DNA of 64,000 nt, taken from NCBI GenBank assembly GCA_964035545.1, contig OZ037770.1:3628662-3692661 (forward strand), given 5' to 3'. The DNA comes from Bugula neritina. Taxonomy: Eukaryota; Animalia; Bryozoa. Numbering within the stretch: position 1 is the stretch's first letter; each line of letters opens with the position of its first letter. Shown here one piece after another: positions 1 to 64,000 of this stretch. The position numbers were made by a program, and so were the translations under genes. The notes beneath the pieces were generated by a model. The model was not told the DNA's origin. It saw nothing but the letters and a program-made list of their open reading frames with translations, and ran no database searches.

Positions 1-1339
1 ATGCCTGAAACGTCTAACAATCTACTTGGGAGACCACCTTGTTGTTACAGAGTGAATGAGTTATTTGTTTGGCATTTGGATGATGGCACAAAGAAAGGCT
101 ATTTGGTTTGTTACTTGAGACTAGTAGCAAACTGCTACAGTCATAGCATCTTAGAAGATTTTGCATCACTTGCTAGAATTGTACATTATTTTAATGTAGC
201 TATTGAAATTAATATCTCACTGAAAACACAGTATTGCAAAATCTTAAGCTGTACATAATTATATTATGCATCAAAAAGTACTTCTGCTATTCGACTATCC
301 CAGGTTTATTTTAAACTAGCACTGCCAAAGTACCTTGACTCTATTACAGTGTTTACTAGCTAATTTTGTTCTTCTCAATAGTGAAATAGATCTATTGCAA
401 GAAATTAATGACTAGATATAACAATAATGATTTTTAGGCAAGACTTTCGCATCTATATTGCTCATCTGCTAGCTTGAAATACCCCTCTCCTTGGACTAAT
501 CTCAGGCTTTTCATTGTTGTTTAAACAGTTTTCAAACTCCTATTTCAATAAATCATTACCAACACTGCCTGCATGTATTAATATTCATTAGTGCCATCAA
601 TGCACTGTGGAGACAGCACCTGATGTTCTGTATATTACATTATAGTACAGAGATACTAAATCCAAAACATCTAAAATAATTGATGCTTCTACCAGATTTT
701 TAGCACACCTATAATATGTATTCCTGTAGTAAATATTAATAAGATGTTTTAACTGATAGTTTTTATGCCATTATAATAGCTTGATACTATAACTACAACT
801 TGAAACTCTTTAACCAGCACATTGGTTAGTAATATTGCTTCTTGATATTTAATTGCTGGTTCACAAACTATCAATAATAGGGATGCATATCAAAACTTGA
901 CTGCATTCATAATATGATTTTAATGCTAGGTAATGACTAAGCATGTCTGGCTGATATGAGGTGACTATTTTGTACACTGTTTAACAACATCAGCTTTTTG
1001 GGTTCATTTAAAGCATCTGCAAATCTGTATTATACATAATTACTGTTAGGGCCAATAAATTAAATTGTTAACCCTGAAATGCTTTTTACACTGTAATACT
1101 AAGTAGTAAAAGACATGTATATATATATATATAAACTGATTGTAATTTATACATAACATTGTACATTTAAAAAAAAAAAATCACAAAATACATAATTTAT
1201 TAGCTAAATTTCAAGGCGTTTTGTAGGTAGTGGGTTAATGTCAATAAAGTAGAATCCGGGAAGTTGAGTAGCTTTATTCAAGAGAAAGGCTCTCCAACAG
1301 TTCTACCAAAGCCTAAATAACATGTATAAAATAAAGGTT

Positions 1340-1550
1340 ATATGTACAATTTTTTTTCCAAAACAGCCTGCAACTGTTTTGCTATTGCATATGCCCTATG
1401 CCATTCATCAAGTGGAACAATTTTAACCAGGATATCTAGAAAAGTTGACACAAGGGCTTTATAAACTATGTAACAGTAAAACTGTGAGTAGAAATTAATT
1501 GACACTAATGAATAATGCTTTAGGTGCTGGCAACAACCATAAAAGAAAAG
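1340..1550 (-). pseudogene. Ulp1/SUMO-protease (peptidase C48)-like exon remnant, copy 1
   Basis: Minus strand reads WLLP../HLKHYSLVSINFYSQFYCY...DEWH...AKQ, then NSCRLF after a frameshift. This matches the order P-x-H..HW-x-L..I...Y / W / Q...CG-x-F of C48 catalytic motifs. Confidence 0.45.
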
Positions 1551-1709
1551 TTATATAACAAACAAATAGAAAAAGCACTAAACAAATCAACAGCATTATA
1601 TACAATTGGGGCACATACATGAAAACAGCAGCTAGTGTCATTTTCTTAAGACAGCACTATTTTAGGTGTAAATTTAAGAAGTATTAGAAAATGCAGAAAT
1701 TTACTGCAA

Positions 1710-2110
1710 TTGGTTCATTTTATTTAAGTTAGTACATACTGAAGATCTCAAGTTTTTGCTAATGAACATGAGTTTTGGCCCGAAACTAAAAAAATATCAA
1801 TAAATACACCTAAATAATCAAGGCTCTTTTTAATTTTCTTTGATTTCCTATGCTTTTTTCTAATTACAGCAACTTCTGACTGCGGATCGCCACGGTTAGT
1901 TTGTAACAATAGGCAATCCAAATGAAATGAATAAATAGGAAAAAACATGAGAAATCATGCAAAATTAAGAAGAACCTTGATTATTTAGGTGTATTTCTTG
2001 ATGTCTCACTAATTTTAAGCAAAAAGCATTGTTCATTAGCAGCTAAATTGTAAAAATGGCTAAAAACTGCAGATTTCCAGTGTGTACTAAATTAAATAAA
2101 AGGACTCAAT
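1710..2110. mobile_element. Fold-back/MITE-like palindrome inside copy 1
   Basis: TTTTATTTAAGTTAGTACATACTGAAGATCT at ~1718 matches the reverse complement of 2071-2100; AAATACACCTAAATAATCAAGG pairs with CCTTGATTATTTAGGTGTATTT. Confidence 0.7.
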
Positions 2111-2308
2111 CACCTTTGCAACATAATTCAATAATTGCATGGTCAAGCAGAATAAACTACAATTAACAGCAACAACAGTGTAATAGTTGCGTAGAAAAGT
2201 TGTACTGCAAAAAACTAAAAGAATGCAAAATCTATAAATGTGTGCTACTAAGTAAATGCTGAACAGACATCATGAAATAGTGTACGAAATACAAACTATT
2301 AAACTTAC

Positions 2309-2518
2309 CTGTTGATCTAATGCAGCCAAAACCTTAAGCTTAGAGTAGTGGAATGGTGCTGTTCGATGTTGATATGCTACAAGTAGCTAAGATGACTCAA
2401 ATTCTTGCCTTTAGGAGTAAGAGGCCTCAGCTCAGTTTCAACAAAACTTCCAATAATCTCAACGGAAGCGCTCAATTAGGAGCCACAACAAAGCACACCC
2501 ATGTCATTTTAGTAAACT
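2309..2518 (-). pseudogene. Candidate decayed exon of the transposon gene (also ~47467-47678)
   Basis: TTTTTTAG acceptor and GTAAGT donor on the minus strand; higher GC than flanks; ends ...LRFWLH*IN, possibly a degenerate Ulp1 WLND..IN. Confidence 0.3.
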
Positions 2519-3146
2519 CTAAAAAATGAACGGAAATAAAACTGTTAGAGAGTAAACAGAGAAACATATAGTGATGGGGGAAAAACCTGTCAGCAAAGGT
2601 TATATACACTCATAGTCATAACACAAAGAAAAAGATAATGAATAACAAGCTATTCAAGATGACACAAGGAACCAAACAAATTTCTTTGACTAAAAAATAT
2701 AATTAAATACTATATTACTTGGCAAAAAATATTTGTTTTGAACACCGTATTATTGGGAAGAATTGCCAGTGTCTTAAATTTTGAGATTAAAGTTTCTGCC
2801 TTATAGCGGAAATAGAGAGGCAATCAATAGTGTACAAAACATGTTTTCAGTCATTGGCTGTTGACTAAATTGACAAAGTTAAAGAAAGCTTCCATATCAT
2901 TATTTATTTTGTTCTCAAGTGTGTGGTTACAGTTTCATGAGTCAGAAATATAATTATTTGAGATATGAAATCAAATGTAGTCAAAAGAGTGTCATACAAT
3001 TTAAAATGTAGTAATAGAGCTTTGACAATAATTTCTTCTGCTAAGTAAAACAGGTACCATTATGTGCTACTTATCTTTTAGAGATGAACATCAAGGATGT
3101 TGAAAACAAAATAGTTGTAAATTACAGCAAATACCTTTCTACTTAC

Positions 3147-3270
3147 CTAACCAGAGAAAATAAGTTTTCAACCTTGCATGCACTCAGCTGGTTTTCAATG
3201 TTTGGATCAGTGACATCTTTATAACTGATAGCAGCATTATGTGATAGCTTTAGGAATTGTTACCTTAAAT
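3147..3270 (-). pseudogene. Candidate decayed exon of the transposon gene
   Basis: GTAAGT donor at 3146-3141; open peptide QFLKLSHNAAISYKDVTDPNIENQLSACKVENLFSLV. Confidence 0.3.
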
Positions 3271-4167
3271 CTAAATTATATAGAACAAGAAGTGCAAAAA
3301 TATGGCATTAGTACTCATTGCACAATACACACTTGCTAGAGTAGCTAATCTAGCATCGCATTAATTTAAGAAAGACAAAATTTTATTACTGTTCACAAAT
3401 GATGAATATTAAAATTTGAATAATTAGACAAATTAACAATGATATTGATGTTAGTTCAAACATTACTAATGGTAAACACCAAAATACTAATAGGAATAGT
3501 CATGTTAACATCAATTAGAAAAGTAAAAATAATTTGAAAATGAGACAGTTTATAGGTCTAACTCTTATAGTTGACAAGCAATTACAGGGCAGTCATATTG
3601 ATGTACCCTCAAAATGTAGCACTTTAAAAATATTAAAAAGACAGCACACATAAGAACATAATCTTAAAAATAGGCATATGTGACACCTATATTTTGATTA
3701 ACAAAGAAATCTTCTTTACTTTATTAATCTAGCTCATATAATGGTATTCTGTCTTAGTATGTTATTTTAATACTTGAAATCTAATCAGCTACAGAAAAGT
3801 ACTTCAATTCAAAGGCCTTCATAATTATTCTTTAGTTTGCTATTTAAATAGACAGTAAGGTTGATGAATAAAATAAAAGTTAGTAAAGTAAAAACTAAAT
3901 AAATTGAGAATAATATCTCCACTCTAAGGTTATAATCATTATAAATTGATATTTTAATACTCCTGTTATCCTTAGGTATCGTTGTTAGCAATTTAACTAT
4001 GAGCTCGAAGCCAAATGTCAGTATCAGCATCCCCATTACATTGACTAAGACTGACTTTATAACCCTCAAGCTGTGGCACTCAATTTATATAAGTAGTAAC
4101 TAATAACAAATATAAAATTATTTATTTGCTACTGATAGTGATAATAATAATAATTAAAAATAATAAT

Positions 4168-7114
4168 ATGATCAATTAAAATAGAACTAATAAAGCCAAC
4201 GGCGTTAATGGTATGTCTAACTAAACATGGCATGTCTCGTCTGGCAGTGGGTATGTGGAGGACCAGGCAACCTACGGCCGTCAACCCGTTACTGGCACAA
4301 CTAGAAGATACTCAAGAGAAGACAACAAAGTTGTCATGAAATGCTGCTTCAAAAGTACACCCAAATTGAGAGGTTATAGAAAAACAATGTATGAGCTCTG
4401 TAGACCCGGATCAAAGAATTATTTAAAAAGAATGTGCAAACGCTGGAAAACAGAGGAGAGTTTAACATCAGCGAATAGAGACTAGCGGATTAAGCAAGAA
4501 CTATGAAGAAACACAAGCATTTTATGGAAGAAGAACTCCATAAGATTGAAGAAGGAACCTTGCAAGAACTAGGCACATCAATTGGTGAAGAAGATAATGA
4601 GGAGCTAAATTTGCAAATAGAGGATGTTATGGTACAACATGAGATAGCATATAAATCAGCCATGAGAATTTTAAGAGTACCTAGTTCAGAGGTAGAAAAA
4701 GTGTTAGTAGAAAAATTATAAATGAGCATAACAAACTATCTAATGATCGACCAACACTAAGAGCCCTTAGGCACATTGAGAGGGTCAAATTACTACAGGC
4801 AGTAAAACAGATTAATGATGTGCTAAACTGTGTTGAGATTATTAATACCATTGAGCTTAATAACACCACCATGGCTTGTGCGAAAAATAGTAACAGAACA
4901 AGTGTGTAACAAAAAGGAAAAAGAAAAACTGACAATGTACAAGTATGGAAAATACGACTGCAGAAGAAATAAAAAAAATTAGATCAGACTTAAGTAAAAT
5001 AGCAGAGTGAAAAAGTAGAGCTTACAATGATTCATTGAGAAGAATGGTTGAAGAAAAATATAGGATAAAAAACAAAGAGTGTGGTGTAGTGATTGAAAAA
5101 CTGAAGCAAAACCTGAGAGCTGTAAGCCAGAAGATAAACAGATATACAGAATGAGTTGATCAATATAATCAGAACACAATGTTTACAATGATAAGCGCTT
5201 TTATCAAGAATTACGAGGAAATGAATGTACATCTAAAGAGGCACCTGACAAGGAAATCAAAAGCATTCTGATAAAATATATGGGGTCAGCCAACTAAAAA
5301 TAATACCAATGCAGAATGACTAAATAAAGTTAGCAACAAATTGGAGCATATGTAAAGACAAGGAAATTAGATCTTAGAAACGATGCAAACAACTGGAATA
5401 GCAATTAATGTCATAAGGTTGATAAGAAAAAGCATGAAATCTGGAAAACACAACTGAAATACCTGGAAGAAAAGATAGGAAAAATAAAGATCAAACTAAG
5501 AATTTTCCAAGGAGACTCTTTATCTTTATCCCTTTTCTCCAACTACCGATTCGCATGACAGAAGCGGCTCAATGATGCAAATTTCGACGAGACAGAAAAC
5601 AAACCATCTCCTATATGTGGATGACCTGAAGGTAAATAGGAAATCAAAGTCAGAACTGGAAGCTTTGGTAAACACTGCCGAGATCTTCACAAGGAATATA
5701 GAAATGAAATTTGGATTAAAAATTGTGCCACACTGGTTATGAGAAAGGGAAAGAAAATCAAGGACACAGGAATCAGTTTGCCTGATGAACAGGTAATCAA
5801 AGATCTGGGTGAGAAGCCGTATAAATATCTAGAAGTTCTTGAGATTGATAGAATACAAATATATGAAATGAAAAATAAGATCAAGGAGTACTATAAACAA
5901 TTGAGAAAAGTTCTGGATTCAAAAACTGAATGGTGAGAACACAATCAAAGCAATAAACACATGGGCAGTAACAGCAGTGCATTACACAGCTAGAATACTT
6001 GACTGAACTGTTTCATGAGCTAAAAAATATGGACTGAAAGACAAGGAAGCTAATGACAACAAACCTTGCACCCTATCCGAGAGCAGATGTAGGCAGGCTG
6101 TATTTTAGCAGAAGGGAAGGCGGTAGAAGAATGTTGTCAACTGAAAAATGCATAAAGATTGAAAACTGCAGCATGTCAGACTACATAAATATAACATAGA
6201 CTGATAGAAACACCACACTGAATACCTTTCTAAAAGACAAAACAGCGGTAGAACTAAATAATGATAAAGTGATAGAAAGAATTGATGAGTGTAAAGAAAA
6301 AGCTTCACGTGGTCAATACATCAAAATGGTGGAAGACATGAAAGCATTTTCCTGGAACTGGTTGAAGTATGGTTGGCTGAAAAAGGAAACAGAAGGACTG
6401 CTGACAGCTGCGCAAGATCAACTATTCACTACTAGAAATTATAAAGTGGCTATGGTGAGAGAACAGGGTAGCAAGAAGTGTGGAATGTGTAACGCAAGAG
6501 ACAAAACTTCGATGCACGTATTGAGTGAGTTTGAGAAGGAGAATATAAGAAAAAACACAACCTTTTGGCATTGATAATTTCAATAGTAGTTGTGTGAACT
6601 TCGTGGGTTTCAGAAAAGTAAGAATTGGTACGGCCATCAAGCAGAATCAGTACTGGAAAATGATAATGTAAAAACCTTGTAAGATTTTAACATACACACT
6701 GACGTAGTCATCAAAGTTAGGAGACCCGATATGTTAGTAGTTGACAAGCATAATGCTGAAACAACGATAATTGATATCACAGTCCCTGTTAACTACAGAG
6801 TAAAAGAAAAAAAATTCGAAAAGTTAGGAAAATATCAGAATTTAGCACTAGAATAAACCCGCCTTTGGAAAACATCAAAAAAGTCATCCCGTTGTAACTG
6901 GAGCCTTTGGCGCTTTATACAAGATTGTAGACTGGCTGACACTACTTGGAGTAGCTGAAAACAAATGCTCATTAATTCAGCAGACACCCTTACTAGGATC
7001 AGGATAAGCTCACATCCTGAGGAAAGTTCTATCCATTTCAGCCTAGTATAACTAGGCCAATGGTAAAAGGTTACACCAGCTAAAAAACTACGGTCAATCA
7101 ACAATAATAATAAT
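4168..7114 (+). mobile_element. R4/Dong-clade non-LTR retrotransposon (RT + CCHC + RLE), decayed and internally deleted, nested in copy 1
   Basis: N-terminal YSREDNKVVMKC..S.PKLRGYRK.M; RT motif HLLYVDDLK (~5606-5632) and YKYL.VLE; WNWLKYGWLKKETEGLLTAAQDQ; CGMC...H zinc knuckle; RLE RRPDMLVVDK...IIDITVP..EK..KYQNLALE. Flanked on both sides by (TAA)n, the known Dong target. Confidence 0.88.
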
Positions 7115-7199
7115 ATACAACTATATTAGTGCAGTTGGTTCTATTATTAGATTAGCATATCGATTATGACTTTTCGATTGCCACCCTGATACTATGAGT

Positions 7200-10100
7200 A
7201 AAATGTACAAGCATACGTGAAAGTATAGATATGATCATAAGTATAAAAATAGGTATAAGTATAAATATAAATATAGGTACAAGTATAAAACGAATGATTA
7301 TATTATTAATAATATTAGTCAGTGATACCTATAACCGTAATGGTTTTTAGACTTACAGTTATCATTAACATTAGCTGAGTAATATGATTAGTTAAAATAA
7401 TGGTATTCATTATTATATCATAGTTATAAGTTATAACTCTAGTCTCTAAAGAGCAACAGCAAGTGTAATTGGGATATTCATATTAAACTTCATATTCACA
7501 TAGTGCAATGTTTATGTTATGAACTAATTTATTCCTTCAACATTTAACTATAAATATGATTAACACTAACTTTGATCAGCAGTATTACTAAAAGAAGCGT
7601 ATTACACATATAAGATAATAAAATTCTAGTAGTAGGACTAATATAGTATTACTAGGTCCAGTATTATTCTTGTTATCTTATTCATCATTCATGAGTTATC
7701 AAATTTAAAATTACTACTTATTAGCATCAGCATATAAAAAGTAAGATCATTAGGAATAATTATCATGAGGTATGATCTATGATTTGCATCATCCATATAT
7801 AGTTTAATATCAATATGATATATTATTATTGCTGATAGTCTATGTTATAGTTAAATTTATACTTATCTTTACAGTTACCTATAGTAGCACTTATTAGTTA
7901 TTTGTGGTAGCCAAACTAATGTTTAATATTAATAAATTAAACTGAGTATCATAAAAGTGTTACTAAGAATTTTAATTATAATCGTAATGGTGATCATATT
8001 ACTTTATTATAATTATTATATTTAATCATTATTGCTCAACTGAGTTAATGTATACACTTTGAGTTTTACTATTACTCATTATATTTACACTTATAGTAAA
8101 ACTAAATATGTAAAAGTTATACTTATACTATTATTATTCGTATTTCATTAGACTTACATCTAAGATCGCAGTCCTATTACTACTACCACTGATACTAGTA
8201 CTACAACTAGTACTAGTACTGCTACTAGTACTAGTACTACTACTACTACTACTAATAGTACTGTTACTACTACTACTATTAGTACTACTACTAGGTCTAC
8301 TACTGTACTAGTACAACTACAAACTTTGAAAATAACTGCAAGAAAGGTATGACTTACTCTTTTTCTTAGTCTTACTGTGACTCTCAGTCGTAAAGTAAAA
8401 TAAAATTGTGAACTGTAAAGTTAAACCCAAGGCTGAAATTTATTTAATTAAATTTAGACAATCTGAATCATTGGCTCAATCCTTGAGTTTGACTATTACT
8501 ATTATTATTAGTGTTACGATTGTGATTATCATTGGCATTATGCCATTATCATTATGATTGTAATTGTGGTAATTCTAACATTAATTATAATCATAAATTA
8601 AAAGGTAATGATTAATGATAATTATTTTTATTTTGTAATCATAATGATAATCATAATGATGTAAATTTTGATGTAAAACCAAAATACTAAAACTAAAAGT
8701 AAAAGTTATAAAATTAAATGATAAAATATCATAATGATAATTATTATATTTATTATATTATTATTGAATATATTATTTCATTAGAAAATAGGTTGCAGCT
8801 TAGCATGATTAAAATTCAGTAAAAATTAGTTTACCAACAGCAAACATGCATGCGTCTTGTCAACATTCAATTCGTAGTGCCATAGCGAGGCCAGATTACT
8901 GGTAGTACGACTACTAGAACTACTACTACTAGTGATGGATCCTTGGCGATTTTAGCTGTGAGTGACCTTCACCTCACTTTCTCGTCATGTGCGCGGCATT
9001 AGACTAAGTAGAGGGTATAAAGCACTGAGCTGGAAAAGAAATAATATATTTTAATTATAGGTAATACTAATAGTAATATAATTTATTGTAATATATAGGT
9101 AATATTATTGAGTTCATTGGTATGGAGTATAAACCTATCACTGATAGTATCAGTATCAACTACCACTTACGTACTACTTCAACTTATAACTTACCTTCAA
9201 CTCAAACTGCTTGGAATCATTTGTCTTTGATCATATTGGCATTGTCATTGTGATTGTAATAACTATTAATATTTTTAGTTCAACATCAATGCCGAACATA
9301 TTGTAATAACTAATAAGATAATCATAAGGTTGATATATTTTGCTAATACTAATACTAATAGTAATAGTTATAGTAATTCAGTGTCACGCTCACTCTGGTG
9401 GAGTGAGACTCAGACTTAGAGTTAGAGACAGAGTGAGTCCGAGTAAGTCTGAGTGTTGGTAATAGTAATAGTCATATAAATTTAAATTATATTTACTTAT
9501 TTCTAGCAATCACAATGGCAATAGTTATAGTAACTTTCACTTACTCTTAAATCATTGAACCTGAACTAAAAGTAAAATTAAGCATTATGATTATGATTAT
9601 CATTATGATTATACCTATGATTTTATTATGTTTAAATTAAAAATCAATATCATGATAATATCATAGTGATAGACATATTATTGATAAATGATAATATAAA
9701 AGTCATTTGATAAATTATACATTGATTTTGAATTAAGGTGATACTGATACTAGACCGGTACTGAAAGTGATAGTAATACTAATAGTAATAGTAATAGTCA
9801 TATAAATTTAAGTTATATTTACTCATTACCGGCAATCACAATGGCAATAGTAACTTAAACTGTAACAGTAATGGTATGGGTATGTTTGAAATTGTCACTA
9901 TCAATATTGCTATGAATCAAAATATAATGCTATCATACCAATAATTTAAAATAGTATTACAAAGCTTCAGTAGCAACTTTTACTTGTACCAGTTTGGAAT
10001 TTTGAATTATACATATTCTTAGTTAAAGTCTTCAAGTTTATTGTCAAAATGAACTTGAAATTAAAGACTTAGTAGTAAAAATTAAACTAAGACTGACTGT

Positions 10101-11930
10101 AAGTGACTAAGATTAAAAATAAGTAATTTTAAATATCGATTTAGTATTTTTCTTACTCTTTGTCTTAAAATTGACTTTTATTTTGCACCTACTCCTGGTC
10201 AATGATTCTTTTTTCTATTTATATTACTATTGCTATTAGTATAATTGACTTAAATTTAATAATAGATATGATTATATCTTTATAAATGTGATATTTGATT
10301 TTATGAATAGTAATTCGAAAACTCTTTGGTATTATTTATTTTTGATCATTGTAGTTATTATCATTATATTTGTATAATAATTATGATTATCAAATTCAAT
10401 ATCGATATTTGTATTATGGTATGGATATCTGCCTCCATCCCATGTTCTATTTTGCAGTGCCTTTTTACATTCACGTCTAGGTTCACATTGCGATGGTCAT
10501 ACTGATAGCACTTGGGGACAGTGATGAGCATAATGATTATCACTAATATTAAGATTATCGTTATTAGGATTTAGAATTATTTAATAAACAAGCAACTTAA
10601 AACAAATGTTTTTACTAATATACATATTAATTACTAATATAAATATACTACTATGAATATCATAATTATTATACTTTACAATTCAAAGTAAGATAATCAT
10701 AATACGAACTGGTAAAACTAAATATAAAGTAAATGTAATAATACTAATAGTAGTTATCCATTCCCCTTTGGTTTCACATACTAATAATTGGAAACCTCTG
10801 TCCTAATATTATTTCTATTAATATTGCTCAAAGTTTGATCCCTATTTAATTTTATAGTTCACTCACCAGCTACATAATTTTATTAAAATACATGTAGTAT
10901 TGGTTATAGTACTAGTGAAACTTGAAGTTGAATAGCATGCTTATTACTCACTGCTCTTTGCTTACATTATTAGGGTTACTCTTTAGTCTTAGAGATACCC
11001 TAACATAAACTTGAAAGCTGGAGGTAGTACTAGTCTAGTGCTGTGTTAATCCTACACTGTTGACTTATCAACACTGTGACTATAATTATGACTCCTAAGT
11101 CAAAGTCATTTTCATATAGTAGTAATCACTATGACAGACTGAAAGTCAGGAAGACTAAATATAATGGTAAAGTGTGTAAGAATAAATCATACTTAATCAA
11201 TTACTTTTAGTTTTGTTACCAGTGTTGGGTCAACTTTCAGAATAAAGAATAAATATAATTATAAAGATAAATGGATAAAAATTCCAATCATGGTTTAATG
11301 TGCCTATTTTAAGCTGTTAATTTAATTACTATAATATAAGTGCTCAAAATACAACTTTTGATTTTCATAATTATGTTTTAATTTAATACAGATACCATAG
11401 TATCATATACAGTAGAATCAGTTGTATCTTATTTAATAATGAAGTAACTTATTGGAGCTTTCACAGTTATTAATTATTCACTTGTTAGTCTTTGAACTAG
11501 GACAATGTTTGAAACTTGAAGTAGAATGAAGTTTGATTTCAGTTCCCGCAATGGTATCTGCAGTCACAATAGGAATACGCATATAACTATGTTTATATTT
11601 GTGAAAAATATATAGTCAAAACTAGATAAGGTAATAGTATTTATAATTGGTTTCACTTTTAATATATTCCTATAAACTGGAAAATAGACAGAAGCATTTA
11701 ATCATGAAAGTAAACCTAGTGGAAGTAAATCAATTCACTAAGTATAGTAAAATATTTACTATTCAGTAAGTTTATTTACTTTAGTTAATTGTACTTGATT
11801 ATTTCTGTCGGTTTTTCAGTTGATTTTTCTACCTTTTGCTATAGCATATCAAACTACCACAAAGTCATGCTTCCGTATTACAGTTATAAACATAGTGTTA
11901 CTGTGTAATGTTATAGTAATGTAATAGTAA
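7200..11930. repeat. Cryptically simple AT-rich DNA with 3/6-bp periodicity (continues at ~3400-4140; copy at ~52300-57050)
   Basis: Runs of AGTAAT/ACTAAT/GATTAT/TCATTA, an (ACT/AGT)n tract at 8175-8320, and a ~70-bp direct repeat at 9461-9530 / 9786-9855. Confidence 0.7.
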
Positions 11931-12595
11931 TATTTGGATCATTGTAAGTATTTCTGTTGTTGTACTGATTGATAAATATTTTTTAGCTTGCATGGATATT
12001 TGCAACGATCAAGATGTCATTTGAACCTGGACTGGAATAAAGATGGCAAATCGAGAAGCTAGCTACAATTATTCTGCAGAAAGAAACTTGGTAAGCAAAA
12101 ATAAGCTGCAGCATTAAGCAGTAAGCAATATGACGATGAACTTTGCTTGATTTTGATTGACCTTAAAATATCTGGTCACCTTTCACCAACGTGGTCCTGC
12201 GCGGGTGGCCGGTGACTTTAAAATGTCTGTTGCGCGTAAAATAAATTTTGTGACAGTCAAAAGTATGCTGATCTTTTTCGTATTTCAGTGCATCGGTGTC
12301 TTAGCTTAAGAGCTGAACCCAACAATTATGATCTAAAGCTGTTTTTTACTAGAAAGTGATTTTACTGTCTTTCTGATTATTCTTGGTTTTTCAGCTTGAT
12401 GAATTGAATAAATGGATTTGATTTCGGGTATTATGTAATGGATGAAAGAAATTTTTCTTAAATTTGTACTGAGCAATTTTTGCTATTGCTATGATGTTTA
12501 GTGATAAAATTGCACCCTTAATAACCCTGAAAACTTTCATTACTAGCATTTGTTTATGTTCATTTTTAGGAAATTAAAATGAAGACACAACTCAC

Positions 12596-13122
12596 CGATG
12601 CTATCTCACTGTGCCTGCATGCAGTTTATCTAAAAAGGTACTCCTATTAGCTGGCTCTTGCCCAATACCTGGTTGTCTCTGTAACTATTTTTTGCTAGCA
12701 GATAAGTTTTTTGAACTTGACATTTTATTGATTTTGAAAGTTATAGTGAGATTTGAACTTGCTAGCATCGTTTTTAAAGACTTGCTGCAGTTTTTATCAA
12801 CATTTTTTAAGTCAATGGTGTTAGTTTGGAAGCTCTCTCACTCCTCTCTCTGTCTCTTTTTCCCACACCTTCCACTCAACCTCTCTCTCTTTCTCTCCCT
12901 CTCTCCCACCCTCCCTCTCTCCCACCCTCTGTCTCTCCCACCTTCTCCCTCTCTCTCCCACTCTCCGTCTCTCCCACCTTCTCTCTCTCCTAACCTTTCT
13001 CTCTTCCCTTTTCCACTATCTCTCTGACTCTCTCCCTTTCTCTCTTCTACCCCATCTCTCTTCCATCCTCTCTCCTAACCTTTCTCTCACACCCCCCCCC
13101 TCTCCCACTCTCTTTCTCTCTC
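12596..13122 (-). pseudogene. Candidate decayed exon of the transposon gene with an E/R/G-rich low-complexity part
   Basis: GTGAGT donor at 12595-12590; nearly open frame ESFQTNTIDLKNVDKNCSKSLK...DKLHAGTVR, preceded by a GA-rich tract. Confidence 0.3.
12833..13122. repeat. Polypyrimidine (CT-rich) tract (copy at 57933-58238)
   Basis: Almost only C and T for ~290 bp. Confidence 0.9.
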
Positions 13123-13599
13123 TAGTTTGCATGGCTTTACCCAATTTTGGTTTATTTTTTTATTTTGTTTCAGAGTATCCAAAAGGAAAGCTAAAATTTA
13201 TTTAATATATATTATACCAACTTGAGCTTTACATATAATATCAAATAAATGCTGTGTTTTGTTAAAACAATGTTTGCAACTTTGTAGTATATTCAAATTC
13301 ATAATTTATTTGTAGAGTCACACAACAAGACACTACTCTGACACACTCACAAGTTGCCACTGATCCAGCAGTATAGATGATTGTTTTCTCTACTGGCTAT
13401 GCTGTCACGCTTTACTGTTGTGGTGTTTGAAACAAACCAATTGTTTGCCTACGCAGACTAGGGTGAGAAAAAAAGTGAGAAATGAAAGCTGTTTTTAATA
13501 CCAACTACACTTAGTTTTTATTGAATGAAAAACAAAGTGAAATCATTAGTTATCCGTTAAATGACTAAATCACTGTTTATAAAGATGAAACACAAATAA

Positions 13600-16000
13600 T
13601 CTTATAATATGCTAATGAAATTTGGCTTTCAAATAGCTTTTTTCTGTATATATTTGTTGAGGAAGTTTATCTTCAACAAAACTTCGTAGCTGTTGAATAT
13701 GTGGAGAGTATTTTATATTGCATAAATTTATAGAGTAAAAGGTTCTCATCAAACTTTTACAACTTAGCTCATCTACGGTTTAAAAGTGTGAGCCACCCTT
13801 CACACTAGAGTTTTATAAAGTTTTAATGAATGTGCAGTATTTTATAAAATATTGTGTGTGTCGTAAATTTAGCTATTTCTACCTTTTCAGTGAGATTGGA
13901 GTAAACACACCTCAAAATTCACATCTGGTATCACATTGATTTATCGCAAGTCAAAGTACACCTACTAACTCGTCCTTCCTTAATACCTGCTTGCTTTTGC
14001 ACTTCTACTCATTTCATATACCTAACATTTCTCTTGCAGATGAATTACATCTTTTAAGTTGTAAAAGCCTTAAATAGCATGAAATTAATGAGGTTTAAAC
14101 CGTGGCCACACTAACTATTGATGCGTTTATTGATGGGTTAAATTACACGAAAATATTGTCTCTTTCTTTTTAGTTTCACCTAAAGTATTACATACTATTG
14201 ATGGAGGCTTTGCTGAAGTTTTTGGGTGATGATTTGTCAATAATTTTCCAGAGAAGATGATGCCACGGTGGCTGGCATCATTATGCAGTTTCCAAATTTC
14301 TTTCGGCTTTGCTCTAGTGAAAATTTTGGAAAACAATCAACAAAAAGGTTTGTACCATAAACGAAGTTATTGTGTGCGTGTTGCCAAAGCATAAAGTGTG
14401 CTGGACATTTTTAGGTTTCTGTTGAGATGCGTTTTTGCTTTTCCTGCATGAAAAAAGTTCCAGTTTCAGTTAATATCACTAGCGGAGTGTCCACCTATAT
14501 TTTAAATCATATTGATGCATAAGTTCTTTTTGTAATATTAAAAGTATAACTTGCTTAATTGCTATTCAATGCCCTTTGAAGTTTCCAACTGTAATTAATT
14601 AGTTGATTTGGCAGCATAGTATCGATGATTGATGAAGGCAGCCGATATAATTATAAGCATAAATATCTATATCTACATGAAGATGTCATTCCCAATGATT
14701 GTTATTTTGAAATCAGCTGATTAAGTTATCACAAACTAAACATTTTGACCAGCGGCTTGCAATGCAACTCGGTGAAATTTCAGACCTAGATGAATTGAAT
14801 TTCTTACTGAAAATTGTGAAGGTATTAAAGTTTAAAGTGAAAGTTTAAAGGGTCATCTCTCTGCGAATTCTAATAGCATGGTGCCAATTAGACTTGAAAA
14901 AATTTCAAGGCACTATAAAGCACTAAGCCCATTCTTACAAGTAGTTTCAAAGTGCACTGGAATTTCAGTTTACTTGTCATTGTATAGAATCCTGATCTAC
15001 ACTATATAGCATTCACTATTGCCTGCTTCTTCTAAGCATCTATAATGTATTAACTACAGTTTGCTTTGAGAAGTGAATTTCTACTTGGTATTTTTTCCTT
15101 ATCGTTCTGTTGTTTGCCAGTAGTCTTAATTTAATGAATTTTCCCTTTTCAAAAGTGGTTGTGACAATCAAAACGCATCATGCAGCCTGCAACTACACAA
15201 TCAGTCAGTAATTTCTTCCATTAAAGTAGCTCTTCTGGTTACCCTTGCTCACCTAAAAGCCTGAGCCTCATTCAAATTGCAAGTTTTTAGAGTTGTTAAT
15301 TTTTCATGCAATCTTTCATTTTTTTCTTTAGGCACAAAATTAGTATTCACTAGACCTAATCTTTCATCTGCATGTATGCCTATTGTTTGTTCATTAAAGA
15401 AAAACCTCTGCTGAATATTGAACTAATAATGAAAATGAATTCCCTAAACTAAAAGTAGCAGTGTGATTTTGGTATTACAATCAGTTGTTAGCATAGAATC
15501 AAGTTATTGACAGGAATTTTCAAATTGAAATGAATGAATTTCATTGTAAGTCAGCAAGATTTAGTCTAAGTAAACATAGCATTACATCATGTTCTTATTT
15601 AACATTGGTAGAAGGCAACATTTATTTTAAGGACTGTTGTAAACTTAAATGTAATTTTAGGTACTTTCCATGTTTGTTATTGTAGATGGTCTTGTTCTTT
15701 GGAATGGATGTGACAACTCCTTGTGTCAAACTTAACTGATTGACTACTGAATCCCAATCATGTTTTGCCAAAAAATGTGAAAATGGAGTGCATGTCTACT
15801 TTATTTGAGAAAATATTAAAACTACTTTTGAAACTTCATCTAGCCAAACAATACAACAGTTTCATTTTATTAAAAAACATCATTTGCCCAAAATGTATTA
15901 TGTAATCGAACAATTTCTAGAAAAAAAGTGCTTTCCTCCAGTTTTGCTAATGAATTACATATTTCATTACATGCTTGTCTTTATAATTTTATTAATTGTT
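13600..16000 (-). pseudogene. Decayed Zisupton/HMGXB3-like (KDZ) transposase region, copy 1
   Basis: Manual minus-strand translation through stops and frameshifts gives, in the expected order: LCSCR (SWIM-like), ILYNDK*TEIP, TLIPSQ, KCLVCD (CxxC), HQYDLK..TPLVIL..GTFFM, EIWKLHNDASHRGIIFSG...ETKKKETI, a SAP-like LRKDELVGVL, and CEG*L. These resemble Zisupton transposase blocks recalled from memory. Boundaries are approximate. Confidence 0.55.
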
Positions 16001-16496
16001 TTTCTGGTGAGTCAATTAAAGTCAATTCAACCTAGAAAAGTCTGAATTTCAGACTTAATTTCAAGCTAGAATATTCACATTTTTAGGTCTGCGTTTGCAA
16101 ACATTGTTGTGTTACTTTACTTTTTATATTTTTTGAAATAAATATTTTTTTAGCTTGTGCCTATTCATGATTAGAATAGTATAATAATATTTAACTTTTC
16201 TTCAATTTTAATAGATGAAAATATTGATCAGTTGGAGTATTCAGTTTAGCTGAATTTTACTTGCTTCTGCGAAAACAATCTTTTGGAGTTGTCTGCCCTC
16301 TCTTTAGGTAATTTTTTGACCTATGGTCAACGCAATAATTATAACTTTTTAAAGATGCTTGTGAACCTAACAATATAGCACAACTATCAAACCACATTAT
16401 TTATTCAATATCTGCATAAAATTTAGCCAATAATCTGCCACCCAATGAGCTTGAAAAGATATTAGAATTCTAGCTCAGTGCTGCCATCAATGTAGA

Positions 16497-16558
16497 TATT
16501 TATAATGATATAAAGCCAAAACTCATTATTTATAATGATATAAAGCTAAAACTCATTA
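16497..16558. repeat. 31-bp tandem duplication (also ~61610-61672)
   Basis: ATTTATAATGATATAAAGCYAAAACTCATT occurs twice in tandem. Confidence 0.85.
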
Positions 16559-17125
16559 TTGCATGAAATTATCTAACCATTCCTGGCGAAGAATCGAGAT
16601 AATAACTCCAAAGTTGGTCAGTTGAAACCACAGCAATAATACTTTAATCCTTATAATTATCAGGTTTAATTTTATACCAAGCCCCAATAAGTACATATCA
16701 CTATGACAACACAGCCTAAGCACCTCCAATGCAAGAAATTTAGTATTGTGGTGCTGCAAATCCTCCAGTTACAAATGACTAGAGCTTTCATGATTATTGG
16801 TCTACCATAATGTTTATTTAGTTTTAAGGACTAGCATAAATGCTATTATATGCGGGAGGTATTTGAAAAGCTTCCAACTCCATCTTCAACTACGGGCTAT
16901 TATAATTATGCCGATAAACGAGATACTACACTCAGACTGCCCTGTTATAGTACTATGATTGGCTACTGCAAAATTTTTGCCGATAGACAACATTTAATTA
17001 TGATGTAATGTATCTCGTATTGGCACATAAGTGTTATGTCTGAGGACGAGATACTGTGAAATTATGCCCTGAGTAAATTAGAAATGACTGCAATTACTGT
17101 TAATCACGTTTTTATAGCATAGGAA

Positions 17126-17130
17126 TATAT

Positions 17131-17175
<45 letters not shown>

Positions 17176-17330
17176 GACATATATACATATATACAGATAT
17201 ACAGATATACATATATACATATATACATATATACATATATATATATATATTTATATATCTATTTATCTATTTATCTATATATATATATACATATATGAGT
17301 GTGCGTGCGTGTGCACGTGCATGTGTCTGT
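17126..17330. repeat. (TA)n compound microsatellite
   Basis: Direct reading. Confidence 0.95.
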
Positions 17331-17448
17331 AACTTTATTAAATTTAATTTCATATTTTTCAATGACATACCATAATAATACTTGGTAAGCATATAGAGTT
17401 GTCAAAGATTGAATGTTTTAAACAATACAAAACCTGTGACACACAAAC

Positions 17449-17588
17449 CTCTCAGGTAGAGTATAGATAATTTACAGCTCTCCATATTCAACTCTTTAAG
17501 TGATGTGAGTGATGACACAACATCTGGTACTGTGTTTAGAGGATTCCTTCCTATGTCTAGTTTCTCTAACTGAGTCAGTTGACATAGA
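17449..17588 (-). pseudogene. LRR cassette exon (2x23-aa LRR) with a +2 frameshift
   Basis: tacag|TCTATGTCAA...CCTGAGAG|gtttgt; LCQLTQLEKLDIGRNPLNTVPDVVSSLTSLKELNMESCKLS; 140 nt versus 138 nt in its twin (TCTATACT vs TCCACT). Confidence 0.85.
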
Positions 17589-18048
17589 CTGTAGTATAAA
17601 GTGTATGATTCATAATATGTAGCCTGCATTACTATAATATTTTATACTGTATTCACATTTTGTTTTCAACCAGGTAAAACTATATACAACTTAACTACCG
17701 AGCAACTTATTGTAGCATTGTACATGCAGAGCATGAGAAGTTAACAGTTGATTATAATAGTATACAAGTATTCAATTATTAGATATACTCAGTGTGTGAA
17801 TACTAATCAACTATACAACTGCTAACTATCATTTACATTTTCATAGCACAAGAATTTATAATGGCATAATTCAAAATTATGTTATTTTCACAATAATACA
17901 GACCAAATTTCATATATAATTCAAAACATTTGCATTTCACATATTTTTCAATTATATAGTTATACAAACTAATTATACTTGGAAGGAACTATTTTAGGAT
18001 TTCAAGTATTAAATGTTTCAAACAATACAAAAACTGTGACAAACAAAC

Positions 18049-18186
18049 CTCTCAGGTAGAGTGGATAATTCACATCTCCTCATATTCAACTCTTTGAGTG
18101 ATGTGAGTGATGACACAACTTCTGGTACTCTGTTGAGAGGATTCCAGCCTATGTCTAGTTTCTCTAACTGAGTCAGCTGACACAGA
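18049..18186 (-). CDS. LRR cassette exon, 138 nt, phase 2-2, two 23-aa LRRs
   Basis: tacag|TCTGTGTCAG...CCTGAGAG|gtttgt; LCQLTQLEKLDIGWNPLNRVPEVVSSLTSLKELNMRRCELSTLPE fits LxxLxxLxLxxN/CxLxxLP. Too short for the ORF track. Confidence 0.9.
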
Positions 18187-18694
18187 CTGTAATACAAAAT
18201 GTGTAATATATGTAGTCTACTGTACCATATAATGACATATTCTGTACTCTGCTATATAATGTAAATTACGTAGCAAACAATTTTGTTGAGACAGGGTAGA
18301 GCAAAAAAAAGCTATTATCTCATGCTGTAGGTGTAATGGGTGCCCTGTGTAGAATTGAGTGATTAGATGTATTTGTATAAAGACATCCTGTAAGTTTAAT
18401 AGATAAGGGTTACATCTACAATGTATTGCTAATATATAGTATGATTTATAATAATAAATGGTTTACTTTGTTATAGCTAATCTGACACAAATTAGCATGT
18501 ATTTATTATTCCGAAAATCTTTTATTTTTAAGTATATGGCTACATATAATATACTTATATATATTATGTGTTGCAAATATGAACCTTCTGTATAATCCTA
18601 CATGTATACATGTACTACATATAATATGTTGCTTCTGTATTTAACTACATAAAACATGTTTTAATTAATTCTAGCGTGTGTAACACTACAAACA

Positions 18695-18742
18695 GTTTCC
18701 CACTGTCTAGTTTCTACAACTCATTCAGCTGGTAGAGATACA
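18695..18742 (-). pseudogene. Relic half LRR exon
   Basis: Minus strand LYQLNEL*KLDSG; shares TGTCTAGTTTCT...TCAGCTG with the intact exon. Confidence 0.55.
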
Positions 18743-18895
18743 ATGTTATACATATTACTATAGCTTTATATAGTGCATGATTACATCATGAGTAAGAATA
18801 TACTTCAGCATTGACTCAGATACATGCATCGTGGGTGATAATTATCACAACTAAACTCATTTAACATTTACACAGCTATCATAATAGACACTCAC

Positions 18896-19196
18896 TTGTC
18901 TAGACTTGCTCTGTCAGCCAGGTTAGAAACACGTAGACGCAGGGCTTCACCAGCAATCTCTCCAATGTTGTTTGGAATATTCCCTTTCAGTTTAAGATCT
19001 GTGATATGATAACTCCCAATTTCATGTTTCACCTTAGCAGTAGTATATGACTTGGTAATAGCATACTGTACACCTGACCAGCTTACAGGAGGCTGACCAG
19101 AATGTCTGAACCAGATTTCCATCTTCTCTGTAACATCATACAGTGACAGTGTGATTATTACACAGTGATAGCAGGAAGTTTCTATCATGCTGAAAC
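18896..19196 (-). CDS. Probable first coding exon of the LRR gene (ATG at 19188 or 19122)
   Basis: gtgacag acceptor and GTGAGT donor; open frame (M)IETS...[12 protein letters not shown]...[15 protein letters not shown] ends in phase 2 and splices in frame to the 18186 exon. Confidence 0.75.
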
Positions 19197-19201
19197 CTGT
19201 C

Positions 19202-19325
<124 letters not shown>

Positions 19326-19992
19326 GTAATGATCAATCATATATAATAAGGAGAATTATTAAATATTGTAAGTGGTACAAATTCAATAAGGCTATATAGT
19401 CAGGAATATAATAAGTTGCCACCTAAAGCAGCTTTCCTTCCCAATTTGTTAATTTACTAAAATAATTTATTCATTATTTGTTATATTAGTATTTTACTGC
19501 CTTGAAAAATTTTCTGCATGTTCATTATTTTATACAACAATTGTTATTGCTATAAAAATATCAATTGAAATCTTAGTTATGAGAAGAATAAACAACAAGA
19601 TGCTATTGAAAAAAAAACTAAAAGTGAAAACATTCCACTTTATTTATTGCTGTAGTTCAATAATCAACTGCATTATACAAATACATTTTCCATTAACCTA
19701 ATGGAAATAGTTATATTGACAGAAACCACCACCACCAGTTAATGCTAATTGCAAGCACAAAATATTATTCTATACCGGCCTCCATTCACATAATGGCAGT
19801 CATGGAAATGCAGTGTATGACACTTGTTCAGTTACCTATATTCCTATATAGCAGCTGACATGGTATAACAATTAGACATATACCAATGACTGATAGCACT
19901 GCAATGGTACAGGTTATCTATATATATAATAATCTGCATAAGCATTAGGCCTAATATAAACAAAGATTTTAGATAAGATGATACAGTAGCAA

Positions 19993-20252
19993 AGCTACCG
20001 GTAATAATGGCTAACGTAATAGTAGCACGGGTAATAATGGCAGGCATAATAATGGCAGAAATGAAAAAATAAGTAGATGTATGACACACTTATGTTTAAG
20101 TTAGACAAACTAAAAGCTCCAATCACAAAGCAAATCCCAAACCTAAATGCCCCCATCTCAATCTCAAACTTTTACCTACTCTTTCAATTGTTACCTAAGC
20201 AATGTTTATTTTTGCAATCTGTATTTTTACATGTGCAATTTTACTGGACACC
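19993..20252. mobile_element. MITE-like element with arms made of 15-bp GGTAATAATGGCACA repeats
   Basis: Left arm GGTAATAATGGC repeats, right arm TTTACCTACTCTTTCA..TTTTACATGTGCAATTTTACTGGACACC, CCCAAACC-rich core; same family at 30287 and 31107-32471. Confidence 0.65.
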
Positions 20253-20539
20253 ATAAACACCAAAGCTAAGCATAGTGTTATAATCATTAGTTATACATAC
20301 TATAATGCCCCTATACAAGTGACACATCAAAATACCATAAGCAATCAAGTTCCTAATGATACCAATATTCACATATTTATAATTATGAATACATGTAAAT
20401 GATTAAGGTCAAAATAGTATTACCAAATATTTATATTTAACTTGTATAAGATAATTAGGTTTAGTATTACTAACTTCAATTGGTATCCCACATGTTTTGA
20501 TCTAAACTATTGCTACTCGTATCTACTTCCAGTTCAGCA

Positions 20540-22240
20540 TCACCAGACAAATGTGATTGAGATGTGACCAGCTGCTGCTGAGTGGTACAGATAATGACTG
20601 TTGCTGAGGCCAACTTGTTGTAAAGACATGCTTTACCCTCGTGATTCCTATCTCTGATAGTCAACATGTCAGTAAACCTTTTGTTTGTTTAAAGCATTGA
20701 ACACTGCGTAGTGGTTTAAGACACTTACTCCTAACTGGGTTAAATACTGTGCTTTTAATCTAACTGATAACAGTAGAAAGCTGCATGTTACATTGTATGC
20801 TATTAAGCGCTGTCTCAATTTAACTGATTCACCATATTTACCCTGACCTCTATGCTTGTAGAAAACACCCAGCCTAATACTATAGCTGGTCTAGTGCAGA
20901 ATTGTATGTTTTTACTCATCATGTTTTCACCTCTGACTTTTGATTTACATTTGTACTTTAAATGATGAATTAAGCTTTGGTAGAATTTTCTGGTTGCAAA
21001 AATCAATCCAATTTATATATTATAGTGGAGGTAAGTACAGTACAATGGGGATATAGAGAAAAGCCTGTGTACTCTAAATTAGAAATGTAACAATAAAAAT
21101 TATGTTTTTGCAAAAATTTTAACTTTCGCTCTAAACCAAAATCTTTGAAGAAACTGTAAGAACTTAACCAATCTAATTTTCTCCGCCACAACACCTAAAT
21201 GTTATAGTAAGCATTTCGTTTAAATTTTCAAATGTAATAAGTAAATATAAATTATTCAGCAAAGTTTTGGCAGTAAATGAAACATGATAAATTTATGTTT
21301 TTGAAATGTTATTTTAAACTCACCGCTTTAACCTAATGAAGCATAACCTTGAAAGTTTGGAAGTCTAGATGTAAGCTCTACTTATTTTGTTTAAATTAAT
21401 AGCTAATACGCTTATAGTTAGTAATTACGTACAGTTGCCAGGGAGTGCATTAATTAATGAAATGTTGTTGTAAATTTATCTAAATTTGTTTGACGAAATA
21501 AATTGTAACTCCAGCTTTGTTTTCCGCTCATCTGCACCAAAATTTTGCTCTGAAAAAGTACAATATTCTCAGCCAACAGTTTACAAAAAACTTGTTGTTT
21601 AAATCTTTATAACATAAATAATACAAGTATTGTTTTGAGAAAACCTATTGTCTTGAGCAGCAAAGTTGCAATATGGAATACTGTTTTAAAGTTTTGTCCT
21701 AGAAAAACCTTACCTTTAATTATTTAAAGGTTTTATTACAGGGCAATATTAGTTTTTGCTTATCTCAATAAGTAATAAACTAGTTGGTGATACAGAATTG
21801 CTATGCTATGAAATTGATTAACCTCATTATAAAATGTCAAAACAGCACTTAAAATCTTACATATATACTCTCACATACTGATATGCTTATTTTCTGAGCA
21901 CAATAAATATAATGTAAGTGCGTAATAAAAATTAGAGTTGTTAGACTAGAATCTAGAAATATAATTAAAAATGTTAGAGCAATTAGTTATTCAAATAGTC
22001 TCGTTAATTGATTGCATATGAAATTTTACCTGTCAACTATACAATACCATCTTGAGACTAGCAGTGGAACACAATCAATGGCTTCTAACCGGCTATAGAA
22101 CTATTTGTTTTATCATTGTAATATGTCAGTCATGAACATATAGGCTGACTGAATAAATAAACATAATTATATGCACTAATAACTTGCTGTTACTCATTAT
22201 TAGTTATTTCTGTGCTGATAACATGATGAAAGGTTTTTAT
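20540..22240. repeat. Upstream block of the LRR gene, paralogous to 62585-63285
   Basis: TGTGATTGAGATGTGACCAGCTGCTG...TTGTTTGTTTAAAG (20542-20695 ~ 62586-62726); TAATAAACTAGTT...ACCATCTTGAGACTA...TTATTTCT.TGCTGAT (21760-22240 ~ 62830-63285). Confidence 0.8.
21020..21720. mobile_element. Decayed non-autonomous DNA element (Kolobok-like?)
   Basis: Lies in a ~1-kb gap relative to the 62.7-kb paralog and ends ...TTACCTTTAA; left end is degenerate. Confidence 0.35.
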
Positions 22241-22744
22241 GTTACAGGAAGAACTATGAGATATATGCACTTTGAGTTTTAAAGCCATGGAGCGATTTCA
22301 TGCCTTCGAATGCGGCCATGCAGTTTTCTATAACATAAGCTCTATATAATATTATCTTATTAACTGATATGAAAAACCCAACTATAGATACAAAGCACCT
22401 CGAAACATGAATTATAGAGCAAATATATAAGCAAAGGCTGCCTAATAACAATAACTTTACAACTTTTTCACCATTATTTCTCAAAACAATGAGATAATAT
22501 TAATAAAGTTTATTCTTATTGCAATGTTTAAACGTCCAAATATAGCAAAGTAAATAATACTTGTTGAAATAAACTTCCAGCTTTGTTGAATTTAATGTTA
22601 TAAGAGTCACTTGAATTGTTCAGCACAAAAACAAAGTAGAATTGCCAGTATTGCAACTCAAAAACAATGGTGAATTAAGCAAAGAGACAGGGAGTTTGCA
22701 AATAATACAGTATATTCAATAAAAAACTGTACCTGCTATAATAG

Positions 22745-23660
22745 CCCAACTAACAAGAAACGTTTATACAACCTTTGGATGTGTTGTCAGAAGGTTTTGT
22801 TCACAACATTAGAATCAAACATTTCCGTTTAACGTTATGGTAATGTTTGATAAATGTTTAAAGTCAACATTTTGGTCAAACATTTAACAAATGTTGAGAA
22901 AAGTTGTTGTATAAATGTATATCACAACGTTCATTAAATGTTTGACCCAAACGTTGTAACAAAACATCCATTAAACGTTGGTAGAATGTTTCAAAGCAAC
23001 GTTTGTTCTAAACATGAAATTAACGTTATAACCCAACGTTTAATAAATGTATTTTTCAAAGGTTTATTAAGTGTTTGAAAAAAAGGTTGTATTAATGTTG
23101 TTTTCAAAACATTCTATCAACGTTTTGCACAAACTGTTTCAATAAAACATTAATACAACCTTTATACAACATTTCAATACAACGTTTCTTTCAAACGTAA
23201 TCACAATGTTTTAATTCAACGTTCAATAAATGATTTTTACCAAGGTTAATAGAATGTTTGATAAAAAGGTTGGATCAATGTTTTTTTAAAATGTTTTATA
23301 AAGGTTTTAACCAAATAGTTTTACTAAACATTTATACAACATTCATAGAACGTTTCAAACAACGTTGTTCTGCAAACATAAACATAACGTTTTAACCCAA
23401 TGTTAAAGAAACGCTTGATACCAATGTTGTTCAAATGTTTGATAAAATGGTTGCATGAATGTATTTTGAAATGTTGTATAAACCTTTTTTCAAAAAGGTT
23501 TTCAAAAAACATCAATAAAACGTTACTTCAACATTTCAATGCAACGTTTTTTCTCCAATATAAAGTTAATGTTATAAAACAACGTTACTAAAACAGTTTC
23601 TCAGTAAGGTTACTAAAATGTTTTAAAAAAATGTTTCATCAATGTATATTATAAACATTG
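22745..23660. repeat. Left subterminal array (AACGTT/AACATT/AATGTT/AAGGTT)
   Basis: Dozens of motif copies at ~10-13 bp spacing. Confidence 0.9.
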
Positions 23661-26382
23661 TATAATCTATTTTTACACAACTCAAATATTTAGTTTTGTA
23701 GTTGGAGTTGCGGACTCTCTCTATTTCTACAACTATGCTTATAATTATTTTATAGTGTTTTATAAAGTTTGATGTAAAGCAAGAACTTTTGTAATTATAA
23801 ACAATAATTTATTAGAGCAAAGAAGACGATATCTAAAGTGTTTCCTAATAAAAGATTGAAATTGAAGGGCAACTTTTTACTGGTTATGGCAAGTTATTTT
23901 TTTTGATAATTGATGACAATAAAATGGAGAAATTTGACCTGTTGAGTAGGAAAACTTAGACTAAAAAAACATAAACAGTGTATTTATGAAAAAACTAAAT
24001 AACAAGTTTATTGGGTGATCATGAGTTTAATTATAGTTGGTTGCATAAAAGCTAGCGTCAAAAGCTAGCTAATAGCTTGCTTGACAGCTATATATAGTGA
24101 TTAAAACAAAACGTTTAATAATTTACAAAATGTGCTTGCTGCACTTTAAAAAATAACGCTGATGTTAAATTATGCCTTAGTTACCGGAGTAGTATTGCGC
24201 AATCTATCTTAAGTAAAAATTCGCTTGATTGGATGAAGTTTTTAAGAGTTGTCTGTTACTGAAAATATGTTTTTGAAAATTCGTTCAGGTTATATTTTGT
24301 TGAATCTTAATATTCAAAATTGAAATTGCACCAGTGTTCTGTGAATAAAATATTGTAATGGACTTGAATGTTATATGTCCGAAATTTAATTATGTCGAAG
24401 TGTAACATAAGGCGTTATTGTGAAATATTTTCCCTTCAATTTTGCCTTCCAATGCAACTAGGATAATGTATATTGGAAATATAACTCCTTATTAAATTAT
24501 AATTAGGTTTTTACGTGTGCATGTGTGCACATGGTTCGTGCATGCGTTGACATTTTTGCCTGTTTTGGTGTAGATAGAATTAAAAACAACTCCATTTTGA
24601 AACTAAGTTGTATTCTCATATCAATTCAAGTCCAATGCTGCCACTTGAGAAATTTTTAAAAAGTAAACAGATTTTTTTTAAAATGCAACTATGTACATAA
24701 TAGATACTAGCCATAATTATAGACAGCTTTTTTCTTATGGTAACTTTTAGTCAGCAAATAAACTGGAAATGCTTATTAAAAGCATGCAAATGCCTTTCCT
24801 ACTCAACATGAGATTTTCTTTCAAAATTATAAAACAGCGTTAACTGGAATCAATTGATATATATAGCTCTGTTAGACGGCATCAATAATTAGGCCATCAG
24901 TTGTAAAATATAATTATCTACATCTATTTTATTTAACTAACAGTCAAACTTCAACTTGTTTATTATTTTATACAAACTCGATGGTCATTTAACTACCTTG
25001 CACTATACCTTGCTATTTTGAAGGTTAAATTTTACAGTGTATTCAAAGCAATTCTTTTGTTAGCAGTATAAATATATTATGCTAAATCTGGAACTTCTTT
25101 ATTATAAACCAAGATGCAATGTCCATATTGTTGCAAATTTCTGATATCCTCTCTAGTTAGATAAATTTTTTTGGCTATAGTTATATAGATAGGCTAAGAG
25201 CACTTGCATTGTTGATATCCTTGGTAAAGCTGTAGGGAGCCAGATTTATATGTTTTCATCCGACTAATTATTATATAACCTAGGTGTTTCAAGCAATGCA
25301 ATATAGGATGTTAAACCAATTAAAATAATACAATCTTTTAAGAGGTATCTTTTCATTTGCTGCATTTACACAGGAAATATGTGAGCTGGTTTAGAATTTA
25401 CAAACTTGTAGTAGAAATTTCATATTTATATTCAGACTTTGCAATGCAGGTTTTTTAAACTCCATACATCTGCACTGCAGAATACACCAGTGCACTGCTT
25501 TTCTTTTAAACTCCAAATGAATAAAATTTATATCCTCCAAAACATGTGCCAGCCCTTCATTTGTAATGCAAACTCATCCTGAACTTTTTGCCAGTTGTAT
25601 AAAGTCAATCAAAATTGTATCCCTCAAACAAGATCCAAACAGATTTGCCGACATATAAAATCAAAATTCACTAAAAACACATTATAGTGTCTATAATATT
25701 TTTATGCTCTCAATTTTAACCTTTATAATAAGATTTTATCTTAACTTCAAAACATGTTTATTTTTAACAATATTGGACCATAAACTCTGAAGAACATGTA
25801 ATTTTAATACTCCAAAATATTACTTCTCAAAACTTTGAAGACACCCTGAGATTCTACTGCCTTAGAACCTTTTGGACTTTTAGTTGTAACTTTTGTAGAT
25901 TATAAATATTATCGATTAATATATTCTGTCATCGCAGATATAGATAGTTCCCATTTATTATAGATGCTAAGCTAAATTTCCTACTTGAATCTATCTTACT
26001 TGGACACTATTTGTTTATGTTTGTACAATAATATTTATTCTATATTTATTTGAATAATATTAAAATATACCATAGTTAAATAAAGTTGGATCAATATTGT
26101 TTCTTATATCCAATACATGAATAATTTTTTGTGATCTGCATTGATTTTAATTTGATTTAATTTAATTGCATTTATTAATTTTGCATATTCTCTACTTCTT
26201 GTTGATTGAAAAATAATGTGTTAATAGGTATTCATTAAAAATAATGTTTATTATTAACATATTACTGTTTTTGCCATGAGCAATTCTGTGAAATGTGAAC
26301 AATTATTCCGGATACTTAGATAATTAGCTATTATAGCTATTATAGCATATCAGCTATTTAGCAATCAATCTACAGTTATATA

Positions 26383-26383
26383 G

Positions 26384-26420
<37 letters not shown>
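26383..26420. repeat. (TA)n microsatellite
   Basis: Direct reading. Confidence 0.95.
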
Positions 26421-26421
<1 letters not shown>

Positions 26422-27389
26422 TATAAAGGTACCAAATTGAAAAATAGGTTTAACAGCTGGAAATAGTCTGCAACTAGATACGAGTTTTCTTTATAAACAC
26501 CAGAAGACAATAAATTTCTATTCAGTGTTGAAAGCGCATGCACCAGAATAAAGATTAGAAGCTTTCCTACCAATGAAAAGGGGATAAATCTAGTATATAA
26601 TCATCTATTATAGCTCTAAATGGACCAGAGCTAAGTGACATCATTACTATATTCTATTACACTAGAAGTATTAAACTTCATAAAAAGTTTTTGCATAAGA
26701 CAATAGATATGGATAACTATACTGAAGTTAATAGATATATTATACTAGCCTACATATATCTAACTGAGCTACTTATAGCAATAGTGCAGTGTGAATTGTG
26801 TGAATACTACTACAGTGTTCAGTAGTAACAGAGTAAACTATAAGTCTCATTTGCTGGCGTACTTTGATTATATTTATAATATGCTGTGCATAATACAAGT
26901 ATTTCAAACAAATTTTACAACTACTCAGATACTATTTGACAGAATAGATATTTCCTATGTTTTGTCATAGACCGGTAAAAATAACTACTTTTTGCTGTAG
27001 GCCACTTTAAAAGACTAGCTACTATATATTAGTTTTATGTTGATTGACAATTGTAATTTTAATTTATCTGAGCAACTGAAAGCCCAAATTTAATAGTTAT
27101 TTATTAATATTTTGCCGATAAGTTCTATTTCTTGTACATTAGCGTGGAACCTATTGGCTGGCAACGTGGATAGGCTATAATTTGCTTTAAGGGTGACTTA
27201 TAGTCAATATTCAATAGAATAAAACTGTTATAAAGTATTTTATTGAAATATTTTGTGTACCAGCCAAAATGCTTTGACAGTTGTACCCTAAACTATTTAA
27301 AGAGTACAATGCTAAATGGTGGGAACCAAGTACTTTATTTCTAAACTGTAGGATAAATAGAGCAAGCTACAAAATAAAATATTTTAATA

Positions 27390-27575
27390 GCTTCAGTTGT
27401 TGCCTCTCCAGTTATATTTCAATGAACTAACTATTGTATTGGAAGCAAGCACAGCTTTTACAGATGGTCACAACTGTTATTAGAGCATAGCCACTTTATA
27501 ATTGACATTTTCCTGTGAAACGTGTAAAACATCTAAAGAGCTTTTGTGAAAATAATCTTAGACTACAAATTTAAA
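27390..27575 (+). pseudogene. Possible remnant of an EnSpm accessory (SAMD3-like) ORF
   Basis: LQLYFNELTIVLEASTAFTDG / VTTVIRA*PLYN*HFPVKRVKHLKSFCENNL resembles the F.DA...YY.FNL.YP......L.F.E motif. Confidence 0.3.
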
Positions 27576-28384
27576 GCAAGAAATACATCATTTATGATGT
27601 GAAAAGTGATTTCTACATTTTGATTAAATTTGTTTGGTTGACTAAAAGTTTTAGGTTTCTAAACAAGGATGGTCAGCACTAGCATTTGCAATATAATTTT
27701 ATGTCTCTTGGCATATTTTCTAAAAAACCCCAAAGAAATATAATATTATCAATTTATGAAGTATGAAGTGTTATGTTTTTTAAATAAAAACACTTTGCAA
27801 CTTGTAAGTTAAAATTTTTATGAAGTGCTTATTCTTATTCTTTATACTATAGTAGTTGAAGCTTGTGAAGTAATATTTCCTTTGACATCCTTTTTTCTCA
27901 GAGCAACATTAAAAATCTTCAATGAGAGTGTTTGCCTATACAGGGACAAACAACTTTAGAAGTAAATAAAACTCTTAGAACTACAAACACATCTTAGAAA
28001 GATGGGTTTTGGGTTCATGAAAGCTACAAATGCTTATGTTTACTTTCACCAGCCAACTACTAATTTCAAGAAAGAATGCCTTTGTTTGCAGTGCTTTAAT
28101 AACAACACCTGTATCATGTACCCCAGATGGGGTGATAGGCAAATACTGGTCTGTAACATACCATACACAAAGTTAATGTACATGAATGACATTTATCCAT
28201 TGTACATTTTACTTTTAGGTTTTACAAATAAAAATATATTACATCAAATTTTCTCAACAAATCAGTTTTTGCATAAACTAGTGAATTTATCTTACATTGC
28301 CTATATTTTCACCAACTGATAGATAAAATTTGAACAATGGCGGTTAGAACAAACCCATCATATAGATGCACTGAGCATGAAAAA

Positions 28385-29772
28385 CGATTTCATCCCAGTT
28401 AGTCGATTTTTTATTTTGGTACGATATATATAACAATATACAAATATAACTGCTGCATTTACTGCTGAACATTAAATAAACTACCAAGCCAGCTATTTGT
28501 TTTAACTCAATACTAGTTTAGCTACAGTATATTTTAGTCAGAATAACAGAGTAAAATGCACGAATGCATTTCGTGGTATATCGCGTACTGCTATATTGCA
28601 ACTTTTTCTTATTATATTTTGTCTATCTTTTACCTTTAAGTTTAAGGTTTGTGCAAGATGGCTTCTTATAGAAACATTGTTACTGTAAAAAGGCTTGCTG
28701 GTAGCTTCTTTACTTTCTATTGTGTGCTAAATAATAGCATAAAATACATATATTACTCTAAAATCTATAAATATTTATAAAATATATAAATAGAAGCTTC
28801 CCACGTAGACAGCATCTATGTGGGAAGCGTCTAAATAAGATGATACCTGGAAAACACACAGAAATAATCTGATTTAAACAACTTAAACTAAGTTATAATG
28901 CAGTTGAAATTACAGGTATTTTAGTATAGGATAAAGTGGTAGTATAGTATGCATATAAATTTGAAATACTCATGCCTTATTAGCTTTAAAATGTTTAGCC
29001 TTATCATGAAGTTTGAATCTACTGCATATATTTAGTTTTAACATATAATGAGAGTACAATTATTCAGTGCTGAATAGCTGGAAACGTCAGAATTGTAGCC
29101 AAGATTTATATTAATATTCAGTTTCGTGTCATTTGGACTAACGTTACTCTGGTTTCGTAGTTTTACTTTGGTCAGAGTTTAACAATAAGCTAAATGAGAT
29201 GCAATGCAGACTGTAAATACGACTTATAAGTATTTATTTATTTAGCAGAATAAACAGTAATGTATTCTATAAAGACTAAAGAAAATATGTGCATAAGATT
29301 TGCATACCACAACTTAGAATCATTTTGTTCCTATAACCAGCAATGTACAATCATGAGGAAACATGATATCATCTTAGACTAGAGTATTGTAGTGCTGGTG
29401 AGGTTTCATACCACTTGGACTATTTTTTTATTTTGGTACAATATATATAGTAATATGCAAACATGCTAAACATGAAACAAGGTACCAAGCCAGCTATTTG
29501 CCTTGACTCAATACTAGTTTAGCTACAGTTTATTTTAGTCAGAATAACAGAGTAAAATGCACGAATGCATTTCGTGGTATATAACGTACTGCTATATTGC
29601 AACTTTTTCTTATTATATCTTGTCTCTCTTTTACCTTTAGGTTTAAGGTTTGTGCAAGATGGCTTCTTATAGAAGCATGGTTACTGTAAATGGCTTGCTG
29701 GTGGCTTCTTGCTTTCTATTATGTGCTAAATAATAGTATAAAATACATATATTACGCTAAAACTTACAAATA
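28385..29772. repeat. ~380-bp direct repeat pair (28385-28772 and 29403-29772)
   Basis: Shared TACCAAGCCAGCTATTTG...GCACGAATGCATTTCGTGG...GTGCAAGATGGCTTCTT...AAAATACATATATTAC, about 90% identical by eye. Confidence 0.9.
28791..28833. other. 19-bp-stem hairpin
   Basis: TAGAAGCTTCCCACGTAGA-CAGCA-TCTATGTGGGAAGCGTCTA. Confidence 0.85.
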
Positions 29773-30286
29773 TGGAATAAGTGAGAACCGTCTAAGTAGA
29801 ATGACATCGCTGGTATATCTCACCATAATAACAAATTTTTTCAAGTTCAAGTGCGCGTTGCATGTTTCTAAAAATATTTGTAGCAAATTTTGCATATATT
29901 GAGCATAGAATTTATTAATACTTTAAAATATAATTGTGGCCGCACTGTTGAAAATTATGCATTTGAAAATGTTCCTCAAGGCTTACTGGGCTGCTTATAG
30001 CTGCAGCTGTTGCTGGTACAACGGACAATACATTCTGTCCTTGTTATTATAGCAACAATGAGTTATTAAATTTAGCATTTGGGTGATTATGTAACATTTT
30101 GGAACTTAGTATGAAACTAATGAATTAGCTAGCTGGCATATAATGGGTTTGTTTATAGTTGAGCTATTATTTAGAATTAGTAACACAAATTCTGAGTGAA
30201 ATATTCTAAGTTTTGTTCTTTGCTATAAGAAACTGTATCTACATTGTTTAGGAAAGCCCCCTGTGACAACTCCATGTAACAGATAG

Positions 30287-30430
30287 GGTGTCTGACAGAA
30301 ATGGCACAGGTACATGCATGAGCAATATTGGCACAATTAATAATGGTAAGGTAATAATGACAAATGAAAGAGTAGGTAAGATGTAACAGTGATGCTAAAT
30401 ATTTCCAAACCCCCAACTACCCACCGTTAC
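30287..30430. mobile_element. Left-arm fragment of the 15-bp-repeat MITE family
   Basis: GGTGTC...AAATGGCACAGGT...GGTAATAATGACAAATGAAAGAGTAGGTAAG. Confidence 0.6.
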
Positions 30431-31160
30431 CTGCAGCGTTGGTACTAATTAATTTAGTCTTACCAGTTTGAATAAAGTCTATGTTTCAATGCAAGAACCT
30501 AGGTCTTAGACCAGCAAGATGTATTTCAAACTGTAATTAAGAATAGATGGCAAGGTGAGCTGAAAGTTTTACATGCAGTCTTCAGTAAAAATTATTGGTA
30601 TAATCGTTTGTTGTACCCTTTATTATTAGAATTAGAAAATACAATTAGCCAGTAAACACTATACTACAATTAAGTATTAGAGGCTAAGGCAGTTTACAAA
30701 TATACTACTTTAAGTTAAAATTTTATTGGCTGGGATAGCACTGAGTTTTAGCAAAATAATCTTCACATGGTAATTTTTTATCTATGCTTCCTAATGTACA
30801 AAACATTTTTCAGAATAGTTTCTATAGCTACATTAAAGTGCAAGTTTGGTAAATAGTGTAAAGCTGCAAATAATTCCTAATAACAGCCTAGGTAGCATCT
30901 TTATTTAAACAAGCACATATACTATTAACTATAACCCTTAAAAGCATGCCAGAATGGGGTTGGTGGGTTAGCTTGCTAGAATAGCTTACTTTAAGATTGT
31001 AAATTCAACACATAAGTTTATGAATTTAACATCATCATTATCAAAATTCCAAATAAATATTTCATTCATGCTGTAATAACAAAGCAGCATGCATTTCAAG
31101 TTGGTAGGTACCCAGGTTAAAGATGGCAAGACTTGGTAATAATGGCACAAGCAATAATGG

Positions 31161-32229
31161 GGGGACGGTGCAATATTCTGAAGGTGCATTGCTCCTAAAA
31201 TGCATTAGTCCGAAAATTAGTAGAATTATTATTAGAATTAAAATTATTCATTGAACATTTCAAAAAGTTGCTCTGAGCAACAGGAAGATATGCAACATAG
31301 TTTTTTAAATTTTAGGTTAGGTGAGGCTTCATTTAGCAAGCCTGAACTCTTATATGCTAATAATTTTGCCCTTATCAGTTATCTACATATCTGGTAGAGT
31401 TGTTTTGTTTGGGGTATGGTGTGCGTGCAGCTTTGGTTATTTAATTTTAAGTAGCGTCCAAGATGTTTATCTTTTTTTGTCTTAAATGTTTGCATTTACT
31501 GATATTAAAAATACTTTTAGAGATTAAATGTGATATCAAATAATTAATTGCCAAGCCAGAAATTTACTATTTCATTGAATATACTAATAATTTTTTGGTG
31601 CCAAAACAAGATGCAAACTATTTTTTATAAACTATGAGGTAACCTTTTATCAAGCTTATCATAAATACAGTCCAGCAGACCCAAAATGTTTGCTTGGCTT
31701 TAATATTTTTACTTTAGTTTTTCAGTTAATAGTAAGCATATGAAAGGCCTATATAAGCTGACTGACATTAGCTAGAATAGAATTGCAGTCCCTATAGCCA
31801 TTGAACTGGCTATTTTGAGTTCATTGCCCATAGCTGTCATTTTTATATGAACTGTGAAATAAAAATACTAATTAAATTACCTTTGCAGAACACTCAGATG
31901 AAGAGATGAGGAGATACTAATTTATAGATTACTAATTACAGGCTTGCTAGCTGACAGGCTAGTGAATAGCTTGCTGTGTACTTAGTTTATGAGACAGCCA
32001 CAATAGAATGTTGATATATTATGTAGCCCTGATTGAAGCAGCATCGTAAAGTAATCTCAAGCTAAAAAAATTATAAGTAGGCCACACGTATGCCACCTAC
32101 AGCTAGCAATAATATAGCAAGATTGTGAGTGAAATTTATGATATTCTCAGCGATATAATACTATCTCTACTAATTTTAGGACTAATGCACCTTCGAAGCA
32201 ATGGGCCTTCCAAATATTGATTAATCACC
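31161..32229. mobile_element. Nested TIR element with 9-bp TSD (Mutator-like)
   Basis: ~60-bp TIRs (CAATATTCTGAAGGTGCATTGCT...CATTAGTCCGAAAATTAGTAG vs reverse complement at 32167-32229); flanks CAATAATGG / AAATAATGG. Confidence 0.7.
31900..32155 (-). repeat. Inverted diverged fragment of the 39999-40754 element
   Basis: TAATTACAGGCTTGCTAGCTG..AAATTTATGATATTCT is the reverse complement of 40027-40290. Confidence 0.8.
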
Positions 32230-35200
32230 AAATAATGGTACACTTTCAAAATTAGGGTTTTGGGTTTGGGATCGGAGTTTGGAATAGAGGTTTGAGTTTG
32301 GGGTTGGATTCCAAGGTTGGCGGCTTGGGTTTCAGGTGGGTGGTTTGGACTTGGGGTTTGAGAAAATTTTACATCAGTTTGTTATTTTTACCTAACTTTC
32401 CGTTTGTGCCATTATCACCTGTGCTATTATCACCTGTGCTATTTTTACCTGTGCCATTTTTACCTGAAATCATTGCAAGTGATTGGCTAAAAGAAGATAT
32501 ATATATGCACTAAAATTCAGTAGTAGAAAAAAATGTCTTGTCTCATTATGTGACAGATTGGTGTTTAGTGGTCATTATTTCAAATTAGTCCCATTGCTTC
32601 CAACTGAGGTAAACTAATAAACTACAAAAATATCACTCAGCTACGTAGGCCATATTAATGCTTTGCTTATGTAGTTTATACAACCAAATGTTTGCAGGAG
32701 CATGGTATATGTTTTTTGTTGAGTAGTAAACAAAGAGTTTAATGCTTATTCAAATGAAGGACTATTACATAATAATATTGTAAGAGCCTACTTAAATTTT
32801 AAGATTACATGGAAATAATGCATCAAAGCATAATATTTATAAGACTTATTTACTTAGGATTGAGATAAATATATAGCAGTAACTATCGACCTATAGTTTC
32901 AGTTCAGCGGCAGTAACTTATAGCTGTTGTTAGTTCCAGTAAAACAAAAGAGCAATGTTTAGACTAAGTTGCCCTGTTTAATAATACTATACCAGATGGT
33001 TACACATGGATATTTTGACCACTGGGTATATACTTTATATGCTTTACTTTCCAAGACTACTGGCTTTGGCTAAAACAGTTAAGCTACCATATATAACAAT
33101 TTCTAGTGAGGCAGCTAAGCAGCTTGTAGATAACCAATTTATAGTGGCAAAAATATAAATATAGCAATTAGCTATTTATATTTATGTTTAACTTTAGACC
33201 TGGACTTTGAAGACAATCTGCACTCTCTATTTATTAATTCTGGACAGCACCCTATTTTAAATAAAGACAATCTTTTAGGTTGACGTATAAATAGTTATAA
33301 TATATAGTTATATAACTCCAAATCCCAAACCTGACTAAAGCACCTTAAAAACCTAATAGTCAAGCAGCTTTAATAGTTACTCCAGCCTTGAATGCAAGTA
33401 GTTCATTCAGGAATGACTTTAGGCGCAACAAGTTGAGCTATGAGTTATGAACGGTTATTAGGATAAAAATTTAAAAACCAACTAACTTTACAACTGAATA
33501 AAAGTTGATCAATCATAGTTTTTTTAGCTAGCATTGTTATATAACATTATATTTGTGAGCCGTACATGAAAAGGTATCTATTGTATGTGATAATCATATG
33601 CTAACCTAATCGAAGTACTGTATATTTTGCCAAACACAATTTTAAATGAATTTCCATTATTTTAGTTGTACAACATATACCGGTAAATTACAAATATATT
33701 ATTTGATGAAAAATCTTTCAAGAGATCCATTGATGTATTAACTATTAAGACTGGTCTAATGATCAAAAAGTACTTTTATAAATGTTGGTGTTATAAAGTC
33801 TCCAAACCAACCCTGTTATTGAATCCATTCAATGCTATATAGTTCATAATAACAGTCCAGACATTATTCCTTTCAATTATTAGCAAATTTACGTATGATT
33901 CATTTAACCTTTTAACTTTTCAGAGTCATTGCGCTTAATTCTACAAGGCTGCCAAATAGCTAACTTTTTTAAGTTATAAAAACAATGCAAAATGTACTGC
34001 TAATTTTAGTATTCTGGTATTGAATTAAAAGTTATTAGCTGGCTTTGTAGCTTTTCATTTATTCAGATTTATTGTCTATAATGATCTATAAACTACTGAG
34101 GTGCATTTTTAACATTGCTTATATAAATCTTGAAGTAATTTGGTCTAAAGCTAAAACTTTAACATAGGCGGTATCGTTTGTACATTTAACCTGTGAATAA
34201 AAAAGTTTAAAAAGACATAATACATGTATCTGTGATCTGGGAAGGGTTAAGACATAAATTCAAATAAGTAAATTTAAATAATGCCCTAGTAGAATCAGTT
34301 ACTCAGCTTTTTTTAGATGCATGCAGTTTTCAATAGAAATTTTGGAATTTTATATGGTGAGATAATGAAATAAAGTTGTAAATTTCGACATCATTAAAAT
34401 AAACTGTGACTTTATAAACAAGCCAATCATTAAAAATTACATTTCAACTTTATCTCAAAAATTGCCAACAAATTGGAATAATTAGTCTATTAAATCAGTT
34501 TGACTCACTATTGGTGTGATTCACATACTGTGTGTACATAAAAAATTGTGTAAAACCAACAGTTTTGAGCCAATTTTTAAAAAATTGTTTAGTTATCAAC
34601 AAAATTTATGTACACCCATCAAATAATATTAATATTATATTTTGGTTCAAGCTGCTGGCACAAGTCATGTATCAACTTGGTAACATCTGTCTTTGCAATG
34701 TTATAATGGGGTATATGTGGTTATTTTGTTAGAGCATAAAATTTTTGCCTAAGTTTGATGCAAAATACTAAAATTTCAAAACTTCAGGCATCTGGTAATT
34801 TGCAATATTAAAGTTAAACATATTCTTAATTGGCAACATTTCTTCTAAACTTCTCCAAATAACCAGCACATAACCATGAATTTTCGCCATGCACTTATTC
34901 GATCCTGAAAATATGATACCATATTCTGAAACTTGCTCATAGCTTAAAGGTTAGTGTATACAGTGTATAATCTGTATACTGGCTATAAATTATAAGCTAG
35001 GTGTACAGTGGGTATTTGAACAAAGAAATTATTTCAATGCGGCGGTGTACTCGTAAGAAATTACTTAGGTGCACAAATAAAGCAAACTTTGCATAAAAGG
35101 AATAGCTTTTACTGAAAGGATTACATACAACAAGCCATAATTTCAGGCTATACAGAGCATTGTTGGCTTTTAATGCAAGCTAATAATACACTTTCTTTAA

Positions 35201-36239
35201 TAGCTGGTTGTAGAAAGACTTTCGAACTGCCCTTCCACAGGGGTTTATTTAAAGATTTGAAAAACATGGAGATTCGCCAAAATACAGGTTAGACCACTAA
35301 ACATATATTTGGTATCACTTACAAATGTAATAAGTTATCAGACGCAACTTAATAGAAAACTGTAATATTAATGAAGAATTACCATTATATATACTCAAGT
35401 TTATCTTTTAACTAACACTATGATCAGTGAGACTATAGTTATAAGTTAAACGTTAATTTATCATCCTTATAGTACTACTACTACTAGTACTACTATAAGA
35501 GGTGTAACTTAAAGTTAGACCAGTAGAACTATAGATATATTTAATTTCATTGTCTCAGTAGTTTTTAATTTAAAGCTAGAGGTCTCGAATCTCCCATGTT
35601 GAATTTAATTTCAAACTTTTAAACTTAAGAGTTAATAATATTAAAAATAATAATTGTATTATAGATGATAAATTGAAAATGTTTGTAAACTTATGTCTTA
35701 AATAAATGTAATGTCAAGTTATTGCTAATCTAATGTAAATGTATATATTCCTACATTAATTTTTAAAAGCAACTTATTTGCAAAATTTGTTTTTCAATCA
35801 AAAAAAATTTAGTTTCAATTAAATTTTATAGTCTATGTTAATATCAATATATATTATTATCTTATTATTTCATATTTGTAAGTTCACAAATTTTTCTTTT
35901 CAGATAATCCTTTTCACTACTTTGGTTATATTGATTACTCTAATATGGAAAAGCATTCTGACTCTGAAGTTGGAAAGAAGGATGCTAAGTAAACACTATA
36001 AAGCGCTAATTCTATTCATTACGCAAGTATTTTATATGACGTGGAATAAACGTAGCAGAAATAAAATGCACATGGTGATCATTTTTATCAATTTTATGAT
36101 TGTACAAGCATCTTGAATCTCTTCCATAAGCAACTATATTTAAGTACAGAGTCTTTTCAAAAGATTGTTGCTTTTTGTTCAATAAAACGTTTGTTGCAGT
36201 CTATTAAATGTGTATATTATTTGCAGGAAAACAAGTATG

Positions 36240-38030
36240 AATTTTCTTCAGGCTATTATCACACCTGTGACTACTTGAAGCTAATAAAAAATATCTAGGC
36301 CCGGCATCAACTAGAACTGCATAGGCGGATAGATAGGATTTCAGCAATTTCCAAGTATAATTTGGCTAAGAAGGTAATTTGTAATAGTACCAATTATGCA
36401 CATACTGTAAATTTGTGAAATGCACAAGTTCCACCATGTTTGATTAAATGGTGAGCACAACTCCCAACCATATTATTCTTGTAATGTTGGTGAAGCTAGG
36501 TACAATGCTTAGATTGCTTGCAATCTATAAATGATAATTATGAATACAGTCTTTTAAATTTTAAAAGCAACTATTGAAAGATAGTACTTTGCTTTTTTCT
36601 CATAGGTTATTGTAAAAAATTTTTCGAGTTGATTGAAAATTTTACATGTTTAAATTGATCATCAAGGTACTTAATGACTGCAATATTTCATTTTTCCATT
36701 AAATTACTTGTGCCATTATTAGTTATTACCTATGCCCTTTTAGCCTGTGCCAGTTTCATTAGACAGAGTGCATGATTACCTATTTTGAATTGAAGTTTCC
36801 TACCTTCTTCACAACATTTGTGCTGGTCATCATTACAGTAAAATTTACAATAAATTTTGGTTGCCTACTTACTCTTTAAAATCGCCTTAAATAACAACTT
36901 TGTTGTAGTCTTTGATTTAATCAAATGTTATGCATACTAATTCATTGTTTGAACATACATACTAAATAAAGGCAATCTTTCATGCTTTTATCTAGATATG
37001 CAGGTTGCACCTTTTCTTTGACAAATCAATTCTGTTTAATTGAACAAAAATCATCAAGTTATGGCATAGTGGTTAGTAGATCATACATAAATTAAAAGTT
37101 TCGTACCCACTTTATAAAGCTTTATTGGATAAATAACTCCAAAATACTGCTAATTTTTTCTAGAATAATTCAGATTATACTTCATATTGTGTTTATTATA
37201 AAACAAGCAATATGTGCTTGTAGATTATATCTGTTCATGCATGAGTGTCACGACACAGTGATTAACACATGCAATCAGCATAGTTGTGAACAAATTAATA
37301 GTTACCAGATAATTTTAGAGAAAAAACTTGAATATGAATTTGGCACAATTTATTTAACTCTGTGTGTATAATTGCTATTTATTCTTTAATTACTGAAATA
37401 TTAAATTTGCGACTTGGAGCCAAAGTCACTGATAAAATTTAAAGAAAGTTAATTAAAATGACAGTATAACCTACATCAAATTGAAGTTGTTTAATCATCT
37501 CCATAAATTTTATTCCTCAAATTATTCCAAGTTGCTGATTTTGCTCCAAGCAAGTAGTTTAAATAATAGAAATTTTATAACTCGAATACTGTACACATGC
37601 ATAATTAATGTTTTCATGAACAGAGTTATGCATTTTGCACCTAACTCCTTCAACCTATACCATTATAGTTTTTTCCAAAATATTCCTTTTTTGCCAGAAA
37701 TTAGTTTGTTAAAATCTATTTTAATTATTAGTTTAATCTGTGCATATTTTATTATTTGTAGGCTAAAAATAATAATTTCCCTTGAGCCATTCTCACACCT
37801 GTGATTACTTGATAAGAAAATTACCCAGGCTGTGCATCAAGAAGAACCAATCTATACCTTGCTTTCATTGAATGATAGGAGTTTAGCTATTTCCATGTAC
37901 TTGGCTATTTAGGTAAATTTATAGTCATACCAATGAAGTTATCTGTAATTTACACACTGTATATGAAGGAATGCACAGGTGCCACTATGTGAACTTATTG
38001 ATAGGTTGGTGAGCCCAGTTCTGATTATTT
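36240..38030. repeat. Old ~1.5-kb-period tandem duplication (36240-36480 ~ 37750-38030)
   Basis: Shared TCACACCTGTGA.TACTTGA, GCATCAA..AGAAC, GATAGGA.TT.AGC.ATTTCCA, AATGCACA.GT.CCAC.ATGT and GGTGAGC.CA. Confidence 0.7.
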
Positions 38031-38234
38031 GAAGCTTGTAATGTTTGAAAGTAGTATTTAACACATCACCTCTTGCCTTATAATATTGACCAAACTTTTC
38101 AAAAAGTTTAAAGTTTTAGTTAATAAATAAAAATAAATAAGTTATGCACTGATAATATTATTTAAAAAGTTAGGTCATTATATCAATAATTGTTTGAAAA
38201 GTGTAATATTTAGCAGTAAGTTATTGGAATTGAA

Positions 38235-39635
38235 CTGGAAGTTGCTTACCCATTTCCCCATTTTCTTGTTGGTCATTTTTATAGTAAAATGTGCATGAAT
38301 TAGAAGTTGCCCACCTATTTTCACAAGTTTCCAATTATTAGTCATCTTTATAGAACAGTATATATGAAGGTGAGGTCACCCACCTATGATCAGACATTAT
38401 TTTAATAATCATTATAGCAAAATGTAGGTTGAAGTTGCCTACCTATGTTCCAACTGTTTTGTTAGTCATCTTTTTAGTAAAACTAGCATAAAGTCAAGCT
38501 TGCACACCCAATTCCAAACACTATTGTTAGTCATTTTTATAGGTAAATGTACACAAAATTTATACTAAATTGAAGGTACCCACCAATCTCTGAACAATCT
38601 TTTTTATATTTATAGTGAAATGTAAAATAATTAAAAATACCCACCAATATCTGAACAGTTTTGCTTGCCATCTTTATAGTGAAATATACATAAAATTGAG
38701 GTTGTCCACCAATTTCTGAACACCCTTATTTGCCATCTGAATAGTGAAATGTACATAAAATTGAAGTTGCCTACCCATTTTCCAACTTTCTGTTAGTCAC
38801 TTTAATAGTGAAATGTACATAAACTTGAAGTTGCCCACCCATTTTCTAATTTTATTGCTGGTCATCTATGGCAAAATGTTCATAAACTTGAAGTTGCTCA
38901 CCCATTTTCCAATGTTCTGTTAGTCATTTTCATAGTAATATGTACATGAAATTGAAGTTGCCCACCCATTTAAATTTTTTTGCTAGTTATGTTTATAATG
39001 AAATGTAAATACAATTGAAGTTGGCCAGTCAATTACCAACTTTCTTGTTTGTCATATTATTTTATGGTGAGATGTACATAAACTTGAAGTTGCCCACCCA
39101 TTTCCTAATTTTATTGTTTGTCATATTTATGGCAAAATGTTCCTAAACTTGAAGTTGTCCATTCATTTTTCAATGTTCTGTTAGTCATTTTCATAGTAAA
39201 ATGTACATGAAATTGAAGTTGCCCACCCATCTAACTTTTTTGCTAGTTGTTTATAGTGAAATGTAATTAATACAATTGAAGTTGGCCAGTCAATTACCAA
39301 CTTTCCTGTTTGTCATATTATTTTATGGTGAAATGTACATAAAATTGAAGTTGTCCACGCATTTTCCAACTTTCTTGTTAGTCATTTTTATAATAAAATC
39401 TAAGTAAAATTGAAGTTGCCTGCCCATTTTAAGAACTGTCTTGTTTGCGATCTTTATAGCAAAACTTACATAAACTTGAAGTTGTCACCTATTTCTGATC
39501 ACCCTTGTTTGTCATTTTATAGTGAAATGCACATAAGGTCGAAGTTGCCTACCCATTTAGGAATACATCAAATTTTTTTGTCATCTTTATAGAAAAATAA
39601 ACAAAAATTTGAATTTGCCCATCCATTTTCACAAC
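38235..39635. repeat. ~64-bp minisatellite, about 22 units
   Basis: Consensus AAATTGAAGTTGCCCACCCATTTTCCAACTTTCTTGTTAGTCATTTTTATAGTGAAATGTACAT. Confidence 0.92.
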
Positions 39636-39998
39636 ATATTCTTAAACACGACTTCATTTTACTACAGTTTATATATACATTTACATTGAATGTTTTTTTG
39701 TTTTTAGTCGGTATTCTTGTTGCTTTGTAGGTGGTCACCATCTTACTGTAAAGAGCAGCAAGACTTTGAAGCCTTAAATATATATTTTGAGGAAAAGAAT
39801 GAGCAGACTGAATTCACAGTCTTCAGAAGCCTATATTCTGTAACATTAAGCCGGACCTCAATTTTGGATGAAGCTTAATAATTAGAAAGCTAAAATAACT
39901 ATTAATCTCCAAAGCGTAAATAAAGCCCATTGCTAATGTTCAGCTTTGGATATAAAGGGTTTAGCGTTCTAAAATGATAATTTGTATTATTCCGTTTA

Positions 39999-40754
39999 CA
40001 CAGGATAGTTAAGGGCATCCTCAGCAAGAATATCATAAATTTCTCTCAAAATGTAGTTCAGGTTCTCGAATAATATTGCTCTGCGGGTGGCATGCGTGTT
40101 GCCTACTTGCAATTGTTTAGCCTAAGATTAAACTACAACCAATAAGCAGCAACCTTCATTAGGGCTGCGTCATCTATCAACATTCCATTATGGGTGCTAC
40201 ATACACAAAGTACCAAGCAAGCTATTCATTATAGCCTGCCAGCTAGCAAGCCTGTAATTATTATGTACGCGCCAATATCTTCTCATCCCTACGTGCTCAT
40301 TGAATCGTGAAGCACTGCGCGCTGCTAGTTTCTTATGAAAAAATATGACATTTTCAGTGTATAAATCACCAATTTATGAGCAATCTAGCAGAGTTATTGG
40401 AAAAAGAAAAAAATTTGCACTGGAGAAATATCTTAGGATTCCAGCAGTGCAATTTTTATTCAGATATCATGTTTTGCTGCTGAGATATTTTACTGGTACT
40501 GAAAAGTCAGCTTTTCTGGCAAAATTGGCCAAAATTGGGCAGTTTTTTGTCTATAACTTTGCAAAAAAAATGAAAATTGAAATTTCCAAAAAACTTACAC
40601 TGGGGAAAAAGAAGATCTACAACATAGTTTTTGAATTTTGACTCTAGCACAATTAGGTGAGATTTTATTTTACTGGTACTGAATTCTTATATGATTACAA
40701 TGCAAACCTCAGCAAGGCAGTTGCAGCTAAAAGGTTGCCCTTAACTATCCTGTG
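39999..40754. mobile_element. 756-bp non-autonomous TIR element with TA TSD
   Basis: TIR CACAGGATAGTTAAGGGCAWCC (21/22); TA at 39997-39998 and 40755-40756. Confidence 0.88.
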
Positions 40755-41179
40755 TACTTGCTTATATACAGAAATGTTTTCTTTGTTGACTTTACTAAAT
40801 AGCTATGCTTTGAATCAACATTTGTAAATTAGCTTTACTTTTTGGCTGCTTAAATTTTTTGTGTATTTCTTATGACCTGTTGCTATCTATAATTTTTGCA
40901 TTAGCTCCAATATGAATTTGTTTATCTACTTATTTAGCCACATTTTTTATATTTAATTTATTTTAGCTCATTTAAATTGCCAAATAAGTCTTTATATTAG
41001 GTTGCACATGTTTTTTTAGTAACAATTATTTTTTGTAATTATTGCTCTTTACTTTTAAACAATAAAGTTATCAACACACAACATAAAACTTCCACTTGTA
41101 TATATTATACTGCTATATATATTTTAATATAGCAATGGTTATGTAAACCTTGCCAAATAATTATAATATAACCTAAATT

Positions 41180-41662
41180 TGCAATGCTGCATAGAGTTTA
41201 TACAACATTATAATAACATTTATGAAAAGTTGTTTATAGAACTTTTAGATAAAAAGGCTAAATAACATCTACATTTAAACATCTAGATAACGCTTGCTTT
41301 GCAACATTATAAAAACGTTGCCGAAGCAATGTTATGGCAAGGTTTGTATGACTTGTTTATGAAACGTTGGTAAAATAGTTTGCAGAAAACGTTGTTGCCT
41401 AAACGTTGTGCGAGACAAAGAGATACATTTAAATTTAAACATTTACGCAATGTTGGATCGCAACCTTTCACCAACGTTGTATGAAAAACATCTACACAAC
41501 GTTATGCAACGCAACGTTTATGAAAGGTTGGTAAAACGTTTTGCGATAAACGTTTGTTTCAAACGTTGTATATAGTACAAAAATGTGTCGACATTTAAAC
41601 ATTTAATAAACGTTTTTTCCAACGTTTATACAACGTCATATCAATGTAAATTGTTAGTGGGG
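41180..41662. repeat. Right subterminal array (AACGTT motif)
   Basis: Same motif as 22745-23660. Confidence 0.9.
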
Positions 41663-41858
41663 AGGCAGTAGCAAACTGACTGCTACTAAGCATCACTATT
41701 GTATTTATGTTTGTAAGATTGTCGTATTGGAGCGCACTGACAATTATTTACAAAGAAACTTACGCTAATGGCAAAGATATTCTCTCAAAAAATTAAATTG
41801 TTAATTTGAGACACTAATTATACTGGTTACATATCAACATATAAACAACAATATATAT

Positions 41859-41866
41859 TCTATAAG
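41859..41866. repeat. Left 8-bp target-site duplication TCTATAAG
   Basis: Identical to 62185-62192, immediately followed by the terminal CAG. Confidence 0.88.
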
Positions 41867-44800
41867 CAGTATATATTTTCCTAGAATGTTGTTTAGAGAC
41901 ATAAAAAAACTGCCTATGCACAACATACTTTGCATCTGTTTAGTATCTCGTAATTAGACATAAAAAAATCAAAGCCAATTATAAGGCAAAAGACCATAAT
42001 ACTGTACTATCATTGGATAGTTCTTCATCAATAAACAGGTAGTTGCCAGTGGTGGATATGAACCCCTCCTAGATGTTTCTCGTACTTCTTCCTCAAAAAA
42101 CATTTTCATTAAGCCAAAAAGAAATAACAATACACCTTTTTAGTTGACACTTTTTAATTTCTGATTGATATTTCACCTTATTTCCAATTATAATTAACTT
42201 TTAACCGGCACTTTTCTTTGTAGTAATTCCTACCCTTTAGACTGTGTACTTTGAAATGAGTCTGTTTTACTCGCTACATAAAGTATAGTTGCACTGGCTA
42301 CAGGTTGACACAAAAGCAAGCCTATCTTGATAAAATCAAGCGCAAATGTAGAAACAACCGAGGAGTTTGTTCCTCATAATTAGAAATTGACAAATTATTT
42401 TTAATCCGTTTAAAAGCATCTGGTTAGGGAAGCATATGCCGTGTTCAATTTGTTATTCTAGCATTAACAATAACAGAATGCAATAATTATAAGTTTATGA
42501 AAGTAATTTGTTTTCTTTCTAATTACAAATATAATATTTTAGTATATATTGTAAATTTATAAGGCTTGCATTAGGAATAACGCAGCTAAAACATCATTTT
42601 CCTTAAAGTCTTAAAAATATATAAGTATAACATAATACACTATGCCAATAAACTTATTAAAGTACCAAGCAAGCTTAGCTAGTTTAAGAAAAATTCCACT
42701 AGGTAAATTCCCATTATTTATAGAATGCTTGCTGATATTAGCTTTTGATGGAATTAAAGTAAATTATTATTTATCTTTCTAGCTAAGGATTTCTTGCCGT
42801 AAGTTTTGCTTTTATGCATGGAGAAATGTCGTAACAAACGAGTTAAATTTTTATAGCACATAAAAATGTAATCTATAAGTCGAAGATATTTAAACTTAGC
42901 CATTAACTCATTTTAATTAGAAATGTAGCCTAAATCTAATACAATACAAAATATATACCAGTATATATAATATATTTTTACCATGCTGTTAATTACAGTA
43001 TTTGTAAAACAAATTTTATGCTCATTAATTAAATGCAACAAATATTTATAAAATACTAATAATGTTGAATAAATAAATTCAATAATTCCTTTTCTATTTA
43101 AATGGCTGCATAATTTCTTGCAAGGTTGTATAAAGGAGTTGTGGCCTACAACTTATTATGTGTTCAATTGCCACATATGTCTTAGGAAGAAGAAAACTCC
43201 CCAAAAATTCTTGGTTTGAAAATTCTAGTATAATTAAAATCACTTAATATGTGTCTTTGAAATGCATTTTGCCACTCTGCAAAATTGCAGGAACAAATAT
43301 TGCGTGAAGTAATAAATGATTTATGAAGTAATTAACAAACCAATGTAAAAACTGTTGTTGTATATAGAACACAACATATTGATTTTCTTCAATTTCCACA
43401 TCAAATCTATTATATATTCAATTATATCTAACCAATGCTAATAAACTAAACATGCATGCATACAAATATTTGCATCATATGCAAGTAATATTAGCTAATT
43501 AGCAACTATAGCATTTTTTTCATTATCTTTATTGCTTGCATATGTCTAAGTATTATGAAAATAAGGTTTTTATTTGCAACTTTGCACCACAAATTACATA
43601 AAATCTAAAAACTTGAGTTGTGACAAGCATTAGGGCTACCTATACACAAATAGACCTTCATAAAACTCTCAATGATTTTATTCAACTCATGTATGCAAAA
43701 GTTTTGCATTAAAACAATTCTTCTAAATCACCCTAGAGCAGGAAATTATTACAAAAACAGCTTCTCATATATAATCTTTCTCCAGATTAATTTTTTTTCC
43801 TGTATTTAAACTAACTTAGCAAGTGAAGATTGTGATATCACTCAGGTAATCACATATATATTATTCATAGCTGTAATACTTTAGCAATGAATAGATCATG
43901 TTTAATTTCCACTCTACCTAGCAGTTTTTCAGAATTATAGAGCTATGTATATCGTGAAATTGGAATAGCCTAATAGTTTTACATGTGTTTATAGCTAGAC
44001 AAATTAACTTAAAAAGCTTACAATAATTAGATGATATTTGCATTCTTTTGAAGGTTATGCTGAAGCTACTGCAAAACTGGCCATTAGTTTAGCATAATAT
44101 GCAATGCCATGCAAAAGCATGCCAAACAAGCAATGTTTATTTACCTTACCAGTGCAATTTTATCACCTTAAACACAAAAGCAAGTATAAAATACACATCC
44201 ATATTAGATTAACTGTCAAGTTAAAAAAAGACAACATATATTCATGAGCTGGTTCTGTTTGCACAAGTACAATTTAGACTAGCTTATTATTTAGATTGCC
44301 ACAAAAATATGACGTAAATTATGTCTTTAATCATTATTTTGATATTCACTGGTTGAAGATATTTTTTATATCCTAATATGTAAATATTGTACATAAATCT
44401 TAAAAATTAACTAGGTGAATAAGGAAAACTGCTAATTTTATGAAACTGTTATGTTAATAAAGACAATGGCTATCAACAAATCCCACCAGACCACAAACTA
44501 ATTGTAAATACTAAAGCAATTATATAGTGCTATGTGTTGATCTAGCCTAGTCAATACACCACAAATATGTATTATGACATACCACATTTTAAGTACTGGG
44601 TTACAATCTATTCTAATGGGTATTTGTTTAAACTGTTATATACAGCTTTTTGCACTACCAATATACAAGCCAGTTGTTATTCTGTCACTTTTTATCTACA
44701 TCTCTTTTTAATGCCAGTTACTTGTTAGCTTCAGTACAAACAGCTAAACATTCTACTCTACAGCCAATCTTACTGTTAACTCTTGTTTAACAATATTACA

Positions 44801-46543
44801 AGAATCTAAAAATTTGAGTGTGTTTTAAGTATAATATTCTATCATTATAACTTTTAAATGAAACAATAATATGATAAATGCATTATAACTTTCAGAAAAG
44901 TTTGTTTGCAAAGTATATGTTTTTGGAAAATAGTTTTACAACATTTGCTAGGAGCATTATATTTATTCCTATCTAAAATAATTTTGTTTGAACTGATATG
45001 TTTGTAATCATGTAATCAGAAGTAAAGCATCAGTAAAATGAGTATAAGTAGAAGCTTGACAGCTACATTAGGCATTGCTACATAGTACATAAATATATGG
45101 CCGTATTAAATACTTAGCTGCATTCACAGATAAATGCATGGCTTGGAATTACAATACTATGAATACATTATTTATTTAGCTGGGTAACTATACAATTATG
45201 CCAAAGTGAAAAGCTTTTGGTTATTAATGCCTGAAATGTCTAACAATCTACTTGGGAGACCACCTTGTTGTTACAGAGTGAATGAGTTATTTGTTTGGCA
45301 TTTGGATGATGGCACAAAGAAAGGCTATTTGGTTTGTTACTTGAGACTAGTAGCAAACTGCTACAGTCATAGCATCTTAGAAGATTTTGCATCACTTGCT
45401 AGAATTGTACATTATTTTAATGTAGCTATTGAAATTAATATCTCACTGAAAACACAGTATTGCAAAATCTTAAGCTGTACATAATTATATTATGCATCAA
45501 AAAGTACTTCTGCTACAGGTTTATTTTAAACTAGCACTGCCAAAGTGCCTTGACTCTATTACAGTGTTTACTAGCTAATTTTGTTCTTCTCAATAGTGAA
45601 ATAGATCTATTGCAAGAAATTAATGACTAGATATAACAATAATGATTTTTAGGCAAGACTTTCGCATCTATATTGCTCATCTGCTAGCTTGAAATACCCC
45701 TCTCCTTGGACTAATCTCAGGCTTTTCATTGTTGTTTAAACAGTTTTTAAACTCCTATTTCAATAAATCATTACCAACACTGCCTGCATGTATTAATATT
45801 CATTAGTGCCATCAATGCACTGTGGAGACAGCACCTGATGTTCTGTATATTACATTATAGTACAGAGATACTAAATCCAAAACATCTAGAATAATTGATG
45901 CTTCTACCAGATTTTTAGCACACCTATAATATGTATTCCTGTAGTAAATATTAATAAGATGTTTTAACTGATAGTTTTTATGCCATTATAATAGTTTGAT
46001 ACTATAACTACAACTTGAAACTCTTTAACCAGCACATTGGTTAGTAATATTGCTTCTTGATATTTAATTGCTGGTTCACAAACTATCAATAATAGGGATG
46101 CATATCAAAACTTGACTGCATTCATAATATGATTTTAATGCTAGGTAATGACTAAGCATGTCTGGCTGATATGAGGTGACTATTTTGTACACTGTTTAAC
46201 AACATCAGCTTTTGGGTTCATTTAAAGCATCTGCAAATCTGTATTATACATAATTACCGTTAGGGCCAATTAATTAAATTGTTAACCCTGAAATGCTTTT
46301 TACACTGTAATACTAAGTAGTAAAAGATATGTATATATATATAAACTGATTGTAATTTATACATAACATTGTACATTTAAAAAAAATCACAAAATACATA
46401 ATTTATTAGCTAAATTTCAAGGCGTTTTGTAGGTAGTGGGTTAATGTCAATAAAGTAGAATCCGGGAAGTTGAGTAGCTTTATTCAAGAGGAAGGCTCTC
46501 CAACAGTTCTACCAAAGCCTAAATAACATGTATAAAATAAAGG

Positions 46544-46741
46544 TTATATGCACAATTTTTTTTCCAAAACAGCCTGCAACTGTTTTGCTATTGCATATGC
46601 CCTATGCCATTCATCAAGTAGAACAATTTTAACCAGGATATCTAGAAAAGTTGACACAAGGGCTTTATAAACCATGTAACAGTAAAACTGTGAGTAGAAA
46701 TTAATTGACACTAATGAATAATGCTTTAGGTGCTGAAACAA
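46544..46741 (-). pseudogene. Ulp1/SUMO-protease-like exon remnant, copy 2
   Basis: ORF-track peptide HLKHYSLVSINFYSQFYCY...DEWHRAYAIAKQ; a copy-specific ~50-bp deletion removes the upstream part. Confidence 0.45.
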
Positions 46742-46864
46742 ATCAACAGCATTATATACAATTGGGGCACATACATGAAAACAGCAGCTAGTGTCAATTT
46801 CTTAAGACAGCACTATTTTAGGTATAAATTTAAGAAGTATTAGAAAATGCAAAAATTTACTGCA

Positions 46865-47270
46865 ATTGGTTCATTTTATTTAAGTTAGTACATACTGAAG
46901 ATCTCAAGTTTTTGCTAATGAACATGAGTTTTGGCCCGAAACTAAAAAAATATCAATAAATACACCTAAATAATCAAGGCTCTTTTTAATTTTCTTTGAT
47001 TTCCTATGCTTTTTTTCTAATTACAGCAACTTCTGACTGGGGATCGCCACGGTTAGTTTGTAACAGTAGGCAATCCAAATGAAATGAATAAATAGGAAAA
47101 AACATGAGAAATCATGCAAAATTAAGAAGAATCTTGATTATTTAGGTGTATTTCTTGATGTCTCACTAATTTTAAGCAAAAAGCATTGTTCATTAGCAGC
47201 TAAAATGTAAAAATGGCTAAAAACTGCAGATTTCCAGTGTGTACTAAATTAAATAAAAGGACTCAATCAC
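46865..47270. mobile_element. Fold-back/MITE-like palindrome inside copy 2
   Basis: Duplicate of 1710-2110. Confidence 0.7.
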
Positions 47271-49329
47271 TTTTGCAACATAATTCAATAATTGCATGGT
47301 CAAGCAGAATAAACTACAATTAACAGCAACAACAGTGTAATAGTTGCGTAGAAAAGTTGTACTGCAAAAAACTAAAAGAATGCAAAATCTATAAATGTGT
47401 GCTACCAAGTAAATGCTGAACAGACATCATGAAATAGTGTACGAAATACAAACTATTAAACTTACCTGTTGATCTAATGCAGCCAAAACCTTAAGCTTAG
47501 AGTAGTGGAATGGTGCTGTTCGATGTTGATATGCTACAAGTAGCTAAGATGACTCAAATTCTTGCCTTTAGGAGTAAGAGGCCTCAGCTCAGTTTCAACA
47601 AAACTTCCAATAATCTCAACGGATGCGCTCAATTAGGAGCCACAACAAAGCACACCCATGTCATTTTAGTAAACTCTAAAAAATGAACGGAAATAAAACT
47701 GTTAGAGAGTAAACAGAGAAACATATAGTGATGGGGGAAAAACCTGTCAGCAAAGGTTATATACACTCATAGCCATAACACGAAGAAAAAGATAATGAAT
47801 AACAACCTATTCAAGATGACACAAGAAACCAAACAAATTTCTTTGACTAAAAAATATAATTAAATACTATATTACTTGGCAAAAAATATTTGTTTTGAAC
47901 AACGTATTATTGGGAAGAATTGCCAGTGTCTTAAATTTTGAGATTAAAGTTTCTGCCTTATAGCGGAAATAGAGAGGCAATCAATAGTGTACAAAACATG
48001 TTTTCAGTCATTGGCTGTTGACTAAATTGACAAAGTTAAAGAAAGCTTCCATATCATTATTTATTTTGTTCTCAAGTGTGTGGTTACAGTTTCATGAGTC
48101 AGAAATATAATTATTTGAGATATGAAATCAAATGTAGTCAAAAGAGTGTCATACAATTTAAAATGTAGTAATAGAGCTTTGACAATAATTTCTTCTGCTA
48201 AGTAAAACAGGTACCATTATGTGCTACTTATCTTTTAGAGATGAACATCAAGGATGTTGAAAACAAAATAGTTGTAAATTACAGCAAATACCTTTCTACT
48301 TACCTAACCAGAGAAAATAAGTTTTCAACCTTGCATGCACTCAGCTGGTTTTCAATGTTTGGATCAGTGACATCTTTATAACTGATAGCAGCATTATGTG
48401 ATAGCTTTAGGAATTGTTACCTTAAATCTAAATTATATAGAACAAGAAGTGCAAAAATATGGCATTAGTACTCATTGCACAATACACACTTGCTAGAGTA
48501 GCTAATCTAGCATCACATTAATTTAAGAAAGACAAAATTTTATTACTGTTCACACATGATGAATATTAAAATTTGAATAATTAGACAAATTAACAATGAT
48601 ATTGATGTTAGTTCAAACATTACTAATGGTAAACACCAAAATACTAATAGGAATAGTCATGTTAACATCAATTAGAAAAGTAAAGATAATTTGAAAATGA
48701 GACAGTTTATAGGTCTAACTCTTATAGTTGACAAGCAATTACAGGGCAGTCATATTGATGTAGGCTACCCTCAAAATGTAGCACTTTGAAAATATTAAAA
48801 AGACAGCACATATAAGAACATAATCTTAAAAATAGGCATATGTGACACCTATATTTTGATTAACAAAGAAATCTTCTTTACTTTATTAATCTAGCTCATA
48901 TAATGGTATTCTGTCTTAGTATGTTATTTTAATACTTGAAATCTAATCAGCTACAGAAAAGTACTTCAATTCAAAGGCCTTCATAATTATTATTTAGTTT
49001 GCTATTTAAATAGACAGTAAGGTTGATGAATAAAATAAAAGTTAGTAAAGTAAAAACTAAATAAATTGAGAATAATATCTCCACTCTAAGGTTATAATCA
49101 TTATAAATTAACATTTTAATACTCCTGTTATCCTTAGGTATAGTTGTTAGCAATTTAACTATGAGCTCAAAGCCAAATGTCAGTATCAGCATCCCCATTA
49201 CATTGACTAAGACTGACTTTATAACCCTCAAGCTGTGGCACTCAATTTCTATAAATAGTAACTAATAACAAATATAAAATTATTTATTTGCTGCTGATAG
49301 TGATAATAATAATAATTAAAAATAATAAT

Positions 49330-52218
49330 ATGATCCATTAAAATAGAACTAATAAAGCCAACGACGTTAATGGTATGTCTAACTAAACATGGCATGTCTC
49401 GTCTGGCAGTGGGTATGTGGAGGGCCAGGCAACCTACGGCCGTCAACCCGTTAATGGCACAACTAGAAGAAGATACTCAAGAGAAGACAACAAAGTTGTC
49501 ATGAAATGCTGCTTCAAAAGTACACCCAAATTGAGAGGTTATAGAAAAACAATGTATGAGCTCTGTAGACCCGGATCAAAGAATTATTTAAAAAGAATGT
49601 GCAAACGCTGGAAAACAGAGGAGAGTTTAACATCAGCGAATAGAGACTAGCGGATTAAGCAAGAACTATGAAGAAACACAAGCATTTTATGGAAGAAGAA
49701 CTCCATAAGATTGAAGAAGGAACCTTGCAAGAACTAGGCACATCAACTGGTGAAGAAGATAATGAAGAGCTAAATTTGCAAATAGAGGATGTTATAGTAC
49801 AACATGAGATAGCATATAAATCAGCCATGAGAATTTTAAGAGTACCTAGTTCAGAGGTAGAAAAAGTGTTAGTAGAAAAATTATAAATGAGCATAACAAA
49901 CTATCTAATGATCGACCAACACTAAGAGCCCTTAGGCACATTGAGAGGGTCAAATTACTATAGGCAGTAAAACAGATTAATGATGTGCTAAACTGTGTTG
50001 AGATTATTAATACCATTGAGCTTAATAACACCACCATGGCTTGTGCGAAAAATAGTAACAGAACAAGTGTGTAACAAAAAGGAAAAAGAAAAACTGACAA
50101 TGTACAAGTATGGAAAATACAACTGCAGAAGAAATAAAAAGAAATTAGATCAGACTTAAGTAAAATACCAGAGTGAAAAAGTAGAGCTTACAATGATTCA
50201 TTGAGAAGAATGGTTGAAGAAAAATATAGGATAAAGAACAAAGAGTGTGGTGTAGTGATTGAAAAACTGAAGCAAAACCTGAGAGCTGTAAGCCAGAAGA
50301 TAAACAGATATACAGAATGAGTTGATCAATATAATCAGAACACAATGTTTACAATGATAAGCGCTTTTATCAAGAATTACGAGGAAATGAATACGTACAT
50401 CTAAAGAGGCACCTGACACGAAAATCAAAAGCATTCTGATAAAATATATGGGGTCAGCCAACTAAAAATAATACCAATGCAGAATGACTAAATAAAGTTA
50501 GCAACAAATTGGAGCATATGTAAAGACAAGGAAATTAAATCTTAGAAACGATGCAAACAACTGGAATAGCAATTAATGTCATAAGGTTGATAAGAAAAAG
50601 CATGAAACCTGGAAAACACAACTGACATACCTGGAAGAAAAGATAGGAGAAATAAAGATCAAACTAAGAATTTTCCAAGGAGACTCTACCTCTATCCCTT
50701 TTCTCCAACTACCGATTCGCATGACAGAAGCGGCTCAATGATGCAAATTTCGACGAGACAGAAAACAAACCATCTCCTATATGTGGATGACCTGAAGGTA
50801 AATAGGAAATCAAAGTGGGAACTGGAAGCTTTGGTAAACACTGCCGGGATTTTCACAAGGAATATAGAAATGAAATTTGGATTAAAAAATGTGCCACACT
50901 GGTTATGAGAAAGGGAAAGAAAATTAAGGACACAGGAATCAGTTTGCCTGATGAACAGGTAATCAAAAATCTGGGTGAGAAGCTGTATAAATATCTAGGA
51001 GTTCTTGAGATTGATGGAATACAAATATATGAAATGAAAAATAAGATCAAGGAGTACTACAAACAAATAAGAAAAGTTCTGGATTCAAAACTGAATGGTG
51101 AGAACACAATCAAAGCAATAAACACATGGGCAGTAACAGCAGTGCATTACACAGCTAGAATACTTGACTGAACTGTTTCATGAGCTAAAAAATATAGACT
51201 GAAAGACAAGGAAGCTAATGACAACAAACCGTGCACCCTATCCGAGAGCAGATGTAGGCAGGCTGTATTTTTGCAGAAGGGAAGGCGGTAGAAGAATGTT
51301 GTCAACTGAAAAATGCATAAAGATTGAAAACTGCAGCATGTCAGACTACTTAAATATAACATAGACTGATAGAAACACCACACTGAATACCTTCCTAAAA
51401 GACAGAACAGCGGTAGAACTAAATAATGATAAAGTGATAGAAAGAACTGATGAGTGTAAAGAAAAGCTTCACGTGGTCAATACATCAAAATGGTAGAAGA
51501 CATGAAAGCATTTTCCTGGAACTGGTTGAAGTATGGTTGGCTGAAAAAAGAAACAGAAGGACTGCTGACAGCTGCGCAAAATCAACTATTCACTACTAGA
51601 AATTATAAAGTGGCTAGGATGAGAGAACAGGGTAGCAAGAAGTGTGGAATGTGTAACGCAAGAGACAAAACTTCGATGCACGTATTGAGTGAGTTTGAGA
51701 AGGTAGCAGAAGGAGAATATAAGAAAAAACACAACCTTTTGGCATTGATAATTTCAATAGTAGTTGTGTGAACTTCGTGGGTTTCAGAAAAGTAAGAATT
51801 GGTACGGCCATCAAGCAGAATAAGTACTGGAAAATGATAATGTGAAAACCTTGTAAGATTTTAACATACACACTGACGTAGTCATCAAAGTTAGGAGACC
51901 CGATATATTAGTAGTTGACAAGCATAATGCTGAAACAACGATAATTGATATCACAGTCCCTGTTATTGGAAAACATCAAAAAAGTCATCCCGTTGTAACT
52001 GGAGCCTTTGGAGCTTTATACAAGATTGTAGACTGGCTGACACTACTTGGAGTAGCTGAAAACAAATGCTCATTAATTCAGCAGACACCCTTACTAGGAT
52101 CAGGATAAGCTCACATCCTGAGGAAAGTTCTATCCATTTCAGCCTAGTATAACTAGGCCAATGGTAAAAGGTTACACCAGCTAAAAAACTACGGTCAATC
52201 AACAATAATAATAATAAT
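49330..52218 (+). mobile_element. R4/Dong-clade non-LTR retrotransposon, decayed, nested in copy 2
   Basis: Same element as 4168-7114 (KCATLVMRKGK, YKYLGVLE, LNGENTIKAINTWAV); extra ~70-bp deletion in the RLE at ~51964. Confidence 0.88.
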
Positions 52219-55200
52219 AGTGCAGTTGGTTCTATTATTAGATTAGCATATCGATTATGACTTTTCGATTGCCACCCTGATACTATGAGTAAAATGTACA
52301 AGCATACGTGAAAGTATAGATATGATCATAAGTATAAAAATAGGTATAAGTATAAATATAAATATAGGTACAAGTATAAAACGAATGATTATATTATTAA
52401 TAATATTAGTCAGTGATACCTATAACCGTAATGGTTTTTAGACTTACAGTTATCATTAACATTAGCTGAGTAATATGATTAGTTAAAATAATGGTATTCA
52501 TTATTATATCATAGTTATAAGTTATAACTCTAGTCTCTAAAGAGCAACAGCAAGTGTAATTGGGATATTCATATTAAATTTCATATTCACATAGTGAAAT
52601 GTTTATGTTATGAACTAATTTATTCCTTCAACATTTAACTATAAATATGATTAACACTAACTTTGACCAGCAGTATTACTAAAAGAAGCGTATTACAAAT
52701 ATAAGATAATAAAATTCTAGTAGTAGGACTAATAGTATTACTAGGTCCAGTATTATTCTTGTTATCTTATTCATCATTCATGAGTTATCAAATTTAAAAT
52801 TACTACTTATTAGCATCAGCATATAAAAAGTAAGATCATTAGGAATAATTATCATGAGGTATGATCTATGATTTGCATTATCCATATATAGTTTAATATC
52901 AATATGATATATTATTATTGCTGATAGTCTATGTTATAGTTAAATTTATACTTATCTTTACAGTTACCTATAGTAGCACTTATTAGTTATTTGTGGTAGC
53001 CAAACTAATGTTTAATATTAATAAATTAAACTGAGTATCATAAAAGTGTTACTAAGAATTTTAATTATAATCGTAATGGTGATCATATTACTTTATTATA
53101 ATTATTATATTTTATCATTAATGCTAAACTGAGTTAATGTATATACTTTGAGTTTTACTATTACTCATTATATTTACACTTATAGTAAAACTAAATATGT
53201 AAAAGTTATACTTATACTATTATTATTCGTATTTCATTAGACTTACATCTAAGATCGCAGTCCTATTACTACTACCACTGATACTAGTACTACAACTAGT
53301 ACTAGTACTGCTACTAGTACTAGTACTACTACTACTACTAATAGTACTGTTACTACTACTACTACTAGTACTACTACTAGGTCTACTACTGTACCAGTAC
53401 AACTACAAACTTTGAAAATAACTGCAAGAAAGGTATGACTTACTCTTTTTCTTAGTCTTACTGTGACTCTCAGTCGTAATGTAAAATAAAATTGTAAACT
53501 GTAAAGTTAAACCCAAGGCTGAAATTTATTTAATTAAATTTAGACAATCTGAATCATTGGCTCAATCCTTGAGTTTGACTATTACTATTATTATTAGTCT
53601 TACGATTGTGATTATCATTGGCATTATGCCATTATGATTATCATTATGATTGTAATTGTGGTAATTCTAACATTAATTATAATCATAAATTAAAAGGTAA
53701 TGATTAATGATAATTATTTTCATTTTGTAATCATAATGATAATCATAATGATGTAAATTTTGATGTAAAACCAAAATACTAAAACTAAAAGTAAAGGTTA
53801 TAAAATTAAATGATAAAATATTTTAATGATAATTATTATATTTATTATATTATTATTGAATATATTATTTCATTAGAAAATAGGTTGCAGCTTAGCATGA
53901 TTAAAATTCAGTAAAAATTAGTTTACCAACAGCAAACATGCATGCGTCTTGTCAACATTCAATTCGTAGTGTCATAGCGAAGCCAGATTACTGGTAGTAC
54001 GACTACTAGAACTACTACTACTAGTGATGGATTACAGATCCTTGGCGATTTTAGCTGTGAGTGACCTTCACCTCACATTCTCGTCATGTGCGCGGCATTA
54101 GACTAAGTAGAGGGTATGAAGCACTGAGCTGGAAAAGAAAGAATATATTTTAATTATAGGTAATACTAATAGTAATATAATTTATGGTAATATATAGGTA
54201 ATGTTATTGAGTTCATTGGTATGGAGTATAGACCTATCACTGATAGTATCAGTATCAACTACCACTTACGTACTACTTCAACTTATAACTTACCTTCAAC
54301 TCAAACTCAAACTGAAACTGCTTGGAATCATTTGTCTTTGATCATATTGGCATTGTCATTGTGATTGTAATAACTATTAATATTTTTAGTTCAACATCAA
54401 TGCCGAACATATTGTAATAACTAATAAGATAATCATAAGGCTGATATATTTTGCTAATACTAATACTAATACTAATAGTTATAGTAATAGTTATAGTAAT
54501 TCAGTGTCACTCTCACTCTGGTGGAGTGAGACTCAGACTTAGAGTTAGAGACAGAGTGAGTCCGAGTAAGTCTGAGTGTTGGTAATAGTAATAGTCATAT
54601 AAATTTAAATTATATTTACTTATTTCTAGCAATCACAATGGCAATAGTTATAGTAACTTTCACTTACTCTTAAATCATTGAACCTGAACTAAAAGTAAAA
54701 TTAAGCATTATGATTATCATTATGATTATACCTATGATTTTATTATGTTTAACTTAAAAATCAATATCATGATAATATCATAGTGATAGACATATTATTG
54801 ATAAATGATAATATAAAAGTAATTTGATAAATTATACATTGATTTTGAATTAAGGTGATACGGATACTAGACCGGTACTGAAAGTGATAGTAATACTAAT
54901 AGTAATATGAATTTAAGTTATATTTACTCATTACCGGCAATCACAATGGCAATAGTAACTTAAACTGTAACAGTAATGGTATGGGTATGTTTGAAATTGT
55001 CACTATCAGTATTGCTATGAATCAAAATATAATGCTATCATACCAATAATTTAAAATAGTATTACAAAGCTTCAGTAGCAACTTTTACTTGTACCAGTTT
55101 GGAATTTTGAATTATACATATTCTTAGTTAAAGTCTTCAAGTTTATTGTCAAAATGAACTTGAAATTAAAGACTTAGTAGTAAAAATTAAACTAAGACTG

Positions 55201-58200
55201 ACTGTAAGTGACTAAGATTAAAAATAAGTAATTTTAAATATCGATTTAGTATTTTTCTTACTCTTTGTCTTAAAATTGACTTTTATTTTGCACCTACTCC
55301 TGGTCAATGCTTCTTTTTTCTATTTATATTACTATTGCTATTAGTATAATTGACTTAAATTTAATAATAGATATGATTATATCTTTATAAATGTGATATT
55401 TGATTTTATGAATAGTAATTCGAAAACTCTTTGGTATTATTTATTTTTGATCATTGTAGTTATTATCATTATATTTGTATAATAATTATGATTATCAAAT
55501 TCAATATCGATATTTGTATTATGGTATGGATATCTGCCTCCATCCCATGTTCTGTTTTGCAGTGCCTTTTTACATTCACGTCTAGGTTCACATTGCGATG
55601 GTCATACTGATAGCACTTGGGGACTGTGATGAGCATAATGATTAGCACTAATATTAGGATTATCGTTATTAGGATTTAGAATAATTTAATAAACAAGCAA
55701 CTTAAAACAAATGTTTTTACTAATATACATATTAATTACTAATATAAATATACTACTATAAGTATTATAATTATTATACTTTACAATTCAAAGTAAGATA
55801 ATCATAATACGAACTGGTAAAACTAAATATAAAGTAAATGTAATAATACTAATAGTAGTTATCCATTCCCCTTTGGTTTCACATACTAATAATTGGAAAC
55901 CTCTGTCCTAATATTATTTCTATTAATATTGCTCAAAGTTTGATCCCTATTTAATTTTATAGTTCACTCACCAGCTACATAATTTTATTAAAATACATGT
56001 GGTATTGGTTATAGTACTAGTGAAACTTGAAGTTGAATAGCATGCTTATTACTCACTGCTCTTTGCTTACATTATTAGGGTTACTCTTTAGTCTTAGAGA
56101 TACCCTAACATAAACTTGAAAGCTGGAGGTAGTACTAGTCTAGTGCTGTGTTAATCCTACACTGTTGACTTATCAACACTGTGACTATAATTATGACTCC
56201 TAAGTCAAAGTCATTTTCATATAGTAGTAATCACTATGACAGACTGAAAGTCAGGAAGACTAAATATAATGGTAAAGTGTGTAAGAATAAATCATACTTA
56301 ATCAATTATTTTTAGTTTTGTTACCAGTGTTGGGTCAACTTTCAGAATAAAGAATAAATATAATTATAAAGATAAATGGATAAAAATTCCAATCATGGTT
56401 TAATGTGCCTATTTTAAGCTGTTAATTTAATTACTATAATATAAGTGCTCAAAATACAACTTTTGATTTTCATAATTATGTTTTAATTTAATACAGAGCC
56501 ATAGTATCATATACAGTAGAATCAGTTGTATCTTATTTAATAATGAAGTAACTTATTGGAGCTTTCACAGTTATTAATTATTTACTTGTTAGTCTTTGAA
56601 CTGGGACAATGTTTGAAACTTGAAGTAGAATGAAGTTTGATTTCAGTTACCGCAATGGTATCTGCAGTCACAATAGGAATACGCATATAACTATGTTTAT
56701 ATTTGTGAAAAATATATAGTCAAAACTAGATAAGGTAATAGTAATTATAATTGGTTTCACTTTTAATATATTCCTATAAATTGGAAAATAGACAGAAGCA
56801 TTTAATCATGAAAGTAAACCTAGTGGAAGTAAATCAATTCACTAAGTATAGTAAAATATTTACTATTCAGTAAGTTTATTTACTTTAGTTAATTGTACTT
56901 GATTATTTCTGTCGGTTTTTCAGTTGATTTTTCTACCTTTTGCTATAGCATATCAAACTACCACAAAGTCATGCTTCCGTATTACAATTATAAACATAGT
57001 GTTACTGTGTAATGTTATAGTAATGTAATAGTAATATTTGGATCATTGTAAGTATTTCTGTTGTACTGATTGATAAATATTTTTTAGCTTGCATGGATAT
57101 TTGCAACGATCAAGATGTCATTTGAACCTGGACTGGAATAAAGATGGCAAATCGAGAAGCTAGCTACAATTATTCTGCAGAAAGAAACTTGGTAAGCAAA
57201 AATAAGCTGCAGCATTAAGCAGTAAGCAATATGACGATGAACTTTGCTTGATTTTGATTGACCTTAAAATATCTGGTCACCTTTCACCAACGTGGTCCTG
57301 CGCGGGTGGCGGGTGACCTTAAAATGTCTGTTGCACGTAAAATAAATTTTGTGACAGTCAAAAGTATGCTGATCTTTTTCGTATTTCAGTGCATCGGTGT
57401 CTTAGCTTAAGAGCTGAACCCAACAATTATGATCTAAAGCTGTTTTTTACTAGAAAGTGATTTTACTGTCTTTCTGATTATTCTTGGTTTTTCAGCTTGA
57501 TGAATTGAATAAATGGATTTGATTTCGGGTATTATGTAATGGATGAAAGAAATTTTTCTTAAATTTGTACTGAGCAATTTTTGCTATTGCTATGATGTTT
57601 AGTGATAAAATTGCACCCTTAATAACCCTGAAAACTTTCATTACTAGCATTTGTTTATGTTCATTTTTAGGAAATTAAAATGAAGACACAACTCACCGAT
57701 GCTATCTCACTGTGCCTGCATGCAGTTTATCTAAAAAGGTACTCCTATTAGCTGGCTCTTGCCCAATACCTGGTTGTCTCTGTAACTATTTTTTGCTCGC
57801 AGATGAGTTTTTTGAACTTGACATTTTATTGATTTTGAAAGTTATAGTTAGCTTTGAACTTGCTAGCATCGTTTTTAAAGACTTGCTGCAGTTTTTATCA
57901 ACATTTTTTAAGTCAATGGTGTTAGTTTGGAAGCTCTCTCACTCCTCTCTCTGTCTCTTTCTCCCACACCTTCCACTCAACCTCTCTCTCTTTCTCCCCC
58001 TCTCTCCCACCCTCCCTCTCTCCCACCCTCCCTCTCTCCCACCCTCTGTCTCTCCCACCTTCTCTCTCTCCCACTCTCCGTCTCTCCCACCTTCTCTCTC
58101 TCCTAACCTTTCTCTCTTCCCTTTTCCACTATCTCTCTGACTCTCTCCCTTTCTCTCTTCTACCCCATCTCTCTTCCATCCTCTCTCCTAACCTTTCTCT

Positions 58201-58714
58201 CCCACCCCCCCCCCCTCTCCCACTCTCTTTCTCTCTCTAGTTTGCGTGGCTTTACCCAATTTTGGTTTATTTTTTTATTTTGTCTCAGAGTATCCAAAAG
58301 GAAAGCTAAAATTTATTTAATATGTATTATACCAACTTGAGCTTTACATATAATATCAAATAAATGCTGTGTTTTGTTAAAACAATGTTTGCAACTTTGT
58401 AGTATATTCAAATTCATAATTTATTTGTAGAGTCACACAACAAGACACTACTCTGACACACTCACAAGTTGTCACTGATCCAGCAGTATAGATGATTGTT
58501 TTCTCCACTGGCTATGCTGTCACGCTTTACTGTTGTGGTGTTTGAAACAAACCAATTGTTTGCCTACGCAGATTAGGGTGAGAAAAAAAGTGAGAAATGA
58601 AAGCTGTTTTTAATACCAACTACACTTAGTTTTTATTGAATGAAAAACAAAGTGAAATCATTAGTTATCCGTTAAATGACTAAATCATTGTTTATAAAGA
58701 TGAAACACAAATAA

Positions 58715-61115
58715 TCTTATAATATGCTAATGAAATTTGGCTTTCAAATAGCTTTTTTCTGTATATTTGTTGAGGAAGTTTATCTTCAACAAAACTTCGT
58801 AGCTGTTGAATATGTGGAGAGTATTTTATATTGCATAAATTTATAGAGTAAAAGGTTCTCATCAAACTTTTACAACTTAGCTCATCGACGGTTTAAAGTG
58901 TGAGTCACCCTTCACACTAGAGTTTTATAAAGTTTTAATGAATGTGCAGTATTTTATAAAATATTGTGTGTCTCGTAAATTTAGCTATTTCTACCTTTTC
59001 AGTGAGATTGGAGTAAACACACCTCAAAATTCACATCTGGTATCACATTGATTTATCGCAAGTCAAAGTACACCTACTAACTCTTCCTTCCTTAATACCT
59101 GCTTGCTTTTGCACTTCTACTCATTTCATATACCTAACATTTCTCTTGCAGATGAATTACATCTTTTAAGTTGTAAAAGCCTTAAATAGCATGAAATTAA
59201 TGAGGTTTAAACCTTGGCCACACTAACTATTGATGCGTTTATTGATGGGTTAAATTACACGAAAATATTGTCTCTTTCTTTTTAGTTTCACCTAAAGTAT
59301 TACATACTATTGATGGAGGCTTTGCTGAAGTTCTTGGGTGATGATTTGTCAATAATTTTCCAGAGAAGATGATGCCACGGTGGCTGGCATCATTATGCAG
59401 TTTCCAAATTTCTTTCGGCTTTGCTCTAGTGAAAATGTTGGAAAACAATCAACAAAAAGGTTTGTACCATAAACAAAGTTATTGTGTGCATGTTGCCAAA
59501 GCATAAAGTGTGCTGGACATTTTTAAGTTTCTGTTGAGTTGCGTTTATGCTTTTCCTGCATGAAAAAAGTTCCAGTTTCAGTTAATATCACTAGCGGAGT
59601 GCCCACCTATATTTTAAATCATATTGATGCATAAGTTCTTTTTGTAATATTAAAAGTATAACTTGCTTAATTGCTATTCAATGCCCTTTGAAGTTTCCAA
59701 CTGTAATTAATTAGTTGATTTGGCAGCATAGTATCGATGATTGATGAAGGCAGCCGATATAATTATAAGCATAAATATCTATATCTACATGAAGATGTCA
59801 TTCCCAATGATTGTTATTCTGAAATCAGCTGATTAAGTTATCACAAACTAAACATTTTGACCAGCGGCTTGCAATGCAACTCGGTGAAATTTCAGACCTA
59901 GATAAATTGAATTTCTTACTGAAAATCGTGAAGGTATTAAAGTTTAAAGTGAAAGTTTAAAGGGTCATCTCTCTGCGAATTCTAATAGCATGGTGCCAAT
60001 TAGACTTGAAAAAATTTCAAGGCACTACAAAGCACTAAGCCCATTCTTACAAGTAGTTTCAAAGTGCACTGGAATTTCAGTTTACTTGTCATTGTATAGA
60101 ATCCTGATCTACACTATATAGCATTCACTACTGCCTGCTTCTTCTAAGCATCTATAATGTATTAACTACAGTTTGCTTTGAGAAGTGAATTTCTACTTGG
60201 TATTTTTTCCTTATCGTTCCGTTGTTTGCCAGTAGTCTTAATTTAATGGATTTTCCCTTTTCAAAAGTGGTTGTGACAATCAAAACACATCATGCAGCCT
60301 GCAACTACACAATCCGTCAGTAATTTCTTCCATTAAAGTAGCTCTTCTGGTTACTCTTGCTCACCTAAAAGCCTGAGTCTCATTCAAATTGCAATTTTTT
60401 AGAGTTGTTAGTTTTTCATGCAGTCTTTCATTTTTTTTTTGTTAGGCACAAAATTAGTATTCACTAGACCTAATCTTTCACCTGCATGTATGCCTATTGT
60501 TTGTTCATTAAAGAAAAACCTCTGCTGAATATTGAACTAATAATGAAAATAAATTCCCTAAACTAAAAGTAGCAGTGTAATTTTGGTATTACAATTAGTT
60601 GTTAGCATAGAGTCAAGTTATTGACAGGAATTTTCAAATTGAAATGAATGAATTTCATTGTAAGTCAGCAAGATTTAGTCTAAGTAAACATAGCATTACA
60701 TCGTGTTTTATTTAGCATTTGCAGAAGGCAACATATATTTTAAGGATTATTGTAAACTTAAATGTAATTTTAAGTACTTTCCATGTTTGTTATTGTAGAT
60801 GGTCTTGTTCTTTGGGATGGATGTGACAACTCCTTGTGTCAAGCTTAACTGATTGACTACTGAATCCCAATCATATGTTTTGCCAAAAAATGTGAAAATG
60901 GAGTGCATGTCTACTTTATTTGAGAAAATATTAAAAATACTTTTGAAACTTCATCTAGCCAAACAATACAACAGTTTCATTTCATTAAAAAATATCATTT
61001 GCACAAAAATGTATTATGTAATCGAACAATTTCTAGAAAAAAAGTGCTTTCCTCCAGTTTTGCTAATGAACTACATTTTTCATTATATGCTTGTCTTTAT
61101 AATTTTATTATTTGT
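58715..61115 (-). pseudogene. Decayed Zisupton/HMGXB3-like transposase region, copy 2
   Basis: Copy of 13600-16000 sharing most disablements; includes ORF 59239..59448. Confidence 0.55.
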
Positions 61116-62184
61116 TTTTTCTGGTGAGTCAATTAAAGTCAATTCAACCTAGAAAAGTCTGAATGTCAGACTTAATTTCAAGCTAGAATATTCACATTTT
61201 TAGGTCTGCGTTTGCAAACATTGTTGTGTTACTTTACTTTTTATATTTTTTGAAATAAATATCTTTTTAGCTTGTGCCTATTCATGATTAGAATAGTATA
61301 ATAATATTTAACTTTTCTTCAATTTCAATAGATGAAAATGTTGATCAGTTGGAGTATTCAGTTTAGCTGAATTTTACTTGCTTCTGCGAAAACAATCTTT
61401 TGGAGTTGTCTGCCCTCTCTTTAGGTATTTTTTTAACCTATGGTCAACGCAATAATTATAACTTTTTAAAGATGCTTGTGAACCTAACAATATAGCATAA
61501 CTATCAAACCACATTATTCAATATCTGCATAAAATTTAGCCGATAAGCTGCCACCCAATGAGCTTGAAAAGATATTAGAATTCTAGCTCAGTGCTGCCAT
61601 CAATGTAGATATTTATAATGATATAAAGCCAAAACTCATTATTTATAATGATATAAAGCCAAAACTCATTATTGCATGAAATTATCTAACCATTCCTGAC
61701 AAAGAATCGAGATAATAACTCCAAAGTTGGTCAGTTGAAACCACAGCAATAATACTTTAATCGTTATAATTGTCAGGTTTAATTTTATACCAAGCCCCAA
61801 TAAGTACGTATAACTATGACAACACAGCCTAAGCACCTCCAATGCAAGAAATTTAGTATTGTGGTGCTGCAAATCCTCCAGTTACAAATGAGTAGAGCTT
61901 TCATGATTATTGGTCTACCATAATGTTTATTTAGTTTTAAGGACTAGCATAAATGCTATTATATGCGGGAGGTATTTGAAAAGCTTCCAACTCCATCTTC
62001 AACTACGGGCTATTATAATTATGCCGATAAACGAGATACTACACTCAGACTGCCCTGTTATAGTACTATGATTGGCTACTGCAAAATTTTTGCCGATAGA
62101 CAACATTTAATTATGATGTAATGTATCTCGTATTGGTACATAAGTGTTATGTCTGAGGACGAGTTACTGTGAAATTATGCCCTG

Positions 62185-62192
62185 TCTATAAG
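62185..62192. repeat. Right 8-bp target-site duplication TCTATAAG
   Basis: Begins exactly where homology to copy 1 ends. Confidence 0.88.
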
Positions 62193-62584
62193 TTATAAGT
62201 TTTATTATGTATGAGTAAAAGTTCAGAATAATGCCTTTTTGTATTTAAAAAAATCAATACTTACGGAATTTTTTAAAACTGAAACAAATTTTCTAATAAG
62301 TTAAGGTTAAAATTTAAAACATGAACAGTAATATTTTTTACTAAAATAGGCTTTTAGCTTATAAATAACATAATGACAAATATACACTTATGAGAAGTGT
62401 TCCCATTCACAGAATTACAGAAGCATGTTTTATCAATGTTGTTTTCTGATTTTTGAGTAAAATACGCCACATGTATGTTACAAATTGAAGCAAAAGTCTT
62501 ACCAGCCTCTTTAGTCTTTGTCCATATTGTTGAGTTTGACTGGAACTGAAATTCAGAAATGGCGGCTTGTTACCTCCCAGCGAG

Positions 62585-63285
62585 GTGTGATTGAGATGTG
62601 ACCAGCTGCTGAGTGGTGAAGATAATGATTGGTTGTTGAGACTAACTGGTTATAGAGACATGCTTTACTCTCGTGATTCTTATCTCTGCTAGTCAATATG
62701 TCAATAAACCTCTTGTTTGTTTAAAGGCTCTATCACTGTGAGAAACTGGTGGTGCAGTGTTTGCCCATAACTTATTGGCACTTATATCTGTTATTGAAAG
62801 GTAATATTTTAGCGTTATCAATGATCGCTCATATTAATAACTAATAAACTAGTTTGTAATAGTTGCTATGAAGCTGTTTATTAACTTATTATAAGTTCAA
62901 ACTGACATTCAACGAATTACCAAAGATGAACTGATATGCGACCTCTACAAGAGCAGTGAGAATAATATAAACACTTAAGATGACTATAGACTTTGCACTT
63001 GCATTTAGCCTGCAATCTAACAACTTTATTATCAAAAATTAGGATGTCCAGATTGTTGTTTAAGTACACAAGTTTATAAAATGTTGCCTATTAACTTACA
63101 CCATCTTGAGACTATATAGCAGTGAAACACAAATTAGTAATAATTACTATAACAGACTGGAACCATTTATTATATCACTATAATTATAGTCATATAAACC
63201 TGACTGAATAAATATTGTAAGCATATCGCTAATAGTTAAATGTTAGATGTCATTGGTTATTTCTCTGCTGATGACATAATAAGAA
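62585..63285. promoter_or_regulatory. Paralogous conserved non-coding block, candidate promoter or 5' exon
   Basis: Homology to 20540-22240; adjacent YY1-like AAATGGCGGC (~62557-62566) and a minus-strand G|GTAAC donor-like site at ~62574. Function is inferred. Confidence 0.4.
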
Positions 63286-63731
63286 GAAAAATCATGACTG
63301 CTAAACCTTTAAAATTGTACCCGTGGAATGAAGCTTCTTTTCAAATAATTAGGCCCGGTTTCTATCACCCACATTTCATTACCACTACCATCCTTCACGT
63401 CATGCAAATAATATTATTATGACCACTAAAATTTAATTAAAAAAATACAACAAAGTTAATGAAAAATATGTACAAATATAGTAATCTAGAGACAATTTTG
63501 CAAATTTGCTCAATCGTGTCAGCCTATTTAATTTCGTTGTCATATTGTAGTAATTCGTGCAATTACTGTGTGTGAGTTATCTACTTGCATATAGTTAGTT
63601 GGTTATTCTGCTAGCAATTACTAGGGTAGCTGTCGAGTAATTATATTTATTATCCACAATAAAGCATAAAGTAAACATCACATCAAATTATCCTATACAT
63701 CAGTCAACTACTAATACATGACACCCAGCAG

Positions 63732-64000
63732 TGTCGTCGACAAAGCACCACGGGTAAGCCATTCTCCATTACAGGTTCTTCTTCCATAGGCAGAGAGGTT
63801 GGCTGGTCCCGTGACCGGGAGGTGGTCACACGAGTGTGATCTGAAAGAGTAGCAGTGTTAAAGATTATACACTGAGGTACCGTCGGCGTGTACAGCCTGA
63901 CCGGTACTCTGTTCAGTTACACTCGTGAGATTCAGGCTAATGAATAGTTGATGGAGAACACACTCGCTATGGCAGGTTATTTAAAATCAAAGTCGACGTG
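63732..64000. other. GC-richer structured segment, probable start of an unidentified element (LTR-like TGT start?)
   Basis: Abrupt GC and CpG rise; long inverted repeat 63829-63851 / 63905-63927; truncated by the window end. Confidence 0.4.

Follow-up and report, generated by a model that had tools for sequence, protein, structure and literature searches.

P elements have a palindromic target context, a binding-type motif at unequal distances from their ends and a CATG terminus, and hAT elements follow the terminal consensus YARNG and the target pattern nTnnnnAn. Among the Zisupton/KDZ elements, Zisupton makes an 8-bp duplication and Kyakuja has CA..TG ends with no terminal inverted repeat (TIR) (PMC12730594), while the KDZ elements of Cryptococcus measure 6-11 kb, with an 8-bp duplication and a TIR that is variable or absent (10.1101/2024.08.15.608186). 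The window analysed here, a stretch of 64,000 nucleotides from the bryozoan Bugula neritina, carries an insertion of 20,318 bp that starts with CAG and ends with CTG, and our results confirm it as a real, giant, non-coding cut-and-paste transposon that makes 8-bp duplications. It very probably belongs to a recently active class II (cut-and-paste) family of ~80 copies of ~20.3 kb each, non-autonomous and moved in trans. Its boundaries and terminal features are as follows.

41867-62184, + strand: full element, copy 1 (G000:C6:3670528-3690845), both boundaries common to 83 and 79 genomic ends
41859-41866, unstranded: target-site duplication TCTATAAG, left copy, exact 8 bp
62185-62192, unstranded: target-site duplication TCTATAAG, right copy, exact 8 bp
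41867-41986, + strand: left degenerate TIR, ~120 bp, with conserved blocks at the same distance from either end
62065-62184, - strand: right degenerate TIR, counterpart of the left one
41942-41963, + strand: perfect composite motif AGTATCTCGT-AATT-AGACATAA, a putative transposase-binding site
41883-41904, + strand: degenerate composite motif AGAATGTTGT-TTAG-AGACATAA, second left-end copy
62147-62168, - strand: right composite motif; the T at 62164 is private to this copy, against A in 74 others
62019-62040, - strand: second motif of the right end, degenerate here but perfect in the diverged L084 subfamily

The first-pass annotation of this DNA had proposed these boundaries, with an exact 8-bp duplication and a 70-bp gap-free imperfect TIR ending in CAG, and all three proposals held. 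A genome-wide search for the termini recovered 83 left ends and 79 right ends, none of which departs from these bases by even one position, and reversed-pattern controls gave 0 matches. The left end and the reverse complement of the right end agree without gaps at 40 of 70 positions, above all 40,096 comparisons of internal 70-mers (mean 20.0, SD 3.8, maximum 37); the match exceeds chance, and conserved blocks reach to about position 120 (e.g., AGCCAATnATA at 107-118). The subterminal motifs that had also been noted proved real and more specific than first described, being a 22-nt composite, AGTATCTCGT-N4-AGACATAA, with two sites per end in inverted orientation. This motif occurs at 165 sites in the genome, against ~161-162 expected from the ends of the family itself, and all 100 sites listed of the 165 fall at family ends. 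In the L084 subfamily, which is 13% diverged, the motif is kept and the terminal 23 nt are identical.

Pairing of the ends gave 73 copies with a modal length of 20.3-20.6 kb and 1.73 Mb in total. The ~80 copies represent ~0.8% of the 216-Mb genome, an unusual amplification for 20-kb cut-and-paste elements, and some transposase of B. neritina seems able to move very long DNA efficiently. Perfect 8-bp duplications flank 13 of 15 pairs checked; of the other two, one differs at a single position between its duplicates and one is discordant. One insertion lies inside another copy of the family, for which the copy in the window provides the uninterrupted site:

42567-42574, - strand: empty-site equivalent of the nested insertion C8:1194093-1223145, with CTAATGCA duplicated in the filled copy

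Across 51 unique sites the target is an AT-rich 8-mer within a palindromic T-R-N[8]N-Y-A context, with A favoured at position 2 (T in 37%) and T favoured at position 7 (T 51%, A 24%), where A is depleted. The sampled copies diverge from their consensus by 0.1-1.3%, which bears out the recent movement claimed at first and suggests that the amplification burst was recent. Copies are clustered in the genome. In the best of the contig-only runs the element is covered tens of times more deeply than its flank; these runs yielded no empty-site allele and no usable joints. The window itself holds part of a second copy, reported initially as ~97-98% identical and ending at the same base in another flank, as is indeed the case:

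1-17071, + strand: copy 2, the 3' 17 kb of G000:C6:3625308-3645732 (20,425 bp), aligned to 45227-62184

Its flank begins AGTAAATT..., its BLAST identity to copy 1 is 97.6-98.1% (1.37% substitutions plus 36 indels), and its left end, at C6:3625308, lies 3,354 bp ahead of the window start.

Insertion thus proceeds by 8-bp staggered cuts, with a preference for AT-rich 8-mers, and the ~120-bp degenerate inverted repeat starting from CAG and the 22-bp motif are the cis signals. A transposase supplied in trans would recognise motif and termini and move the whole 20 kb. The element encodes no detectable transposase; its interior is made up of non-coding DNA specific to the family, the remnant of a nested LINE and simple repeats. 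The central 16 kb was read in the two window copies, and the interior contains the following.

49334-52311, + strand: nested non-LTR retrotransposon (LINE) remnant with YVDD reverse-transcriptase pieces, present in both window copies and ~75 family copies
52312-52380, + strand: tandem-repeat tail after the LINE remnant
53267-54751, unstranded: AT-rich stretch containing several arrays of microsatellites and minisatellites
57679-58201, + strand: open frame of 153 aa, the longest, which extends into a low-complexity CT-rich array and matches family copies only
58695-61096, - strand: short orphan ORF pieces flagged as coding remnants, with no profile match and no relatives beyond the family

The LINE reverse transcriptase is the sole recognisable coding relic in the element. 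It served as the positive control for the homology search, which recovered both its intact relatives, paralogues elsewhere with open frames of 446-554 aa, and homologues labelled PF00078 (RVT_1). The two window copies and 60 terminal segments of 1.9 kb contained no long ORF, and scans of the element for Rfam families and tRNAs found none. The first-pass annotation had read the flagged stretches as the decayed remains of a dead transposase. Shared disablements were indeed found, since the tested pieces have stops common to ~82 copies; a coding origin gained no support, as the minus strand of 58.7-61.1 kb and the piece at 46.55-46.80 kb match only copies of the family, searches of the genome and of 1.84 billion representative proteins gave no homologues beyond it, and no transposase domain was found inside the element. 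The piece at 59352-59522 (CPAHF...FPTF) was considered as a THAP-like domain of P type and rejected, as it has no Pfam match and its relatives lack the cysteines. The element is non-coding and hence non-autonomous, as had been claimed from the start, with neither a transposase domain nor a long ORF detected. Pfam returned no match for 128 stop-to-stop ORF pieces of at least 42 aa, a search that is insensitive on such short pieces because the LINE reverse transcriptase was missed too, and ten flagged pieces examined at E values up to 10 gave only noise.

With termini shared by many copies, fixed-length duplications and no transposase ORF, the family has the features of a generic non-autonomous class II (TIR) transposon. 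For the superfamily of the transposase, KDZ/Zisupton is the leading candidate, ahead of hAT, although we hold it tentatively. Under this explanation, to which we would give somewhat less than an even chance, the element is a dead Zisupton/KDZ derivative with a decayed SWIM/SAP/C48-type transposase gene, and intact KDZ elements that the genome harbours would mobilise it. The 8-bp duplication, the CA..TG termini, the weak or absent inverted repeat and the unusually large size are common to both, although the first three fit other superfamilies too, and KDZ genes do reside in the same genome (four copies with 451-aa open frames and five that are exon-split). KDZ-bearing loci lie at C4:11.72 Mb (two), C5:10.985 Mb, C5:8.715 Mb, C5:3.33 Mb, C8:6.197 Mb, C8:3.61 Mb, C8:0.989 Mb, C2:21.32 Mb and C7:12.13 Mb. 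However, the KDZ elements described so far reach only half the length of the bryozoan element, and no KDZ, CxC, SWIM or C48 remnant is detectable in it. A six-frame genome search with the KDZ domain PF18758 gave 20 candidates, 0 of them inside the 73 copy intervals, even though exon-level KDZ matches are detectable elsewhere in the genome; the corresponding C48 search gave 5 matches, none in the family. CxC, SWIM and C48 had no match in the ORF pieces, and CxC2 had none anywhere in the genome and is hence uninformative. In addition, nothing homologous to the flagged stretches turned up beyond the family, and relatives of 82-90% identity, when compared, showed no significant synonymous excess. 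The original assignment to a Zisupton/KDZ family finds no support in homology, as no KDZ, HMGXB3 or C48 profile matched, an outcome named beforehand as refuting it. The termini and motif are found at no other locus, and pattern searches, the sole method used here, showed them to be absent from the KDZ genes checked on C4 and C5; with no KDZ remnant and no ends shared with the KDZ-bearing loci checked, KDZ membership is therefore argued from structure. An 8-bp duplication and CA..TG ends are insufficient for assignment to Zisupton/KDZ.

That a hAT transposase moves the element, which would then be a non-autonomous, Ds-like hAT derivative, is unlikely. The 8-bp duplication, the CAG start, the short imperfect inverted repeat and the subterminal repeats of binding type are shared with hAT elements, and the clustering of copies would fit local hopping. 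Moreover, the right end, CAGGG, fits YARNG, a resident active hAT likewise starts with CAGGG, and the genome contains hAT transposase ORFs of 470-563 aa. However, the left end, CAGTA, departs from YARNG, the target profile is the opposite of nTnnnnAn, with T favoured and A depleted at position 7, and 20 kb is far above the size of typical hAT derivatives. The hAT dimerisation domain PF05699 has 14 matches in the genome and none in any copy of the family, leaving no hAT domain relic, while PF14372 has no match anywhere in the genome and is hence uninformative. Resident hAT loci lack the family termini beyond 5 nt and also lack the motif. The element resembles P elements in its 8-bp duplication, in the palindromic target context that extends beyond the duplication and in a motif placed at unequal distances from the ends, but differs from them in its termini, which are unlike CATG, and in having no relic of a THAP or TNP-like RNaseH domain: THAP had no match in the ORF pieces, and none of the 4 genomic matches of PF21787 (TNP-like RNaseH, P element) falls in the family.

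An intact partner had been predicted for the element; no other locus with the same termini or subterminal motif was found. In pattern searches, neither the 22-nt motif nor the 38-nt terminal patterns nor a consensus of 25 positions matched anything but the family, and the Repbase rule for filing non-autonomous elements allows at most one mismatch to the autonomous member over positions 1-11 (PMC4455052). Because no element in the assembly has matching ends, the family at present seems to be an orphan. It is rather improbable, a little more so than a hAT origin, that no autonomous relative with related ends exists and that the mover is encoded outside elements with matching ends, in which case the mover could be a domesticated host gene, a member of an undescribed superfamily, or an element, KDZ or otherwise, whose own ends are unrelated and which cross-mobilises the family through the 22-bp motif. 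What is new here is the size of the family together with the apparent absence of a partner, and the sharp ends, along with a 22-bp motif that is kept across subfamilies, offer a handle for identifying the transposase. Two variant left ends, L078 and L081, have only 453 and 117 bp in common with the family; no long ORF was found past the shared stretch, and they are therefore read as truncated copies rather than partners. The longer length classes (22.5, 25.1, 28.3, 29-30 and 32.4 kb) were considered as autonomous variants and rejected, as no transposase domain matched in any of them, and at least one longer copy length is explained by a nested Gypsy element.

It is very improbable that the element is instead autonomous, with an intact, intron-rich gene hidden from stop-to-stop ORF scans. 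Such a gene could escape notice, given that an exon-split KDZ gene in this genome shows frames of only 60-80 aa. However, the 128 pieces of at least 42 aa gave no exon-level Pfam signal, and a first look at the genome-wide KDZ, hAT, P and C48 searches yielded no candidate despite the ~80 copies. Homologues of every tested piece are confined to the family, and conservation among copies fits the neutral expectation.

The reading of the locus as a segmental duplication with a coincidental flanking 8-mer, for which only the shared flank of L007 and L008 speaks, is refuted by 73 copies with unrelated flanks, 13 pairs with perfect 8-bp duplications and a precise filled/empty pair. The flank common to L007 and L008 indicates that some copies arose by duplication. 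The diverged relatives L083-L085, taken from a metagenome and an older assembly, show no significant synonymous excess. Past the 2.5 kb that it shares with the family, the interior of L084 holds nested transposable elements, including a Polinton-like gene set.

The element at 41867-62184 is 20,318 bp long and carries TCTATAAG on either side, the 8-bp duplication reported in the first-pass annotation. Its left end matched the reverse complement of its right end at 40 of 70 gap-free positions, while 40,096 internal 70-mers gave a mean of 20.0 (SD 3.8, maximum 37), which corroborates the terminal inverted repeat (TIR) described there. When a diverged subfamily is aligned as well, the end-to-end likeness runs in blocks to approximately position 120, and the subterminal motif noticed previously was found to be a 22-nt composite, AGTATCTCGT-N4-AGACATAA.

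TIR blocks (alignment including the diverged subfamily) and copies of the 22-nt motif (window coordinates)
TIR block, CAG
TIR block, ATA-TTTC
Positions 31-38, TIR block, AGACATAA
Positions 59-70, TIR block, ATAC-TT-CATC
Positions 107-118, TIR block, AGCCAATnATA
41942-41963, left motif, perfect
62147-62168, right motif, inverted, private T at 62164 in the window copy
41883-41904 and 62019-62040, degenerate second copies of the motif

The 13%-diverged subfamily has terminal 23 nt identical to those of the main family, and its motif is perfect where that of the main family is degenerate, and vice versa. This preservation argues for a functional role of both the termini and the motif.

Searches of the 216-Mb assembly (G000), in which the window occupies C6:3628662-3692661, supported the boundaries. 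With up to 3 mismatches allowed, the 38-nt pattern of the left terminus occurs at 83 sites genome-wide (76 exact) and the right-terminal pattern at 79; reversed-pattern controls gave 0 sites genome-wide. Likeness to the window begins or ends precisely at 41867 or 62184 in 60 fetched loci. Left and right ends pair into 73 copies, which sum to 1.73 Mb (0.8% of the genome) and include 31 of 20.0-20.8 kb. The 8-bp duplications are identical in 13 of the 15 pairs with both flanks, with a single mismatch in one pair and discordance in another. This sole discordant pair (loci L004/L053, G000:C5:4233651-4257326) has flanking 8-mers GTATCTTT and AATATACC; the presence of two elements, or a rearrangement involving different copies, might account for this. 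Two loci on C7, L007 (G000:C7:14880962; 20,446 bp) and L008 (C7:12251519; 20,444 bp), have identical sequence to their left and are a segment duplication, not two insertions.

The second copy noted previously occupies window 1-17071, the 3' 17 kb of a 20,425-bp element with its left end at C6:3625308. Relative to the first it has 1.37% substitutions plus 36 indels, and it stops at the same terminal base, in an unrelated flank. A third copy (28.3 kb, G000:C6:3700020-3728275) lies 7.4 kb past the window end in the opposite orientation, and its extra 8 kb coincides with a Gypsy element. Copies are clustered, with a neighbour within 100 kb for 47% of left ends vs 7% expected under uniform placement, and family interior is present in at least 5 of ~64 flanks examined. 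One such nested copy, C8:1194093-1223145, has the flanks ...GTTATTC CTAATGCA / element / CTAATGCA AGCCTTAT..., and its empty counterpart is the unbroken ...GTTATTCCTAATGCAAGCCTTAT... of the window copy (42567-42574, reverse strand). The two are a clean filled/empty pair, in agreement with the mobility proposed previously. The proposed recency also held, since the divergence of terminal 1.9-kb segments from the majority consensus is 0.1-1.3% (2.1% for copy 2), in a sample of the best-scoring loci, so that older copies are under-represented.

Non-autonomy was likewise upheld. No ORF longer than 153 aa is present in either window copy (the second as its 17 kb in the window) and none longer than 132 aa in any of 60 terminal segments, and genome searches gave no match to KDZ (Kyakuja-Dileera-Zisupton), C48 (Ulp1-type protease), hAT dimerisation or P-type RNaseH_N domains inside any of the 73 copy intervals.

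Interior stretches (window coordinates)
~49.3-52.3 kb, + strand, non-LTR retrotransposon relic with YVDD motif; repeat tail 52312-52380
50806-51168, 121-aa LINE piece
59352-59522, 59242-59448 and 46547-46801, - strand, flagged pieces
57679-57945, + strand, longest ORF
60750-60950, - strand, and 45188-45481, + strand, word-index queries

The retrotransposon relic is the sole recognisable coding relic in the element. Its LINE piece matches ~75 family copies, diverged paralogues elsewhere in the genome (65-74% identity, open frames of 446-554 aa) and 119 database homologues, several labelled PF00078; as a positive control, it shows that a real gene relic reveals intact relatives by the same route. 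The three flagged pieces and the longest ORF matched family copies, and their sole match outside these was one decayed relative at C5:9.895 Mb. Their open frames are equally short in ~82 copies, which agrees with the earlier view that disablements are mostly common to the copies, and the stops are therefore older than the burst. A HMMER search of 1.84 billion representative proteins yielded one unrelated repeat protein and five short ORFs that lack annotation and come from family relatives, and the word-index searches gave only such unannotated fragments. Compared with relatives of 72-90% identity, synonymous fractions look neutral and stops occur in every frame. Because of the family-only matches, shared stops and neutral-looking synonymous fractions, we cannot confirm the flagged stretches as coding remnants, and the long-dead transposase suggested for them is unproven.

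The Zisupton-like label is also unproven, given the absence of KDZ or C48 matches within the copy intervals. Elsewhere in the genome, a six-frame search found 20 KDZ (PF18758) candidates, namely four 451-aa frames, a fifth copy with a stop and 15 hits that are three exons each at five loci. The genome also has five C48, fourteen hAT dimerisation and four P-type RNaseH_N matches; CxC2 and hAT-like RNase-H gave zero matches genome-wide and are thus uninformative for the 20-kb family.

Transposase-related loci in G000
C4:11721561, C4:11728328, C5:10985459 and C8:6196648, KDZ genes, 451-aa single open frame
C2:21321661-21322485, C7:12131759-12132583, C8:3609300-3610124, C8:988852-989676 and C5:3329019-3329843, KDZ exon-split gene, three consecutive exon hits each
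C8:1833960-1834286, C3:21490743, C8:5174678 and C8:6136269, P-element/THAP9-type RNaseH_N, best with a 218-aa open frame

Duplications of 8 bp are described for Zisupton, Dileera-type and Cryptococcus KDZ1-3 and KDZx1 elements and of 7 bp for Kyakuja, and published KDZ elements are 6-11 kb long, with long, short or absent TIRs and possible CA..TG ends (PMC12730594; 10.1101/2024.08.15.608186). The 20-kb family fits this structural outline, but fails each homology-based feature that could be tested. Under the Repbase rule for filing non-autonomous elements, assignment to KDZ would depend on a match to an autonomous member over terminal positions 1-11, with at most 1 mismatch (PMC4455052).

An hAT affiliation has one hAT-like end, CAGGG, in its favour, but the target profile and the absent domain relic count against it. 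Duplication positions 2-6 are 88-92% A/T vs 69% in flanks (51 distinct sites), within a palindromic context of T at -3 (22/34), purine at -2 (26/34), A at +1 (17/30) and A at +3 (19/30). This profile differs from the hAT pattern, nTnnnnAn, and would fit a dimeric transposase cutting with an 8-bp stagger. Three 100%-identical hAT copies with a 563-aa open frame (loci L064-L066; G000:C1:30462367, C3:28905230, C5:1593917) are probably an active family. Their 3' terminus (L064:2055, reverse complement) reads CAGGGTTGGGG, then many AATTACA repeats; this young resident hAT has only five bases in common with the 20-kb family, and no hAT locus has the 22-nt motif.

The intact partner predicted to have mobilised the element in trans was not found. 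The right-terminus 25-position consensus, with up to 2 mismatches, recovered only the family's own 79 ends genome-wide. If up to 1 mismatch is tolerated, the 22-nt motif has 165 genomic sites, whereas the ends of the family should by themselves contribute ~161-162, which allows at most about four sites outside the family; among the matches listed (100 of 165; C1 to C6:12.7 Mb, a range that takes in the C4 and C5 KDZ genes), every site belongs to the family. From these matches we conclude that, outside the family, the assembly holds no element with ends expected to suit this transposase specificity.

Older relatives do occur, at ~90% and 72-78% identity in flanks and at 82-90% in a metagenome and the older assembly GCA_010799875.2, which we take to be the B. 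neritina draft. In Logan contigs, depth in the element is tens of times flank depth in the best-holding run, and three other runs contain variants, mostly 90-95% identical. Metagenome-labelled data (L083, JGI metagenome 3300002729; run X2, 'symbiont metagenome') contain host family DNA at 82-95% identity, and the near-perfect palindrome at L083:1-380 probably arose during assembly as an artefact. In the older assembly, a Polinton/Maverick-like gene set (L084:14707-18530, VXIV02001506.1) lies just beyond 2.5 kb matching the family; its ORFs, labelled by eye, are an adenain-like protease of 160 aa, a capsid-like ORF (444 aa) and an integrase with chromodomain (244 aa); it is apparently nested in a diverged family copy.
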